From: Marsupella aquatica
Lineage: Eukaryota; Plantae; Marchantiophyta
NCBI GenBank assembly: GCA_973895155.1
Contig: OZ316892.1
Coordinates: 27,738,307 to 27,802,306 of the forward strand
Length of the DNA: 64,000 nt
Reading direction: 5' to 3'
Of the stretch, positions 1 to 64,000 are shown piece after piece. Positions within the stretch are counted from its first letter, which is position 1, and the number at the start of each line of letters is the position of its first letter. The position numbers and the translations under genes are program-made. The notes under the pieces were generated by a model. That model was not told where the DNA came from. It made no database searches and saw nothing but the letters and a program-made list of their open reading frames with translations.

Positions 1-560
1 TTGGACACATTATGAAGCTTTACTTCCGCTAGCCCGTTCGCAAATCCAAATCAAGATTGGGTTTGCCAGCTGGAAAAAGACGTTCAAATTCTGCAAATTC
101 ATTCAGGCGAAATGAAACAGAGTTCGATTCTTTAAGATGACTGAATGCCGTGCATCCTGATGCGAAGACTAAGTATACTAAGGAGCTGAGTTGGAGGGAC
201 TAATGAGAAGCGCGACCTCTCAGCAAGGCAATGGATGAGACCATATAAGTATCGTTGTCCGACATTGAAAGAGCTCGACATGAAACAATACCTGATTTGG
301 GGGCAGATTCTGGAACTTTGGAAAGGTGCAGGGTGCGCTCTATGTTAGATTATGGTCCAAAGAAAATGACCGTGGTCAATGCAAAGATTTTGGTTGATGA
401 AGTGAAGACTGGAATTGACCATACTATGCTCGCCTGCGTTCTAGAGGGCCCCGCCGGCAGTGCAAAAACGGCTCTAGCTGCAGCGGTTGCTGCAGAGAAT
501 ATGGTGGGTCTTTCAGACAGCACAAATGTGAAATGTCACCATCTTTAAAGACGCGTGCGC
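1..560 (+). pseudogene. NSF: Degenerate NSF (vesicle-fusing AAA+ ATPase) fragment, D1-D2 junction
   Basis: Frameshifted remnants resembling IGLP...QILQIH, GAELEGL, then PDLGADSGTLERCR, a D2 Walker A-like VLEGPAGSAKTALAA and AENMVGLSDST; contains stops, frameshifts and an internal deletion. Confidence 0.75.
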
Positions 561-1211
561 AGGATCATAGATCCGCGGATAACTTGAGAAGGACTACGGT
601 AGGGAGAAGTGTTTCGCATTACATATTGCTGCTCTGTATTGTTAACAGTTTTGTCAACAGCCCAGCTTTCTAACCCAGAAACCAGAGCCGGTTCACAATG
701 AAAGCTTACTACAAATGCGTTCAATCATGAATTGAAGAGAACGCTTCACAAAATAACTCCGGTAAAGTCGTCGTATATCGTTGGCTTGCTCAGAAAAACT
801 GGACAACTCTACTGAGCAATGTCCTGGAAGTACAGAAAACCATCACACATCCTTTGGTTTCCCAAAAACTATCCTCCGCATTATCGGTTCTATTAAACTA
901 ACAGCTCCAAGGTAAACTGTAAAGACCATCATAACAAAAAACTGTTCTGAAGTGGTCTTCCTACAGACTACCTGCTTACGCTTCCATCCCCTTGCTATAC
1001 TTCTGATATCTATCTGCTGGCTATATAGTCGACGCAAGGCACGCACTCATCAAGCGTTTGCTGGCAAACTGCACGTCAAAATCACGAACAAGTCAGTTGC
1101 ACCAAGTAGATTTCCCGATTTGAGGTTGAGAAGGCCAGCGTTTCAACGCACCCAAAATACGAGGTAAGATTCTATCGCAGAATCGCACAAGATAGGACGG
1201 CGGCGCAGTAC

Positions 1212-3090
1212 TCAGCGCACTGTAACTGCTGCCACGGGGAGTTGATGCTCAGGTCGGTCCACCTCAACGTGACCGGAGCACTCATCGTTAAGTTTCCGAC
1301 AGGAGTCCTTCAATGTACATGTTGGGAGTATGACCAGATATGCAAGAATCTGCACAGTGCACCCGTACACAACTGCATGTGCAGCAGCCACCGGTGCAGC
1401 CATTGACATCCAGAAGGAAGTTCTAGTTCTCACAGTCCCAACATCGGATGTGTGCTTAGAGGAGACTCCTCCCGTGCGTTCCACTGGCTTGAACGCTATT
1501 TGGATAGGCCCACTTCCGACATCTTCACTTCCAGCAATCTTGATCATTTCACCAACACATGATTGGTGACATCAGAATCTGTAATTCAAGCTCGACCATC
1601 GCTGAACTAGTAGTAGATAAAAAAGGGGCAAGACCGACTGAAAAGAGACAGAAAGTGAACTACTCTAGATCGCTATAAGATTACTGACAAACTAATGGGA
1701 GCTGTGGTAACTGAATGTGCTGGAGCTGTGGTACCCACTTGACGATGCTTCAACACGATAGTACAGAGCCTAGCACCGGGTACTTCGATCAGGAGCATTT
1801 AGACTCACCCATTATGTCGACCCCGGGAAATTTGTGTACAATGTCTTCTACAGAATCGAGGAACTTCTCATAGTGGGTTGTCGGGCATGTGCTGGTGCTC
1901 TTGGACACCACTGTACACCCGCCGGCTTTCGCCGAGAGAATAGTATCCAAATGTTCCTCACTCCTGAACCTATCGATAACCATAACCAAAATCTTCGCGA
2001 AGTACAAGGAAACTATTAGAAACTTACAAGCACATGGAACTGGACATATAGACTCAGTTCTCTCTGCAAGATATTGTAGCGAAATGCGTAATTATTTCGC
2101 ACAGAAACGGGCTCAGAAAGAATGTTCACACTAGGGATAGACGCCAATTCGAACAGTGAGTACAGAGCAACTATCAAACCGGGAGGACGACATTCACGTA
2201 GTTTACAAGGCATTGCAGAATATGGACTCACACTTCTTCGCAGACACTTATCTGCCTTCGCTGCTAGAGAAGCCATCGCTGCTGCATCCCAAGGGACCTC
2301 GGCAATAACTTCAATCGGAGGCCGATGTGAGAGAACAGGCTGTCCCTTCACCAAATGCGATACATAGTACTGTTCCATCGTTTCCAAGTTAAAAAATAGA
2401 TGACCTGATCGACCGTCGGGTACCAACAGAGTACTCTGATTGCCGGATCGCAAACTTTGGATGATGGCATTCGCTATTGACCGGTCGTATCGCTGTAAGT
2501 TTCCCTGACTGTCCTTGTAGTGGAGGTTTAGGGATATGTTTCCGGACGAGCTCCCAGGCGAGCTTGGCATTAGGGTCTTCTCGTCGAAAGTGGAAAAAGA
2601 GACAAGTCGTGTCAGTGATCAGCAGGTTTTGTAAGAAAGACTCAATAGCGGTTTACACTGAATCAATTCAACTTCAGAGCAGCCACGCTAACTAGAAGAT
2701 TCACACTCTCGAACTGCCAAGTATAAATTGATACATATCTGCTGCACAAGTAGGAACTAGCGTTCCTAGCTACAGTTGGAATAGACTCACAGCCTGTGGT
2801 GGCGCCTCCAATTGAGGAGTCAAAACGGACACAGAGTCCATGACCATGACTGGCCTTCTCTGCCCACTGCTCACAGCAACTTGCTCCTTCGTGCTCAAGT
2901 TCACGACATACCGCGCCCCTTTAGGATGCACGTTAGAGCATATCGTCCCTAAATCTATCTGCTGCAGCTGGCTCGCAATGCCCTTTCTGATCTGTGCTTG
3001 GTGGTCGGCGCTGTATAGACACCACTGGGTGTCATCTCGCCACCACACTCCTACTTCAGTGGGATTTGCGCAAGGTTGAAGAATGCACAT
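1212..3090 (-). CDS. Tandem-WWE + pseudo-ART (PARP-like) protein, copy A1; exons ~3090-2791, 2576-2232, 1992-1809, ~1550-1212
   Basis: WWE-like motifs VWWRDDTQWCLYS...YVVNLSTKEQ...GQRRPV and HYKDSQGNLQRYD...FFNLETMEQ; C-terminal ART fold (VQILAYLVI...HQLPVAAVTV) aligns with partner B; GT-AG introns conserved with A2, but the last acceptor is unclear. Confidence 0.7.
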
Positions 3091-3832
3091 GACTGCGGAT
3101 AGACCAAGGTGGGCACAGAGGCAGATCTCAGAGACAGACGATATAGTTACGACCAATTTCTGTCGATACTGGTGACAAATATCAGTTGTCGCCTCGATCT
3201 ACTCGAGCGAGGAAGAAGAAAAGGCCAGCTCCTTTAGTAGGATGTGCAGGTCTAAAACGTCTAATGCTCCGGGAGCTAGAAAGTTTGAAGCCTCGCAGAA
3301 AAACGATGGAAATGGAGCTGCAAAGTGCTTGATAGATCGAAGATTTGCCGTCTCCGGGATAGCCCACCCTCTCTCTATAGTCCCAAAGGATCAAGTCTAC
3401 CTCAACAAAGACTCCGCAGAATCTATAGCAAGACAGGCAGGCACCTGCACGGACTAACGATTATTGAAACTAATTCAAGCAGCCGCCAAAGGGAGTATCT
3501 AGATTGAATGCTCGCCTCGAAAACGCTAAGAGTAAGATCTGAAAAGGCGACATACGGATCATGCATTCATTCTTGTACGACTTTACCGTAAATGTTCAAA
3601 TTAGGATTCACGACGAACGGCAATCTCGAAGCCCATTAAGAGCCTCTAGTACACACTGCCCGCGCCCGGTCCCGTACGCACGGCCCCCCCACATTCACGA
3701 TTATTGCCATTGATTGAAACAGCCGCTAGATGCAAAAAAGCGATATTCTCAATTCTCCAGAGATGTTCGACTCGAGATAGTGTACCAAAGTAACCATCAT
3801 GAGGGGGCGATATATGGATGGCACTCGACAAT

Positions 3833-3963
3833 TTGGATTGGAGGTCAGAGACCCGAGCAGTTTACTCTCTGTGCTTCCCTCCGGCTATAATTCAAGTTGG
3901 ATTGGAGGTCAGAGACCCGAGCAGTTCACTCTCTCTGTGCTTCCCTCCGGCTATAATTCAAGT
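3833..3963. repeat. Two direct copies of a ~65-bp unit in the divergent intergenic region
   Basis: ttggattggaggtcagagacccgagcagtt...ccggctataattcaag occurs twice in tandem. Confidence 0.9.
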
Positions 3964-4424
3964 GTGGGATCCTTCACTACGGTTTTTCAATGAATCTTCA
4001 TACTTTGCAGTGGCGGCTGCCCTCCGTGTAGGTACAGAGACCAGTACTCCGTCTGAGCTCTTCCAATCCAGGGCGGTATCATAATCAATCCGAGCTTACA
4101 TCTTGAATCCTTGCAATATCCGTGTAGTACCGCATTCGCGAGGAACGCGTCGTCTCTTTCTGTTAGCTCTTTGTTAGTTGGATTTCAACCTTGCGTCTAA
4201 CCTGGACTATCTTTTCCGTTTCCATGTTTCTAATTTTTTGCCTAGTCCGAAAAGTTCAATCAGTCCCCTCAGTTTGAGTACGTGATGGAGCATCACAGCG
4301 GCAGCTAGATTTCCTACATAGCTCACTAAACGCTCGATTCAAGTCGACTCAAAGGAGTAGGCTGCGTTCTTGCTCGTAAACTGCAAAGTACTTCAGGGTC
4401 CACGCGTAGTCTTCGCCAAGCGGA

Positions 4425-5901
4425 ATGGGTCCCGTGCCAGGGGCTAACCTTCGGTCTCGTGTCCGTGTCTACCACAAGGACCAAGAAGGCGTCCTGCACT
4501 CTCTTCACAATTTTGACTTTTTGGAGAGGGTACTAGATGAAGTTTCAGAAGGTAATACTCCTACAAAACTGCGGGTCCTTACCAGAGCTGATCGGGAGAG
4601 AATGAAAGAGATAGGTGTCGATATAGTCCGACCAAAAGAATTGGATATCGTCATAGAGTTCCCGTGGCATGCAAGGACCTTTATCAACATTGTGGCCAAA
4701 GCAAATGATAAGGCGCTTCGACGTCAGGTATGTACAAAGCTTTTAATCAGGAAGTTGGAAGATCGAGCTTTTTGGCGCTTAATTTGTTGTGTTCGTCCCG
4801 AGGCATGCTGTGTGCACTTGCCATCTTAAGTTTTCCTTCTTGTAATCTGAAATAGGTACTCGTCATGGCCTTGGACCGAATCCGCAGCACCCCGACTTTG
4901 AGAAAGATCCTGGCAACGAAAGGATTGCCAAGTTGTACAATACGGGAGAATCCCTATCTCGAACCTGGACATGCTCCATATGAAAAGTTCATTGAATCTC
5001 TTCTCGTTACTATAGATGCTGGCACTCCTGCTAGAGAGAAGCTGCTTGGTAAATGAGCCAAATCCCGGAAAGTTTCATGTTACAGCTCGTTGGCATTATC
5101 TCAGTATGGTATGCAGGAGATAAAATTCTTGGCAACCAGGCTCCCCACTAGCCATAACTTGAATGATCGCAGAAATTGTCTAGGATGAATAACATGCAAT
5201 TGTGGCCCGACTTATATACTATAGCTGCTATATATGTGTTTACGATTCGGATGACATTTTTGAGAGAGGTGCTAGAGAGATGTCTAGTGGTTGAAATGTC
5301 CTCGAACATATGCAAGTTTAATTTGATCCACATTACAACTGAAGTTATAGAACAACCGGAAGTTAGAGTAGCTTCTCCGAATGAATTTGTGGCTTTTCAC
5401 TCCGAAAGTAGGTAGCTGTATAGCGATTCAGGAGACTTTCAGGATCATGGAAAATAGGTCTAAGTTAGGCAAGGCTGATCGAGGCCAACCAAGCACGAGT
5501 ATGAGTTCTTCATTCTAATTATTAGCTTGGAATTTCGTGGTCTAGAGCGGTTACTCGAAAGTGCTGGAGATGAAGCAGATGAAGCGGCGTTCAAGTCGGT
5601 CGAGAAACGAGGAGTGAGAACAGTATTCCATGGCACAAACCACTCTGTCATGGATGCCATTCTCAATTCTGGTCTGGATCCTTCCTACCGATATAGCGAC
5701 AAAGAGAATGACTACTTTGGAGTTGACTACAGTACTAGCCTAGATTTCACCAAGCGCAAGACTAGGCCCATCCCAAAACTTTGTAAGCTTCTGGTATTCA
5801 TGGTTATAGTGGAGCCAACCGACCCAGTGCCCTCTAGTGGTGCTGTGACTGTCGCTTCGAATAGGTTTCAACTTCCGGTGGCAGAGATAACGCTAGTTTA
5901 G
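4425..5901 (+). CDS. Degenerate-WWE + PARP-like mono-ART, copy B1; exons 4425-4727, 4856-5048, 5546-5901 (~283 aa)
   Basis: PARP-family signature VFHGTN...ILNSGLDP...DYFG...S.DF...LLVFMVIV...QLPVAEITL; splice sites give an open frame and are conserved in B2. Confidence 0.8.
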
Positions 5902-7139
5902 ATAACTAAACTGTCCACCGTTATTAGAGGTGTGACCCCAGGGTGAGACTGAGTGAGTCACACTATTTTGTGTCCAGGGCGTTTTTATATCAGGAATCAC
6001 TCTCATTGCGTATCTATATAACTAATGGCATGAGAAGCAAGAGTTGGGATCTAGGCTCCTAGAGTGAAATGAAGCCTCTAGATCGTGACTCTAGGCCCCA
6101 CCCAAATGATGATCATGAATGCATGATCATTTTTGTAATCCTTTTATTAATATTCAACGAATGGAATGGTCTTCGAGGCTTGTGTTAATTATTATATCAC
6201 ATCCTGCACCCACTCTACTTCGGCGACCCACTTAATGCGACAATGTAGTCTGTGGTTAAAAGAACTCGTGCACGGAATATTGGAAGTATTGGAAGGTCAA
6301 ATGTGGAAGCAAAATCATTGCGACTTGTCGGATTTGAAGAAGTATGCTCATATCATCGAAGAGCGAGAATATTTCACAAACGCTTATGAACCAGTGGGCT
6401 GAATAGTACTAGACTGTCAATGAGGTTGGTCCCAGCCATGCGTGCCTCGACGTATGGCTGCAAGCTGTTGAGTGACCTGCGGATGCGATCACTCTGAACA
6501 CCACTACTGAGGTGTTTGGTTGTGAGGGATCGTGCATCACCCAATTAATCGTCTTCGTTCGAACTGTACTAACGAAAATGTTGTACTAAAAGACAGTACT
6601 ACCGTCCACAGGACATCTTCTCGCGCGGTATGCATTCAAACGTGATACATTTCAAAGATATTTGAGATTCAATCATCCGAAAAACATCCATTGAAACACG
6701 ATCCACATTGTGTCTCCGAAAGTCAATGAGGGATACATGACAAACTTAACTCGAGTTCATTGCCAGGTTCTCAATGAATTGGACCTTCCACCAGCGTCCT
6801 ACATCCGCTTTCTTCCATTTGCTACACTTCTGAATTCAATCTGTTAGCAAGGTATATGTAGTCGAGGCATGGGACATGCTTATAATATCCTCTTTCCACT
6901 TTGTATTTACATAACAAAAAGCACGAATCTATTTACATGTCGAAAAGCACTAATCCGTCGAAACAGTTTCACGAAGAAGCCCTAGTCGATCACTTTGCCC
7001 ATAGTTCAGTCGACGAGAGCCCGGGGAAGATTTATTTACTGTTTTCATCACACGATCCAAAACACGAAGTACTAATCTACCTGGATTGACTCCAGACAAT
7101 CCCACTGTGATTTCTGCCAGAGGAACCATACATGGGCAT

Positions 7140-9039
7140 TCAACGCACTGTGACTTCTGCCAGAAGCAATTGATGCTCAGGTTGGTCCACCTCAACATAA
7201 CCGGAAAAATTCTTCGCTGTACGTGTCGGGATGATCACGAGATATGCAAGAATTTGCACAGTGCAGTCGTACAGAACAGCATCAGCAGCCGCCGTTGCTG
7301 CCATAGCCATTGACAACCAGAAGGTAGCGCTAGTCGACCCCACGACACTCCGGATAACGCATCTGCGCTTAGATCTAGATGACTTTTCTACCGAGCGTTC
7401 CACCCCGGGTACGACGGGTTTGAACGCTATTTGGACAGGCCCAGTTCCGACTTCGTTACTTCCAGCAATTCTAAGCATTTCTCCTGGCACATGATTAGTG
7501 ATTGACATCAGAATCCTGAAATCTCGAACATTAAGCAACGACTACTAAAGAAACGTCAGAGCAAGGCTCTTTAAAACGAGATATAGAGTGTGAGATCCTG
7601 GTGAATGGTCGTAAGACTACAAACTCATGCGATAGAGCTCAACTCAATCTACCTGAACCATGGTCAGTAACCATTTGCAAAGCCTAGCGCCAGGTATTTC
7701 AGGAAAAGTTAGACTCACCCATTATGTCGTCGGTAAATGTATGGAGGATTTCTTCTACAGAATCGATGAACTTCTCATAAAATGCTGCACGGAACGTGCT
7801 CGTGCTCTTTGACACAACTGTCCAAGGGCAGGCTTTCACTGGAAGAATATTGTCCAAATGCTCATCGCTCCTGAACCTGTCGATAACCATGACCAAAATC
7901 TTCGAGAAGTAGACGAAAAGTATTAGAAAAGTGGAAGCGCTTGAAAACTCGACAGCGTATGTACTCTCAATATTAAGGTCTTAGACAAGTTCTTCAGTAC
8001 GGTGTTACAGCATGAATGTCCAAACCGTAGATCGATTGTACACAATGATTGTACTAGCTCCAACCCTACACTACTTAGTAAGGATCTTGAATCGGGAGGA
8101 CAGCAGTCATATAACGAACGTGAGTCACGAAAACATGCAGTAGGAAACAGATCTGCAGCTGCTTGCAGGATGTACATGGACTTACCTTTCTTCGCAAGCA
8201 TTTATCAGCCTTCGCGGCTAGAGATGCCATCGCTTTAGCATCCCAGGGAACCTCGGCAATTACCTGAACTGGAGGCTCATCTGAAAAAATAGGCTCCCCA
8301 TGCACCAAGTGTGAGACAAAATGCTGTTCCATAGTTTCCAAGTTAAAGAAGAGATGACCTGATCGACCATTTGGCACCAACACAGTACTCTGGTTGCCGG
8401 TGCCGGATGTGAAGCCTTGGATGATGGCCTGCGCTATGGACGGGTCGTATCGCTGTAAGTTCCCCTGACTGTCCCTGTAGTGGAGGTTCAGAGACAGATT
8501 TCTCGAAGACCTCCTTGGCGTGCTCGGTAGTAGAGTCTTCTCGCCGAAGTGGAAAAACAGACACAACTCATGTCATTAATCATCATGGCTTTGTTAGAAT
8601 AGTGGTTGACTCAATAATTGTGGCTTGTCAGGAATCTAGATGACTTCAAAACACCGCCACTAAAATATCTAGAAACTGACGGGATGCATAGTGTAGATAA
8701 AGATATGTAAAGAATCTTGTGTTCTCATTGTGGACTTACCACCTGTGGAGGCGCCATTAGTTGAGGCATCGGAGCGGACACAGCGTCGATGACCATAACT
8801 GGCCTTCTCTGCCCACTGCTCACAGCAACTTGGTCCATTGTCTGCAAGTTTACGAGGTAACGCGCCCCGGTAGGATGAACGTGGGAGACTATTTTCCCCA
8901 AGTCTATTTGCTGGAGCTGGTTCGCGATGCCGCTTCTGATGGTGGCTTGGTGGCCTGCACCGTATAGACACCATTTCGTGTCATCTCGCCACCACACTCC
9001 TGCCTCGGTGGGAATTGCGCAAGGCCGCAGATAGCACAT
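7140..9039 (-). CDS. Tandem-WWE + pseudo-ART protein, copy A2; exons 9039-8740, 8536-8186, 7899-7719, 7483-7140 (~391 aa)
   Basis: Paralog of A1 with identical intron positions and phases; spliced frame is open; WWRDDTKWCLY and FFNLETMEQ WWE motifs. Confidence 0.78.
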
Positions 9040-10503
9040 GATCCCGCGGCGGATTGAACAAGGTTAGCACAGAGGCACAACTACCTGTCGAAAGGCAATA
9101 GCTATAGTCGATTTCTCTTGATATATGTACGTAATTGCCACCTCCCGTCCACGATCTACTTCAGACAACCGCTGAAGAGATCCAAAATGTGGAGTGTGCA
9201 GGCCCAAAACGTAGATTACTCTGGGAGCCGGCAAGTTTCAAGCGCTCAGTATGAACTCTGTAATTTATTGAGCTGCGAACTAGCTCAAATTAAGAAGCTT
9301 GCCCTCTTCGAGATGGCAGACTCTTTTTTTCAAGTATCGCTTCAACATCAAGGGCTCTTGTCAAACAGGATTCTGCTTGCGACCGACACGAGAACACCCG
9401 GCAATTGCTGCGGTACAAGATCCATCAGAGTCTTCCCATTATGTAGAACTAGAAACACAGGCATGGAATCTTAATTTACTTGAATCTATCTCACTCCTTT
9501 CGGCGCTAACAGCCATTGGCGGCTGCATGCTTCATTGCTTCTATCGAACACTGACGATCGTCTACCTCTAATCCTCTATAGTAGACGAGTGTAGCTGTCC
9601 TCCTACTAGCCGAAAACACCACCTGCCGATGGAATAATGATCGAGTGGGTCCGATCCCAATCATCAGTCCCAAACTCCGATTCTCAAACTGAGCAACCTA
9701 TTGATTGCGTTGTCCTGAATGTGATACGGTGACGTGTCTTAAAGATAAAAATATTCAGGTAGACACGGTATTATCCCGTTTATTATGACCGGTTTGGTCC
9801 CACTCCTACAAGATGCCCGCCGACTGTGGAGCAAACTTTGGAGTTATGTGGATAAGTTCACAGTAAGTAGCGTTGGGAAGTGTGAAGATATACACCTCAT
9901 GTTCACTTGGAATGCGCAGCAAGACAACCACATTGACTAGCAGGACCCAATGGGTAAGTACAGAAATTCTTGTCCACAATTAAATCTTAGAGCACTACCC
10001 GAAACATGATTGAAGACGGAGGTGGAGGAACTCCATGCAATGTGGGAGTGAAGCAAAGGCGAGTTCTGACTACGGTACTCTTTGTCCTCATCTAAAATGC
10101 TCCGCATGTTTGTGAACCCGTTCAGCTGTAGAGAGCGGCGCAATAGGAGAATCAGGTTTTGATTAGTTATTAGTTCTCCTGAACAATTATGGAGGAAGTG
10201 GCATCCTATCTACTTCAGGCATGACGAGTATCGTAGATGACTCAGGTTGCGTTTTGACAAAGGATCCCGTACGTACCGAAAAGAGCTCTAGCAGAGACAG
10301 ATCGCTCGAGATTGAAAGGAGGTGCCAAGCCTGAGGTGTGTACTCAATGCATCGATCAGGGTATATAGATTTCGTTGAGGAATTGAAGCCAGGCTGACAC
10401 AACGCTCGATTCAAGTAACTCGAACGAGCTTCTTGCGACTCGCTGACTGAAGAGAACTACAGTAGAGCTTCCACGTACGTACTGCCAGTCTTCACGAAGC
10501 GGA

Positions 10504-11911
10504 ATGGTTCCCCGGCCTGCACGGATTTCCTTGCGTTCTCGTGTTCGTGTCTACCACAAGGACAAAGAAGGCGTACTCCACTCTCTCCAGAAGTTCGACC
10601 TTCTGGAGAACATACTCGATGCAGTCTCACTTGGTGAATATCCTACAAATCCGCGGGTCATTACCGGAGGTGATCGAGAGAGAATGAAGGAGACAGGTCT
10701 CAGTATAACCCAACCTCAAGAATTGAATATTGTCATAGAGTTCCCGTGGGATGCGAGGACCTTTATCAACATTGTGGCCGAAGCAAATGATGAAGGACTG
10801 CGACGTCGGGTATGTACAAAGGTTTTAATCAGGGAGTTGTATGATCGAGGCTGTTGGCGCTTAATTTGTTGTGTTCGTCCCAAGGCGTGCTATGTGCACT
10901 TACCATGTCAAGTTTTGCTTCTTGTAATTTAAAACAGGTACTCGTCATGGCCTTGGACCGAATCCGCAGCACCTCGACTTTGAGGAAGATCCTGGCAGCG
11001 AAAGAATTGCCGAGTTGTACAATACGCGAGAATCCATATCTCGGGCCTGGACATGCCCCATACGAAAACTTCATTGAATCTCTTCAACTCACTGTAGATG
11101 CCGGCATTCCTGCCAGAGAAAAACTGCTTGGTAAATGAGCCATATCCCGGAAAGACGCATGTTCTAGCTCGTTGTCATTATCTCAGTAAGCAGGAGATCA
11201 AATTTTTGGCAACCAGGCTCCTCACTAGTATGCGCTCTACCTCAGAACTGGACTGATCGCAGAATTGTCTAAGTTGAATCAAAAATTACAATGGCGGGAC
11301 TTGTATATATAGCTGCTATGTTCACGATTGGGATTGCATTTTGGAGAGAGGTCCCAGGGAGATGCCTACTGGTTGAAGTGTCCTCAAACTTCTTCTTGTG
11401 TCCTCTCCTTTGCGTCGATAGGGGTGCAGATGATTATATGCAAGTTAAAATTGATCCACCTGCATTACAATTTTAAATTAGGCAAGGCTGAGGCCAACCA
11501 AGCACGAGCTTGACTTCGTCATTCTAACATTGTTAGCCTGGAATTTCGTGTCTAGAGCTGCTACTCGAAAGTGCTGGAGATGAAGCAGATGGGACGGCGT
11601 TCAATCCGGTCGAGAAACGAGGATTGAGAATGGTATTCCATGGCACAAACCACTGTGTCATGGATGCCATTCTCAATTCTGGTCTGAATCCTTCTTGCCG
11701 AAGTAGAAATTTAAACGAGGATTACTTTGGAGTCGATTACAGTACTAGCCTGGCTTACACCAAGAACAAGACTTGGCCCGCGCCAACACATTATAAGCTT
11801 CTGGTATTCATGGTTATAGTGGATCCAGCCAACCCAGTGCACTCCACTGGCGCTATGACTGTGGTTTCGAATAGGTTTCAACTTCCGGTGGCAGAGATAA
11901 CGCTAAATTAG
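10504..11911 (+). CDS. Degenerate-WWE + PARP-like mono-ART, copy B2; exons 10504-10809, 10938-11130, 11556-11911 (~284 aa)
   Basis: FHGTN...DYFG...SLAY motifs; same exon structure as B1. Confidence 0.8.
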
Positions 11912-12413
11912 ATAACGACACTCCACCTTATTAGTCGTGTGACCCCAAGATGAGAGTGATTCACACTATTTTGCGTCCAAGGCATGTTTTTATCAGGAAT
12001 CACACTAATTGAGAATGTTAAGTATCCTTTCACATCATGCATCCTCATCCTGTATTGCTCAATTTCAGTTGATCTTGGGAGCAGAGCGAACCATGCTTAA
12101 GCAACGTCAACGGAAAATGGACTCCTGGAACTTTGCTTATTATGATTCCCACTCATTTTACTTGATAGTGTGACTTAACGAGTGTGACCCAAACTTTCAA
12201 AGGCTACGCAATTAGTGTGACATTGTAGACTGTGGTTACGAGAACACCTGCACTGAATCAATGCATACATTGGAAGCTCAAATCTGCAAGCAGGTCTGGC
12301 TTTTGGTAATACTACTGTCACCAAAGTTATCGACAATTGTGATTAAACCACACCTAAAGGGCTACGGTAACCCGCTCTCATTCTAAAGAGTACAACTTCA
12401 TAAATGGGCTTTG

Positions 12414-12555
12414 AGCTCCACAAAAGGTGCTAGTGTTCCACACCCTCCACGAAAGGTGCTGATTACAAAACTTTTTTGGGCAAATACTCCACAAAAGGTG
12501 CTAGTGTTCCACACCTTTTTTGACAAGTACTCCACAAAAGGTGCTAGTGTTCCAA
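12414..12555. repeat. Short clustered repeat ctccacaaaaggtgctagtgttcca (4 copies, one partial)
   Basis: Directly visible repeats at ~12415, 12445, 12487, 12530. Confidence 0.8.
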
Positions 12556-13857
12556 CTTTTATGGTGAGTAGTGAGACATGGAATGAGGCTTTTATAGTGG
12601 CAGGTGTGGTTTAAGGATAGTGATATCAGCGAATAGCTAGAACAATTCACAAATGCTTATTAACAAGTGGGCTGAATAGTAACAGATTTTCGATCAGGCC
12701 TGCAGAGCGCTAAGATGCAGAGGTCGACAAGATGGAGAAGGATTGTAAAGAAACAGAGTGATGATCCTGACTGCGTCCTTTCGCCAGCTCATTTAGAATT
12801 TGACCTCAAGTGCTCAACGATTCAATTCTGCCTATGGAGAGTTCACGAACCCACCTTCATTGATTAAGCACGTTAGGAAGAGTGAATTCTCAGCTGAACA
12901 AGAAAGGTTTTTACTCCCATTCTATCTTGAATGAGGACACACTACTTCGTAGCAGATGAAACTTTTCTGTCCGATCAAATTGGTGACTAGATCCTCTACG
13001 TATATAGTTAAGGACGCCCGGTGTTTCTTAATGAGGTATTGGGTCGACTGTATATGGTCGGCCCGTGTACACGGGTAGACCATATACGGCAGGCAATTTC
13101 CTGACATAAAGAAACAAGCAGGCGTCCTTAGCTGCACGATAAGGGTGTTTCTGTGGTTCAACACAGATTTGTCGCCCTTAGCATTTGAGAGCAGTAGCGC
13201 TATAATCACCACCGGCTTCAAATACAGATCCTGAGCAGTCATGCTGTAATGTTTATTGTATATATATCGTATAAAACTTCGGTAATAATTAATGAGATAT
13301 GATAGTGTCAAAAAGCGCTGTCATGGCAGCACCCTAAAACCCCGAAACCTGAAAAACCACACAGACTACCTTTTCAAGAATGTAGAATTCGTGAAGGATG
13401 GATTTTCTTTGGTTGCCCACTATAATCTCAGATGACCAACTATCTCAACACGCACTCAAATGCAAAATGATAGCTAATCTCACCCATGGGTCAGTGTGGT
13501 CTATAAATATGATTCGGTATAACATGTTGTGCAGACAATTCATTTGCGGACAAAAGACATTTGCTACCTTTCAGCAGAACCTATTATTAGCTTTGCATTA
13601 AGAAACGTTCAGTTTGCCTTGAAAAATCAACATAAATCCATTCAGAGAACAGTATACAGAAGAGAGAAGCCCACAGAATGGTGGATATACATTTCAATAT
13701 AATGCTCGTGAGCTCATTTTGATGCCATCCGTAGTCTTCTTGGAATTCTGTGCGACAAGACGGATACTCACCTCGCACACCAACTTATATATCTTGGTGA
13801 GGACAGATCTGCACTAGCTTATCTACATGCCAACGGAAACCCCACCAGCTGCAGATG

Positions 13858-13957
13858 GTGGTGTGATCTACCTTTCCATTCGTTCCATGTTCAAGGAGGC
13901 GACGTGGGTGATGTGATCTACCTTTTCATTCGTTCCATGTTCAAGGAGGCGACGTGA
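13858..13957. repeat. ~50-bp tandem duplication
   Basis: gtgatctacctttccattcgttccatgttcaaggaggcgacgtg occurs twice. Confidence 0.85.
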
Positions 13958-15499
13958 GTGATACACAGTTCCCTTCACACTTTACCTGACAAACAAATGG
14001 CATCATTCACTCAACATGATTGACCACATTTGTGCTTACTACCGGGTATTGGAGAATTCTCCGTGACACCAAGATGTAGAGACAAGCTTGTGGTACAGAT
14101 CACCATTTTTGGATCCCTTCGCCTCAATTTTACAAATGCTCCTCTACAGTATTGTATCTTCTGTCCCTTATTCAAATCCAGGAACTTCGTAGAACATACT
14201 GCGTTTCTGGAGTCAAGCATCTGGGTAGTAAAGCAGAAGGGCAGATCTGTGGGAGGTTTACAGAATGCAAGGCCACGACTAGTTTTGACAGTTGCATCCA
14301 TGTTACATCTACGATGAGAGGAAACATCGACAATAATAGACCAGGGAGGTTTCTTCGTCCAATGCTTTAATGAAATGTTGAATGGTTGGGTAACAATTTT
14401 GAGTATTGGATCTCAAGAACAAGGAGAGGCATACACACATGTTCTGAAATACACTGCTAAAGCTTTTCATGTTTCTCTCCTTACCCGGTGGCCCAGCAGC
14501 CTGGACAAAGCCAGGTGGAAACATGGGTGGCTCTTGTGGATATTGGAGACTGAGCCAAACCGGTCTCAAGCTGGCCCATATTAACATTGCTCGAGGTATT
14601 GGCTGTTTGGATAACGACCGGGGACGATCAGGGTAGCCAGAGCCAGGCTACCTCTTGACTCTCTGTTCCGAAGCTCGTACAATGTCTCTCCCCATGCGAT
14701 CAATCGGTGAAGCGGCACTAACTTGCTTCACATAGAAGCAAGTCAGATTCCCAACATCCCTCACACCATGGAGGCCAAGAGCTGACACAGCAAGATATAC
14801 GTGGGAACGAGGACAAAAAGACAGGTCGCCTTGACCAACAACGCGCAGAATCAGCAATTCAGAAGAGTGTGTGAGCAATCACCCGTTGTCTTTCACTCCC
14901 AATGGGAAGAAATTTGATTAAGATTGGCGATCCATAACAAACTAATTGCAGCAACGAATCGGTTGGATGCGAAATTTCTATTTAGCACAACAGACTTGGA
15001 CCTGATTACAGATTGCCTTGCTCTGCATGGGCATAGAATTGTACACTCTTCATTTGACTACGTAAACCGTGGGGATCAATTCCTCCACTGTATATCAACA
15101 ACTGGGATCTTCAACTTGAGGGCGATTTACATCCTCAAGTCACTCCATCTTTCCCTCGTTTATCTGCTCGAACTGTTTCACTTGACAGGAGACCTAATTG
15201 CACCACAATCATGTACACTAACTCCTACATAACATGGCATTGGTCTCATTGGTACCAAACTCCAAGCTTCACCTGGCTACCATGGTTATCTGATTTCTAT
15301 TTGACAGTCCTAGGAACGATTTCTGTCATCGACGAAGTGACCTACTGAAACAGAATTATGATAATGCTCACGCGTTTGCTATAGCACCACCTACAACCTC
15401 TACTAGTTTATGGACATATAAACTTTACTATTGTAACACCTCTGACCATCTGCTTCAAATGAATGTAAAACCAAAAAGAAGAAATTTCCCACCATCAAC

Positions 15500-18400
15500 T
15501 CATGTCCTGCTGTTGATGACGTCAGGAAGCACCTTAGCCAAGATTTCAGCTGTTTCAGGCAAAAATTTACGTGCGAAGAGAAAACAAGGTCTGTGCTCTC
15601 CTTCCCACATGCAAGGTATAGATGTTCTTGTTGCCTGAATCACCGTTCGAACACAAATTAGTCAAGCTCTTTGGCCAATGCATTGGTAATAGACAACAAC
15701 ATTTGATCAAACTCCCGTGTTCATTGAGCTATTTACCTTTCTAGAAGAGAAATTAAGACCAGTTGTGCCCTCTTCGCTACTTGCATTTCAGTGTAACCAC
15801 CTTGACCGGAACTTTCCCAGTTCCTTTGTTACTCTTCACTCAGTCAATCGATTTAAAGCCCATTTCGCGGAACATTTGTATTTGCTAGTTGCCTTCCAGT
15901 TAGATCGACAAGAGCTTGTAGAGTAGAATTTTTACTCACATGGGCATTACTTGATACGTGGACATGTTCGTCAATACTCTGCAAAGGAGCCACAATACAG
16001 CCAGCCCAAGTTATTCGCCATCCGACATGTAGCAAAATATGAACACCAGCAAAAATGTTCGAACTAGATAATCATCATCCCAGTTTCACGTATTACACTT
16101 AAAAGGCTGCAATGCCTGAGACAGATCCAGTTCTCCTTTTAGACTCATATTGACTTACTTAAAAAACCATAAGATTTTTAGCACAGGATATACAAGCTAA
16201 CCTGGATTCTTTCTAGGGTCTCCGCAGTTATTTCTTCAGCCGTATAAGCTTTCGGATGCCACCCTCCATCAGACCAATCGACATATGTTATTGTCCAGTT
16301 CGACAAATGAGAGGGATCCATAATCTGATCCAGAAAACAATGGTGAATCTTTGCATTAGTGACTGCGTTTTCATTATTAGTACTGAAGTCTAGCAAGCAC
16401 TCCTGTGCATGAACCAGACCTTAACTCCACGAGATTGGCATTCTGTTCCGGCCACACGCCAACATGAGGAGAACGTGTTTGTAGGCTCCTTCAGACAATG
16501 GAATAAATCTTTGCTAGGCTAAAGTTTTTAGTAAGAATATGAACATTCTAAACATTTATAGAATTTCAAGTTGAGGGTTGTTGACTGTCAATTCAAATTG
16601 CAAAATGATGACCACAAAATCATCTACAAAACCTTCGGCCAACAGCCAAGACCACGGTAATATGGTTGATAGGCTCAGAGACGGAGAGAAACAAAGCTAC
16701 AGCGCTCGCCCCATTTGGAGGGCGTTCTCTCAAAAAGTATAGGCACTACAAGAATACCGAATCCCCACAAATTAAAACACCTCAGAAACAAAATCGACTT
16801 ATGGTTGTGATTTGACAGCATACGTGTAGATATGTTTGGACATAATGCTCGTCTGGGTAGCAGTTGCGATTGTCGTTGCCCGGCTGTAAAGTGATTCAAC
16901 ATTCACCATACGATCATGTATTAATCATCAAAGGAAAGCTGTGTGCCCTTCAAGCTAGATGTACACGCGACACATACCCCCATTGACAAATTTACACACT
17001 GCTATATTTAAGATGAAAACAAACTCAGCAGGTGAGAATATGAGGCTCAAACGACGATAGCAGTCTACGTGCTGAGTGGCCACTTTAAAATGATTTGACC
17101 GTCTCCTAAATCTTACCCTGCAGAATTCCTTAAACTTCCCGTAGTACAGGTGATCAAGCACTAGAAGCACTGCATGCTTTCGCGTCACTGCAAACCACTG
17201 CATTCCAGGAAAGAGTGATTTAATCAAGGATTTCTGTATCATAAAAGTTGAATCCAACATCGCAAGACAGTTGAAGTTCAGCTGTAGCCCAACCAAACCA
17301 CAAAATCAGAGACATAGACCAGCACCATTGATCAATCAAGATCCATTTTCACTAATTGCAAAATGCTGCCATAACCTTTCCTACAGTTTTTGGGCAGTGA
17401 AATTGGAGAGAAGTATCCGACCATCCCCGTTCAAACGACAAAATCAAGACAGCTCCTAGAGAGGAGTTCCTTGTTGTTACATTTTTTCTTCTTTCCAATG
17501 ATTTTATATTAAAACACCGAACGGAACACAAGCGATGTACCCCCAAACGGGAGGACCTGCCATCATCAAAACCAGGTGTCCCAAATTTTCTTTACCTGAG
17601 CACCTTTCCGCCAGTCTACACGTTGAATTTCTGGCCGCATCCTGTCCAAATACCGTCCTACTCCATGCGGTCCTGGATCATCAAAGCTGCATGCGGAATT
17701 ATGTGAGCAAAATTATACAGAGCAGAGAACTGTTTATTCCTTTAGGGCTGGGCTTGATCTATCCAACTGCAGCAGTGATGAGCAATTAAAGGAGACTTCC
17801 AAAGAAAGAAGAGCATTAAGCCCTCTGCCTTCCCCACAATCTTTAATGTAAGACTTCCCTATCTCAAACGAAAAAGGAATTCCAGGGAAGAATTCTTCAA
17901 TGATTAAGCTCCCTTGAGAGGTCCTGTTAACAGCTCGACACATGGCTCTTTAAGGATCTCCCTCACTCCGCTAGCAATTTGTCATAAAAAAACAGCCCTG
18001 AGATATCAACACGTAGCACAAGGGATATCCAGTCCTTTAGAGCCAGGCTTGCCAAATAAACCAAAGAGCAGCAAGTTCTTGTTTGTATCTTACTTGTCCA
18101 CAAAGCTGTAGCTGGAATTCATCAGAGACCCGTAGATATAGTTGAAATCATGCAGAGGTATGCATCTGCACCAATTCAGACGTTGTACCAACACTCAGAT
18201 AGTTGACTACACCTTTTACATCTGGGAAAATATATAAGGAATAGCAAAAGACAATCTAGCGAAGATGAAGAGCAAAACAGAAGGTGATGGAACGCTCCAT
18301 TGTACCCCCAGAGAGAACTTAAATTAAAGCTGCAAAAGTGACTGAACCTGGACTGTTATGCAACAGGGCCAAATGTCAGAAACTCAACCCTACTTACGTC

Positions 18401-21238
18401 TCAGAAAGTAACACAAAAAACTGGTTATCCCGGTCACTGAGTGCTCGTGCCAGTAGCCGCCTCTCGGCATCAATCATTTCTATTCTTCCCCAGTACACCT
18501 GAAAATGCAATTCGCGTAAAGCGAAGCTGACAAATGTTAATAAAAACAAATAGCAAAGCCTTCTCCCGTAGTTTTATCTCTACTTTCAAATGCGAACATG
18601 AACCAAACGAGCCTCATCGCAAAACCTGCCATGACATTCTTAGAAGAGTTCCAGATCACACCGCTCTGAGCGACAAATGCACATCATCAATGACTGCGCT
18701 GGTACCAGTCTAATAAATATTCAAGCACCTTGGGACCACCTCATTCTGGTATTCTCTGGAGAACTTTGACACCGACATTGGGACACCCCTGTAATAGCGA
18801 CAGGATTTCTTGTACACCTAGTCTATAAAAACGTCCCATAACGTAATGCCTGAACCATATACTGAATCTCCACCTTCAGGATCTCAGTGATCTGATGTGT
18901 AAGTGTAGTCAGCAGACTCTCGATGTGGCCCCCACTGTACGCACTCTACTGGGTCACCGAACTCAGTAGAAATCAATGTTAAAAAGATACTATTGGGCAT
19001 GTCGGAGGTGATCCATAATGTCCCCTGTATTCAGTTGCAATACACCACTGATTTGCCTAAATGACCAAACCTGATTACGTGATTGGACGAATCCGGTTCG
19101 AGAACATGAATCCTCGGCCCCTACTTGTCTACATACATTGCTTCTCGTAGGAGCCGTAGACTCAAACCAACGAATGGATAGATGTAAAATATAATAGATG
19201 GTTTTCCGTATGGATGCCACAGGTTAACCTATGTAATTTTACTCTCTTTCAAGAAACCAGCCATTGATTCAGCTTCGTTTAGTCATTCCGCTGCTAGGAA
19301 AATCCATCGTCGTCCATTCACAAAAAAATCTACAAATATCTTGAGACAAACTAGCTCCTCTGAATCCCCTCTCAAATTGCCTCAGGGATCAGTTCCATCA
19401 GAGCTCTGGAATTTCATTTCCTGCTTTCTTAAGAAGCTTGCTAGTCACGAGAGCTGATCAATCCATATCATACACTAGTTGTGAAGGTTGCATACCTTGC
19501 CACTCGGTATCTCACGCCCAATGAACACCTTACTTTTCCACACGCTCTTCAATGTTTCTTTTTCAGAAGCGTGCACATACACCGTGTACTTGTCTTCCTG
19601 CCCCTGTTGCCAACACCCCGCAGACAAAAAGCTTCTCAGCTGCTAAATGGCACACCATCCAAGCCGTGCAACCCACCACCCTGTTGAAGGTCTGACTAAC
19701 CACAGCAATAACCCACGGCAAATGCTTTCCTTCGCTACCTTAATGCCCATAGGATATACATTCTTCTTGTCTCTCTCTTCCATCCAGAATTCAAAATTCA
19801 TACTCCTTTTTGAGAGAGAAGCAGTAATTAAAGCATCGACTACCATGCTGCATTCAGCTATTACAGATTATTATGCTCCCTCTTCGCTGCATAACAATTT
19901 AGAAAGGACCAAAGAACAATGTAACAATTTACCATTATACTTCAAATTCATTAGAAAGAAACCCAAAAACAGGTCCTCTACACCAACTATTTGGTATGGA
20001 CTCTCGGTGTCCCCTTCCTTGACGTGATATCTGGACCTACTTGTGAGTTTTAGATGTTCATGAAGTTTCACAGAAAATATTGGGAAGGACAAATTTCTAT
20101 TAAGATTGCATGTATCGCATAAATTATAATACCTTAACCAGATCCTTTAGCGTCAACACCTATGAAGTGAGGACCGCACTCATTTGTGTCCAGACTAATT
20201 ATATATCCAAAAAATTTACGATAGATGGTGTACAATGCAGCAATCACTTGCAAATGATTTCTCTTCCTTGCCCAAGCACGGAAACCATGGAAACTTATTG
20301 TCTCTCTGATTCGCCCCAAATTCAGAATTCATTCCCTTCGTCCACCGCGAGACAAGAAGTAGCTCACACAGTGCATTAACTACCATGCAACAATGAGCTA
20401 CGCTAATGCCTTCCCTGCTTGAATACCGTTAACATCAGTACTACTTCTCTCTGTAAGTCTCTCGAATTCCAATCCTACACCCCAAAAAACGAGGAGTTCC
20501 CAGAGAGCAATATCTGCCCTGCGGCAATCAACTACCACCGATGGGTTTCCTTCCCTGGCTTCAACACCAATACCACCAACACTTCTGCCTCTGTGAATCA
20601 ACTTGAATTCAGAGTCCATACCCCCTCCCGAGTTCATCTCCGAAAGAAGCACTTTCGAGAGAGCATCAACCACTATGCGAGAATCAACCTACCACAATTG
20701 CCCTTCCCTCCCCGAACACATATGACAACAACGCTTCTTGTCTCTCTGGCTCACCTTAGAATTAAACTTCATACGTCTCGTTCACCCCCGATTGAAAAAT
20801 TAGTTTCCACAGAGCAACTGCCATGTAGCACAAATTTTCTACAATACATGCTGTGCCACCTGGTGAACTCATTACCTTGAAGAAATCCTCCCAGACAAAC
20901 TCGAGCGGCAATGAACCTGCAGTCAGAAACATGAATGCCACTTTGGGCACCGCACTGCGAGGTCTGGACGGCGCAAGTATGTCGCCCGCAACAGCAAACG
21001 CAGCAATTTCATCATCGGTATACTTCCGCGAAGGTAGAGTGGGAGGTGCAGGAACTGGGCGCTTAAAGCACAACCCTTCCACCAATTCACAGGGTGTCAG
21101 CCGCTTAGGGGTGAAGTAGTAAGCAATGCATGCCCCCAGCACCGACAATGCAATCAAACTCAGCACCCCAAGGACCAAACACAGCTTCTGGTTGTCCTTG
21201 CTTGGCAGCTTTAGCTTCCTGCGACTTGTCAATACCAT
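15500..21238 (-). CDS. Core-2/I-branching beta-1,6-GlcNAc-transferase family (GT14-like, BC10/DUF266 type); exons 21238-20876, 19603-19496, 18498-18398, 18165-18094, 17686-17596, 17197-17117, 16883-16824, 16324-16202, 15978-15940, 15634-15500
   Basis: N-terminal TM helix; motifs KVAFMFLT..LP...VWEDFF, YTVYVHAS, VYWG..MIDAERRLLARAL, FVLLSETCIPLHDF, WRKGAQWF...RKHA, CYPDEHY, CFLFARKF; all GT-AG junctions in frame. Confidence 0.93.
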
Positions 21239-24200
21239 CGTGATTGCTCCGCTTGGCCAACGAGTATTACTTCCTTCACTGGTGGGAGGCTCTCTTTATC
21301 GATCATGTAAGCTTATTCTATCACATAGTACTTCGGCAGCTGCACAAAAATCTTCTCTCGCAGCTCATTTCGCAGTGTAGTCCTACAACATCGCCTGAAA
21401 TACTATGATGAGGTTCAAGCCAGCCCTCGGGATTGCAAACCACAACAAGATCATCATCTATCCTTCACTCAACTCCCCAGTTCTTGGTCGTTGCAATCCA
21501 TGATGTCAGGTACAATCCTGCGTCTGCTTCTGAGGAACTTCCTCCAGACCTCATTCATTACCGACAGTTCACCGCGGGCACACAAAAACGATGGCTCCCA
21601 TGAAGCAACACAGGACTTTCCTGGGCACGGAGAATGGTTCCCTTTTAAAAGATTTTACTGGCGATACGGGGATGGTGGTAGTGGAATGGTCCGCATCTCC
21701 CAAAACTATCTTCAAGGAACAGAGGAATCTGCCACCTGCCCCGAATATGAAGAAATGAAGAATCGTTAATCGAACATCTCAAATACGTCCAGCGAGCCAG
21801 CTACCGCAGTCTAGCTATCCGACTGTTCTTGTACCTCTCTGCGAATCCGTATCGTGTAGCCAGCGGGCAGCAGCTGTTCATAATGAATAGGCTATCACAT
21901 AATCATCCAGAGCATGCTATGCTTCTGATAAAGAAGTTCTTGAATCCAATCTGTTAACATTCGCCGTTCGCTCCCAAATCAAGTCTTTCTCATCCCCCCA
22001 GCTTGATTGACTGGTTTCCCCACGACGAAACTTAAGACCCCTAGTCAACCACCAATCGCTTGTGACAACACCTCCGCGGAAGAAGCCCAAACCTGAAAAA
22101 CGAGGAGGAGATGATCAACGAAGGAGGAGGACAGCACAACGAAGGAGGAGGAATGCACACCACTAGGAAGCTTCATACAGATCGACTCAGAAAGACGCTT
22201 TAGAGGACGCAAAGGTCAACAAATGACTGCACTAGCAGTCGAATTGGACACACTCCAATGGGAACCGTGAATCTCTCGCTCCACTGCCTCTTTTTCTCTC
22301 CGGCTCTGCCGGCAGTAACCCCACTTCCCAACTTGCAAAGGGACGAAATCGCCATTAAGTCCGTTAAAATATCAAAGAAAATTTGAAAAGGGGAACAAAC
22401 CAACACGCACCCAGAGACCAATGAACCTACCAAAGTGCGGCGATGACTCATGCGGCGAGAGTGCTCCTGCCTTCAAGGGGAGTTCGCCTTGACACAGAAG
22501 AGGCGAGGAGGAGAAACTAAAAGAGACATGCCTCTAGGCGCGCAGCAGATCATAGCCAAACGTAGGCTCTCCCTAGGCGGAAAGACGAAGATGCACACTC
22601 TCAACTCTAGCTCGACGGACTCTGGCGCTCCATGGGAAAGAAGTTCGAACCCCTGGTCAACATTCATGGAAGTGACTGTCTCCAACGGGACTCAAAGACT
22701 CCTCACCACTCGCAAACTCGACCGTGACAATGGCAAGAGACGGTAATACCCTCACAATCCGACTGGAAAGCTCCACGACATTAGATTGAGCATTAAACAA
22801 CTCCAAAAAGCAGTAGACTGAGCTTGTTTCTTGAAAGATCTGTTCCTCCACGAGAAAGTGTTTGGACGTCATTCTCCTTTACCAAACACAAATCTACCTT
22901 CTGAGCTCGGATGAAGCAACCGATTCCGGGAATCACCCAAGCGACAGTTCGAACTCCACTTTACAGACCGTCGGCTGGGAGACGAACTGCCAGAATTACT
23001 GGCCTGTCTAGCGCGAGAACAACCTTAAAACGCACTGCTGTACTTGGTCACTTTCTTTTTCAAGAATTTATTATTGTGCCCGAGACGAGATGGAACAGGC
23101 GCTGTGGTCGTTCACGCTCTTGACCCTCCCGTGTTGCGCCCGATTTTGCTACATTGCGGGAATTTATAGTGTATGGCTCTTGCAGAAAAGAGTCGTCCTT
23201 GCCTTTACTTTACTTTACTTTACTTTGACACCAGCAGAGAAATGGCGCGAACAAGTCTGCAGACGTTTACGAAGGACGCGCTCTCTTCCAAAAGTTGCCA
23301 TCCGGTGGTGTCATCTCAGGTAGGCAGCACCTGAGCTGAAGGTGCTGTAATGGACGACGCCAGAGCAAGACAGTGCTGCCAATTTTAGTACATGTCCCTG
23401 CCTTCAGTCCGTGCTGAAAAGAACCAGAGGAAGAGAGCCCTCTCACGACTCTCGCCGACAACAGAAAGAAGAAACAGGACGAAAGAAAGGACGAACATGA
23501 ATGGCGCAAACACCACAAGTACGACTGAAAATGAAGGCTGACGAGAATCATACGTCAAGTCCGCCACGGCGAGAGAGCCCGTTGGACATCACCGGGACTT
23601 TTAATCATTGACGGAATCTTTACTCCACCATTACTGATTCGGTTTAAAGAATTCCGAAGTTCTTACCAAGCCAGAAAGAAGCTGAAGATGAAGGTCTTGC
23701 GCGAACAGAGGCCCCATTCCAAGTTCATTGAATCAATTTGTGCACGGCGTGATGCGGACGAGATCTAAAGCGCAGAAACCTCGACATTCAAAAAATGCTG
23801 AAATCAGCAATTTCTGGCTCTGAATCTTGCGCTCTACAGAGATTTTTAAATTCCTCCAACCACGAACGAAGAAGTGAAATGCATGAACCTGGACAATATT
23901 AATTAAAGGAAGAAATTCTCAGACCAAAGAACAAGAAGGTTCGCCGCAGAGGAATTGGGCAACCAAGTACAGTACCGTTAATTAAAGTAAGTGGTCCCCT
24001 ACTCCCCTGCCATCTTGACGAGTCTTCGGAGCAACAGCGGAAAGCCAGAAAAGAACGGAAGGACGACAGCTTTTACTTGATGATTTCCTGTAGCGGAAGA
24101 GCAATCCATGGCCGTATTTCAAGGAAACTGTGCGAGCCCGGACAAAGCTCGCAACTCTGTCAAGATTTCTCCCATAGCTCCTCCTCAGCAACAAAAGAAT

Positions 24201-24684
24201 CCCGAAATGTTGTTTTGCAATGGAGGGAACAGCAGCTGTGTTGTAAACTGTGACAACGGAAACATGGAAACAATGGGTCCAAACTCGAGACAACGACGAG
24301 GAGAGAGACAAACTGAAGGAATGATGGCAAAAAGGTCGAAGAATGTCGAAGATTTGGCGTTGTCGAATTCGCTAAAAGCCCGATCTTGTCTGTTAATTTG
24401 CGCTTCGAGTATATGGGATTTACAGGACGTGTAACAATAATCAACTAATTAATTAACCAATTCTCTGCCATAAGTCAATGAAGGTCATATAGCTGTACTT
24501 AATTACTTAGTTGTAGAATTAGTTCGTGGACCCCCTAGCTACATTTTTGAGGCCTTGTTTGAGTAAAAAATGATGTATTTGAGATTAGCTTTAGCTCAAG
24601 TTGTATGAGTCTATTATGGTCCAAAATGATCTGGTAACACACTTTATTATGCTGAGACTAGCTCAATACCTGTGCGTTGCACAA

Positions 24685-25240
24685 AAGAAGTCGTGTCCGC
24701 CAAGATGTCATTGAGAAAAATGATGTAGTGTCAGCCAAGAGGTCGTGGAGAAAAAGATGTAGTGTTGCCTAGGAGGTCGTGGAGAGAAAAGATGTCGAGT
24801 TGCCCAAGAGGTTGTGGAGAGAAAAGATGTCGTGTTGCCCAAGAGGTCGTTGAGAGAAACGATGTCATGTCGCCCAAGAGGTCATTGAGAGTAAAGATGC
24901 CATGTCGCCCAAGAGGTCATTGAGAGAAAAGAAGTTGTGTTGGTCAAGAGGTCGTTGAAAGAAAATATGTAATGTCAACCAAGAGGTCGTGGAGAAAAAA
25001 GATGTCTTGTCGCCCAAGAGGTCATTGAGAAAAAAAGATGTCGTGTCGGCCAAGAAAACGTTAAGAAAAAAAGATGTCGTGTTGGCCAAGAGATCATTGA
25101 ACAAAAAAATGTCATGTTGGCCAAGAAGTCGTTGAGAAAAAAGACGTTGTGTCGGCCAAGATGTCGTTGAGAAAAAAATTGTCATGTTGGCGAAGATGTT
25201 GAGAAAAAAATGTCATGTCGGCCAAGACATCGTTCACAAA
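24685..25240. repeat. ~33-bp minisatellite inside the Helitron
   Basis: Many copies of aagatgtcgtgtcgcccaagaggtcgttgagaaaa, decaying toward ~25800. Confidence 0.9.
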
Positions 25241-26116
25241 AAATACCCATGCATTGCACAAAAGATGTTGTTAAGAAATAAGATGTCGTGTTGCCCAAGA
25301 TGTTGTTAAGTGAAAGATGTCACAAAGTAAAAAGATGTCTTAAGAAAAAGTAGTTTTGCCAAACATGCCATTGTGTGCAAGATGTTATTAAGAAAAAGGT
25401 GTCATTTTGCCAAAGATATCGTGAAGTAAAAGATGTTAAAAAAAATGGTGTTATTTCACCCAAGCTATCGTTCTGTGAAAGATGTTATGAAATAAAAAAA
25501 ATCAAGGAAACTAAGAAGGAGTGAGTCTTTTTCTTTGTTTTGTTTTTTTACCCAAAATGCCTATGCATTTGAATGTCAACCACTATAAATTGGAGCAACG
25601 TTATATTATCGGTTTCAGATTTAGTGTTTTAGGGTTTAGCAAAGATGACCATTCTCTCGATATCCTTTCAATCCCAGTGCGTTGCATAATAGATGTTGTT
25701 TGGTTAAAGATGTTGTTGAGAAATAGATCCTACGTGGTGCAAAAGATAATCGTTGAATAAAAATAATAATTGTTAAAATACATTATTACACAAAAACTTT
25801 TGTTGAGTGAAAGATATCATTGTGCAAAATAGAAATTGGGGTCCATGCAAGATAACTAAAATTTAACTAATTTCCAAAGAGTTAAATCTCCTTTTTAAGA
25901 GCCAAAGCCAAAATAATATAATGTCAACCTACTCTCTTCCCCTTAGTGCTTGCTCCCTACCAAAACCATTATCTCAAGTGAATCTTTTCACTTTCATGCC
26001 CCATGCCAAATGTACTCTAAATTAATAGACCATAAAATAATATACTTACACTTTAATGCTCCATGCCAAAAAGTATTATAAGCAAGCTACAAAATAACTA
26101 CAGTAGCACATGCAAG

Positions 26117-26403
26117 CTCGGGGGGTTAACTAAGTGTATATTTTGGGGTACCACGTGTGATCCTAGCCTAATATAAATAGACCCATTTTATAAAGAAAAT
26201 ATTCCAAGAATATTCTCTATTTTCAATACTAATAACCTATTTTACTTTATAAAGGGTATATATTAAAGAGTATTCTATAAACATGAGTTTATAATACCTT
26301 CTTTTGCCTCCTACGCTTTTTAAAAATTTAGTTAAAATCTGCCAAAAATACCTATTTTGGATCGTACGTGGTTCCTAAGATTTTTGATAGTCAACCCCTC
26401 GAG
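26117..26403. mobile_element. 287-bp MITE with 8-bp TSD, nested in the Helitron
   Basis: TIRs ctcggggggttaacta / tagtcaacccctcgag; flanking direct repeat CATGCAAG at 26109-26116 and 26404-26411. Confidence 0.88.
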
Positions 26404-27415
26404 CATGCAAGTACTATATGATATATTATATCTACCTTGTACTATAACTTACATACCTACCTTGTACTATAACTTACAGCCAATTTTAGGTTCCCATCTC
26501 ACTCAATCCAAGAGCCATAAATAATTCAAGAAAATATCTCATGGCTTAACTTTGTTTCCTCCTTTTTCATTTTTGTAACGGGACGAAGGACTAAAACTGG
26601 CGGGATTCGTTATTATAGTAGTAGATAGTTACAAGATTTAGTGAAAATATAGGATAAATTACTTTTTCCAAATGTGATTTTGCAATAGTCTTCATAATGA
26701 CCAGTAAAATGAGGGCTTTTAGCTTGAGTTTTGAGAGGCTAAGTAATATGGTTCATAATGCTCTGCTAGGCATTAAAACACTTAAAATATATGAGATATT
26801 TTAGCTAATTTTAGAACATTAATAAACCCAACGAACAAATTTTTTTAGTTAGTTGATTTGGGCATTGAATGACACTATATTAGACCACGGGTCATGGATC
26901 CTTTGAGTTGAGAAAACTACTTTCTCAAGATCAATTGAGAAGACTACTTTTCTCAACAACAAACCCTAAGCTTTCTAGTAGTTGAACCCTGTTAATTTGG
27001 AGAAGATTTGTCAATGTACTTTCAAATAATTGGAAATTCTGGAGATTTCATTGAAGTATGACTTTGGCTAGTTTTGAATTAGAGGTTAATGGCCTCATGA
27101 CTTTGATGCGGCTATTCACCAAACGGAGAAGGGCAAAGCTAGCTTTAAGAAGAGAGAAGTCTGATTAAAAAGGGAAGTTGGTAGTCATGCTGTGTTGAAC
27201 AAGTAGGATATATTTTCTCGCAAAATCATTGTGGACCCATTCAGTGATGGCCTGAGAAGTTTGGCATTTTTTCAACTGCCACATGAATACTTTGCATTGC
27301 AGGCCAAAGTCGACGAAGTGATTTATCACAAGAAGTTGTCAAAATCAGGCCTTTTCGCTACATGCAACCAAATTCTCAAGAGAGTCAATAGTCAATTTGT
27401 GGCAAGTCCATTTGA

Positions 27416-27760
27416 TGTTGAGTATAGACGACATTCGTAACGGCAAGCCCATGAACCATCCAACGCACAATAGTCGACACAGAGAGATACGTGGTTCACC
27501 TCCACATGAGGCTATGTCCACGGGAACACACAAGAGCTTTACTGCACTCTAGACCGACCGGCCATACCAAGCATCCACAGCACAAGCTCTCTCTATCTCT
27601 CAACTAGCTTCGTAACAATGAGCCTAAGTTCCACCAGGGTCTGGCATTAGCCCTGGCTATATGCACAATAGCACTACCGCTAACATTAGCTAAAGTCCTA
27701 ACCCAAGTTAGACTAACTGTGGTTAGCTCATGAGTCACAAGACTAGAGCAATATCTAACA
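27416..27760 (-). repeat. 3' LTR of the Copia element
   Basis: 345 bp, adjacent to a polypurine tract; about 6 substitutions and 2 small indels versus the 5' LTR (by eye). Confidence 0.95.
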
Positions 27761-28034
27761 AACTCCCCCTTGACTCTTGTCTTGGGGACTGGACTAAATG
27801 CTACCATATGGAATCCTCAGCGGGAAGTTCTAGACAATCACCAAACCAGGTCTCCCCCTAAAAACCACAAGGGTTAACTAAAACACAGTGACGGACCAAA
27901 CGAGAAGTGTGACCACACTTCTCGTTTTGCCCGCGGCAAAAAAGGTTTCTAAGGCAAAAAAGTCTTGGATACGGAATTAGTATTCCCACTAAAAACTAGT
28001 TTTTCAAATTGAAAAAATGGGAAAAATTGACACG

Positions 28035-28790
28035 AATACGAAGATGGGATACGGCGTATCCCATTTCGGATCCAACCGCGGAATTCCAAACAAAAAAAAA
28101 ACACAGTAAAGGTGCCGATATTGGTTTACCCGACAAGAATATTCCAAAACGATTCTTCTCAATGGTAACATTTAACCGACTGTGATGCAACTGCAGTCAA
28201 ATACTAACCACGGTCAGTGAGAAAACTATAAATAGGAGATCACCGCTTGAGAATTTTACGCTCATTTTTTCTCGCTCTGTATACTCTTACTCTCGACGAA
28301 TGCACACCGTCTATACAAACTCGTATTCCCCAAAAATCAGTTTTGATGAATATGTGAAAATCTTCCTGAAAATGGCGAGGACGAATCCCAAATGGGATAC
28401 GGCGTATCCCGTTTGGGATTCAACCCTCAAATTTCAAGTTTTCGTTTCACATTAGCTAAAAAAGGAGGTTGGATGCGACATGGGATACCTCTGAATATGA
28501 AGTATCGTAGACTCCAAATGTCAAAACCTCAATGTTGAATGCGAAATGGGATACGGCGTATCCCATTTGGGATTCACTCTTCAAATGTCCAGTTTGATTT
28601 CTCTTTAGCTAAAAAAGGAGGTTGGATGCGAAGTGGGATAAGGGGTATCCCATGTCGCATCCAACCTACGAAAATGAAGCATCTTAGACTCCAAATGTCA
28701 AAACCTCAATGTTGAATGCGAAATGGGATACGGCGTATCCCGTTTGGGATACGGCGTATCCCGTTTGGGATTCACTCTTCAAATGTCCAG
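28035..28790. repeat. Left cluster of TGGGATAC-N3-GTATCCCA palindromes
   Basis: Copies at ~28045, 28393, 28481 (half), 28547, 28634, 28724, 28745; includes a ~177-bp duplicated unit. Confidence 0.9.
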
Positions 28791-28979
28791 TTTTGATTGC
28801 CCATGTGGTATTTACCTAGAGTTTATTTGAATGATGGGAAAAACCTTATGGATTACTGATTGTTTCGCAGGCGAAGTTCAACTGAACTGTACGCACTGAA
28901 GCTCTTGCTGCCTTTCAGTGACCGACACCCACTCAAGCTTAAGCTTTCCTTGAAAAATGAAGTTTTCTCTTGTGAGTCT

Positions 28980-29307
28980 AATGGCGGTCCAGAATCAAAA
29001 CCTTGAGAAACGTGCTCATCGATTGTATAAGCGATTAGTTGCACTCAAAGTTCTTTGTCCTGGATTAGGCGCGCTATGGACGGGAGGCGTGGATCCACAT
29101 GATAGTTTGAATCCACTCCAAATAGAGTTTTGTGAAAAAAATGAGGACGGAGTTCCAATTTGGTCGAGGATATGTTTGAGTGGTTGTCTGCACTCTGTTA
29201 ATTCTTCTTGTAACTATTGTTGTGATGCCCAAAACAAATATCATCGATTGGCATATTTTTGTTGTCGGATTTGGAACGAAGATCCTTGGGTTAACTTATC
29301 GCGTTGA
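28980..29307 (+). CDS. Small Cys-rich hypothetical ORF of the transposon
   Basis: Open frame from ATG 28980 with CLSGCLH...CNYCC...H...FCC; no family recognised. Confidence 0.3.
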
Positions 29308-29483
29308 ATTTTCTTGATTAGTGTGTAAGTGTTTAGGTGAACGTTCTTGGGTCAAACATTTTGTGAAAATATTTTTCTTTTGACCAAAGAAATAAAATCA
29401 GTTTTTCCATCACTGTTTTGTAGGTTGTTGAGAAAGAGCTCACCATCTCATTTATTACTCCAGGTATCCACTCTTATTTTGGA

Positions 29484-30035
29484 ATGGCAGTCACTGAGAG
29501 CCCTGTCTTTACAAGGTTAGCAATGTCATTCGACAAAGAGAAGAAACAAATTCAACAAAAAAGTGGCCAAAGGGAATCCGGATTGCTTTTGGATGGACTT
29601 GTTGACGAGATTGTTGAAACGTTCATTTGGCCCATTTTGAAAGTTTGTTGTATAGAGGATGAGTTTGATTCCTCCAAGAACCAAGCTGATGAAAGATTGA
29701 TGCGATTAAAAACCATGGTGTGGCTTGGATGCACCTCCAAGAAATGGAACCAGCTCGTAATTTGTACACGAGTCTGGGGTATTCTTAGACTAGCAAAAAG
29801 CCAGCTTGAGGAAGTGAATGAAATGCTGACAAGCATTCCCAATGGAAAACCCCTTCAGAATGTTCATATTGAAGCTTTTGTTAGGATGGAAACACCGAAT
29901 CTTCCTCCAATCGATTTCTTAGGTTTATTTTCAAGGTCTGACCTAAATCGATTTCAAGAAGACTGGCACAATCTTGAGAAAGATGAGCAAGCGAGGCTCT
30001 TGGAAATGTATGGGGAAGCTTCTAGTCTGGTTTAG
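29484..30035 (+). CDS. F-box-like cargo ORF (183 aa)
   Basis: LLDGLVDEIVETFIWPIL...LGCTSKKWNQLV resembles the plant F-box consensus L.GLPDE+...L..VSK.W..LV. Confidence 0.55.
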   Translation: MAVTESPVFTRLAMSFDKEKKQIQQKSGQRESGLLLDGLVDEIVETFIWPILKVCCIEDEFDSSKNQADERLMRLKTMVWLGCTSKKWNQLVICTRVWGILRLAKSQLEEVNEMLTSIPNGKPLQNVHIEAFVRMETPNLPPIDFLGLFSRSDLNRFQEDWHNLEKDEQARLLEMYGEASSLV

Positions 30036-30499
30036 AGCCATCTTGAATGGGCTCTTTGTAAAGACTCTTTTTAAGAATATCAACTTAGTTTATTTTGTGG
30101 CACAATTCTGAATGAATAAAGAGTTTTGTGATTACCCTTGCATCAACCTGATTCGCTACGCGTAAAATCTATTTGGTTGAATACAATGACTTGGGGATAT
30201 GCCTTATCTCTAGTCCCATCAAGAGAAAAAAGTATACATAGACATCTGGACTCCAACCCTATGCTTTTGGATACACACTATCGCCTGTGGAAACCTTATC
30301 GCCTGTGGATACGAAGGTGATAAAGTATAAATAGGAGTGCCTGGTCAGAAAAATTACTCTCATTTCTTTTTCTTCTCAACTTTGTTGGCCTCCGCGTTTT
30401 TCTCGGGCCGCAACATCTCTATAGCTTTTCGTATTTGCTCGAATCGAAACCAAAAAATAGGTAAAAACTGAAGAAACTCTCCCCTCCTCGTTTGGTTAA

Positions 30500-31066
30500 T
30501 TGTTGAATCCTGAGAGGGATACGCCGTATCCCCCTTTGTATTCAACTCTATTATTTGGCCTTCTTTTCAATGTTGAATACGGGATGGGATACCGCGTATC
30601 CCATCTCGCATTGAACACCCTCTTTTTAGTCTTCCATCCAAACCTCCTCGCTCTTTTTTGACTTTGAATACGAACTGGGATACCGCATTTCCCATTTCGC
30701 ATTCAACTCCCTCTTTTTTGTGCTTTGCATCAGACTCGAGGCAATTGTTGAGGTTGGATGCGAAGTGGGATACCGCGTATCCCATTTCGTATTCAAGTCC
30801 CTCTTTTTCATTAATTGCATCAGACTCTGGACATTTGTTGTTGTTGGATGCGAAGTGGGATACCGCGTATCCCATTTTGCATTCAACTCCCTCTTTTTCG
30901 TTCTTTGCATCAGACTCTGGACATTTGTTGTTGTTGGATGCGAAGTGGGATACCGCGTATCCCATTTTGCATTCAACTCCCTCTTTTTCGTTCTTTGCAT
31001 CTGACTTGGCAATTGTTGATGTTGGATGCAAAGTGGGATACCGCGTATCCCATCTCGCATTCAACT
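30500..31066. repeat. ~90-bp tandem array, one long palindrome per unit, upstream of the ParB-MTase gene
   Basis: Cores at ~30516, 30585, 30676, 30766, 30856, 30946, 31034; extended palindrome gttggatgcgaagtgggatac-cgc-gtatcccatttcgcattcaac. Confidence 0.95.
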
Positions 31067-31108
31067 ACTTTTGGTCTGGTTCTAAGTGTGTCAATCATTT
31101 TTAGGATC

Positions 31109-34100
31109 ATGTCGAACAAATCAAAGTCGTCTGGTTCGACCCAATCTTCACGGACATCCATTGTCGATGAGATTTGGAAGAAAGACCTTTACACGGAGGA
31201 GAAACTCATGAGAAATAGGTGGTACTTCAGGGATGCTCGGGCGATGGATATTCACAGAGCCTATGAAGGTCCAGCGGTGTTGTTGGTTATAGTTAAGGGT
31301 AAAGACCATTGCCATTATGGATTAGTCGACTCAAAAATAAAATAGCTGAAGAAGATTCCAATGTACCTTTGCATTCTTCCAAACAATGCCTTCACTATAG
31401 TTGTCCTCAACTACGAGAAACTTGATCGGGTCTCGATGAACACATTTCCTGATGACCCGATCTGCCAGCTAATTTCGGAAGTGCCGGAGATTGAGGACTT
31501 TTCTTATTGGTGTTTGAAATTTGTCTTGAAGTCTTGGAGGGTTGTTGAGGATTTTATGAAGGTAGCGTATAGGTCCGTTGTTGGAGCCGACTTTGGCGTC
31601 AAAGAGCGGCCTTTGAAGTTGAAAGTGACGAAGCCTACCGATCCGGCTTCAAAGTCAGGGAAGATGTCTGGAACACCCTCGACAAAGGAGAAATCTGCCA
31701 CAATTTCATTTAAGGAACCGACAAAGAAGAAGCTTGCAGATCAACTCTCCAGGGAAGGTTCTAAAGTAGCGGTGTCAGGAGAAGCTATTGTCAAGAAGAA
31801 ATTGGATCGACGTGACATCTAGAAGCGCGCGCCTTCTGCACCAGGAAGTGTTGTCTCATCTTTGGTCCCACCAATTTCATAGACACCTTCTCAGATTCCT
31901 TCAACTTCGTCAGGTGGGCCTTCTTTATCATCTAGGGGAGCTGTTAAAGAAAAGAAAAATGATTCAACAGATATCACCACAGCTTTGCAGCGGGAAGAGA
32001 CACTTGTGGTTCGTGAAGAAGTGTCTCGGTTGATGGAGACTAAGCGAGTTCAGAAGACAATAGTTATTCTGAAACAACTAACCTGCTTCTTGTTGACGAT
32101 ATTGACGACGAGAACTCAACGTTGGTTCGAACAGTCGATCGGTTGCATGTGGAGAACATCAAGACTTTGATGAAAATGAATCCGATAAATTTCACGACGC
32201 CATTTGTCTTGTTTGTGATCCCCGAAGACTGCCCGACAGTGACAGATTGGGACTCAGAAAAGGCAACAAGCTGGAGATATCAAGTGATTGGAGGTAATCA
32301 CGGTGCTCGGGCTAAGAGAGAATTGTATCAGGCTTATGGGAGAGAGATCTTCAATGAACTCCAAGCTTGGGTGTATGCTGGTCTCACAAGGGAGGACATT
32401 CATAAACTTAGCATCCAACATAATATTGATCAGGAGTACAGGAAAAAAATGAACAACATTGATCAAATCCGAACAATGCATAAGATTTTCCTTGCCAGAG
32501 GAATGGCAAAAACCAAGGAGACTAGAGAAGCGTGTGCGATGGAGGTTTGCCTCGACGGGTTTTTTCCGGGGGACGCCACAAGCCTGAAGAAGCATGAGCC
32601 TCTCTTCCAAATTGCGTTTAGGTCGGGTAAGGTCTGGGAACTCCAAGACCAGATCTTTGAGATGTGGAACAAGTTGGAGATCAAAGGGCAGAATAAGCAG
32701 AAGTCACCGATCAAGAAACTCAAGAAAGGAAAGGGAAAAGCGCAGTCGATTCCAAAAGCTTTGAATAAGCTTGCAGGGGGCCTTAACTTGACACCTTGGA
32801 GAGCAATCCAGGGAATTGAACACGACCAATGTTTGGAGTCCCTTCTTCTCCGAGTGAAGGACCGGATGATCTCTTTGGAGCAGATGGCAAAAGAAGCCGA
32901 GAGTTACAAGAAACTTGTGAAAATCAGCAAGATTTTTGTTTAGTTGTCAGGGCACCCAGACTGGGCGACTTGCAAACGAATGTTTCCGAAAGAAACAGAA
33001 TCTGTCGAGCTTGAAAGATGGAGTGGGAAATTGTCCGATGTGGTATGTTCTCCCCTTCCACTGATTGGACTTTTCTATTTGTTTCGCCATGTTTGGAGGT
33101 TTTCTTTGTGGATTTCTTGTTGGAATGCGAAGTGGGATACGGGGTATCCCATCTCGGATTCACTTGTGCTTATTTGATGTTGGTGATGTTTCAAAGCGGT
33201 TTTTTCTTGGTTGAATGCGAAGTGGGATACGCGGTATCCCATCTCGTATTCACTTGTGGTTATTTGACGTTTGTGATGTTTCAATGTGGTTTTTGCTTGG
33301 TTGAATTTGAAGTAGGATACGCGGTATCCCATCTCGTATTCAATGTGGTTATTTGACGTTTGTGATGTTTCAATGTGGTTTTTGCTTGGTTGAATTCAAA
33401 GTAGGATACGCGGTATCCCACCTCGTATTCAATGTGGTTATTTGACGTTTGTGATGTTTCAATGTGGTTTTTGCTTGGTTGAATTCAAAGTAGGATACGC
33501 GGTATCCCACCTCGTATTCAATGTGGTTATTTGACGTTTGTGATGTTTCAATGTGGTTTTTGCTTGGTCGAATGCGAAGTGGGATACGGGGTATCCCATC
33601 TCGGATTCACTTGTGGTTATTTGATGGTGGTGATGTTTGACTATGGTTTTTGCTTGGTTGAATATGAACTAGGATACGGAGTATCCCATGTCGCATTCGT
33701 CGTCCAGATTTGATTGTTTGAATTCCTAAATGGTTATCTCCCCATTGTCTTTCCTCCAGATTCTTTTAACAAGTTTGCGTTTGCAATTGAAAGCTTCTTC
33801 GAAGAAGAAGAACAAGGATGCAATTGGTGCTGATGCGGTTGAGAAGCCTACGGAGGAGCTGACTTCGAGTGTTATTCCCCCGGGGTTTAAGAATTACGTT
33901 CAAGAAGCGATTGAGAACTACAACCGACGTCGTGGGATTGAAACGGTTGAAGCAGAGTCGAATGACCATCGATGGAAAAACGTTGACGGAAATTTTATCA
34001 CATATACATTGCATTGTGGAGATGTCAGGGCGCTGGATAAGTTTGTAGAGAAAAGGAATTACACACTTGCAATTGCAGACATTCCTTATGGATTCAATGC

Positions 34101-34888
34101 GCCTGGCTCTGAAAATGATGAGGTCCCATTTTTAGAGAGTGATATTGTGGATATGGTGAATTGTTTTGCCAAGGTGACAAGTTCAAAGATGTGGAGATTG
34201 TTGTGATTCACTCTTTGCAGCAAAGTTGGTCTGTGATGAATGCTCTTGGAAAAACTTGTAACGCAGGTGTAGAGGCTGGAATTTGGGAGAAGCCAAATGT
34301 ACATGCTCATCCTTCTGGGAATCGATTGGCTTGGGTATATCGCGAGAGTGATATTATCGCGAGAGTGGTATTAGGACCAGAAACATGTACAATTTTGAAC
34401 ATGATGAGAAAAGGGTAAACATCATAAAAGTCCCTTGTGTTACAAAGAAATGTGTAACACCATTGGGAGAAATAGTGAACCCTTACCAAAAACCGATAGC
34501 TCTAGCAGATTGGTTCGTTCAACATTTTAGTGAAGCAGGGGATTGGGTTGCTGATTTATGTGCGGGGAGTGGTTTGACCTCATGCGCTGCCTTGTTAGGG
34601 AAACGTCCGGTGACAGTCGTGGAGCTCAGTGCAAGCCAGGTGGATTGTATCCGGACCCGACTTGTCACGCTTGATGAATTGTGGGACTTGAATGATGAAG
34701 CAACCGAGGAGGGTACAGGACCCATGAGCTTTGAGGTTCAACCACCTATTGGTGGTACTACGAGCACCCTCACCATTGGAACTTGCATTATTACAACCGC
34801 GGAGGAGAACGACAATGATGAGGATGAAGAGGATGAAGTGGAACATGAAGCTCCGACACTTGATCTTGGCTCATTCCTTGAGGTGTAG
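31109..34888 (+). pseudogene. ParB/Srx-like domain + permuted (beta-class) N6A/N4C DNA methyltransferase; intron 33043-33759; disrupted by stops and frameshifts
   Basis: ParB-like: HVENIK...PFVLFV...YQVIGGNHGARA...LTREDIHKLSIQHN. MTase: LHCGDV, IADIPYG (DPPY-like motif IV), IWEKPN, YQKPIAL...HFSEAGDWVADLCAGSG (motif I). Stops at 31343 and 32941, frameshifts near 31820-32120, 34200, 34340. Confidence 0.82.
33110..33705. repeat. Seven 89-90-bp palindrome-bearing units filling the MTase intron
   Basis: Cores at 33133, 33223, 33313, 33402, 33491, 33580, 33670, between donor GTATGT (33043) and acceptor CAG (33759). Confidence 0.95.
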
Positions 34889-35000
34889 ACTTAAGTTTGA
34901 TTAGTTCTCTCATGTTGTATCTATTGATCCAAACTTGTGAAATATTGAAGAAGATTATGACTGGACTATGTTCTTATTTCACAAAATAATGTCTTTGCAG

Positions 35001-35913
35001 GAACCAAAGGAGGATTTTGTATTGAAACATGTTCTGCATAGATTCTCACACAATCCTTCTAATGGATTTCTTTTGGACAATAAAACATTGAGCCAACTTG
35101 AACCCCGTCAATATTTGGGTGATGAAATAATGGAATTTTACCCACAATTAATAATCAAGAAACATGGAGATCTGGCTCCCTCAGTAAACACATTATCCTC
35201 TTTTTTTACCCTTGGCTTGTTTCAAGGATTGAAACAGAACCAGCTGAGACCTTGTTGGAATCAATTCAAAAGATGCGGAATTATTACAAGCCACCATTTT
35301 CCCAAATTGAGGTCATTCTCATGCCAATTCACATGAGCATGCACTGGAGTCTGGTTGTAATATGTTTGGATCGGATTGAATCTTTGATCAAAATGTATCA
35401 TCTAGACTCTCTCGCCGGTCTACACTCAACCCATGTAATTGGATCAATACTAAGCAGGTACGTATATATTCTATTATATTTTTTCAATTTGAATTTATTT
35501 ATGTGGTACATAAATATAAACACTTTGGACTAAGAACTTTGAATGATAATTTGCAAATATTTTACAATGGAATGGGAATTATTTTTTGGAAAAGTTCCAA
35601 TGGGAGTTGTGGAGATATACAATCCAATGGTAAGGATTTGAAAAGTAATTTCAACTTTTATTTAGTTCAATTATTAAACACTTTGGACTAACTTTAAGAT
35701 TCTTTCTCAGGTACCTCAACAACCAAACAATTCAGATTGTGGTCTATTTGTTCTTCAAAATATGGACGAAATCAGAATTCAATATGGCATATTACACAAT
35801 GCCTTGATGCACAGTCTTTATTTACTGAAAAATGGTACAATTGTAAAAGAGCATGTAACCTTAGAAAATTCATTCGAGATCAAATTCTAAAATTGATGCA
35901 TGTACCTGTTTAA
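35001..35913 (+). pseudogene. Ulp1/C48 SUMO-protease-like domain (3 exons, frameshifted)
   Basis: LEPRQYLGDEIMEFY, PIHMSMHWSLVV, HLDSL, VPQQPNNSDCGLFV supply the His-Asp-Cys triad and oxyanion Gln. Confidence 0.88.
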
Positions 35914-35924
35914 GGACATCAATC

Positions 35925-38900
35925 TCAATCCTCTAAGTGTGCAGAACCTCTCTCTAATATAGCAGACTCTATAATTTTTTTAGTTTTTGCTGCTATTTGA
36001 TTAGTACTTAAAAGCGCAAAGTTGTATGCATACACCGTTGTTGATGATAGAACTAGTTCATCTTGGAGAAGTCGATTAGATATATTATCTTTCTCTGGAA
36101 AATATTTCCCATCAATAGCAGACTCAGCACTTGCCTCAGTTGTGTACCATGTGATTTTGATTCTCTCAGGAATGTCTGCAGTTCTTGTCAAAATCTTTGA
36201 CACCTTTACCATCCAAAACAACTTGCCTTTTGGATCCTTGTGTGCCGCTACACATATCATGGACCACTTATTCTTAACTTCCATATCTCTGAAATCTCCA
36301 AATTCAGCTTGCTTTCGTCGAGGTCCGGAGTACATAATTCTCTGTGGTCCAGCAACTTTGTCAACCAAAGTTGGATCAACACCTTCTTCAACAAGTTCAT
36401 TTCTCACCCTTGGAAGTAGTTGTGCACCTTGATTTTGTTGTGGCCAAACCCACTCAAATAACCACTCACCTTCCTCTAGGTAGTTTTTGATAATATCTTT
36501 TTGTTTCTCAAAAAAACTCATCCACCAAAGTTTATCTTCATTGTCAAAGTAATTGAAACCTTCCTAGATAGCTTTTTCATATTTCACTAGAGTAGTTAAT
36601 GCACCATCTGTATTGGAAGAATCATGGACATCATACCTCTCAACACCTTTTGCTGACTTTAGTGACATTTGTGCAGCAACCCACATTCTTGAAGTTGGAA
36701 TGTATTGACGAACGTCACTGCATCTCCCCAATCCTGGGTCGTGGAAAGATGTTTCCCGTGAAATGTTGTTTCTTCGTTTCCATCCTCCATGACTCGTTTG
36801 AATCTGAATTGCCTTTGAAAAGTTATGAGATTGAGATCTCTCAAGACTCTACTTGAGACTCCCTTCTCATTTGGCTGGTCGTTTTCATTGATAAATTTTC
36901 AAAAATTGGCTACTTCATCCACAAATATGATCAAAGCTTCAGGTGAATATGCTCGTCGAATAATATCCTCAAGAGTCTCCAAGCGAAATGCTTTGTGCTG
37001 GTTTAACCTAGACAAAAATTTACTAAACATCTGATCTATCTGGTCATGTGTATGACCGACCAACAAGAAACCCACTTTAATCTTGTCAAAAATCTTCAAA
37101 TCTACTAACATGTGAAGATAAGCCATCAAGAATTTATTCTTGTTTTCCCGAGTGATATTATCTAATTAAAGATATAATACTCTTGGTAATGTCCCATCCC
37201 ATGTATTCAATACATTTTGAATAACATGTATGGTCAAGTTTGCATCATTATGGATATTGGGATATGTCAAAAATACTTTTGCTACAAGGTTCCTGTTGAA
37301 GATGAGACAACCTACAACATGTATTGGAATGAAATACTTTTCATCCATGTTCTTTGGACAACGAAGAAAATGTGGTAGCTCTGTTTTCTTTTGATCCATA
37401 CCATCTATACAAATACCCAAATACTTGTTGGGCTCATCATAGCATTTTTTACGATGCTTGGCTAACTTCATCATTTCCAATGATTGTACTTTTCGATGCT
37501 CCATAAGGGCATTGATATACTTTCCTGAAATGATACAATAGCAATGAATTAAAAATCAATAACTAAGGATAAACTTTGACAAATATTGAATTACATGTCA
37601 TCAAATTAAAGTTGAAGATTATAGTTAGTGGAACTTACTTTTATCCTCTTCAGTTGTTGCTTTGTCCCGAAGAGCCTTGAATTTAGTACAAGGACCACAA
37701 GTAGAAAATCGACTCCTTTTAGGAATTCGTACATTTGGAAACTTTTTTTTCCAAACACGCAAAAAATAAGAATATATAACTTGTTGTTCTTCTCGCAACA
37801 TTGTTTCAGCTTCAAAGATTCCATGTATCTCTTGCTTTATCCAATTGTCTGGCAAGTGATGAATCTCTTTATGGGGAAGACTATCCATATTTTTTTGGAA
37901 AAAATCTTTCAACCATTCCACCAAGTTTAGAAATGAAGGTGAGTCTTCCTTACAAAAGGTATCTCGTTCAATCCTTGTAAACATGTTTCCATGGATTGTT
38001 GTCAATCTATTATTACCTAAAGAATATAGTTTCTTGAATCCTCCTCTACATATAGGTTGTCCATTTACACTATATCCACGAGAAGTACTACAGTTGTTCA
38101 TGATACAACCTCGTAGCAAAATATTTTTTTGCAAGTGTTTAAGACCAAAATAATACTTGCGTTGTTTTGAGCATTCCTCTAGACCCAGAGACCTCAAGCA
38201 AAACTTGTCACAACAAGGATATTTAAAAATATCTTTAATTTTGCGTTTTTTTAGATTTGCAATGGTAAGTCTATCTTTTCTAATCATCTGATCTCTGATT
38301 TTCTTGCTGGGTCTTGTCACCTCTACTCTATCCTGAATAGTGTCGGGAGAACTTACCCCCCCACTATTTTCTAGTGAATTAGAATTTAAAACAAAAAGAT
38401 CTTCTGTAGAGTTGTTTCCACTCTCCACATTTTCTGTAACTGTTTCATGAACAATCTCACATCCCAGGATCTCTTCAACAACATTTGAGATTACAGCAGT
38501 CTCTCTATCATTTGCAGCCTCCTCTAATCTCTCTTCAGAGTCTTCTGAAAATGTAATAGGTGTTCGGAAATTTCTAGTTTGAAATATTCTAATGATATTC
38601 ACATCTTCAGTCGGAGTACCGCCCACTTGTCTCTGAGACTGTAATCCCAGCCTAGGTGATTCTTCTCGACTTGAGGGCTCATCTTGACCATTGAATAATC
38701 TTTGGACAAGTTTCAATTTAGCATGTACCCTTGAATTTTTGGGCCCTCTCTCCGGCAGCTCACTTCGCAATAATCTCCGAGAAATTTTTTGGACACTAGA
38801 TCTCTTCCCTCTTTCGTTCTGCACTTGCCATCCAATGGAAGATCCAAAAACCTCACACTGCATCCTCGCCAAAGGGCTTCAAAATCCAATGTTGTTAGTT

Positions 38901-39815
38901 TTACCACTCGGTGAAATAACTGATGGGAATACCGATTGGGATCCATGGATCCCAACTCGTATTCGTCCTTCAGGACTTTGAAGTGAAAACTTTCCCACTT
39001 GCTGTTCTGCGTCATGACTTGGTAATTTTCCGTTGCGCAATACGAACTGGGATCCGCGTATCCCATTTCGCATTCCACCATCGGAACTCGGGTTGGAAGT
39101 CCGCAAGACCGGTGACTCGGGCATAGGATTCTGTAAAATACCACGATGGAATACTAAGTGGGATCCATGGATCCCACTTCGTATTTGACCCAAGGAATTT
39201 GGTACTGAAGGAGACGACATAGGCAATTCGTGTTCACCGTTTTTCAACATTTGAGTAGGGAATACCAAGTGGGATCCACGGATCTCACTTGGTATTTGAC
39301 CCACCAAATTTGGCTCCGAGGCTGCCCCTCCCTGCAATTCCGGCACATTTGGACTCCTCATTCGCTCAAACTGTGATTGAACACTGGACACAGCTATCTT
39401 CACTCCCAGAGAACGAGACATTGGAAAAACCAACGGAGATCTTCGGACGGGCCTACATGGTAACGTTGTTCTTGGCATTAAAAACCGGGGCCTTCGCCTT
39501 TGAAGATCTGTCAGGGTTTGCGGTGAACCAAGTGTCTCTGTCGTAGGAACTACATTAGGCTTCTTTACAAGTAGACGTCGTTTAAGAGGTTTACTTGGAG
39601 AGACATATATAGTATGAAATCGGAGCACCCACAACACTCCTACAAGACTCTGAATCAGACTCTGATTTCTCAGATTCTGAGGAAAATGAAATCTCTGGCA
39701 CTACTCTCTGTGAGGTTTGTAATTCATTCATCAAACGAGATGGAATAAATTTTCGAACAACATCTGGCGAAGATGCATCTGAACTGTAAATTGACTCATC
39801 ACTTGAAGACGCCAT
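35925..39815 (-). pseudogene. DDE/D-type transposase (recalled as DUF7869-type, Sola-like motifs) with Cys clusters; intron 37638-37525; several stops and frameshifts
   Basis: CCDKFCL, CRGGFKKLY, FSTCGPC, CIDGMDQKKT.LPHF, LYL*LDNITRENKN, FLLVGHTHDQIDQMFS; lies between the TIRs. Confidence 0.8.
38925..39300. repeat. Four palindrome copies at exact 111-bp spacing within the transposase N-terminal frame
   Basis: tgggatcc-N3-g(g/t)atc(c/t)ca cores at 38937, 39048, 39159, 39270, translated as (G/E)I(R/H)GS(H/Q) repeats. Confidence 0.85.
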
Positions 39816-41048
39816 AGAGAATCAAACAAGGGTTGTATAGGAGTACGTATTCGTATCCAACAGAGAAAATTCAGATTACAATATTCTATGAAAACAACTA
39901 CTCAATACTGAACGAACCTCAAAGTAATCGCGAGAAATGAAGATGAAAAATAGATGCGAGCTCTTCCTTTTATAGTTTTCGGGGGCATTGGACATGTGGC
40001 ATTCCCTAATTGGTCTGTACAAGGGTTTTTTCACGTGAGAGTCTGTCTTTTCAAAGAATGCTGAAATTTAAATTGTAGATTTTCGAGGAAGTCGCCGTGG
40101 ATCCCAGTTGGACTTCAAACTGGAATATCAAGGTATGCCATGCAAAAACTTTTATCCCATCTAGTATTCAACCTTTTAAACCGTATCCCATCTAGTATTC
40201 ATCCTCCTTTATAAAACTTTTATCCCATCTAGTATCCCGATCAGTTTTTGGACTTGCAAAAAAAATGGGATCCATGGATCTCAGTTGGTATTCATGTCGA
40301 AAGATATCCTGATGCAAAGTTGCAAGTGGAAAACATTGAGGTTGAATACGATAGTGGATACTTGGATCCCATCTCGTATTCATCATGCGTTATGGGCTAA
40401 AAATTTTCCGGACATGTCGTCGGGTTAACTTAACTAACTGTGTAGTTCGACTGTAGTCCGCTGTCAGTTTTTGGTAGTTTGCAATTTTACCGCAGTTAAA
40501 AATTCAAATATTTTTAACCCGAGGTTAAATGGAAGCGTCAAGAGAATGATTTGGTGTGGTTTTCGTCCATGTTCAATGGTTGAATCCGAAATGGGATACG
40601 CCGTATCCCATTTTTAGTTTGCCATTTTGATGGCAAAAATGAAATCTTGTGTTTTACTCGTTTTGTTTGACACTCGGATTTAGCTTTTAGAAGGATCACG
40701 TGAAAAGCATTGTTTTTCCAGGTTTTGGAATTTGCACTTTTTTTAGATGAAGTGTATCGGAATTCTGGATTGTGACAGTTCTGTGTTTTTGCGTCGACAA
40801 TATCTCGATATGAAATCCGATGTTGGATGTGATTTTGGATTCATCCTCAAAATAGCGTTTTTGATCTTAATTTTAGTGATTTTTTGCCATTTTTCGCGAA
40901 ATCGAAAACACACTTCTCGTTTGGTGGTCATACTTCTCGTTTGGTCCGTCACTGTGTTCTAAGGGTTAACTAGAACTAAGCCGTAGCCTAATAGGAATGA
41001 GTAATCCATATACAAATAGTCACACATTGCTAAATAACTCTACTTGTA

Positions 41049-41763
41049 CTACAACTGCAAAACCTGCAAAGTAGCACGGTGTCTTGAGAAACTCTCTAAA
41101 GGAATCACTTTGGTAAAGGCATCAGCGAGATTGAGCTTTCCATCAATCTTGACTAGCTCAAAAATTTTATCAGACACTGCTTGCCTAATAAAATGGTACC
41201 TGATATCAATGTGCTTCACCCTGCTATCCATCACCTGGTTAGCAGCCAAGTGAAAAGCACTCTAACTATCACAATTTAGAGTCATTTTGCCATGCTCTAA
41301 ACCCATCTCCGCGATCAACTTATCCAACCAAATTGCTTCCTTTGCTACTTTTGCTGCTGCAACATATTCTGCTTCTGTAGTAGAGTGAGATCTACACTTC
41401 TGCAAAGTAGATTTCCAACTGATACATCCTCTTCCAAGAGTAAAAACAAACCCAATTGTAGACCTCCTTGTATCCAGACAGCCTCCATAGTCAGAATCTA
41501 CATAGCCAACTAATGTTCTATCTGATATGTTATCAAATAGTAATCCATAGTCCTGTGTACCCTTCAGATACCTGAGAATCCACTTCACAGCTTCCCAATG
41601 TACCTTCCCTGGATTTGACATGAATCTGCTAACCTTGTCCATCGATAGGGCCAAGTCAGGCCTAGTACAAGTCATCAAATACATCAGACCTTTCTCCACA
41701 CCTGCCTTCTCATATGGAATCTTAGCCATCAGACCTTTCTCCACAGCATCCGTAGGAGAGAAA
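41049..41763 (-). pseudogene. Copia pol remnant: end of RT + RNase H
   Basis: LMYLMTCTRPDLA, HWEAVKWILRYLKGT, GYVDSDYGG, WKSTLQ...STTEAEYVAA, CDS*SA, RVKHIDIRYHFIR, NLADAFTK. Confidence 0.95.
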
Positions 41764-43725
41764 CTCGGGGGGTTGACTATCAAAAATCTTAGGAATCACG
41801 TGCGATCTAGAATAGGTATTTTTGGCAGATTTTAAATAAATTTTTAAAAAGCGTAGGAGGCAAAAGAAGGTATTATAAACTCATGTTTATAGAATATTCT
41901 TTAATATATACCCTTTATAAAGTAAAATAGGTTATTAATATTGAAAATAGAGAATATTCTTGGAATATTTTCTTTTTAAAATAGGTCTATTTATATTAGG
42001 CTAGGATCGCACATGGTATCCCATAAACTCACGTGGAAAAAATTGCACGGCTGCAAAGCAGCCGTTTACATTCGCGCCTGGCAGGAAGTTAGGGCGCCTA
42101 CAAATGCGCCGGCCGGCGCTGCATAGCCGGTAGCAACAGTCGAGAGCACGGGAATCGAATGACGGGGTATGAGGCGGCCGGGTGTCACACAAAAATTTCA
42201 CACTATAGTAACCTTAAAAACAAAACGCCACCCAAAGCAAAAATGATACTCTTGCCTTGTCATTTGCTTGAGAAGAGTGACCACCGCCGACGGGTAAAGT
42301 TGATGAATTGTGCTGGTACAATCTGCAGCCCCAGCTCAGTGAAAAATTCCGCTGCATCGTGTTCACTCCGCGTCAAGTGCCAATCTTGGGCTCAAAACGA
42401 CCGCCTCGCCGCGGTCAAACTGTTGAGCCATAGTACTTTGCGTTTCTTCCACCGAGTCGGACGTTGTTGTAAAGAAATGAGTTTTGGAGTTAGAATACCT
42501 CACATAGAGTTTCTCACTCTATTAGACATTATTAAAAATTAAATAAAAATAAATAGTGTGACTTTAAATAGTAGTCATTTATAAATTATTAGATATAATA
42601 GACCAAAATCATAGAATAGGTAAAAATAAAATAGTATACCAAAATAATAGTATACCAAATGAGTATAGTAGACCAAATGAGTATAGTAGACCAAATGAGT
42701 ATAGTAGGCCAAGATAATAGAATAGGACAAAAATAAGATAGTGTACCAAAATGACTAGCAAATTGTGGATAGTCCACTTTACAATATAGTGTGCTAAGAT
42801 AGTGGGCAAAAAAGTGGGCTAGCAAATTGTGGATAGTCCACTTTACAAAACAGTGTGCTAAGATAGTGGGCAAAATAAGGGGCTAGCAAATTGTGGATAG
42901 TCCACTTTATAAAATAGTGTGCTAAGATAGTGGGCAAAAAAGTGGGCTAGCAAATTGTGGGTGGTCAACATTTCAAAGTATAAATAGAAGGGAACTTGCT
43001 TCCCATAGAGCATTGTGTTCCCACTATTGAGAGTGGAGTCCATGGTTTGCCGCCGGTTTTCATGATGGAAGGAATTGAGGATTTTTCTTATGGTCATGGA
43101 GGGCTATGCCACCACTTGAGCACCTTAAGTTAAATACTCAAATCTGGCAAGGACGGTTATGTCACCTGTATCAAGGATATATTATCAAAGGTTAACTTGT
43201 ACCTTAGGTTTAGCTATTCCCATAGATTGTGAATGATGTTGCATGGGTTGCCAAGAGTGCATAGATCGTCGGGAGTGGTTGTCAACCCATTTTTGATTAT
43301 ATTACATTGTTTAGATAAAAATGTAATGCGTCAAACGCTTATGTATCAATTTGATATAGATTTTGCCACCATGGTTATGAATTCAAATATTCCACTCATA
43401 TATCCCGTAGTTACTTATGAAGAAGAGTGGGTGTGTACTATCTATATTTTGTATTAGAAAAGATGGATTTGAATCAGGTCCCAAGTCCAATCTTAAATTT
43501 GATGTCTTCCTTGAGTCTAAAGATTATTATGCGAAGGAAGATAGCGTGTAGGAAAATCTTAATAAGAAAGTTTGGAGAAGAGTCGTATAATGTTATAGTA
43601 TCTTCGGAAGAACCTCTAATACTTTACGGGGATCATCCAAGGGGAACTTTAAGTATTTTTGTGCTTGTATAGTTCAGGTGAGTAGTTGTATTTGCACAGG
43701 CAGCAAGGCCCAGTGCCTCTCGAGT
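41764..43725. mobile_element. Insertion beginning with the 26117 MITE family end, replacing Copia gag-PR-IN-RT
   Basis: 41764-42022 is the reverse complement of most of 26117-26403, starting at ctcggggggttgacta; followed by unrelated sequence with 18-bp and ~63-bp tandem repeats (42650-42960); right boundary uncertain. Confidence 0.65.
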
Positions 43726-44207
43726 AGTTTAAAACCCCAAGACAACGTCACGAAGAGAAACCCGGTTCAGATGAGAACAAGCTCCAAAGCTTGTGAAAAA
43801 ACCTGAACGCCTCCGTCACTTGTCACGTCACACTCGGTAACAACTCGGCAGCAATCCAACTACCAAAATGACCAGCTCGCATCAACCTTCAACATGAGCT
43901 ATAATGTGCGATCCCTCCCATACCGCACAGCTCACACCGTTGAAAAATGCGAACTCTGGTCTCTCCACCGAAATACCGTCAAACACGAATAAACCCTGAA
44001 CGACGCAAACTTCAATTCCTCCACACCACGGATACTGATCAGCGAGTTCTAACCACCGTTAGAAAGCCCTCTCACTAACCTATCCGCTCAGCCATACACA
44101 TTCGAGTTTCATGCGACGAAACTCCAAATGTACCATCGACAATGAACCCTGGAAAAAACTTGTCACAAAAAAACCTCGTCACCTCCTAGGCATGCTCTGA
44201 TACCACT

Positions 44208-44555
44208 TGTTGAGTATAGTCGACATTCGTAACGGCAAGCCCATGAACCATCCAACGCACAATAGTCGACACAGAGAGAGACGTGGTTCACCTCCACATG
44301 AGGCTACGTCCACGGGAACACACAAGAGCTTTACTGCACTCTAGGCCGACCGGCCATACCAAGCATCCACAGCACAAGCTCTCTCTATCTCTCAACTAGC
44401 TCCGTAACAATGAGCCTAAGTTCCACCAGGGTCTGGCATTAGCCCTGGCTATATGCACAATAGCACTACCGCTAACATTAGCTAAGTCCTAACCCAAGTT
44501 AGACTAACTGTGGTTAGCTCATGAGTCACAAAACTAGTAAGAGCAATATCTAACA
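44208..44555 (-). repeat. 5' LTR of the Copia element
   Basis: Adjacent to the PBS; matches 27416-27760. Confidence 0.95.
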
Positions 44556-45120
44556 TTTGAAACCAGATCAATGTCTGATCAAATAAATTGTATTGAATTC
44601 ATTGAGTTCAAGTTCCAACCATAGCTGGCAGTTTGCCTGAATTGCAAAAGGCTAGAAATCTTTCTCCATGTGCTAGTTACCCTTTAACAAGGTAGTTATC
44701 AAGTTAGTTATTAGTCATTGTTTATTATATAAAAAATACTTTTCAAATCTTTGAATTTAATTTTTAAAACTGGAGATGTAACTAAAACGGTTACATAGTG
44801 ATAGTTTTACTCGTCTTGCTCTTTGCATTTCTAAATTTTTATATTTCTTTTTACGGCATGGCGTCCCAAAATTTACACCCAAATTGACACAAACATGAAT
44901 GAAAATTGTAAGTTTGATTCACAAAATCGACGAGTCTTGTTTGTTGCAGTTGTTATTGACGTGGCACGCTCTGGTGCCAGGAATTCTGGAAGGGACCTCT
45001 CATGGGGTCCGTAATGATAACTTGTTATTACTAATCAATGTATTTTCACAATCAAGATCTTATGCTTCGAATTAATATAAAGCAAAATGATAACTAGCCT
45101 CATCAAACAATCTACAACTA

Positions 45121-46065
45121 TCTACTATTATAACAACGAATCTTGCCATTTCTGTCCATAGTTTGGTTACAAAAGTAGGGAAGGTTACAAAAGTGAAAAA
45201 AGTAGGGAACCGTGCTCAGCCATTAGATATTTTCTAGAATTGTTGGATTATTGGAGTCTTTTGGATTGAGTGAGATGGGTAAGGTTCTAATTTATAATTC
45301 AAAATAAATATAATATGTAGTAGAGTATTTGAATATGTTATTGTAGTTATATATTGTAGCTTGCTTATAAGTACTTTTTGGCATGGAGCATTAAAGTGAA
45401 AATAGATTATTTTATGGTCTATCTAGAGTACATTTTGGCATGAAAATGAAAATATATTGACTCCATATAATGGTTTTTGTCATGGAGCTACCACTAAGGG
45501 GAAGTACCTAAGTATAGTAGATTGATATTAAATTATTTTGGCTTTTGCTCTTAAAAAAGAGATTTAATTGTTTGGAGGTTAATAGTCTTTTCTTCCCATT
45601 TTTTAACTCTTTTTAATGGTGTTAAAGGGAAGGAAAAGGGCGAAGAGGAATTGACGAGGCACTAAGGGGGCAAGCGGAGAAAGCAAGGAAAGAAAGGGAG
45701 AGGATGGGAGAGGGGGGAAATAGGGAGGCCAGAAAATATTGGGTACAAAATAAATCATGGGTTGAATAGATGTGGTGGTCGTTATCTTGCGACTCTAATT
45801 TCTATGTGCAATGCACTTGTCATTAAACACCACCACAATGACTTTACCTTTACTCTCATCAACGTCTTTTTTTGCCTCAACATCTTTACCTCACTTCCTT
45901 ATCTTTGCCTCTCCTTGACATCTTGCCCTTGCCTCGACATCTTTCACTCACCTCCCTATCTTTTCCACACCTTGACATCTTGCCCTCACCTGAACATCTT
46001 TGTCTTTCCTTGACATATTGCTCTCACCTCAAAATCTTTCATGCAACGCACGGGCATCAGGCTAG
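45121..46065 (+). mobile_element. Non-autonomous Helitron, same family as 24658-26625
   Basis: A|TCTACTATTATAACAACGAAT start; ATGCAACGCACGGGCATCAGGCTAG|T end; shared internal blocks such as gcatggagcattaaagtg. Confidence 0.8.
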
Positions 46066-46389
46066 TTCAAGATGAAAGACAACTTTGAGACATGAGCCCT
46101 CCCTTACTAACTGCCTGCCCTGTGATAACTTGCCTCAGCCACAATTTAAGAGGAAAGACAACTTTGAGACATGAGCCTTCCTTACTTACTGCCTTCCCTC
46201 TACCTGCACCGCCCATCATTTCTCACACTTTTTTTAAGTGTGGCAAGGTGGTGAATAAATCGCCCTTTTGGGTGGGATGAATGGCAAAAATAGTCTTCAC
46301 CAGCAAGATTCAAACCTGAGTACCTGCCCAATCCCAATGAGCTACTGTACCAGTCGCGGAACTCGACTGCCCTACCACTCAACTCTGGC

Positions 46390-46630
46390 GTTGAGACTCC
46401 AACAGATGGCAATGTCATACATTCTACACCAAGCATAATTGTCACACGGACCTCTTGAATGACCACTTCTACTTAAGCAGATACTAACACAATGGAACCC
46501 AGCTGAAATAAAACAAATGGGGCATTGGCACTGGACAGTTCTCAAATCTCTCAAAGAGCCAAGCTAAGAGTGCTTGCAAAGCCATGGTCACAAAACTGCC
46601 AACGATGCAAGAGCTTCAGCTATAGCAGCC
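46390..46630 (-). pseudogene. Orphan third copy of the exon-1/intron-1 block shared by the uL29c and bL27m genes
   Basis: gagagatttgagaactgtccagtgcc...agaagtggtcattcaagag matches RPL29 intron 1; tagaatgtatgacattgccatctgttggagtct matches RPL27 intron 1. Confidence 0.7.
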
Positions 46631-46639
46631 CCTGTGATT

Positions 46640-48085
46640 CAATTTGATGCACCACAGAAACTATGGGAGACCGCATGAGATTTCATCTCAGGTAGAACTT
46701 TTCTAGGAAGAAAAGGCAACCAGATGGTCCCAAACATGATACGAGACACAGACAAGAAGGAAAAGTTAATTATGTTAAAGGCAAAAGGACAAAAATGCCA
46801 AACCAGGAGAGAGAGGGTCCCAAAGGCAAAGTACCGCAATAAAGGGAGGGAAAAAAAACCCCATAAAAGACCAAAGAGGCCCAACTAGCCAAGGGGTTCC
46901 CCCCCCCCCCCCCAACCAAGAGGGAATAACCAACCAAAGAAACCACAAGGTGGCCTAGGGTACTAACACCCTACTGGGTAGAGAACTGAAAAGTCTGGTA
47001 GAGCTTTGAAGTAAACCGCATAGGAGAGTTTAGGGTTTAGGGTTTACGAAATGGAATCTGTCTGGAGGCTCTAGAACCAACTGCCTCGGCTCGATGAAGT
47101 ATAGTGAATGACTGAGCCCTCTAAAGTGCCACGGACACCCTCTGTCGAAAGAAAACGGTGAAAATAGAGACAGGGAAATAAGGCCTATGCTCAATACAAA
47201 AAATTGCAAAACCCCAAAGGAACTGGTCAAACGTAAGGTGCAATACACCAAAAACCTCACGAGCGAAATGGTAGAACAAATCCCCAGGATAACAAACTAC
47301 ATAGATCTCCTCCATGAGTGAAAGAGATTTAGGGTACAATATACTCCCGTGTTTGGAGGTATCTGCTTGATGGACCCCAAACCGAACTTTTCTCCCCAAT
47401 TATCTCCATGAGCTTTTGGGTACATTGATTTGAGGCCTCTCAATGGTCAGGATCACTCAAGGGTCTCATCAAGTAATACTTCATTTTGAGGGTAGCATAT
47501 ACTTCCTAGTGTTTGGGGTTGGTTTGGCCAGGTAGAAATGGGGGTGCCTCCCATGCTTGGGGGTATGACCTACTGGAGTGTTTAAACTGGGCTTTGCCAA
47601 GGACGGCAATTGGGGTGTTGCCCATCCTACGGGCTGTTGGGTTTTGCCAGGTATTCATATTCATATTTTAGTTTTTTATGTCAAAACTTTGCTGTGCAAA
47701 CACCACCCTAGGGGGGAAGGTGACAAGGCGAACATATTGAGAGAGCCCTGCCACGTGCTCATATTGGGGGTTCCTCCCATACTTCAAGTGGTATTGGATT
47801 GATTGGTTTTGGGGGTGCTACCTAAACTCAAGTGGTATTGGGTATTGCCAGGTAATGTTATTGGGGCCTCCCGTAGCTCAAGCAGTACTCTATACTAGGG
47901 TTTGCCAGGTAATGTTCAAGCTGACTCCCATGGTTCGAGTGGTGCTAGGTTTTGGCTGGTAATGCTATTGGGGTGATATTGAAGGTACCCCCCACACATA
48001 GTTTAAGTGGTATAGGGTTTTGCCAGGTAATGTTATTGGAGTGGTATTGGAGATGCCTCCCGTATTTCTGTGGCGCAACTAAATG
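46640..48085. mobile_element. Possible degenerate non-autonomous TIR element
   Basis: Imperfect inverted ends ...ccacagaaactatgggag / ctcccgtatttctgtgg...; internal repeats ttgccaggtaatgtt; no clear TSD. Confidence 0.4.
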
Positions 48086-48674
48086 ATACAGAACCTCTTA
48101 CCATCCACTAATAGGATTTCCATGTCTCACTCTCTCCTTGTGTTACTTCCAGTGGAGTGATCATCTTTGAGACAAGAGAAAAGTGGAAACTCACAGATAT
48201 TCATCCGAAGGATCTTGTGGACCAGAAACGTCTTGAATATCCACCATCCCCCGCACACACACATTGCCAAAAACATCACCATGTCTTGACCTAACGTTTC
48301 CGGGAGACCCACTTTAAAGCCCCCAAATTCCCTCCCACTCAAACAAATTGTCGCATGGTTGTCATGCAGTAAGACGATACTAAGTATGAGCAATCTGTAT
48401 CAAGAAAATGTTTTATGCTTTGAATAGATGGGGGAAAGAAAATGAGACTTCAGGTGAAAAAGAAGGGGAGGAATCTCACTGAAAATAAGCTCAGCTTGCA
48501 GTTATCAAGCAGCCATTTCTTTACCATGCACCATTACACCCTTGGGACATGGCCAATTTGACAAATGACCACATGACAAATGCTGCCTTTATGTAATAAG
48601 AAAGACCCGAACTGAAGTACGAAATTTGCGCGCCAACTAATGAAAGAATTGAGAGCAGGATGAAATCCCTGCAC

Positions 48675-49732
48675 CTAGCTCGATTTGTTTAAAGATTCAA
48701 GTGAAGCTGGTGGCCTAATCACAACATTTTTCTTCCATTCCCGATCCAGCTTCCGTGATTCCCTCATGGAGATTCCTTTCTCAATCTCCCTTTCACGACG
48801 AACCGTCAACATCCTTGCAATCTGCGCCAGCCCCAACATTGTTGATGTAAGTCACAGTCCTAGCTCACAAAACAAAACGAGCCAATAATGACAGGCTTGG
48901 ATCTGGAAAATCTCAGTTAAAATGTCGCCTGCTTCCAACCAACAAATTCCAATGAAAACCCTACCTGCTTACGAATTTTGCGGAAGTCGCTGCTATTGTA
49001 CTCCTGTCTTGTAGCTTGCTTGCATCGCAGAACGAAGAGCTCTCCCTTCAGATCCGTGACTGTCTGTCCAATACTTTCCTCGGTCATTTGCCTAATTTCC
49101 ACAAGTTGTTGCTCTCTTTTCGCCATGGCCGAAACTTGAAGGGACTTCCATTGGGGAGCTCTTGCAGCTATTGGAGCCACCTGAATCCTGGCCCCTCCGT
49201 TGAAGGCTCTCCCGCTGCTACTGACCTTCAGCCACACACAGATTCCCGAGACAGTGAGGGCTCTAGAAAAACAACAGTTGCTTCCTTCCGTCTGACTGTC
49301 TACATGGCATAACTTGCTTCTCAGATAGTCAATAAATGCTGACAAAATAATTGACAAACGCAAGAAAAGAGATCTCTCAGCTTCTACATAGATACTCCAG
49401 AAGCAGAGCCCAGCAAGTCCGACCAACAGGGAAATCTATCGACCAAAACGCCCACATTACGACTAAAGCAACCTCGGAACATCAAGTATTGAAGCATAAT
49501 TATCACGCAGACCACAGAAAAGCTTCTCTTGAATGACCACTTCTGCTTAAAAGATACGAATACAATGGAACCCAGCTAAAATGGAACAAATGGGGCACCG
49601 GCACCGGACAGTCCTCGAATCTCTCAAAGAGCGCTCGCTATGGCCTTCCATCGAAATCCATACCTGGGTTGCCTGCAGGGCACCGACGGATGCGAGAGCA
49701 GTACCAACGATCGTAGCTGAAATCGCGGCCAT
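48675..49732 (-). CDS. RPL29: Plastid 50S ribosomal protein uL29c; exons 49732-49664, 49225-48965, 48821-48675 (158 aa)
   Basis: Transit-peptide-like N-terminus, then MAKREQQLVEIRQMT...DLKGELFVLR...FRKIRKQIARMLTVRREREI...RKLDREWKKNVVIRPP. Confidence 0.95.
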
Positions 49733-50364
49733 CTCCAAGAACAAGAACAGCTCCAACGAAATGGTAACAGAATCGCAATCCCTGACCCGCCCTGCTCTGC
49801 TCCGCAAAGACTCGTCGCTCAGCTGATTCTCTTGCTTCTACTGTACCATTCCGCTCAACAGTTGATTCGCTCCCAACACCGTCGAGAAACGAAGCTTCAG
49901 CCTCCTCCTTCTCTCCAGGCAACCAGTCCGCCAAAAGTCCCCGAATGTCAACACTCAACAACAACCTGTTCCTCTCTTGAATAACAATCCGGATCCCTAA
50001 CTCTCGCTCTGCCAAAATCTCGAGCAGAAGCGAAACGCCAAAAAATCTTATTCCCAACTCTTTCCCCCTGTCAATATCTCCTCCAAAACAGAAATTTCCC
50101 GCCTGGTACAAAGAATCGAACCGGTCGTCGAAAGGCCTGCTCTCTTCTCCGCGTCAAGCAATCCGTCCTCCAGCTACAGAACCGATACTCAATCAAATCC
50201 AGAGACAACAAGAGCTACTGGATCGGTGGAACACGAGCTTCTCCTCCAACAATCGATGCGCCTGCGCTCTCCGTCCCCTCCACCTCCTCTTCCGCCCCTG
50301 CCGAGTGGAAACACGAAAAGTGAGCTCCACCGTGGATAAGGGGATAAGGGGAGGGGAGGGGATG

Positions 50365-50740
50365 GGAGCCTCGGTCCGAGGCAGGGAAGGAGGTCCGACA
50401 AGGAACGGGGAAGGCAGACCGGGACCATTGCCGTTCGATCAGGGTACCTTGTGTCCGTCTCGGCAGCGGAGGGTCCAGATCTGGAGAAAGGAGCCTCGGT
50501 CCGAGGCATGGAGGAAGGTCTGGCAAGGAACGGGATAGGAATTCCGGGCCCATTGCCGTTCGATCAGAGTACGGTGAGTGTACCGAGGAAGTGGAGGGCC
50601 CAGATCTGGAGAGAGGAGCCTCGGTCCGAGCGAGGCAGGGAGGGAGGTCTGGCAAGGAACGGGAAAGGAAGACCGGGCCCATCCCGTTGCCGTTCGATCA
50701 GGTAAGCTGACGCGTCAGCGAAGGGTCCAGATCTGGTCTC
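50365..50740. repeat. GC-rich ~125-bp tandem repeat (3 copies) upstream of RPL29
   Basis: ggagcctcggtccgag...gcaaggaacggg...ttgccgttcgatcag...ccagatctgg occurs three times. Confidence 0.88.
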
Positions 50741-50847
50741 TGCCCTTCTTTGCGCGCCGGGAATGGACGAGGACTAGAGGAGCATTCTGGATATTCGGGT
50801 CCTGCGATCGTACCGTAAATGAAGGTTTGGTGATAATTGCGTATCAA

Positions 50848-51151
50848 TAGACCGTCTCAAACTTAAGCATTTGGAATTCCGAATGGCACCCGGGATTTCA
50901 CACTCGCGGGCCGCCCGGATCAGGTGATCGGCCCACCGATTTGGTGACCGGAAAGTTTTTACCGGGTTTTTTTGGTTACAATTTTGCTTTGGAAAAACCC
51001 CGTGCCGGGACTCCTTTTAGGTGCGAGGTAAAGTTCAGACCCCGGTTTTTTGGGACCCGATATTGGGTACCGGTGTTCAATATCGGGCGGCGACCAGAGA
51101 CATTCGGGTGACCGGAAGGAGTCCTAGAACGCGCAGGGTTGAGACGCCCTA
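50848..51151. mobile_element. Possible hAT-like MITE remnant
   Basis: Inverted ends tagaccgtctcaa / ttgagacgcccta with many ccgg/ccggg subterminal motifs; TSD not evident. Confidence 0.4.
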
Positions 51152-53334
51152 ATACTAAACGACATCCACTTACGGAAATACTCATTGGGATTACCATAGT
51201 AATGAAAGACATGATACATAATTTTTATGTACAATTAATCCGTATATCCTTTGTTTATTTGCGTAGTTACGGTGGTTTAATTCATGAGCTTAGTTTTTGA
51301 TTGCGTCTGAGTAATTGTCGGGTTTCTATGACCTGAAGTTAGTTTTTTGGAGTCAAACAATTTTAGTTTAGGCACACAAGATATCTATGAGGGCCTGTTT
51401 TGAGACTATACTACGGCAGATCTCCCCTATTCATTTCACCAACGGAACGTGATGAAGCAAGACAACTCCTGTCGACACATTGGGAAGGTGATGCTATGCT
51501 TGCCACAATTTTGCAATCTCAAAAATTGATATCTATATCCATACAAACATTGATAGATTTTCAAGCCTCTTAACTTGTACAAACTTCTAAAATTGCAAAA
51601 TTTTAGAGGGTCCACCTTCAAATATGGGAATATATGGTTAGGGATGGGATTCCATCCAATTTTTAGCTCAAAATTTTCATTTAAATAAAACCTCAATTGT
51701 ATTTATAAAAAAGTACCCCACAAAAAACAAAAATTGAAGAAAATATAGACTAAAGGAACATAATGAGGGGTAAATCTCTTCAGTGTGAATTCATTATTTA
51801 CATAATGACATTTTCTTTGCACACAACATATTTCACCATCGACATCTTTGGTGCAATGTCATCCTTTTGTGCAATTATAGTGTTTGCACATCATCTTTTT
51901 TGCAAACAAGATCTTTCACTTAATGACACCTTTGCACAACATCTTTTACTTAACAACATCTTTTGCAAAACATCTTTTATCAAACCATATTATTTCACAC
52001 AAGAGTGTCTTCTACTTAACTACATGTTTTGCCCATCCGCTCTCACAATGATAATCTAAATATCAAAATCTTTTGCTACTAGGGAAATTATGATCCATGG
52101 CTTTACTCTACAGAATAAGTCATGGATGATTAAACTTTGATCATGAATTATAGTACAGACAGATAAATCAACCAATTTAACACACCTCATGCAAAGTTGG
52201 GAGTGCTCTCCTCACTTCCACCCACATGAAACCTTCCTCTTACTGGATCTTTGTGTCAGGAGAAGCTGAGCCACACAGCCCTCATTTTTCTGCATGGAAG
52301 TCTCACACACCAGGCACCCTCATCTATGAACGCCCCCAACATAGCTTACTGTAGTGACAATTAGTTTCATGCACGCCATTTGAGTAAGTTATATTGTTAC
52401 ATTTCAAATTATAGCGCAGTGCCATAAAATAACTATTTAGATCTCATTTGTTCTTTGAAAACAATGTATGAACTGATATATCAGTGTTTTAATCAAAATC
52501 CTTTGTACTTCTTAAGATATGCTAATTTCGTTGTTTGCAGTTTTACAAACATCGCCTAAATTTTTGTCGCTAGCGTATTCTCTGTTGCCTCTCCTTTCGA
52601 ATCCCGCGAGATTTTGAATTTCCATTCGTTGCTGTCCCACGCTTTGAAAATTCCAAGTGCGGCTGTCGATGTCCGCCGTCCAAACGCTGGATCAACGGCT
52701 AGAATTCGAGCGATTCCAAAATCCTTTTGCCGATCTCGTCCCTCTATTTCCTTCTGCCACGTTTCGACAGTGATCGTCTACGAAACATGGTAATATCAGG
52801 GTTTAGCGTAACTGAGCGCCGCCGGTCTCCCGCCAGACCTGTACTGCAATTCAAGAAATACGACTATACGAGTATATCACGAAATAACGAGCGAATTGTG
52901 AATCCCGACAAATCGGGTACGTCAGTCGATATATTCAACGGTTAGGATTTTCCTGTATTTTCAATATGCTAAACAAATCAATATGCGAGAACGTATTCCA
53001 ATAAACGCAGCGTACAAAGACGTATGGTAGTAATCGATCTCAACGGTTGAGAAATATTACCGACGGCGCGGATGCGTTTCAAGTTCCCGCAATTGGACTG
53101 TTGAATTGGTACGTTCTGTGAATACGTACGTGAGCGGGATTCAAATGTTTTGACTGAATAGATAGAAATGTATGTACAGCAATTGACGACTGAGCTCCCT
53201 CTCGCTCTTTCTCTCTCGTGTGATGAATTTGCAGTCAGGAGGGAAATTTTCTGGACTGGCGAAGTGTATTTTTCTGAGCTGGGTCGCGTGATCGCTTTGG
53301 AGCGAGTACTTTTGAGGTCTGATCTCGAGGTTTG

Positions 53335-53865
53335 TGCATTTCTAGACAGTCAGTCAATCTAGCTAGTCAGTCGTGAAAAGGTCTCTTGAGTGGACTCCGA
53401 AGTGGTTTGGATGCTGGATCGCTTCGCATCGGTCTCAATTCAGTGGTTGTGGTCTCGCCTCTCTCATCTCAGGGATTGTTCCTTTGTTTGTGGATCGCTA
53501 GACACTGTCAGTCAATCTAGCTCTCTCGCTCGTGTGTTGAATTTGCAGTCAGTCGAGAAATGTTCTCTTAGAGTGGACTCCGACTCCGAAGTGGTTTGGG
53601 TGCCGGATCGCTTCGCATCGTTCTCGATTCAGTGGTTGTGGGGTCTGATCGCCTCTCTCATCTCAGGGATTGTTCCTTTGTTTGTGGATCTTTAGACACT
53701 GTCTGTCAATCTAGCTCTTTCGCTCGTGTGTTGAATTTGCAGTCAGTCGAGAAAAGTTCTCTGGGTGGACTCGGATTGAAGTGGTTTGGGAGCTGGATCG
53801 CTTCGCGTCGTTCTCTATTCAGTGTTTGTGGTCTGATCGTCTCTCTCATTTCAGGGATTGTTACT
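53335..53865. repeat. ~175-bp tandem repeat (3 copies), probably in the 5' leader of the nucleotidyltransferase gene
   Basis: tagaca...gtcaatctagct...gtggactc...gaagtggtttgg...ggatcgcttcgc...ctctctcatctcagggattgtt occurs three times. Confidence 0.9.
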
Positions 53866-54983
53866 TTGTTGGTTGGTCTCGGAAGGGAAGGCCAAAGAAT
53901 TTTCGGCTGGGTGGTGTTGTTCTCGAGAGTTGTTGAGATTTTCGGCTGGGGCCCTTCGGTTTCTTTGAAGATCTTCCATCACTGGGTTTGCTGCGGACGG
54001 GGCTGCGGAGGTAGATTGTACTCTGGCGCTTCGAAATCAGTTGCTGAATGAGGTTTCTGTTGGAGTCAGCATCCCCAACTGCTGCTTAGAGCTCTGCTCA
54101 ATTGATGGTTTTCCTGGCCTAGGAATATATCGCGGAGGACACAGGTAGCTCAGGTATCTTCAACTTGGAACAGAGCATTCCGGATTCCTTCCTCCGCCCG
54201 TCACTGGTTTAACTGTGCTACGTCCGAGGATTAACGCTTGAAAGCACTTCTTACTGAGTTGCCACTACCTGTCCAGAGAGTGACAACCTCAAAGACGATA
54301 GATTAATAAGTTGTTTATAGTATCGAATAATATCAATATAAACTTTGCATTCGGATTTGTGCAATGCCGTCTGATTTCTGAGATGTTATCAATCGATTTC
54401 TATCAATGGCGTTAATGGTTCTCAAATTTCTCTCTATGGCTTGTTCCTGTCAACTTATTCTCAAGTTCTCTCTGTGGTCGATGACGTTTTTCTGGATGGT
54501 CCTCGAATTTCTATCAAAGGTGGTTGTGTGCTACAATTCATTCCTGCCACTCTATTCTTACATCTCCTCTTGAATCTTCGCTTTTGCCAGGATACTCATG
54601 TGGTTGTGATCATGCACCCGCGTCGATGACTTCTTCGAGTCCCCTTCAGGCTTGGTAGTTCAGACGATAAGAGTTGCGTTGAGTTGCATTTAGTGGCAGC
54701 ACCATGACCGAGTGATCGAGGATGGTGATTTGACGATGTGACCGTAAGGCGGAGAAATATGCGGCGGGCCCGCCTGATTCTCATCACACGTTCTGGACAA
54801 AGAAACTGATTTCTCAAAGAGAGGACCCAGTCAGCTGCATTGTCAGGACGAGGAGGTTTGACCACATTTGATAGAGTTGAGATCTCCATTTTGACTTCTG
54901 CAAACGCTCAGCGCCAGTTGGTGGACACTATTATCACACGAGCTTTGTTCTGGGTATGTCTGGTAGCAGCTTGTACGTCATCC

Positions 54984-56429
54984 ATGGACGAAAGTCGTAA
55001 GGACCTTAGCGAAGGAGCCAAGTACAACTTCACATCTCAACAGCGATCATCAGTTGCGGCCGCTTGGAAGGGTCCCCGCCAACAGAACCGAAAGCCAGAC
55101 CCAAACCCAAACCCAGCTCATTGTAACCACCGTGAATCAGTCATGGGTTCACAAGTTGGCGATCGTGACCAGTTAGTACGATACCCTCCAGCATACTCGA
55201 TTTCCAATCTGGAAGGCAGACAAGCTGGAATCACCATGAACGAATGGTGGAGCGATGATAAGATAGAACTCACCCGGCAGGGACTTCTAGGATCAGTAAA
55301 TGGAGGAGAACATTGTTCTGGGGATGACAGGATTGAAGTTTGGTGCAGACAGAATCGTCTGAATTCCGCAAATGGAGGAGAGCATTTCGTCGAAGTAGGA
55401 GTCGAGAGGAAGCTGGCTCGGAACCTGCCAGCTGCACGTGGTAGTATCATGGAAGCTGGATTGGCTTGTACAACAATGAAGGAATGGTGGAGTAGCCTTT
55501 CGGAATGTATGGGCAACAAACGGTCCGTGCTGCACACAGAAATTCTCAACTTCTGTAAAGCCAACGAGATCACTCCGGAGCAGACCCGTGCCAGGAGAAC
55601 TGCCCAGGGTTTCCTAGAATTTACGGTGCTGCAAATCTGGCCCAACGCTGAAGTCCATTTGTATGGCTCTACAGCCATGGGTTTGGCCTTACCCACCAGC
55701 GACATTGACATCGTGGTTGTCATGCAGCCAGCAACCCAGAAGGGGGCATTGAGAAGGCCATTTCCGGATACAGGGCCTTATGTGTCGGAGCTATACAGCA
55801 AACTGCTCAGAATGGACCCTGAGATGTTCCATTCCTTGACGCAGATTCCGCACGCCAAAGTGCCCATTCTGAAGGCTGTATTCAGAACCGGGCTTGCATG
55901 TGACATTTCATTTGATTGGCAGGAAAACCGGCCTGGCCAAGGAGTCCACATTGTGAGGCATTACCTGAAACAATACAAGGCTTTGAAGCCCCTAATTTTG
56001 GTACTAAAGAGCTTTCTGAAGAAACACAAATTGAACGAGGTTTTCACTGGGGGCATTGGCAGTTTCTGCCTTACCATTATGGTGATGAATTTGCTTCAAA
56101 ACGTGGGAAGTGAAGCAGGTGCTGCCTCCCAAGATCTTGGGGCTCTACTGGTGTCCTTCTTCATGTATTACAGCTGTATGCACAACTACGTCACAGATGT
56201 AGTCAGCACAAGGAAGTCCGTTTCCAAGCAGGTTCGGGGCTGGGTGAACTGGAGTGATCCTGAACGCCTGGCTGTCGAGAATCCTCTAGACCCGAGTTCA
56301 GATATTGGGTCAGGGTCTTACAACATTCATGATGTTCGTGTTAAGTTCTCACAGGCAAGGAGACTGTTGCTCCGTCACTGGGATGAGGAGAAGCTACTGG
56401 ACCGGATTTTCAAGCCATGCATTACTTAA
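54984..56429 (+). CDS. Trf4/PAPD5-like non-canonical poly(A) polymerase / terminal nucleotidyltransferase, single coding exon
   Basis: LHTEILNF, YGSTAMGLALPTSDIDIVV (GS + DxD), AKVPILK, CDISF, LNEVFTGGIGSF, LAVENPLDPSSDIGSGSY; first ATG at 54984. Confidence 0.92.
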   Translation: MDESRKDLSEGAKYNFTSQQRSSVAAAWKGPRQQNRKPDPNPNPAHCNHRESVMGSQVGDRDQLVRYPPAYSISNLEGRQAGITMNEWWSDDKIELTRQGLLGSVNGGEHCSGDDRIEVWCRQNRLNSANGGEHFVEVGVERKLARNLPAARGSIMEAGLACTTMKEWWSSLSECMGNKRSVLHTEILNFCKANEITPEQTRARRTAQGFLEFTVLQIWPNAEVHLYGSTAMGLALPTSDIDIVVVMQPATQKGALRRPFPDTGPYVSELYSKLLRMDPEMFHSLTQIPHAKVPILKAVFRTGLACDISFDWQENRPGQGVHIVRHYLKQYKALKPLILVLKSFLKKHKLNEVFTGGIGSFCLTIMVMNLLQNVGSEAGAASQDLGALLVSFFMYYSCMHNYVTDVVSTRKSVSKQVRGWVNWSDPERLAVENPLDPSSDIGSGSYNIHDVRVKFSQARRLLLRHWDEEKLLDRIFKPCIT

Positions 56430-58948
56430 GCCAACTGAGAATCATCTTCGGCTGGACCCGAAAGACTATTCTACCACTCCACCAGGAGTTTTCACTTAAA
56501 TGTACAGCAGACGAGATCTACCCTCCGGTTAAGTTTTGTGTCTTATATTTCATCAACTACAGGAGTCAAGATATACTCGCGTGAAAGGGTCTGAGTACTG
56601 GACATATCCTGTGAGAGAAGTATCTCATTTGAAGGAGACCCACTTTTCGTAAACTTTCGCTGATTGTATGGATGCATCAATAGTGCTTGCGGGCTTAAAA
56701 CTACCAAAAAAAAGGATGCATCAGTAGCCAGTTAGAATAGAGGAGAAACAATGCAGCAGACAGTTGCCGTTCTTTGCAATTCCGTCTTTCGGGACGCTGT
56801 CCGGATTCTGCTCAGTGTAAAGCATATTGTCACGGGTGAGCAAGTCTTTGATCAGGAGAAGGTGGTGAAAAGAATTCCGGAGCACTCTGGAGGGAACTTT
56901 TGGTGTAAACCAACTCCAGCATATTGTATATCTTGCCATGGAGGTGCTCTCAAGATAGAGAGGTGGTATATAATTCTTTGTAGATAGATATGGACACATT
57001 GTCCAGCAGGTGTGGCGGATCCTCGTTTCTATGAGTCTGCTAAACAATTGGTAAGGTTGGAGGAGAAGACAGGTATGACTTTCCTCAAAGTTTTCGCTCA
57101 AGCTTAGCGTGAACAAGATCCCCAATCGTGGACATTCACAGAGCTGACACTCTGTCTGGAGTACGATATATATGAGCAGGATATTTGTTATACTTTCGCA
57201 GTCCAAATTTCGGATGGTGTGAATCCTTTGCGACTGGCAATAGCAGGCATCGTACATGGCTTCTCAAGGTGATTGGTCTCTATACTCACGGAGATTGGAG
57301 GTATGGCGTTACAGGTGATGCGGGGCAACTTTTCACAGCAATATGGGCAGTATACTGGGTACCAGATTTTGGCATTTCGTCGGCGGAGTAGATGATTCAC
57401 TGAAGCAAAATATTTTTTGTTGATCTTCAAGATTTGAAAGAGGCTGACTAGAGTTGCTGCATCGATTATTTCTTGAGGAAGATCCTTCACAACATTGAAA
57501 CTGTTGGCTGTACTGGTGTTAGCTGGCATACGTGTAAGCCACTTCTCTATCATATTTGAAGACTTTGATGTGCGCGTGGTCTCTGAGTCACTTTAAATTT
57601 GGTTTGTAATTGGTCATTCCGTAGGCTTAAAAAGTGAAGATGTCAGCTGTGTTGGATATTTGTATTGTATCTTGTATTTCTTCCTTAGCAGAGGTGAGAA
57701 TTCTTCTTTAGATTGTTTTATCTTGGCAGGAATTCAGGACGACTTATGGAAAGGAAAAAATCTTCAGTCAGTCGGGCACAGAACTGGTTGATGATAGAAT
57801 TTGCGAAACAGGAGATAATCTCATTTGTTCTTTTGGCAGAAGAGGAGTTCCTCTCACGGTGTGGCCGACTAGCAGTCCATGGAAAGATTCCTAATGTTCA
57901 GCTAGCTCTGATGCATTCTATTCCCACTACTTCCAACAGAAGCTACCTTGTTAGAATCCTCCATGTTTAGATCTTTGATTCAGTTCTGGACTGGTTTACT
58001 CGATTAAGAAAGGCCTATAAGTTGTTGTACTGACTGTTTTCGTGACGTGGGTAATTTTTGCAGTTTACGCTGTGACATCCGAAGTTTGCCATCAATTGTG
58101 CAATGTCCATGTACTTCTAGAAACTTCTCCCATCCCATGCTTGTGAATCCATATCATCACGTCCCGTTGCAGATTCGGCAACCTGAAAACACTTTCAGAA
58201 GACCAATTTGTTACATTCGCTTTTCAAGGTGCAACTGTTTCCCACTTCAAAAGCATGTTCATGAACACAACACAAGAGGCTCCAGAGAAATATATTTTTT
58301 GCTTCTTTCTTCGCCTATGTGCATGGACTTATGTTCGGATTAGAGCTTAGAATTGATAAAGCTCAGCCATCAGGCCAGATACAAGTCCATTTTAGAACTT
58401 ACAGTGGTTCGGGTTCGGGTGCTCTGAGTTTCTGGTAGACTGCAGCTTTGAGAAAATCATTGGTCTTTCAATAAAAAGCGAAGAAATTGTAACATTTTGC
58501 ACCTTCCTTCAGCAGGAAGCAGCATGACACCATGTGAATCTGTCTCTCCTCCCCTTCTGGTGAACTCGCATATTCTTGCTCTCCCAGTGTGTTGGAAGCA
58601 TTTTTAGAAGTGTGAATGTCTTTCTTAGAGAAGAATGCAGCTCTCTGCAACCATGACTAAATCCATGATGCAATTCATCAAAGAGGTCTTGGACCATCTT
58701 GTGCCATCCAAGACCCAAGATGACCCAAGCCTTTGCTTGTCATATTGTGGGGTCCCAAATGTAGCAGTAGTATTTTCTCAAGGAAAACTGGGGTGTGGGA
58801 CAAACAGGCAGGGTTAACCATCAGGTGAGGAAGAAGCTTGTGACTCGAGTCTATCCTACCTGCATTTTTCAATGCAATGTTGACCAGGTTTGGCAGGACC
58901 AATCATGCCTTGTCTCATGGCAAAAAACCAATCATGAGGGACCTCAAG

Positions 58949-59735
58949 TTAGGTATAGCGGTTTAGTTAATCCCATATACAATATGGAGATCAAGGAAGC
59001 AATTAAAATAGTTTTGAGGACCAGGCAAAATTTGGATCAGTTTTGGGGGAAAATGAAATTAGGATGGAGCACCATGTTGGACAGGTGGTCCATGGGAGTT
59101 TGGTGCCCATAACTTCATAAGTATAGTCCTAAAATTATTGGCTGACATTCAGTTCAGCTTTGTGGTGGGGGCCCCAAAATGCCTCCAAATCTGTTTTTAG
59201 GGCATAAGATTATGCGCATATGATTCTGCAAAATACAGTGTACAATACTAAAGAGAGTGCATTTGCAATAGTGCAGTTTTTCTGACTAAACTTCTCTGGT
59301 CAGGGGCCTGGTTTTTAATCTTGCACCTTCAAGGCAACTAAAGAAGGAGTTTAGGTATAGCGGTTTAGTTAATCCCATACACAATATGGAGATCAAGGAA
59401 GCAATTAAAATAGTTTTGAGGACCAGGCAAAATTTAGATCAGTTTTGGGGGAAAATGAAGCCAGGATGGAGCACCATGTTGGACAGGTGGTCCATGGGAG
59501 TTTGGTGCCCATGACTTCATAAGTATAGTCCTAAAATTATTGGCTGACATTCAGTTCAGCTTTGTGGTGGGGGCCCCAAATGCCTCCAAATCTGTTTTTA
59601 GCGTATGATTCTGAAAAATATAGTGTACAATACTAAAGAGAAGGCATGTGCAATAGTGCAGCTTTTCTGACCAAACTTCTCTGGTCAGGGGCCTGGTTTT
59701 TACTCTTGCACCTTCAAGGCAACTAGAGAAGGAGG
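58949..59735. repeat. ~402-bp tandem duplication
   Basis: ttaggtatagcggtttagttaatccc starts at 58949 and 59351; units highly similar. Confidence 0.93.
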
Positions 59736-60073
59736 AGAACGAGAACACAAACCCAAATATTTCATACTAACACAATGAAATTAAATCTAAATGAATTTAC
59801 CCTTCTACAACATGTGATGAAAACCAAATGACCTAAAATTCATTGGCACTTTGATGGGAGTGTAGCTTACCTTTCCTCTTGCATATCCCCAAAACAAAAT
59901 TATGTAATATTCAAATGTTTGATTTTATGAACATCAAGTTATTCAAATTAAACTAAAATTTTGGGAAATGTGGCCCAGAGGGGTTTCAAAGACCAATCTA
60001 ATGGTCCATGTGGGCAACACCTTGGAACACAAAGGTTTTAGTGAATTGGTCATTTTTCTCTTTTGTTGGGGCT

Positions 60074-60418
60074 TGTTAGTATTTACTCTTAGGTCTAGAG
60101 TTACAAATGTACCACAATTAGGGCTAGCCTTAGTCGCAGACTAGGTTAGGTTATTCATGTCGTGCACACACTATACCCAAACGGTGTTTGCTTGGAGAGT
60201 AGGAGCTTAGGTTCATTATTACGGAGTCAGTTGAGAGATAAGGAGAACTTGTGTTATGGATGCTTGGTATGGCCATTTGGCCTAGAGTTCAATAAAGCTC
60301 TTGTGTGTTCCCAAGGACGTAGCCTCATGAGGAGGTGAACCACATATCTCTCTGTGTTGACTTTTGTGTGTTGGATGGTTCATGTGCTTGCCGTTGCAAT
60401 TGTTGTCTATACTCAATA
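60074..60418 (+). mobile_element. Solo LTR related to the Copia LTRs, opposite orientation
   Basis: 345 bp; right part is a diverged reverse complement of the 27416 LTR (aaagctcttgtgtgttccc, ggaggtgaaccac, ttggatggttcatg); TSD GGGCT at 60069-60073 and 60419-60423. Confidence 0.88.
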
Positions 60419-60534
60419 GGGCTGAGGTTTAGGGTACACTACAATCATAAAACAAGAGAATCAGCAACATGAGTTATGATTTCGGCCATCTCTGGTTGAG
60501 TTCATCACAGATTGTAGAGGGTAATTCCCAGTAG

Positions 60535-60735
60535 ATTAATTTTCATTGTGTTAATATGAAATATTTTTGGGTTGTATTTTCTTACATCTCCTCCTCCTCT
60601 ACATTAATTTTCATTGTGTTAATATGAAATATTTTTGGGTTGTATTTTCTTACATCTCCTCCTCCTCTACATTAATTTTCATTGTGTTAATATATATGAT
60701 ATAATTGGGGTTGTCTTTCCTTACATCTCTTCCTC
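60535..60735. repeat. 68-bp AT-rich tandem repeat (3 copies)
   Basis: ttaattttcattgtgttaatatgaaatatttttgggttgtattttcttacatctcctcctcctctaca. Confidence 0.9.
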
Positions 60736-61289
60736 TAGGTACCTTACGGATACAAAAGTAAGTATCAATTTTGGACTCCTAAGGGCATATGTTGAGTTAT
60801 CATGGTCCTAGCCCGTTGATTCCTCTCACGTGTAATTTTGAATGTTTCATTACAAGCTCTATTGTCTCTGTGCAAAGCTCTATGTGCAAAGTTGAGCAGT
60901 AGAGATAGTACAAAAGCCCCGACAAGATCAATGTGGGCCAAACACAGAACCTGAAAGTAAGGTTTCCTTTACGAGTATATGGTCTCCCATGTTCCTGCCC
61001 ACACACACAGGTCGGCATAGGGTCACCTTGTAACTCTTAGAGTAGACTCTACCCCCTTCATTGTAATTCCTGTCAGGAAGAAAAGTTACCTATGTGTAAC
61101 CTTTTCTACTAGGTGCTACCATTTCCACAACCCTGTGCCCGGAAATTCTTACCGGGTAATCTTTTTTCCGGACAGGTATTACGTATGATAAAGACTCTTT
61201 GGGTTCGGGTTCTAGCGTGTAACCCTGTTCCCACAAAGCTCAGAAAAGTTTCCCAGTTGCCGCTGGTCAGCATTTACTCACTTTCCAGT

Positions 61290-61882
61290 CACAGGGTTAT
61301 AGGCTAGTAACCAAATTTTTTTACTTTCTGGTCATAGGGTTATAGGTTAGTAACCCCAGACCAAACCGTCATTACCCTATACCTATACCTTATGGGCCCC
61401 TAACCCATTTCTTCATTTTCTGGTCATAAAGGCCAGTAATTCCATGTCATTTATTTTGCATCAATTTAACATTTAAGGAGATTTTGTGTCTTGTTATTGA
61501 GGACCTTGTGTAAAAATAATACGTCGTCTGGGAGCTTTACCGGGTTTGACTGGTAAAACACTCAAACCAAAACCCCACACCAAACCATCATTACCCTATA
61601 CCTATACCTTATGGGACCTTAACCCATTTCCTCATTTTCTGGTCATACGGTTATAGGCTAGTAAGGCTAGTAAGCCCATTTGTTACTTTCTGGTCAGAGG
61701 GCTATAGGCTAGTAAGCCCCCACCAAATCATTACCCTATACCTTATGGGCCCCTAACCCATTTACTCCCTTTCTGGTCATAGGGCCCCTAACCCATTCAC
61801 TCCCGTTCTGGGTCATAGGGTTATAGGCTAGTAACCGAGAGCAAACCATCATTACCCGAAACCTATACCTTATGGGCCCCAA
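61290..61882. repeat. Compound repeat array upstream of RPL27
   Basis: Interleaved tctggtcatagggttataggctagtaa and cattaccctatacctataccttatgggcccctaaccca units; probably transposon-derived. Confidence 0.75.
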
Positions 61883-62082
61883 ACTCACATCATGGCTTCA
61901 GTCTCTGGAAAAGAAAGGTTTTCGTAAATTGGTCCTTTGTCTCGTGTGAATGGGCTGAGGTTTAGCGTACACTAGAGGACTGGCACGAGAATTGGCCGAG
62001 CTTTGCATTCGGTCCAGCAAAGCAAAGCAGAGCAGGGCAGGAGTTGGGGGTCATTGCGTTGGAGCACTTGTTGTTGCTGGAG

Positions 62083-63163
62083 ATGGCCGCAATTTCAGCT
62101 AGAATCGTCCGTGCTGCTCTCGGATCCGTCTGCCGTTCTTCAATCGTACCCAGTTCAGGTGGGTTTCCGGTTCTCGTATCTACTGGAGGAGAAGTGGGCA
62201 TTCAAGAGAAGCTTTTCTGTCGTCCGCGTGACAATAATTCTGCATCTAGAATGTATGGCGTTGTCATCTGTTGGAGTCTAGGGTTTTTCGAATCTCAAGA
62301 TATTTTGTGTTGGGCCGTCCCGTGTATCATATAAATTGGTTCTCCGAGTGTTTGTTGTAAGAATGTGAACAATATCCTTGGTATAGAAACTATGACACGC
62401 CTTGGAAGCTTGAGAGGTGAAGTGGTGTCTATTTCTCTCGAGATTGTGGTGGGAGATGTCCACGTAGAAAGAGGACTGCTTCACTTGAGAGTTGACGATC
62501 TAAAAGCCAATGGGTGCATAGCATGTTCATTTAGAGCCCTCACTCGCTCGGGAATCTAAAGTTCGAGATTTTTGTGAATTAGAATTTGTTTCGGATGATG
62601 ACTGATTTTGATGGTGGTGACGAGGGATCAGATGCCGGCGCTGGAGTAGCAGGAGCAGGGGGCTGGTCCTTGCTGCTGAGGAGATGGGCCACCAAGAAAG
62701 CTGGAGGATCTTCTCAAAATGGCCGAGATTCACTGCCAAAGAATTTGGGTGTGAAGAAGTTCGGAGGTCAGGTAGGTTTCGTAATCCCGCTGTGCCTTCT
62801 GTTTTTGTAGAAAGATGAATCGTGGGATTCCGCGGTTAGTCCGTAGAGTTGTGTGTAATGAAGGGCCTCATAAACAAGTGATGACTACGATTGCTGCAGA
62901 AAGTAATTCCTGGAAACATCGTGGTTCGTCAGCGAGGCACCAGGTTTCACCCCGGAAACTTCATGGGGATGGGGCGAGATCACACATTGTTCGCTCTTGT
63001 AGCAGGGCATGTGCGGTTTGAGAAAAATCCTCGTACGAAACGAAAGTGGGTTCATGTGGATCCAGAAGGCGGCGTTCCTGTTCATCCACTCTTTCAAACT
63101 TCCAAGCCTGACCCTACCGACAGTGCTGCAACCACAGAAAACATTGCACTATCGCTGTCTTAG
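62083..63163 (+). CDS. RPL27: Mitochondrial-type ribosomal protein bL27; exons 62083-62158, ~62632-62771, 62900-63163 (~159 aa)
   Basis: [31 protein letters not shown]|[19 protein letters not shown]...RDHTLFAL...RKWVHVDP...VHP; Arg-containing presequence-like exon 1; exon-2 acceptor inferred from phase. Confidence 0.9.
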
Positions 63164-64000
63164 AGCAATTCCAGGAGGATTGTAGGAACTTAATTTATCA
63201 AGACACCAATTTTGGAAGATTGCCTTCTTCTCCACAGAGCCGAAATTGTCAAACCGAATCCCCCTAGGGTTTTTAGCTATTGGTGACATCATTCATAGCA
63301 GATTGTCTTCAGCTCTATAGGACCTCAATAGTTGCAGTCACGAAATACCATCAAGGTGGGAGAGGTTTCAGCAATTGGTGACAGGAGTTTGGCAGGCAGA
63401 TTGCCTTCAGCTTTTTAGGACCTCAATCGCTGCAGCAAACAGTTTGGTCAAGGTTCTAGAGCGTTTAGCTATTTGGGATAATTTGTAGCAGATTCTCCTT
63501 AGGATATCATTTGGGGAACTGTCGTAGTGATATTCCTTGTGCCGTTACGTGGGGCTGTCGAAATTTTAGCTCTTGCTGATACCTTTCTTAACGGATGGTC
63601 TTCAGCTGGACAACCTGAAATGCCCTTCAGCGGTAGAGTTTTAGAAGTTTGAGTCGCTTGTCTCCTTGATGAGACTCACTGGCACAAAATTGTAATGGCT
63701 TGATTGAAATCATATGCAAAGTTTGATGTCCACCTCCCGACCAAGCGCCCATCCAAAAAAAGCACAAGCATGTGAGGTGTTTTAGAGTAAATGTCTCACC
63801 ACAACACCGACTAAACCGAAGCTCGCATCCTTGTGCCTTTTTTGGGGGGTGCTTGGTTGAAAGTGGGGACAATACATCTTGCAGGTTGAGAAATATATAT
63901 GCAGCAATTATATCTCTCTTGATTTGTGTTGCTCCTCCTCGTTAGCAAGTGAGGCTTGTTAGCAACGAATTGTACTGCTTTCGGTTATTTTCTTCAAGCT

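Follow-up and report, generated by a model that had tools for sequence, protein, structure and literature searches.

A decayed Sola1-like transposon in the liverwort Marsupella aquatica carries a ParB-methyltransferase gene and palindrome arrays that may be its targets

Within a 64,000-bp stretch of the Marsupella aquatica genome (the window, to which all positions refer) lies a decayed cut-and-paste transposon of Sola1-like type. In the reading that we favour, and to which we give about an even chance, its ParB/HTH-methyltransferase (MTase) would bind the element's own palindromes, write N6-methyladenine (6mA) and avoid host silencing by 5-methylcytosine (5mC). The sequence evidence would fit binding and amino-methylation by the element of the DNA that it consists of, and the geometry of the arrays and a CpG gradient add indirect support.

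The element has terminal inverted repeats (TIRs) at its ends and spans positions 27882-40958 (13,077 bp). The left TIR (27882..27916, plus strand, repeat family D16) and the right TIR (40924..40958, minus strand) are 35 bp long, start with AAC (AACAC...GTGTT) and are identical at 34/35 positions; a contig from run X5 likewise begins matching at 27882. They are flanked by a 4-bp target site duplication (TSD), CTAA, at 27878..27881 and 40959..40962. The empty site is visible in other copies of the LTR element that hosts the transposon, the joint 27877->40959 with four shared letters being recovered in 4/4 runs. An earlier note on this DNA correctly described a TIR-bounded 13-kb element but placed its ends at 27884..40956, and the true ends lie 2 bp further out on each side. 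The termini of EnSpm/CACTA/Plavaka and Chapaev elements start with CAC. Boundaries at CAC, as in that earlier placement, leave no TSD and conflict with the empty site, and membership of these groups therefore fails. The element most likely belongs instead to the Sola1 superfamily, of which a 4-bp TSD is a feature (PMC10741241); both this and TIRs are present, and the transposase combines DUF7869 with three Asp motifs, the assignment resting on these features rather than on alignment to a Sola1 reference sequence. The classic Sola1 target preference, AWWT (PMC3845634), is not matched by CTAA, which represents a single site. The family may already be catalogued in Repbase/Dfam. Within the left TIR there is also a short sub-repeat that bears no relation to the palindromes and is likely to be a transposase site.

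The DDD-type transposase (DGMD...LDN...GHTHDQID) occupies 35925..39815 on the minus strand, as had been proposed, with an intron at ~37506-37638 and at least five breaks, and matches DUF7869 in Pfam at E 2e-28 and 9.5e-8. Its C-terminal part is 49% identical to L003, one of five related loci (L001-L005, 1.1-5.0 kb each) used for comparison; no transposase matches were found in viral contigs. All long genes in this copy are broken by stops and frameshifts, and the copy is dead. Stops are plentiful in it, and several can be read as C-to-T changes; the copy was therefore unprotected, which counts against the self-marking proposal.

Converging on the transposase, the ParB and MTase regions are exons of one two-part gene of ~1,010 aa on the plus strand. 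The first part (31109..33042) encodes an N-terminal domain, a low-complexity linker, a ParB/Srx-fold domain (GGNH at 32290) and a helix-turn-helix (HTH), and is interrupted by stops at 31343, 31820, 31880 and 32941 and a frameshift near 32072. It is followed by a phase-0 intron (33043..33786) common to L001, L002 and L003, whose acceptor is damaged here, other copies showing AG at 33786. The second exon (33787..34888) encodes a beta-class amino-DNA-methyltransferase with an acidic tail and has frameshifts near 34197 and 34340. The conserved phase-0 intron, together with proteins of Chara and Ginkgo that hold ParB and MTase in a single chain, argues that ParB and MTase form one polypeptide. The N-terminal domain is conserved at ~26% in L001, L002 and L005 and has no Pfam match; a resemblance to arthropod lipid-binding proteins was discarded, the Atlas matches being at low recognition.

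The ParB-like domain proposed in the earlier note is upheld by fold, though it has no Pfam match in this copy. In a Foldseek search with its model, Noc, ParB, KorB, PadC and Spo0J account for all of the listed ranks 1-21 (best E 6e-4), and in VIA comparisons residues 123-294 superpose on PadC with Z 8.3 (rmsd 2.9, 99 aligned) and on the DNA-binding domain of KorB with Z 5.2 (rmsd 4.0, 111 aligned). The ParB/Srx fold is followed by an HTH, as expected of the family; HTH_ParB was matched in L001 at E 8.6e-4, below the Pfam cut-off, and was not matched in this copy. Alignment of the ParB family to one phage ParB by hhalign gave no match, and a word-index search for longer ParB relatives, a weak search, found none; a profile search did find ParB-MTase fusions. 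The arginine patch with which ParB proteins bind CTP is GxxR. This patch seems to be missing, the position reading GGNHG in 18/19 near-relative rows and GGNHR in 1/19, and a CTP clamp is therefore doubtful.

The MTase is permuted, as originally suggested, with DIPY (34078) ahead of DLCAGSG (34553). This copy exceeds the Pfam cut-off for N6_N4_Mtase (E 3e-6, 27.7 bits against 26.7), and the fold of an intact relative matches the beta-class enzymes CcrM (E 2e-12), RsrI, N4CMT and PvuII, so that both the order of motif IV before motif I and the fold agree with beta-class membership of PF01555. The SAM motif has Cys at a position that is usually Phe, which we counted against the self-marking proposal. 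Motif IV reads D[IVL]PY in 25/25 rows of the element's clade, while one distant family member has SPPY. It is the D-x-P-Y motif that suggests adenine rather than cytosine as the base modified. Since the beta-class domain has switched repeatedly between 6mA and 4mC (PMC8885841), motif IV cannot by itself fix the methylated base. We weighed a reading with the same targeting in which N4-methylcytosine is placed at the CG-rich centre of the palindrome and would block 5mC directly. The CpG content of the palindrome units (observed/expected, o/e, 1.35) speaks for it, as do fold-search scores for N4CMT and PvuII close to those of 6mA enzymes and a phage match annotated as an N4-cytosine enzyme that carries DLPY; with Asp rather than Ser in all of the near rows, TSPPY in Marchantia DN4MT1 and GAAT as the best-conserved flanking motif, we consider it rather unlikely.

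About 27 palindrome units are distributed across the element, and the view that the arrays are its own is borne out by 25 matches (two mismatches or fewer) in its 13,077 bp and none in the 50,923 bp of the window outside it. Array 1 has six units (28035..28773) with the core GGGATAC-NNN-GTATCCC. Array 2, of seven units with a period of ~90 bp (30505..31062), probably lies inside a 5'-UTR intron (GT ~30461, AG 31104), and array 3, also of seven units (period 89-90 bp), lies within the phase-0 intron of the ParB-MTase gene. Four variants with a 16-bp core form array 4 (38927..39297), in the transposase frame with a period of 111 bp (37 codons), and further units lie upstream of the transposase (40256..40620, cores at 40267, 40355 and 40593). 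Arrays also occur in L001, L002, L003 and L005, each with a different core, and in the first three of these they fill the same phase-0 intron. The core is family-specific and 16-17 bp long. A GAAT 11 bp outside the half-site is common to families; it stands at this offset in 38/58, 22/38, 12/16 and 3/6 half-sites and, in L001, on one side only (11/20).

The site of ParB, parS, is a 16-bp palindrome. By analogy, a dimer would probably read the family-specific core through its HTH, and, with much the same probability, tethered MTase domains may then methylate near the GAAT outside each half-site, on adenine. A competing explanation has the transposase or a host factor as the binder of the arrays, the ParB-MTase acting elsewhere or being inert cargo. 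Transposases are themselves able to bind their cognate elements and activate them (bioRxiv 10.64898/2026.08.24.746577), and four units do lie inside the transposase gene; on the other side, the MTase catalytic motifs are retained across relatives that are 50-80% identical, arrays sit in the same ParB-MTase intron in four elements, and the arrays of red-algal Plavaka elements also adjoin a ParB gene, all of which makes this improbable. ParB family members are known to bridge DNA, and Dam times the transposition of bacterial IS elements. One might suppose that ParB, bound to the arrays, bridges the 13-kb element or compacts it so that its ends meet, the methyl mark timing transposition, and this would suit both the carriage of the gene by giant elements and the placing of units near both ends (28046 and 40593) and along the whole element. 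That the densest arrays flank and interrupt the ParB-MTase gene rather than the ends, that the CTP-binding arginine seems lost and that the TIR has its own sub-repeat leave it a rather low probability.

Our preferred reading, self-marking with 6mA, would further have binding and the mark lower local CG methylation and permit transposase and cargo expression, as VANC does for VANDAL elements; we put this step at slightly below an even chance. Outside the palindrome units CpG o/e falls with distance from the arrays (0.84, 0.66, 0.62, 0.39, 0.37) while GpC stays at 0.70-0.79 over the same distances. The correlation of CpG with distance (rho -0.63) is taken over 26 scoring windows, which are non-independent; gene identity and GC content are confounders of the gradient, and the 3' end of the L003 transposase, ~600 bp or less from palindromes, has a CpG o/e of 0.51, against the gradient. 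The same pattern bears on self-repression, in which the protein would bind at promoter and intron arrays in the manner of KorB and mark its own copies, holding their number down. The best fold matches include KorB and Noc, the arrays lie directly upstream of the gene's start and within its intron, and the bdelloid enzyme N4CMT marks transposable elements for silencing (PMC8885841). Near the arrays, however, CpG is kept rather than lost, and a chromodomain-like reader sought in the N-terminal part was not found; we regard self-repression as improbable.

Among the other genes, a small Cys-rich ORF1 of 116 aa (28957..29307, plus) has a tblastn match at the same position in L005 (161-547, E 8e-6). 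The ORF of 183 aa at 29484..30035 (plus), which the earlier note called an F-box ORF, is intact, but its assignment is weak: Atlas gives F-box at 0.91 with recognition below threshold, there is no Pfam match at E<=1, no PDB match and no match in L001-L005, and in L005 the stretch from ORF1 to the ParB-MTase gene is free of an F-box. The proposed protease stands as one of Ulp1 type, its target being SUMO or perhaps NEDD8 or ubiquitin. Ulp1/C48 exons (35001..35913, plus, frameshifts near 35200 and 35782) match Peptidase_C48 above the Pfam cut-off (E 5e-9 and 1.6e-5), with the His-Asp-Cys triad and oxyanion Gln present, and may be joined in frame to the tail of the MTase by splicing (GT 34883, AG 35000). 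In another copy, the MTase end and Ulp1 are linked by a 945-nt contig; in L001 and L003 the region separating MTase and transposase lacks Ulp1. A self-contained module remodelling SUMO- and ubiquitin-dependent silencing is therefore not conserved, and Ulp1 and the F-box ORF appear from these comparisons to be lineage-specific extras, later additions that may strip off SUMO or degrade a silencing factor.

The core gene has a wider history. Fused ParB-MTase genes occur in Chara and Ginkgo as well as in a liverwort, a clubmoss and a fern, and intact relatives, the gene being naturally intact in L001 and in L002/L003, retain the gene layout and the array-filled intron; the MTase tree was a quick version with long branches that included 73/189 sequences, the Adiantum and Diphasiastrum rows being too partial. 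One-off capture of cargo, which might have shown itself in copies lacking it, is ruled out for ParB-MTase by the related loci and for Ulp1 by the bridging copy. Among long prokaryotic or viral MTase matches, 7/8 of those checked have ParB_N before N6_N4_Mtase (E<=1e-3, one above the cut-off). Over the MTase domain, identity to prokaryotic and phage relatives is no higher than ~27%, the element's ParB profile matched 0/5,134 ORFs from 54 prokaryotic/viral ParB-MTase loci, and the element differs in having introns, an extra N-terminal domain and no ParA that we could see. With identity this low and the introns conserved, contamination or a recent transfer from bacteria is ruled out. Bdelloid N4CMT and Marchantia DN4MT1, too, are eukaryotic amino-MTases of the beta class that came from prokaryotes; unlike the element's enzyme they are host genes and 4mC writers, with a chromodomain or no extra domain, and DN4MT1 is of SPPY type, in contrast to the D[IVL]PY of the element's clade.

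The earlier note did not recognise the combination as a described plant transposon family. Both the core architecture of ParB-MTase and transposase and the self-marking idea have been published for algal transposons (Ectocarpus, Bostrychia), and the design is not new in kind. The passages that we draw on describe Sola1-1_Ec32 of Ectocarpus as a giant Sola1 with AAC-starting termini (AACCG-CGGTT), a 4-bp TSD ending in A and a ParB plus N4/N6 MTase gene of 1104 aa opposite the transposase, for which self-marking was hypothesised; its transposase is nearest to Physcomitrella Sola1-1_PPa (PMC12477816). That element is from a brown alga and is 21.5 kb long with a 282-bp TIR, and those passages mention no Ulp1, SUMO or arrays (PMC12477816); the likeness is judged by description. 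The Plavaka (EnSpm) elements of Bostrychia with PAG1-3 have a ParB-like accessory protein, a PF01555 methylase and, next to the ParB gene, arrays of tandem inverted repeats that were put forward as its sites; the cassette moves between transposon families and the same hypothesis was advanced (bioRxiv 10.1101/2025.02.11.637652). There, in red algae, the fusion partner of ParB is a 2OG oxygenase and that of the methylase is SET, and the transposase is of EnSpm type. In Arabidopsis, the accessory protein VANC of VANDAL elements attaches to tandem repeats that are particular to the family and lie in introns and non-coding parts, and it causes a local loss of CG methylation (PMC5735166); it is an unrelated protein of a MULE, without a catalytic DNA-marking domain.

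What is added here is the fused gene in a charophyte and in land plants from liverwort to Ginkgo, the conserved layout with its array intron, family cores with a shared GAAT, and the CpG gradient. The targets of VANC are non-palindromic, and to our knowledge a transposon's targeting of its own chromatin has been demonstrated for VANC alone; the 2025 algal reports, in the parts seen, offer predictions without a defined site. The explicit family-specific candidate sites, their fixed geometry and the intact enzymes in relatives make binding, the base modified and anti-silencing directly testable. We suggest, more tentatively, that seed-free plants and gymnosperms may host an old transposon lineage with a phage-derived read-write system, in which a family-specific ParB-HTH and 6mA at GAAT would let each family label only its own copies and escape 5mC silencing, core and recognition helix forming a specificity code, with a SUMO protease added, possibly in the same polypeptide. 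Chlorophyte-type Dams are thought to have been lost in land plants (PMC4738411). If the proposal is true, land plants would possess an enzyme that supplies 6mA (or 4mC) in a sequence-specific way, and epigenome tools would gain a compact site-specific methyl writer.

The element spans 27882-40958 of the window (13,077 bp) between 35-bp TIRs that start AACAC and are identical at 34 of 35 positions, with CTAA adjoining both ends. An empty site joining 27877 to 40959 was seen in contigs of all four runs examined, and because four letters are common to both sides of this joint, the TSD is fixed at 4 bp. The joint also rules out ends at CAC, so the boundaries 27884..40956 proposed in the earlier note have to be moved. 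As that note had read it, the transposase lies on the minus strand (39815-35925); it matches DUF7869 (E 2e-28) and carries DGMD, LDN and GHTHDQID motifs, with at least five breaks. Sola elements are defined by their 4-bp TSD, their TIRs and a transposase of DDD type (PMC10741241), and classic Sola1 prefers AWWT targets (PMC3845634), which CTAA does not fit. Ectocarpus Sola1-1_Ec32 has AACCG-CGGTT termini and a 4-bp TSD biased to A at its end, and its best match is Physcomitrella Sola1-1_PPa (PMC12477816). The element is very probably Sola1-like and of the Sola1-1_Ec32 subgroup, a likening by described features.

Opposite the transposase lies the ParB-MTase gene. Its ParB-like frame (32044-32940) has no Pfam match, yet the predicted model of its product (pLDDT 74.9) points to this fold, as previously suggested: all matches listed to rank 21 are to Noc, ParB, KorB, PadC or Spo0J (best E 6e-4), and VIA gave Z 8.3 for PadC and, on residues 123-294, Z 5.2 for the DNA-binding domain of KorB. 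By sequence the best match is Spo0J (E 0.41), and HTH_ParB in the related metagenome locus L001 falls below the cut-off (E 8.6e-4). The frame has 18 relatives at 47-81% identity, and the position of GxxR, the CTP-binding motif of ParB, reads GGNHG in 18 of 19 aligned rows. The amino-DNA-methyltransferase assignment also stands, since the methylase exon matches the Pfam profile N6_N4_Mtase and a model of the intact protein of locus L002 (pLDDT 79.6) matches CcrM best (E 2e-12), followed by RsrI, bdelloid N4CMT and PvuII. Five related loci were found, three of which (L001, L002 and L003) have, as in the window, a ParB exon followed by a phase-0 intron and an open MTase exon; damage to their ParB exons comprises one stop in L002 and one frameshift in L003. 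Fused, the two exons would encode about 1,010 aa. In the window copy the gene is broken by four stops and three frameshift sites, and its intron acceptor is damaged; contigs of other copies differ at this acceptor and at frameshifts near 34197, 34335, 35200, 35782 and 39605. An N-terminal domain of ~170 aa (31109-31700), with neither a Pfam match nor a credible Atlas match, is conserved in L001, L002 and L005.

The palindromes (~27 units in five groups) are the element's own, as had been claimed: at two or fewer mismatches there are 25 matches inside it versus none in the 50,923 bp outside. Some units precede ORF1 and the ParB-MTase start; others are found in the ParB-MTase intron, near the element ends and in the transposase frame, there with a 111-bp period. 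Arrays in the relatives occupy the same intron but with different cores, GCGAGAC-NN-GTCTCGC in L002, L003 and L005 and the asymmetric CCGATCC-AA-ACATCGG in L001. At 11 bp ahead of the half-site, GAAT is present in 38/58 (two poor matches included), 22/38, 12/16 and 3/6 cases across the window, L002, L003 and L005; in L001 it occurs on one side (11/20) with none called on the other. Units within one family are not independent, unlike the three core types. L002 and L003, which have a core in common, also have similar predicted recognition helices, and those of L001 and the window are different; covariation of helix and core across the three types compared is a lead only. CpG o/e drops from 0.84 to 0.37 with distance from the units (units masked) and GpC is flat, a gradient confounded with gene identity and GC content and counted against by the L003 transposase end, which is CpG-poor despite its nearness to units.

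The remaining cargo comprises Ulp1, an F-box-like ORF and ORF1. Ulp1 scores above the Pfam cut-off, is SENP2-like and keeps its catalytic motifs, consistent with the SUMO protease named earlier. Since GT at 34883 and AG at 35000 are in phase, splicing may add it to the MTase as an extension; a 945-nt contig from another copy bridges the MTase end and Ulp1. In L001 and L003 the ~350 bp from MTase stop to transposase stop hold palindromes and no Ulp1. Peptidase_C48 is described as recurrent cargo in plant TIR elements (PMC12973397). The F-box ORF of the earlier note is weakly assigned, from an Atlas feature match, and in L005 the stretch from ORF1 to the ParB-MTase gene has no F-box. ORF1 itself (28957-29307, plus strand), small, Cys-rich and at the head of the cargo, is conserved in L005 (L005:83-547) and could by analogy correspond to PAG1 (function unknown) of red-algal elements.

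Parts of the window were found in six runs under three organism labels, four of them at 45-47% of words. Because 30 of 30 bins have cover (four runs examined) and thousands of variant contigs align, we regard the element as a multicopy family, depth itself giving no copy number. In contigs seen in runs X1 and X2 the left array is joined directly to the right one (28577 to 40578), skipping 12,000 bp; this ~1.1-kb form is a non-autonomous derivative that probably arose by palindrome-palindrome recombination. The element is nested within a Copia-type LTR element (LTRs 27416-27760 and 44208-44555, 96.8% identical, 5-bp duplication TTTGA). This host (27416-44555, minus strand, ~4 kb without the insert) has an initiator-Met primer site, very high contig depth and an RT/RNase H remnant as the only coding trace seen; a third LTR-like piece lies at 60202-60416 (86%). 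An inverted pair (26141-26403 and 41764-42026; 263 bp, 95% alike), one copy of which is inside the Copia internal region, is probably another small mobile element. Elsewhere the window holds an uninterrupted 539-aa frame with poly(A) polymerase/TUTase domains (54810-56426), a minus-strand frame matching Ribosomal L29 (48920-49435), a tandem duplicate of ~6 kb (1300-6000 and 7200-12000, 78-84% identity) with no Pfam match among the frames tested, and tandem repeats at 24683-25322 (~35 bp), 42594-42977 (~18/64 bp) and 53365-53870 (~180 bp).

A profile search recovered 330 representatives at E<=1e-10, and 13 of the 20 looked up bore organism names: Chara braunii (6), Adiantum nelumboides (4), Ginkgo biloba, Riccia sorocarpa and Diphasiastrum complanatum. 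Several carry ParB part and MTase on one chain, including Chara P0078 and Ginkgo P0083, known here as proteins alone. Together with the context, these named relatives led us to take the element's host for a land plant. The predicted protein P0078 contains two tandem units, which may be neighbouring elements that annotation has fused. Of 189 sequences, 73 entered a quick tree, which puts the window inside a clade of 25 rows (SH-aLRT 100), all with D[IVL]PY and none bearing an organism name; the six prokaryote-type rows cluster apart. Phage and bacterial matches reach at most ~27% identity across the MTase domain; ParB_N-MTase fusions make up 7 of the 8 long ones checked, and the element's ParB profile does not recover such fusions. 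An old phage-type origin of the ParB-MTase appears likely on these comparisons.

The architecture has precedents outside land plants. Sola1-1_Ec32 is described as encoding a 1104-aa ParB plus N4/N6 methylase opposite the transposase; the authors put forward self-binding and self-modification and point to cases in green and red algae (PMC12477816). Bostrychia Plavaka elements have genes for ParB-2OG and for methylase-SET, and arrays of inverted repeats adjoin the ParB gene (bioRxiv 10.1101/2025.02.11.637652). The ParB-HTH-fused Dams of chlorophytes and chytrids differ from our element in methylase group (Iyer 2016; PMC4738411). Our searches of openly accessible literature, with Repbase and Dfam outside their scope, listed no land-plant precedent, and for Sola1 with ParB and methyltransferase they gave the Ectocarpus paper alone. 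The earlier observation was real and its parts correctly read; for land plants the combination was new in that literature, its kind having been described in algae. The element is a land-plant variant of that kind, first described in 2025 and there a prediction. Putative self-targeted 6mA anti-silencing by the ParB-MTase has, in our judgement, an even chance of being correct. What is new here is an explicit family-specific candidate target with fixed geometry, together with intact enzymes in relatives and a spread of the ParB-MTase across streptophytes, the plant names coming from protein matches.

Follow-up and report, generated by a model that had tools for sequence, protein, structure and literature searches.

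The concept of a ParB-methylase that binds the transposon encoding it has already been put forward for red and brown algal transposons. In Ectocarpus, the ParB-methylase of Sola1-1_Ec32 is proposed to bind and modify the element's own sequence, and ParB accessory proteins are put forward, without experiment in the accessible text of that paper, as a second class (PMC12477816). In red algae, the inverted-repeat arrays of Plavaka elements are proposed, in the available part of the report, to be binding sites of the ParB-like protein (10.1101/2025.02.11.637652). For the VANC proteins of Arabidopsis VANDAL elements, binding and hypomethylation have been demonstrated experimentally (PMC5735166), whereas for the element reported here we infer both. 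Fusions of ParB to N6_N4 methyltransferase domains are frequent in phages, according to the accessible sections of PMC12704722.

Here we describe a transposon of Marsupella aquatica (Marchantiophyta) that lies in a 64,000-nucleotide stretch of contig OZ316892.1 (assembly GCA_973895155.1, positions 27,738,307 to 27,802,306), the whole of which is called the window below. Relative to the algal systems, the new aspects are the land-plant host, the anatomy of the site and a borderline footprint of CpG retention. None of the papers listed in the literature searches describes this transposon or its palindrome from a land plant.

The empty-site joint 27877->40959 was present in four of four sequencing runs, and the flanks at 27881/27882 vary in two of the four. 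A 9- or 11-bp Mutator-type target-site duplication (TSD), read from the flanks by eye, is rejected because the empty site indicates a 4-bp duplication. The insertion site is a high-copy LTR-retroelement-like stretch. Elements of the Sola superfamily have 4-bp TSDs and terminal inverted repeats (TIRs) (PMC10741241), and Sola1 has a DDD transposase and an AWWT target preference (PMC3845634). A 4-bp TSD and a 27-bp TIR are present here as in that superfamily, the single TSD observed being CTAA and not AWWT. The transposase matches DUF7869, a family that we take to be linked to Sola1. Depth summed over motif bins in the four runs amounts to 18, 37, 32 and 84 element equivalents against 27 expected; as contig depth does not equal copy number, these values are given no weight. 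No relative was found for the Cys/His-rich frame, and the weakly F-box-like frame had no Pfam match (Table 1).

Table 1. Features of the transposon, in coordinates of the window
Feature	Position	Strand	Remarks
Cut-and-paste DNA transposon, multicopy family	27882..40958		13,077 bp; 27-bp identical TIRs, CTAA on both sides
4-bp TSD, CTAA	left 27878..27881, right 40959-40962		
Left TIR	27882..27927	+	terminal motif AAACGAGAAGT twice (inverted pair), unlike the palindrome
Single palindrome, left end	28033..28075		upstream of TATA-like box at 28227
5 palindromes and 1 half-site	28381..28775		predicted 5' leader or intron, behind first TATA-like box; intervals 154, 87, 90, 21
Cys/His-rich open frame	28957..29307	+	
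Open frame, weakly F-box-like	29487..30035	+	Atlas score 0.91, recognition below threshold
7 palindromes, 90-bp tandem array	30503..31064		predicted 5'-UTR intron (30461-31104) of ParB-MTase gene
ParB-MTase exon 1	31109..33042	+	in-frame stops here; unassigned N-terminal domain, then ParB fold and helical domain (32044-32940)
Predicted phase-0 intron	33043..33759	+	7 palindromes, 89-90-bp tandem array
ParB-MTase exon 2	33760..34888	+	beta-class amino-methyltransferase, DIPY then NPYQKP then AGSG; PF01555 E 3e-6; frameshifted here
Ulp1-type SUMO protease frame	35126..35890	+	PF02902 E 5e-9
DUF7869 (Sola-like) transposase	35925..39815	-	PF25273 E 2e-28 and 1e-7; broken in this copy
4 palindromes with 2-bp centre	38925..39299		transposase N-terminal frame; 111-bp (37-codon) spacing
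3 palindromes (40266, 40354, 40592) and several half-sites	40095..40622		upstream of transposase TATA-like box (~39970, minus strand)
Right TIR	40912..40958	-	terminal motif AAACGAGAAGT twice (direct pair)

Allowing up to two mismatches, the palindrome TGGGATAC-N3-GTATCCCA has 21 matches in the window, all within 28045-40610; 100 shuffles averaged 0.02 matches and never yielded more than 1. In six further palindromes, the centre is 2 bp and the arms are GGATCC/GGATAC (at 38937, 39048, 39159, 39270, 40266 and 40354), bringing the full copies to 27 (21 with a 3-bp centre and 6 with a 2-bp centre), with half-sites in addition. These counts agree with the roughly 28 copies of the initial annotation, which as an observation is largely upheld and whose extension of the core to about 45 bp also holds, as does its confinement of the motif to the transposon, there being no palindrome in the other 51 kb of this one window. 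Of the 12-bp dyad GRATNC-N6-GRATNC, the element contains 42 instances and the other 51 kb none. Eight of the nine loose-end strings checked are absent from the window, so motif copies may exist outside the family.

Each arm of the palindrome consists of a 12-bp direct repeat (GRATNC-N6-GGATMC) in which some positions are fixed and others free. In 10 array-by-arm classes, the inner GATAC/GATCC positions carry 1.2-2.0 bits and the outer G-R-A-T-N-C positions 1.1-1.9 bits, with 0.23 at N. Between the two arms of one palindrome, agreement is 0.90 at core positions and 0.61 at free positions (0.50 between arrays), core and free positions having been defined on the same data, which indicates that the symmetry is one of consensus and not of full pairing. 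The presence of fixed and free positions in the arm repeats is more in keeping with a site of protein binding than with a hairpin. GATC, which had been named as a variant methylation target, is found in only 9 of 50 arms and is rejected, GATC density being 4.05 versus 3.67 per kb; so is GANTC, found in 7 of 50 arms.

Palindromes occur where the initial annotation had placed them, near both ends, upstream of cargo genes, in the MTase intron and in the transposase frame: one lies at the far left end, five behind the first TATA-like box, seven upstream of the ParB-MTase ATG, seven in the ParB-MTase intron, four in the transposase frame and three at the right end. They include two tandem arrays, and 23 of the 27 are outside coding frames; the 5'-UTR intron that would hold the first array is predicted from GT/AG borders and a TATA-like box at 30326. 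The proposed phasing at about 90 bp applies to 14 of the 26 intervals and fails for the remainder, such as the 111-bp interval that occurs three times in the transposase array. Eleven of the 14 fall within the two tandem arrays, the others being 87 and 90 bp at the left end and 88 bp at the right end; intervals of 21, 70, 154, 238 and 348 bp were also seen. The units of both tandem arrays are mutual copies (TRF; within-array spacer z of 7 and 10), and the 11 intervals within them are therefore not independent. Neither strict 90-bp phasing nor the reading of the period as half a nucleosome repeat is supported, and a strict nucleosome-linked period is rejected.

The spacers differ between arrays, as had been noted, those of one main array being unrelated to those of the other (mean z, 0.11; maximum, 0.72; 30 pairs). 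In the transposase-frame array, identity between units is 0.69-0.88 in the motif and 0.36-0.48 in the spacers, the motif thus outlasting the spacers within the frame. The site is conserved across family copies: 1 of 40 variant places among these copies lies in motif spans versus 10.3 expected (best 40 of 185), a test in which variants within motifs may be masked when reads of other motif copies cross-map. At this single in-motif place, the consensus base is carried by other family copies. The fixed and free positions, the avoidance by variants and the agreement between arms all bear out the behaviour of a binding consensus.

A neutral or structural origin, by which a hairpin-prone palindrome without any reader spread through slippage and gene conversion, fits the two arrays that are plain tandem repeats, the single strands that fold at -12 to -15 kcal/mol and the partial kinship between left-end and upstream-array spacers (maximum z, 4.4). 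We regard such an origin as very improbable, given that free positions are unpaired between arms, that cores are kept while main-array spacers are unrelated, that variant places avoid the motif, and that copies persist in a coding frame.

Outside the motifs, the CpG/GpC ratio is 1.1-1.2 at distances below 300 bp and declines to 0.52 at more than 1.5 kb; in coding DNA alone, it goes from 1.24 to 0.52. Promoters and gene origin confound this gradient, and its significance under circular shifts is borderline (14 of 250, P = 0.056).

The ParB fold claimed for the cargo protein is supported by the modelled structure (Foldseek E of 3.8e-6 to Noc/ParB; Z of about 11). The domain model has a pLDDT of 87.7, aligns to 7bm8 over 100 residues (Z, 10.8; rmsd, 2.3) and yields 14 Noc/ParB/KorB matches at E<=0.001 in Foldseek; in VIA, it matches KorB with a Z of 9.8 over 200 residues and Caulobacter ParB with a Z of 8.8 over 185. 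When the helical domain is folded alone, ParB/Noc chains take Foldseek ranks 1-12, all of them weak (E>=1.7), and structural comparison gives Z values of 5.2-5.7, so that no fold match of this DNA-binding domain alone is significant; against the KorB DNA-binding domain, Z is 5.2 and rmsd 4.1 with 109 of 114 residues aligned. Pfam called ParB in none of 34 family members, and the ParB frame retrieved nothing in a word-indexed search of proteins, so the assignment rests on structure. In the Atlas, the ParB frame lies near fungal DUF3723 clusters (0.96). The N-terminal domain has no relative among the fetched proteins.

The Box II GxxR arginine, needed by ParB for nucleotide binding according to the available part of PMC12704722, is absent, the residues here being G84-N-H-G87 in a register set by eye. 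Across 130 aligned rows, position 87 is S in 74, T in 17, G in 11, C in 6 and L in 6, with S, T or G in 102. The lack of the canonical arginine in the family makes CTP-driven sliding doubtful and leaves the CTP-loaded parS mechanism of the initial annotation unsupported; we make no claim for a sliding clamp driven by CTP. R29 (84 of 92), H86 (117 of 130) and N127 (126 of 130) are kept, suggesting that a changed nucleotide pocket may remain.

The second exon encodes a methyltransferase, as had been proposed, and specifically a beta-class amino-methyltransferase, with PF01555 above its cut-off and the closest solved relatives in the beta class. Its nearest matches are N6-adenine enzymes of that class (DpnA-type, E of 3e-10; M.RsrI; CcrM), and the catalytic motif DIPY stands N-terminal to the AdoMet-binding motif DLCAGSG, as in the beta class. 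In each of the 30 pattern matches among the fetched proteins, D is the first letter of the catalytic word (the N6A word DPPY in 12, the N4C word SPPY in none); the word is DIPY here, not DPPY, and is changed further in many relatives (DFPC in 6, DIPH in 2). N6_N4 domains have switched repeatedly between 6mA and 4mC (PMC8885841).

Members of the ParB-MTase family occur in Chara, Riccia, Adiantum, Ginkgo, marine invertebrates and an amoebozoan. In metagenomes, the motif pattern had no match and none of 130 stretches retrieved with ParB-MTase patterns was a eukaryotic relative; related eukaryotic loci were likewise absent from viral contigs (0/33, 0/41, 0/4 and 0/74) and prokaryote genomes (0/139). 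Phage and plasmid matches cover the MTase part alone, at 23-37% identity among the 40 matches listed, and 80 viral loci matching only that part contain no half-site in 1.17 Mb. The exact 19-mer is present in eight viral stretches, as a single copy in each, and is taken as chance.

The protein that binds the palindromes is probably the ParB-MTase. Binding by the transposase at subterminal and internal sites, for transposition or self-activation, would suit the palindromes near both ends. Transposases and their derivatives are capable of such a role: transposases and TnpA activate their own family and make it hypomethylated in a sequence-specific way (10.64898/2026.08.24.746577). However, the TIRs carry a different motif, exactly twice per end and likely a transposase site, which points to a second binder for the palindrome; moreover, 18 of the 27 palindromes are at distances above 1.5 kb from both ends, and 14 of these are in or before the ParB-MTase gene. 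We consider the transposase distinctly unlikely as the binder. Another cargo product or a host transcription factor is a quite improbable candidate. No function is assigned to the Cys/His-rich frame, and the N-terminal domain, which might act independently of ParB, is without relatives among the fetched proteins, but no DNA-binding family was detected in either, and the absence of sites from 51 kb of host DNA would be unusual for a host factor.

If the ParB-fold protein is the binder, it could still be an autoregulator in the manner of KorB, with dispersed operators through which the element is repressed or organised, its methylation being secondary or lost. KorB uses dispersed palindromic operators. 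Its PDB titles call it a transcriptional repressor and it gives one of the longest structural matches, 12 of the 27 palindromes are just behind TATA-like boxes, and several long relatives are without a PF01555 match (10 of 37 scanned had one). Yet the MTase motifs are kept here and in the Chara, Ginkgo, Riccia and Adiantum proteins, and CpG retention near the sites fits, if weakly, an active state; repression of this kind appears unlikely.

We tentatively favour the reading that the palindromes are binding sites of the transposon's own ParB-MTase, which would use them to keep the element active against silencing; the interpretation in the initial annotation is, as a whole, partly supported. 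The ParB-fold/methyltransferase fusion would dock on the palindromes, perhaps as a dimer on the head-to-head arms, and so recognise its own transposon family. The central AT is the best-kept part of GRATNC/GGATMC, from which we infer adenine methylation, with N6-methyladenine probably added at or near the palindromes. Such methylation may keep the element's promoters active in the face of host silencing, and tandem duplication would enlarge the arrays while selection on the site maintains them, as with VANC targets. It is a rather doubtful extension that, across land-plant and charophyte transposons, a ParB-derived reader writes a heritable 6mA 'self' mark that blocks 5mC and co-evolves with the palindromes. 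If true, it would be the first demonstration of a transposon that opposes silencing by writing its own DNA modification; the ParB fold would gain a new role, and plant chromatin would have a sequence-specific adenine writer. The transposon makes the published proposal on ParB accessory proteins directly testable: it offers a precisely defined candidate site (head-to-head GRATNC-N6-GGATMC) together with a candidate reader-writer, and its multicopy family is present in public runs.

Bacterial ParB/parS, Noc/NBS and KorB resemble the present system in having a ParB-CTPase fold followed by a helical domain, and palindromic sites. They differ in that the protein here lacks the GxxR arginine and is encoded by a eukaryotic, intron-bearing gene, no ParA family was detected among the 16 frames scanned (15 in the element), and the four-hexamer site spans ~43 bp versus 16 bp for the bacterial ParB site. 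The fusion of a ParB-like domain to an amino-MTase within TIRs, opposite the transposase, is as in the algal ParB-methylase accessory genes of the Sola1-1_Ec32 type. Sola1-1_Ec32, likened here by its description in the accessible text, is a large Sola-type DNA transposon with a ParB-like and N4C/N6A methyltransferase gene opposite its transposase, but it is 21.5 kb long and resides in a brown alga; the main text of that paper contains neither 'palindrom' nor 'subterminal' and describes no site (PMC12477816). Plavaka PAG2/PAG3 of Bostrychia, as far as the available text goes, share a ParB-like accessory protein with tandem inverted-repeat arrays beside its gene, but have an EnSpm/Plavaka transposase, a ParB domain fused to a 2OG oxygenase and a methylase in a separate SET fusion; their arrays adjoin PAG3, whereas those here are spread through the element, the transposase frame included (10.1101/2025.02.11.637652).

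The layout of the sites, in introns, intergenic and terminal regions, bears out the likeness to VANC targets in the initial annotation: within the window, there is a family-specific, dense, non-coding tandem motif, as in VANC/VANDAL. A Pfam scan of the element's frames returned no VANC-type family (DUF1985 or DUF287). In the portion of PMC5735166 available, VANDAL elements carry a family-specific short motif, dense in introns, intergenic and terminal regions and tandem-amplified, the VANC21 motif being a 9-bp word in one orientation, whereas the motif here is a four-hexamer palindrome. Unlike VANDAL elements, which are Mutator-like, the present transposon has a 4-bp TSD and a DUF7869 transposase, and its candidate reader is a ParB-fold enzyme.

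Within the window, the 19-bp core of the palindrome has 21 matches at ≤2 mismatches, every one within 28045-40610 (shuffle mean, 0.02). A form with a 2-bp center adds six further copies, for a total of 27 full palindromes plus several half-sites, in line with the roughly 28 copies first counted. The complete site measures about 43 to 45 bp and comprises four hexamers, matching the ~45-bp extension proposed in the initial annotation; each arm consists of GRATNC, a six-base gap, and GGATMC, and the two arms stand head to head across 2 or 3 bases. The proposed confinement to the transposon is borne out in the window, where the 12-bp dyad occurs 42 times inside the element versus 0 times in the remaining 51 kb. 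A stricter half-site pattern occurs 37 times in the element, with none in the rest of the window or across unrelated viral loci totaling 1.17 Mb. The palindrome set is a real feature, beyond chance. No second piece of the element occurs elsewhere in the window. Of nine loose-end strings that were compared with the window, eight are missing from it, so palindrome copies outside the family are possible.

The palindromes lie where they had been reported, near both ends, upstream of cargo genes, in the methylase intron, and in the transposase frame. With introns and promoters predicted from GT/AG and TATA-like signals, the methylase gene holds seven in a phase-0 coding intron and seven more in an intron of its 5' UTR; five fall behind the first TATA-like box, four in the transposase frame, and four at the element ends, upstream of predicted promoters. 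The three TATA-like boxes have a common context, and both on the plus strand read TATAAATAGGAG, followed by a similar pyrimidine-rich stretch. By eye, five Logan relatives (P0002, P0005, P0009, P0011, and P0012) stop just past the point matching the donor of the intron at 33043-33759, which suggests that the position of this intron is shared.

Features of the element and its surroundings
Feature	Position	Strand	Remarks
Tandem arrays outside element	24683-25498, 42593-42960, 45872-46040, 50365-50682, 53393-53870		Unrelated to palindrome
Insertion-site element	27034-27881, 40959-41800		Very high depth; CpG-depleted (o/e 0.27-0.45)
Element ends	27882, 40958		27 identical terminal bases; CTAA flanking both sides
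TATA-like boxes	28215-28300, 30315-30375	+	
TATA-like box	~39970	-	
Cys/His-rich frame	28957-29307	+	No relative among 5 candidates (near-length search)
Cargo frame, weakly F-box-like	29487-30035	+	Atlas 0.91, 113/256 features in common
Ulp1 protease	within element	+	
N6_N4 methyltransferase	within element	+	
ParB-methylase N-terminal domain	31109-31620	+	About 170 residues; no significant match among proteins fetched
DUF7869 transposase	within element	-	
Transposase C-terminal beta-rich stretch	35925-36300	-	
Copia-like RNase H frame (by eye), host-site element	41262-41795		No Pfam match

Several observations suggest that a protein reads the site. Across ten array-by-arm classes, positions alternate between fixed and free. 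Under a core/free split derived from the same data, arms belonging to a single palindrome match at 0.90 of core positions and at only 0.61 of free ones, the latter close to the 0.50 between arrays, so the symmetry is that of a consensus and not of a hairpin. In the transposase frame, motif identity is 0.69 to 0.88, and spacer identity goes down to 0.36 to 0.48. Among the top 40 of 185 variant places at the left end, one lies in motif spans versus 10.3 expected, a count from which cross-mapping could conceal variants within motifs; at that lone place, other copies carry the consensus base. Two loose-end strings ahead of 28046 keep GAATCC at the offset that it has in the first copy in the window, although their flanks differ, suggesting diverged subfamilies.

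The claimed phasing at ~90 bp holds for 14 of 26 intervals (87 to 91 bp), 11 of them in two tandem arrays. It fails in the transposase array (111 bp) and in the remaining intervals (21 to 348 bp), and the period is therefore not obligatory; a preference for it is plausible, since intervals of this length are also present at the left (87, 90) and right (88) ends. Spacers are kin inside each tandem array and unrelated from one array to the other, as expected from the earlier observation that spacers differ while the palindrome is kept. Neutral spread of the palindromes appears highly improbable.

Contigs from four of four runs join 27877 to 40959, giving an empty site within the surrounding high-copy element. 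In two of four runs, contigs start at the left end with varied flanks, indicating a multicopy family; the copy in the window bears stops and frameshifts. DUF7869 is presumably linked to Sola1, and the beta-rich stretch of the transposase, judged by eye, is possibly BAH/Tudor-like. The 4-bp TSD agrees with Sola, as the available text describes it (PMC10741241). Speculatively, the F-box-like frame and Ulp1 protease could target host ubiquitin/SUMO silencing proteins. The TIRs bear their own separate motif, two copies at each end, and that the transposase is what binds the palindromes (see the accessible part of 10.64898/2026.08.24.746577) seems quite unlikely; some other binder is improbable.

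The ParB-methylase frame at 32044-32940 has 154 relatives (E ≤ 0.001). Among 30 looked up, the top-scoring named matches are from Chara, Riccia, Adiantum, and Ginkgo, with others from Haliotis, Branchiostoma, Ptychodera, and Clastostelium, which points to a host among land plants or other streptophytes; PF01555 occurs in 10 of 37 longer relatives. The structure model of the frame (pLDDT 87.7) matches Noc, ParB, and KorB in alignments covering the N-terminal and helical domains, and when the helical domain is folded alone, ParB/Noc chains rank first, with matches that are not significant. In Atlas, this frame adjoins fungal DUF3723 clusters (0.96, 178/256 features), hinting that DUF3723 is ParB-like. 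The N-terminal domain at 31109-31620, upstream of this frame, is possibly a chromatin- or DNA-reading module. The methylase is beta-class, nearest to N6-adenine enzymes, with the catalytic word DIPY; DPPY is the hallmark of bacterial N6A enzymes and SPPY that of N4C enzymes, and specificity is not fixed by domain type alone, according to the available text of PMC8885841. A deeper clade of metagenome proteins (P0076, P0166, P0167, P0173, and P0175) shares this ParB-like part but follows it with a canonical DPPY.

Our preferred reading, still tentative, is that the ParB-methylase binds to the dyads, probably dimerizing across their head-to-head arms, and marks the family, likely with 6mA; this marking would help to hold the element's promoters active, and tandem duplication would have multiplied the sites. 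Outside the motifs, CpG/GpC is 1.09 within 100 bp of sites and 1.20 within 300 bp, then 0.78, 0.71, 0.72, and 0.52 with distance; in coding DNA only, it drops from 1.24 to 0.52. Beyond the element, the median over windows is 0.69, and 3 of 50 windows reach 1.1 or more. The near-far difference (Fisher P, 0.001; circular-shift control P, 0.056) fits weakly with long-term shielding from 5mC close to sites. The same protein could instead act as a KorB-like repressor, given the KorB match and the sites near predicted promoters, a role that we consider unlikely.

The suggested likeness to ParB/parS stands for the ParB fold, which the element's protein has; two ParABS features are lacking, a ParA partner among the 16 frames scanned and the Box II arginine. 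That arginine, required for nucleotide binding in tested ParB-fold proteins (available text of PMC12704722), gives way to S, T, or G in most of the ParB-methylase family, with other pocket residues well conserved. The VANC-type parallel likewise survives in layout (PMC5735166), although the element is not a VANC/VANDAL member. Comparable cases are Ectocarpus Sola1-1_Ec32, where a gene combining ParB-like and methyltransferase parts lies opposite the transposase and self-modification is proposed (PMC12477816, in part), and Bostrychia, where inverted-repeat arrays adjoin a ParB accessory gene and are proposed as sites of its protein (10.1101/2025.02.11.637652, in part). ParB-linked methylase clades occur in chlorophytes, chytrids, and haptophytes, and land plants have few N6A-MTases, within the available text of Iyer 2016 (PMC4738411). 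The element joins this recently proposed, itself putative, kind of ParB-accessory transposon, to which it brings a defined site and a probable land-plant setting.
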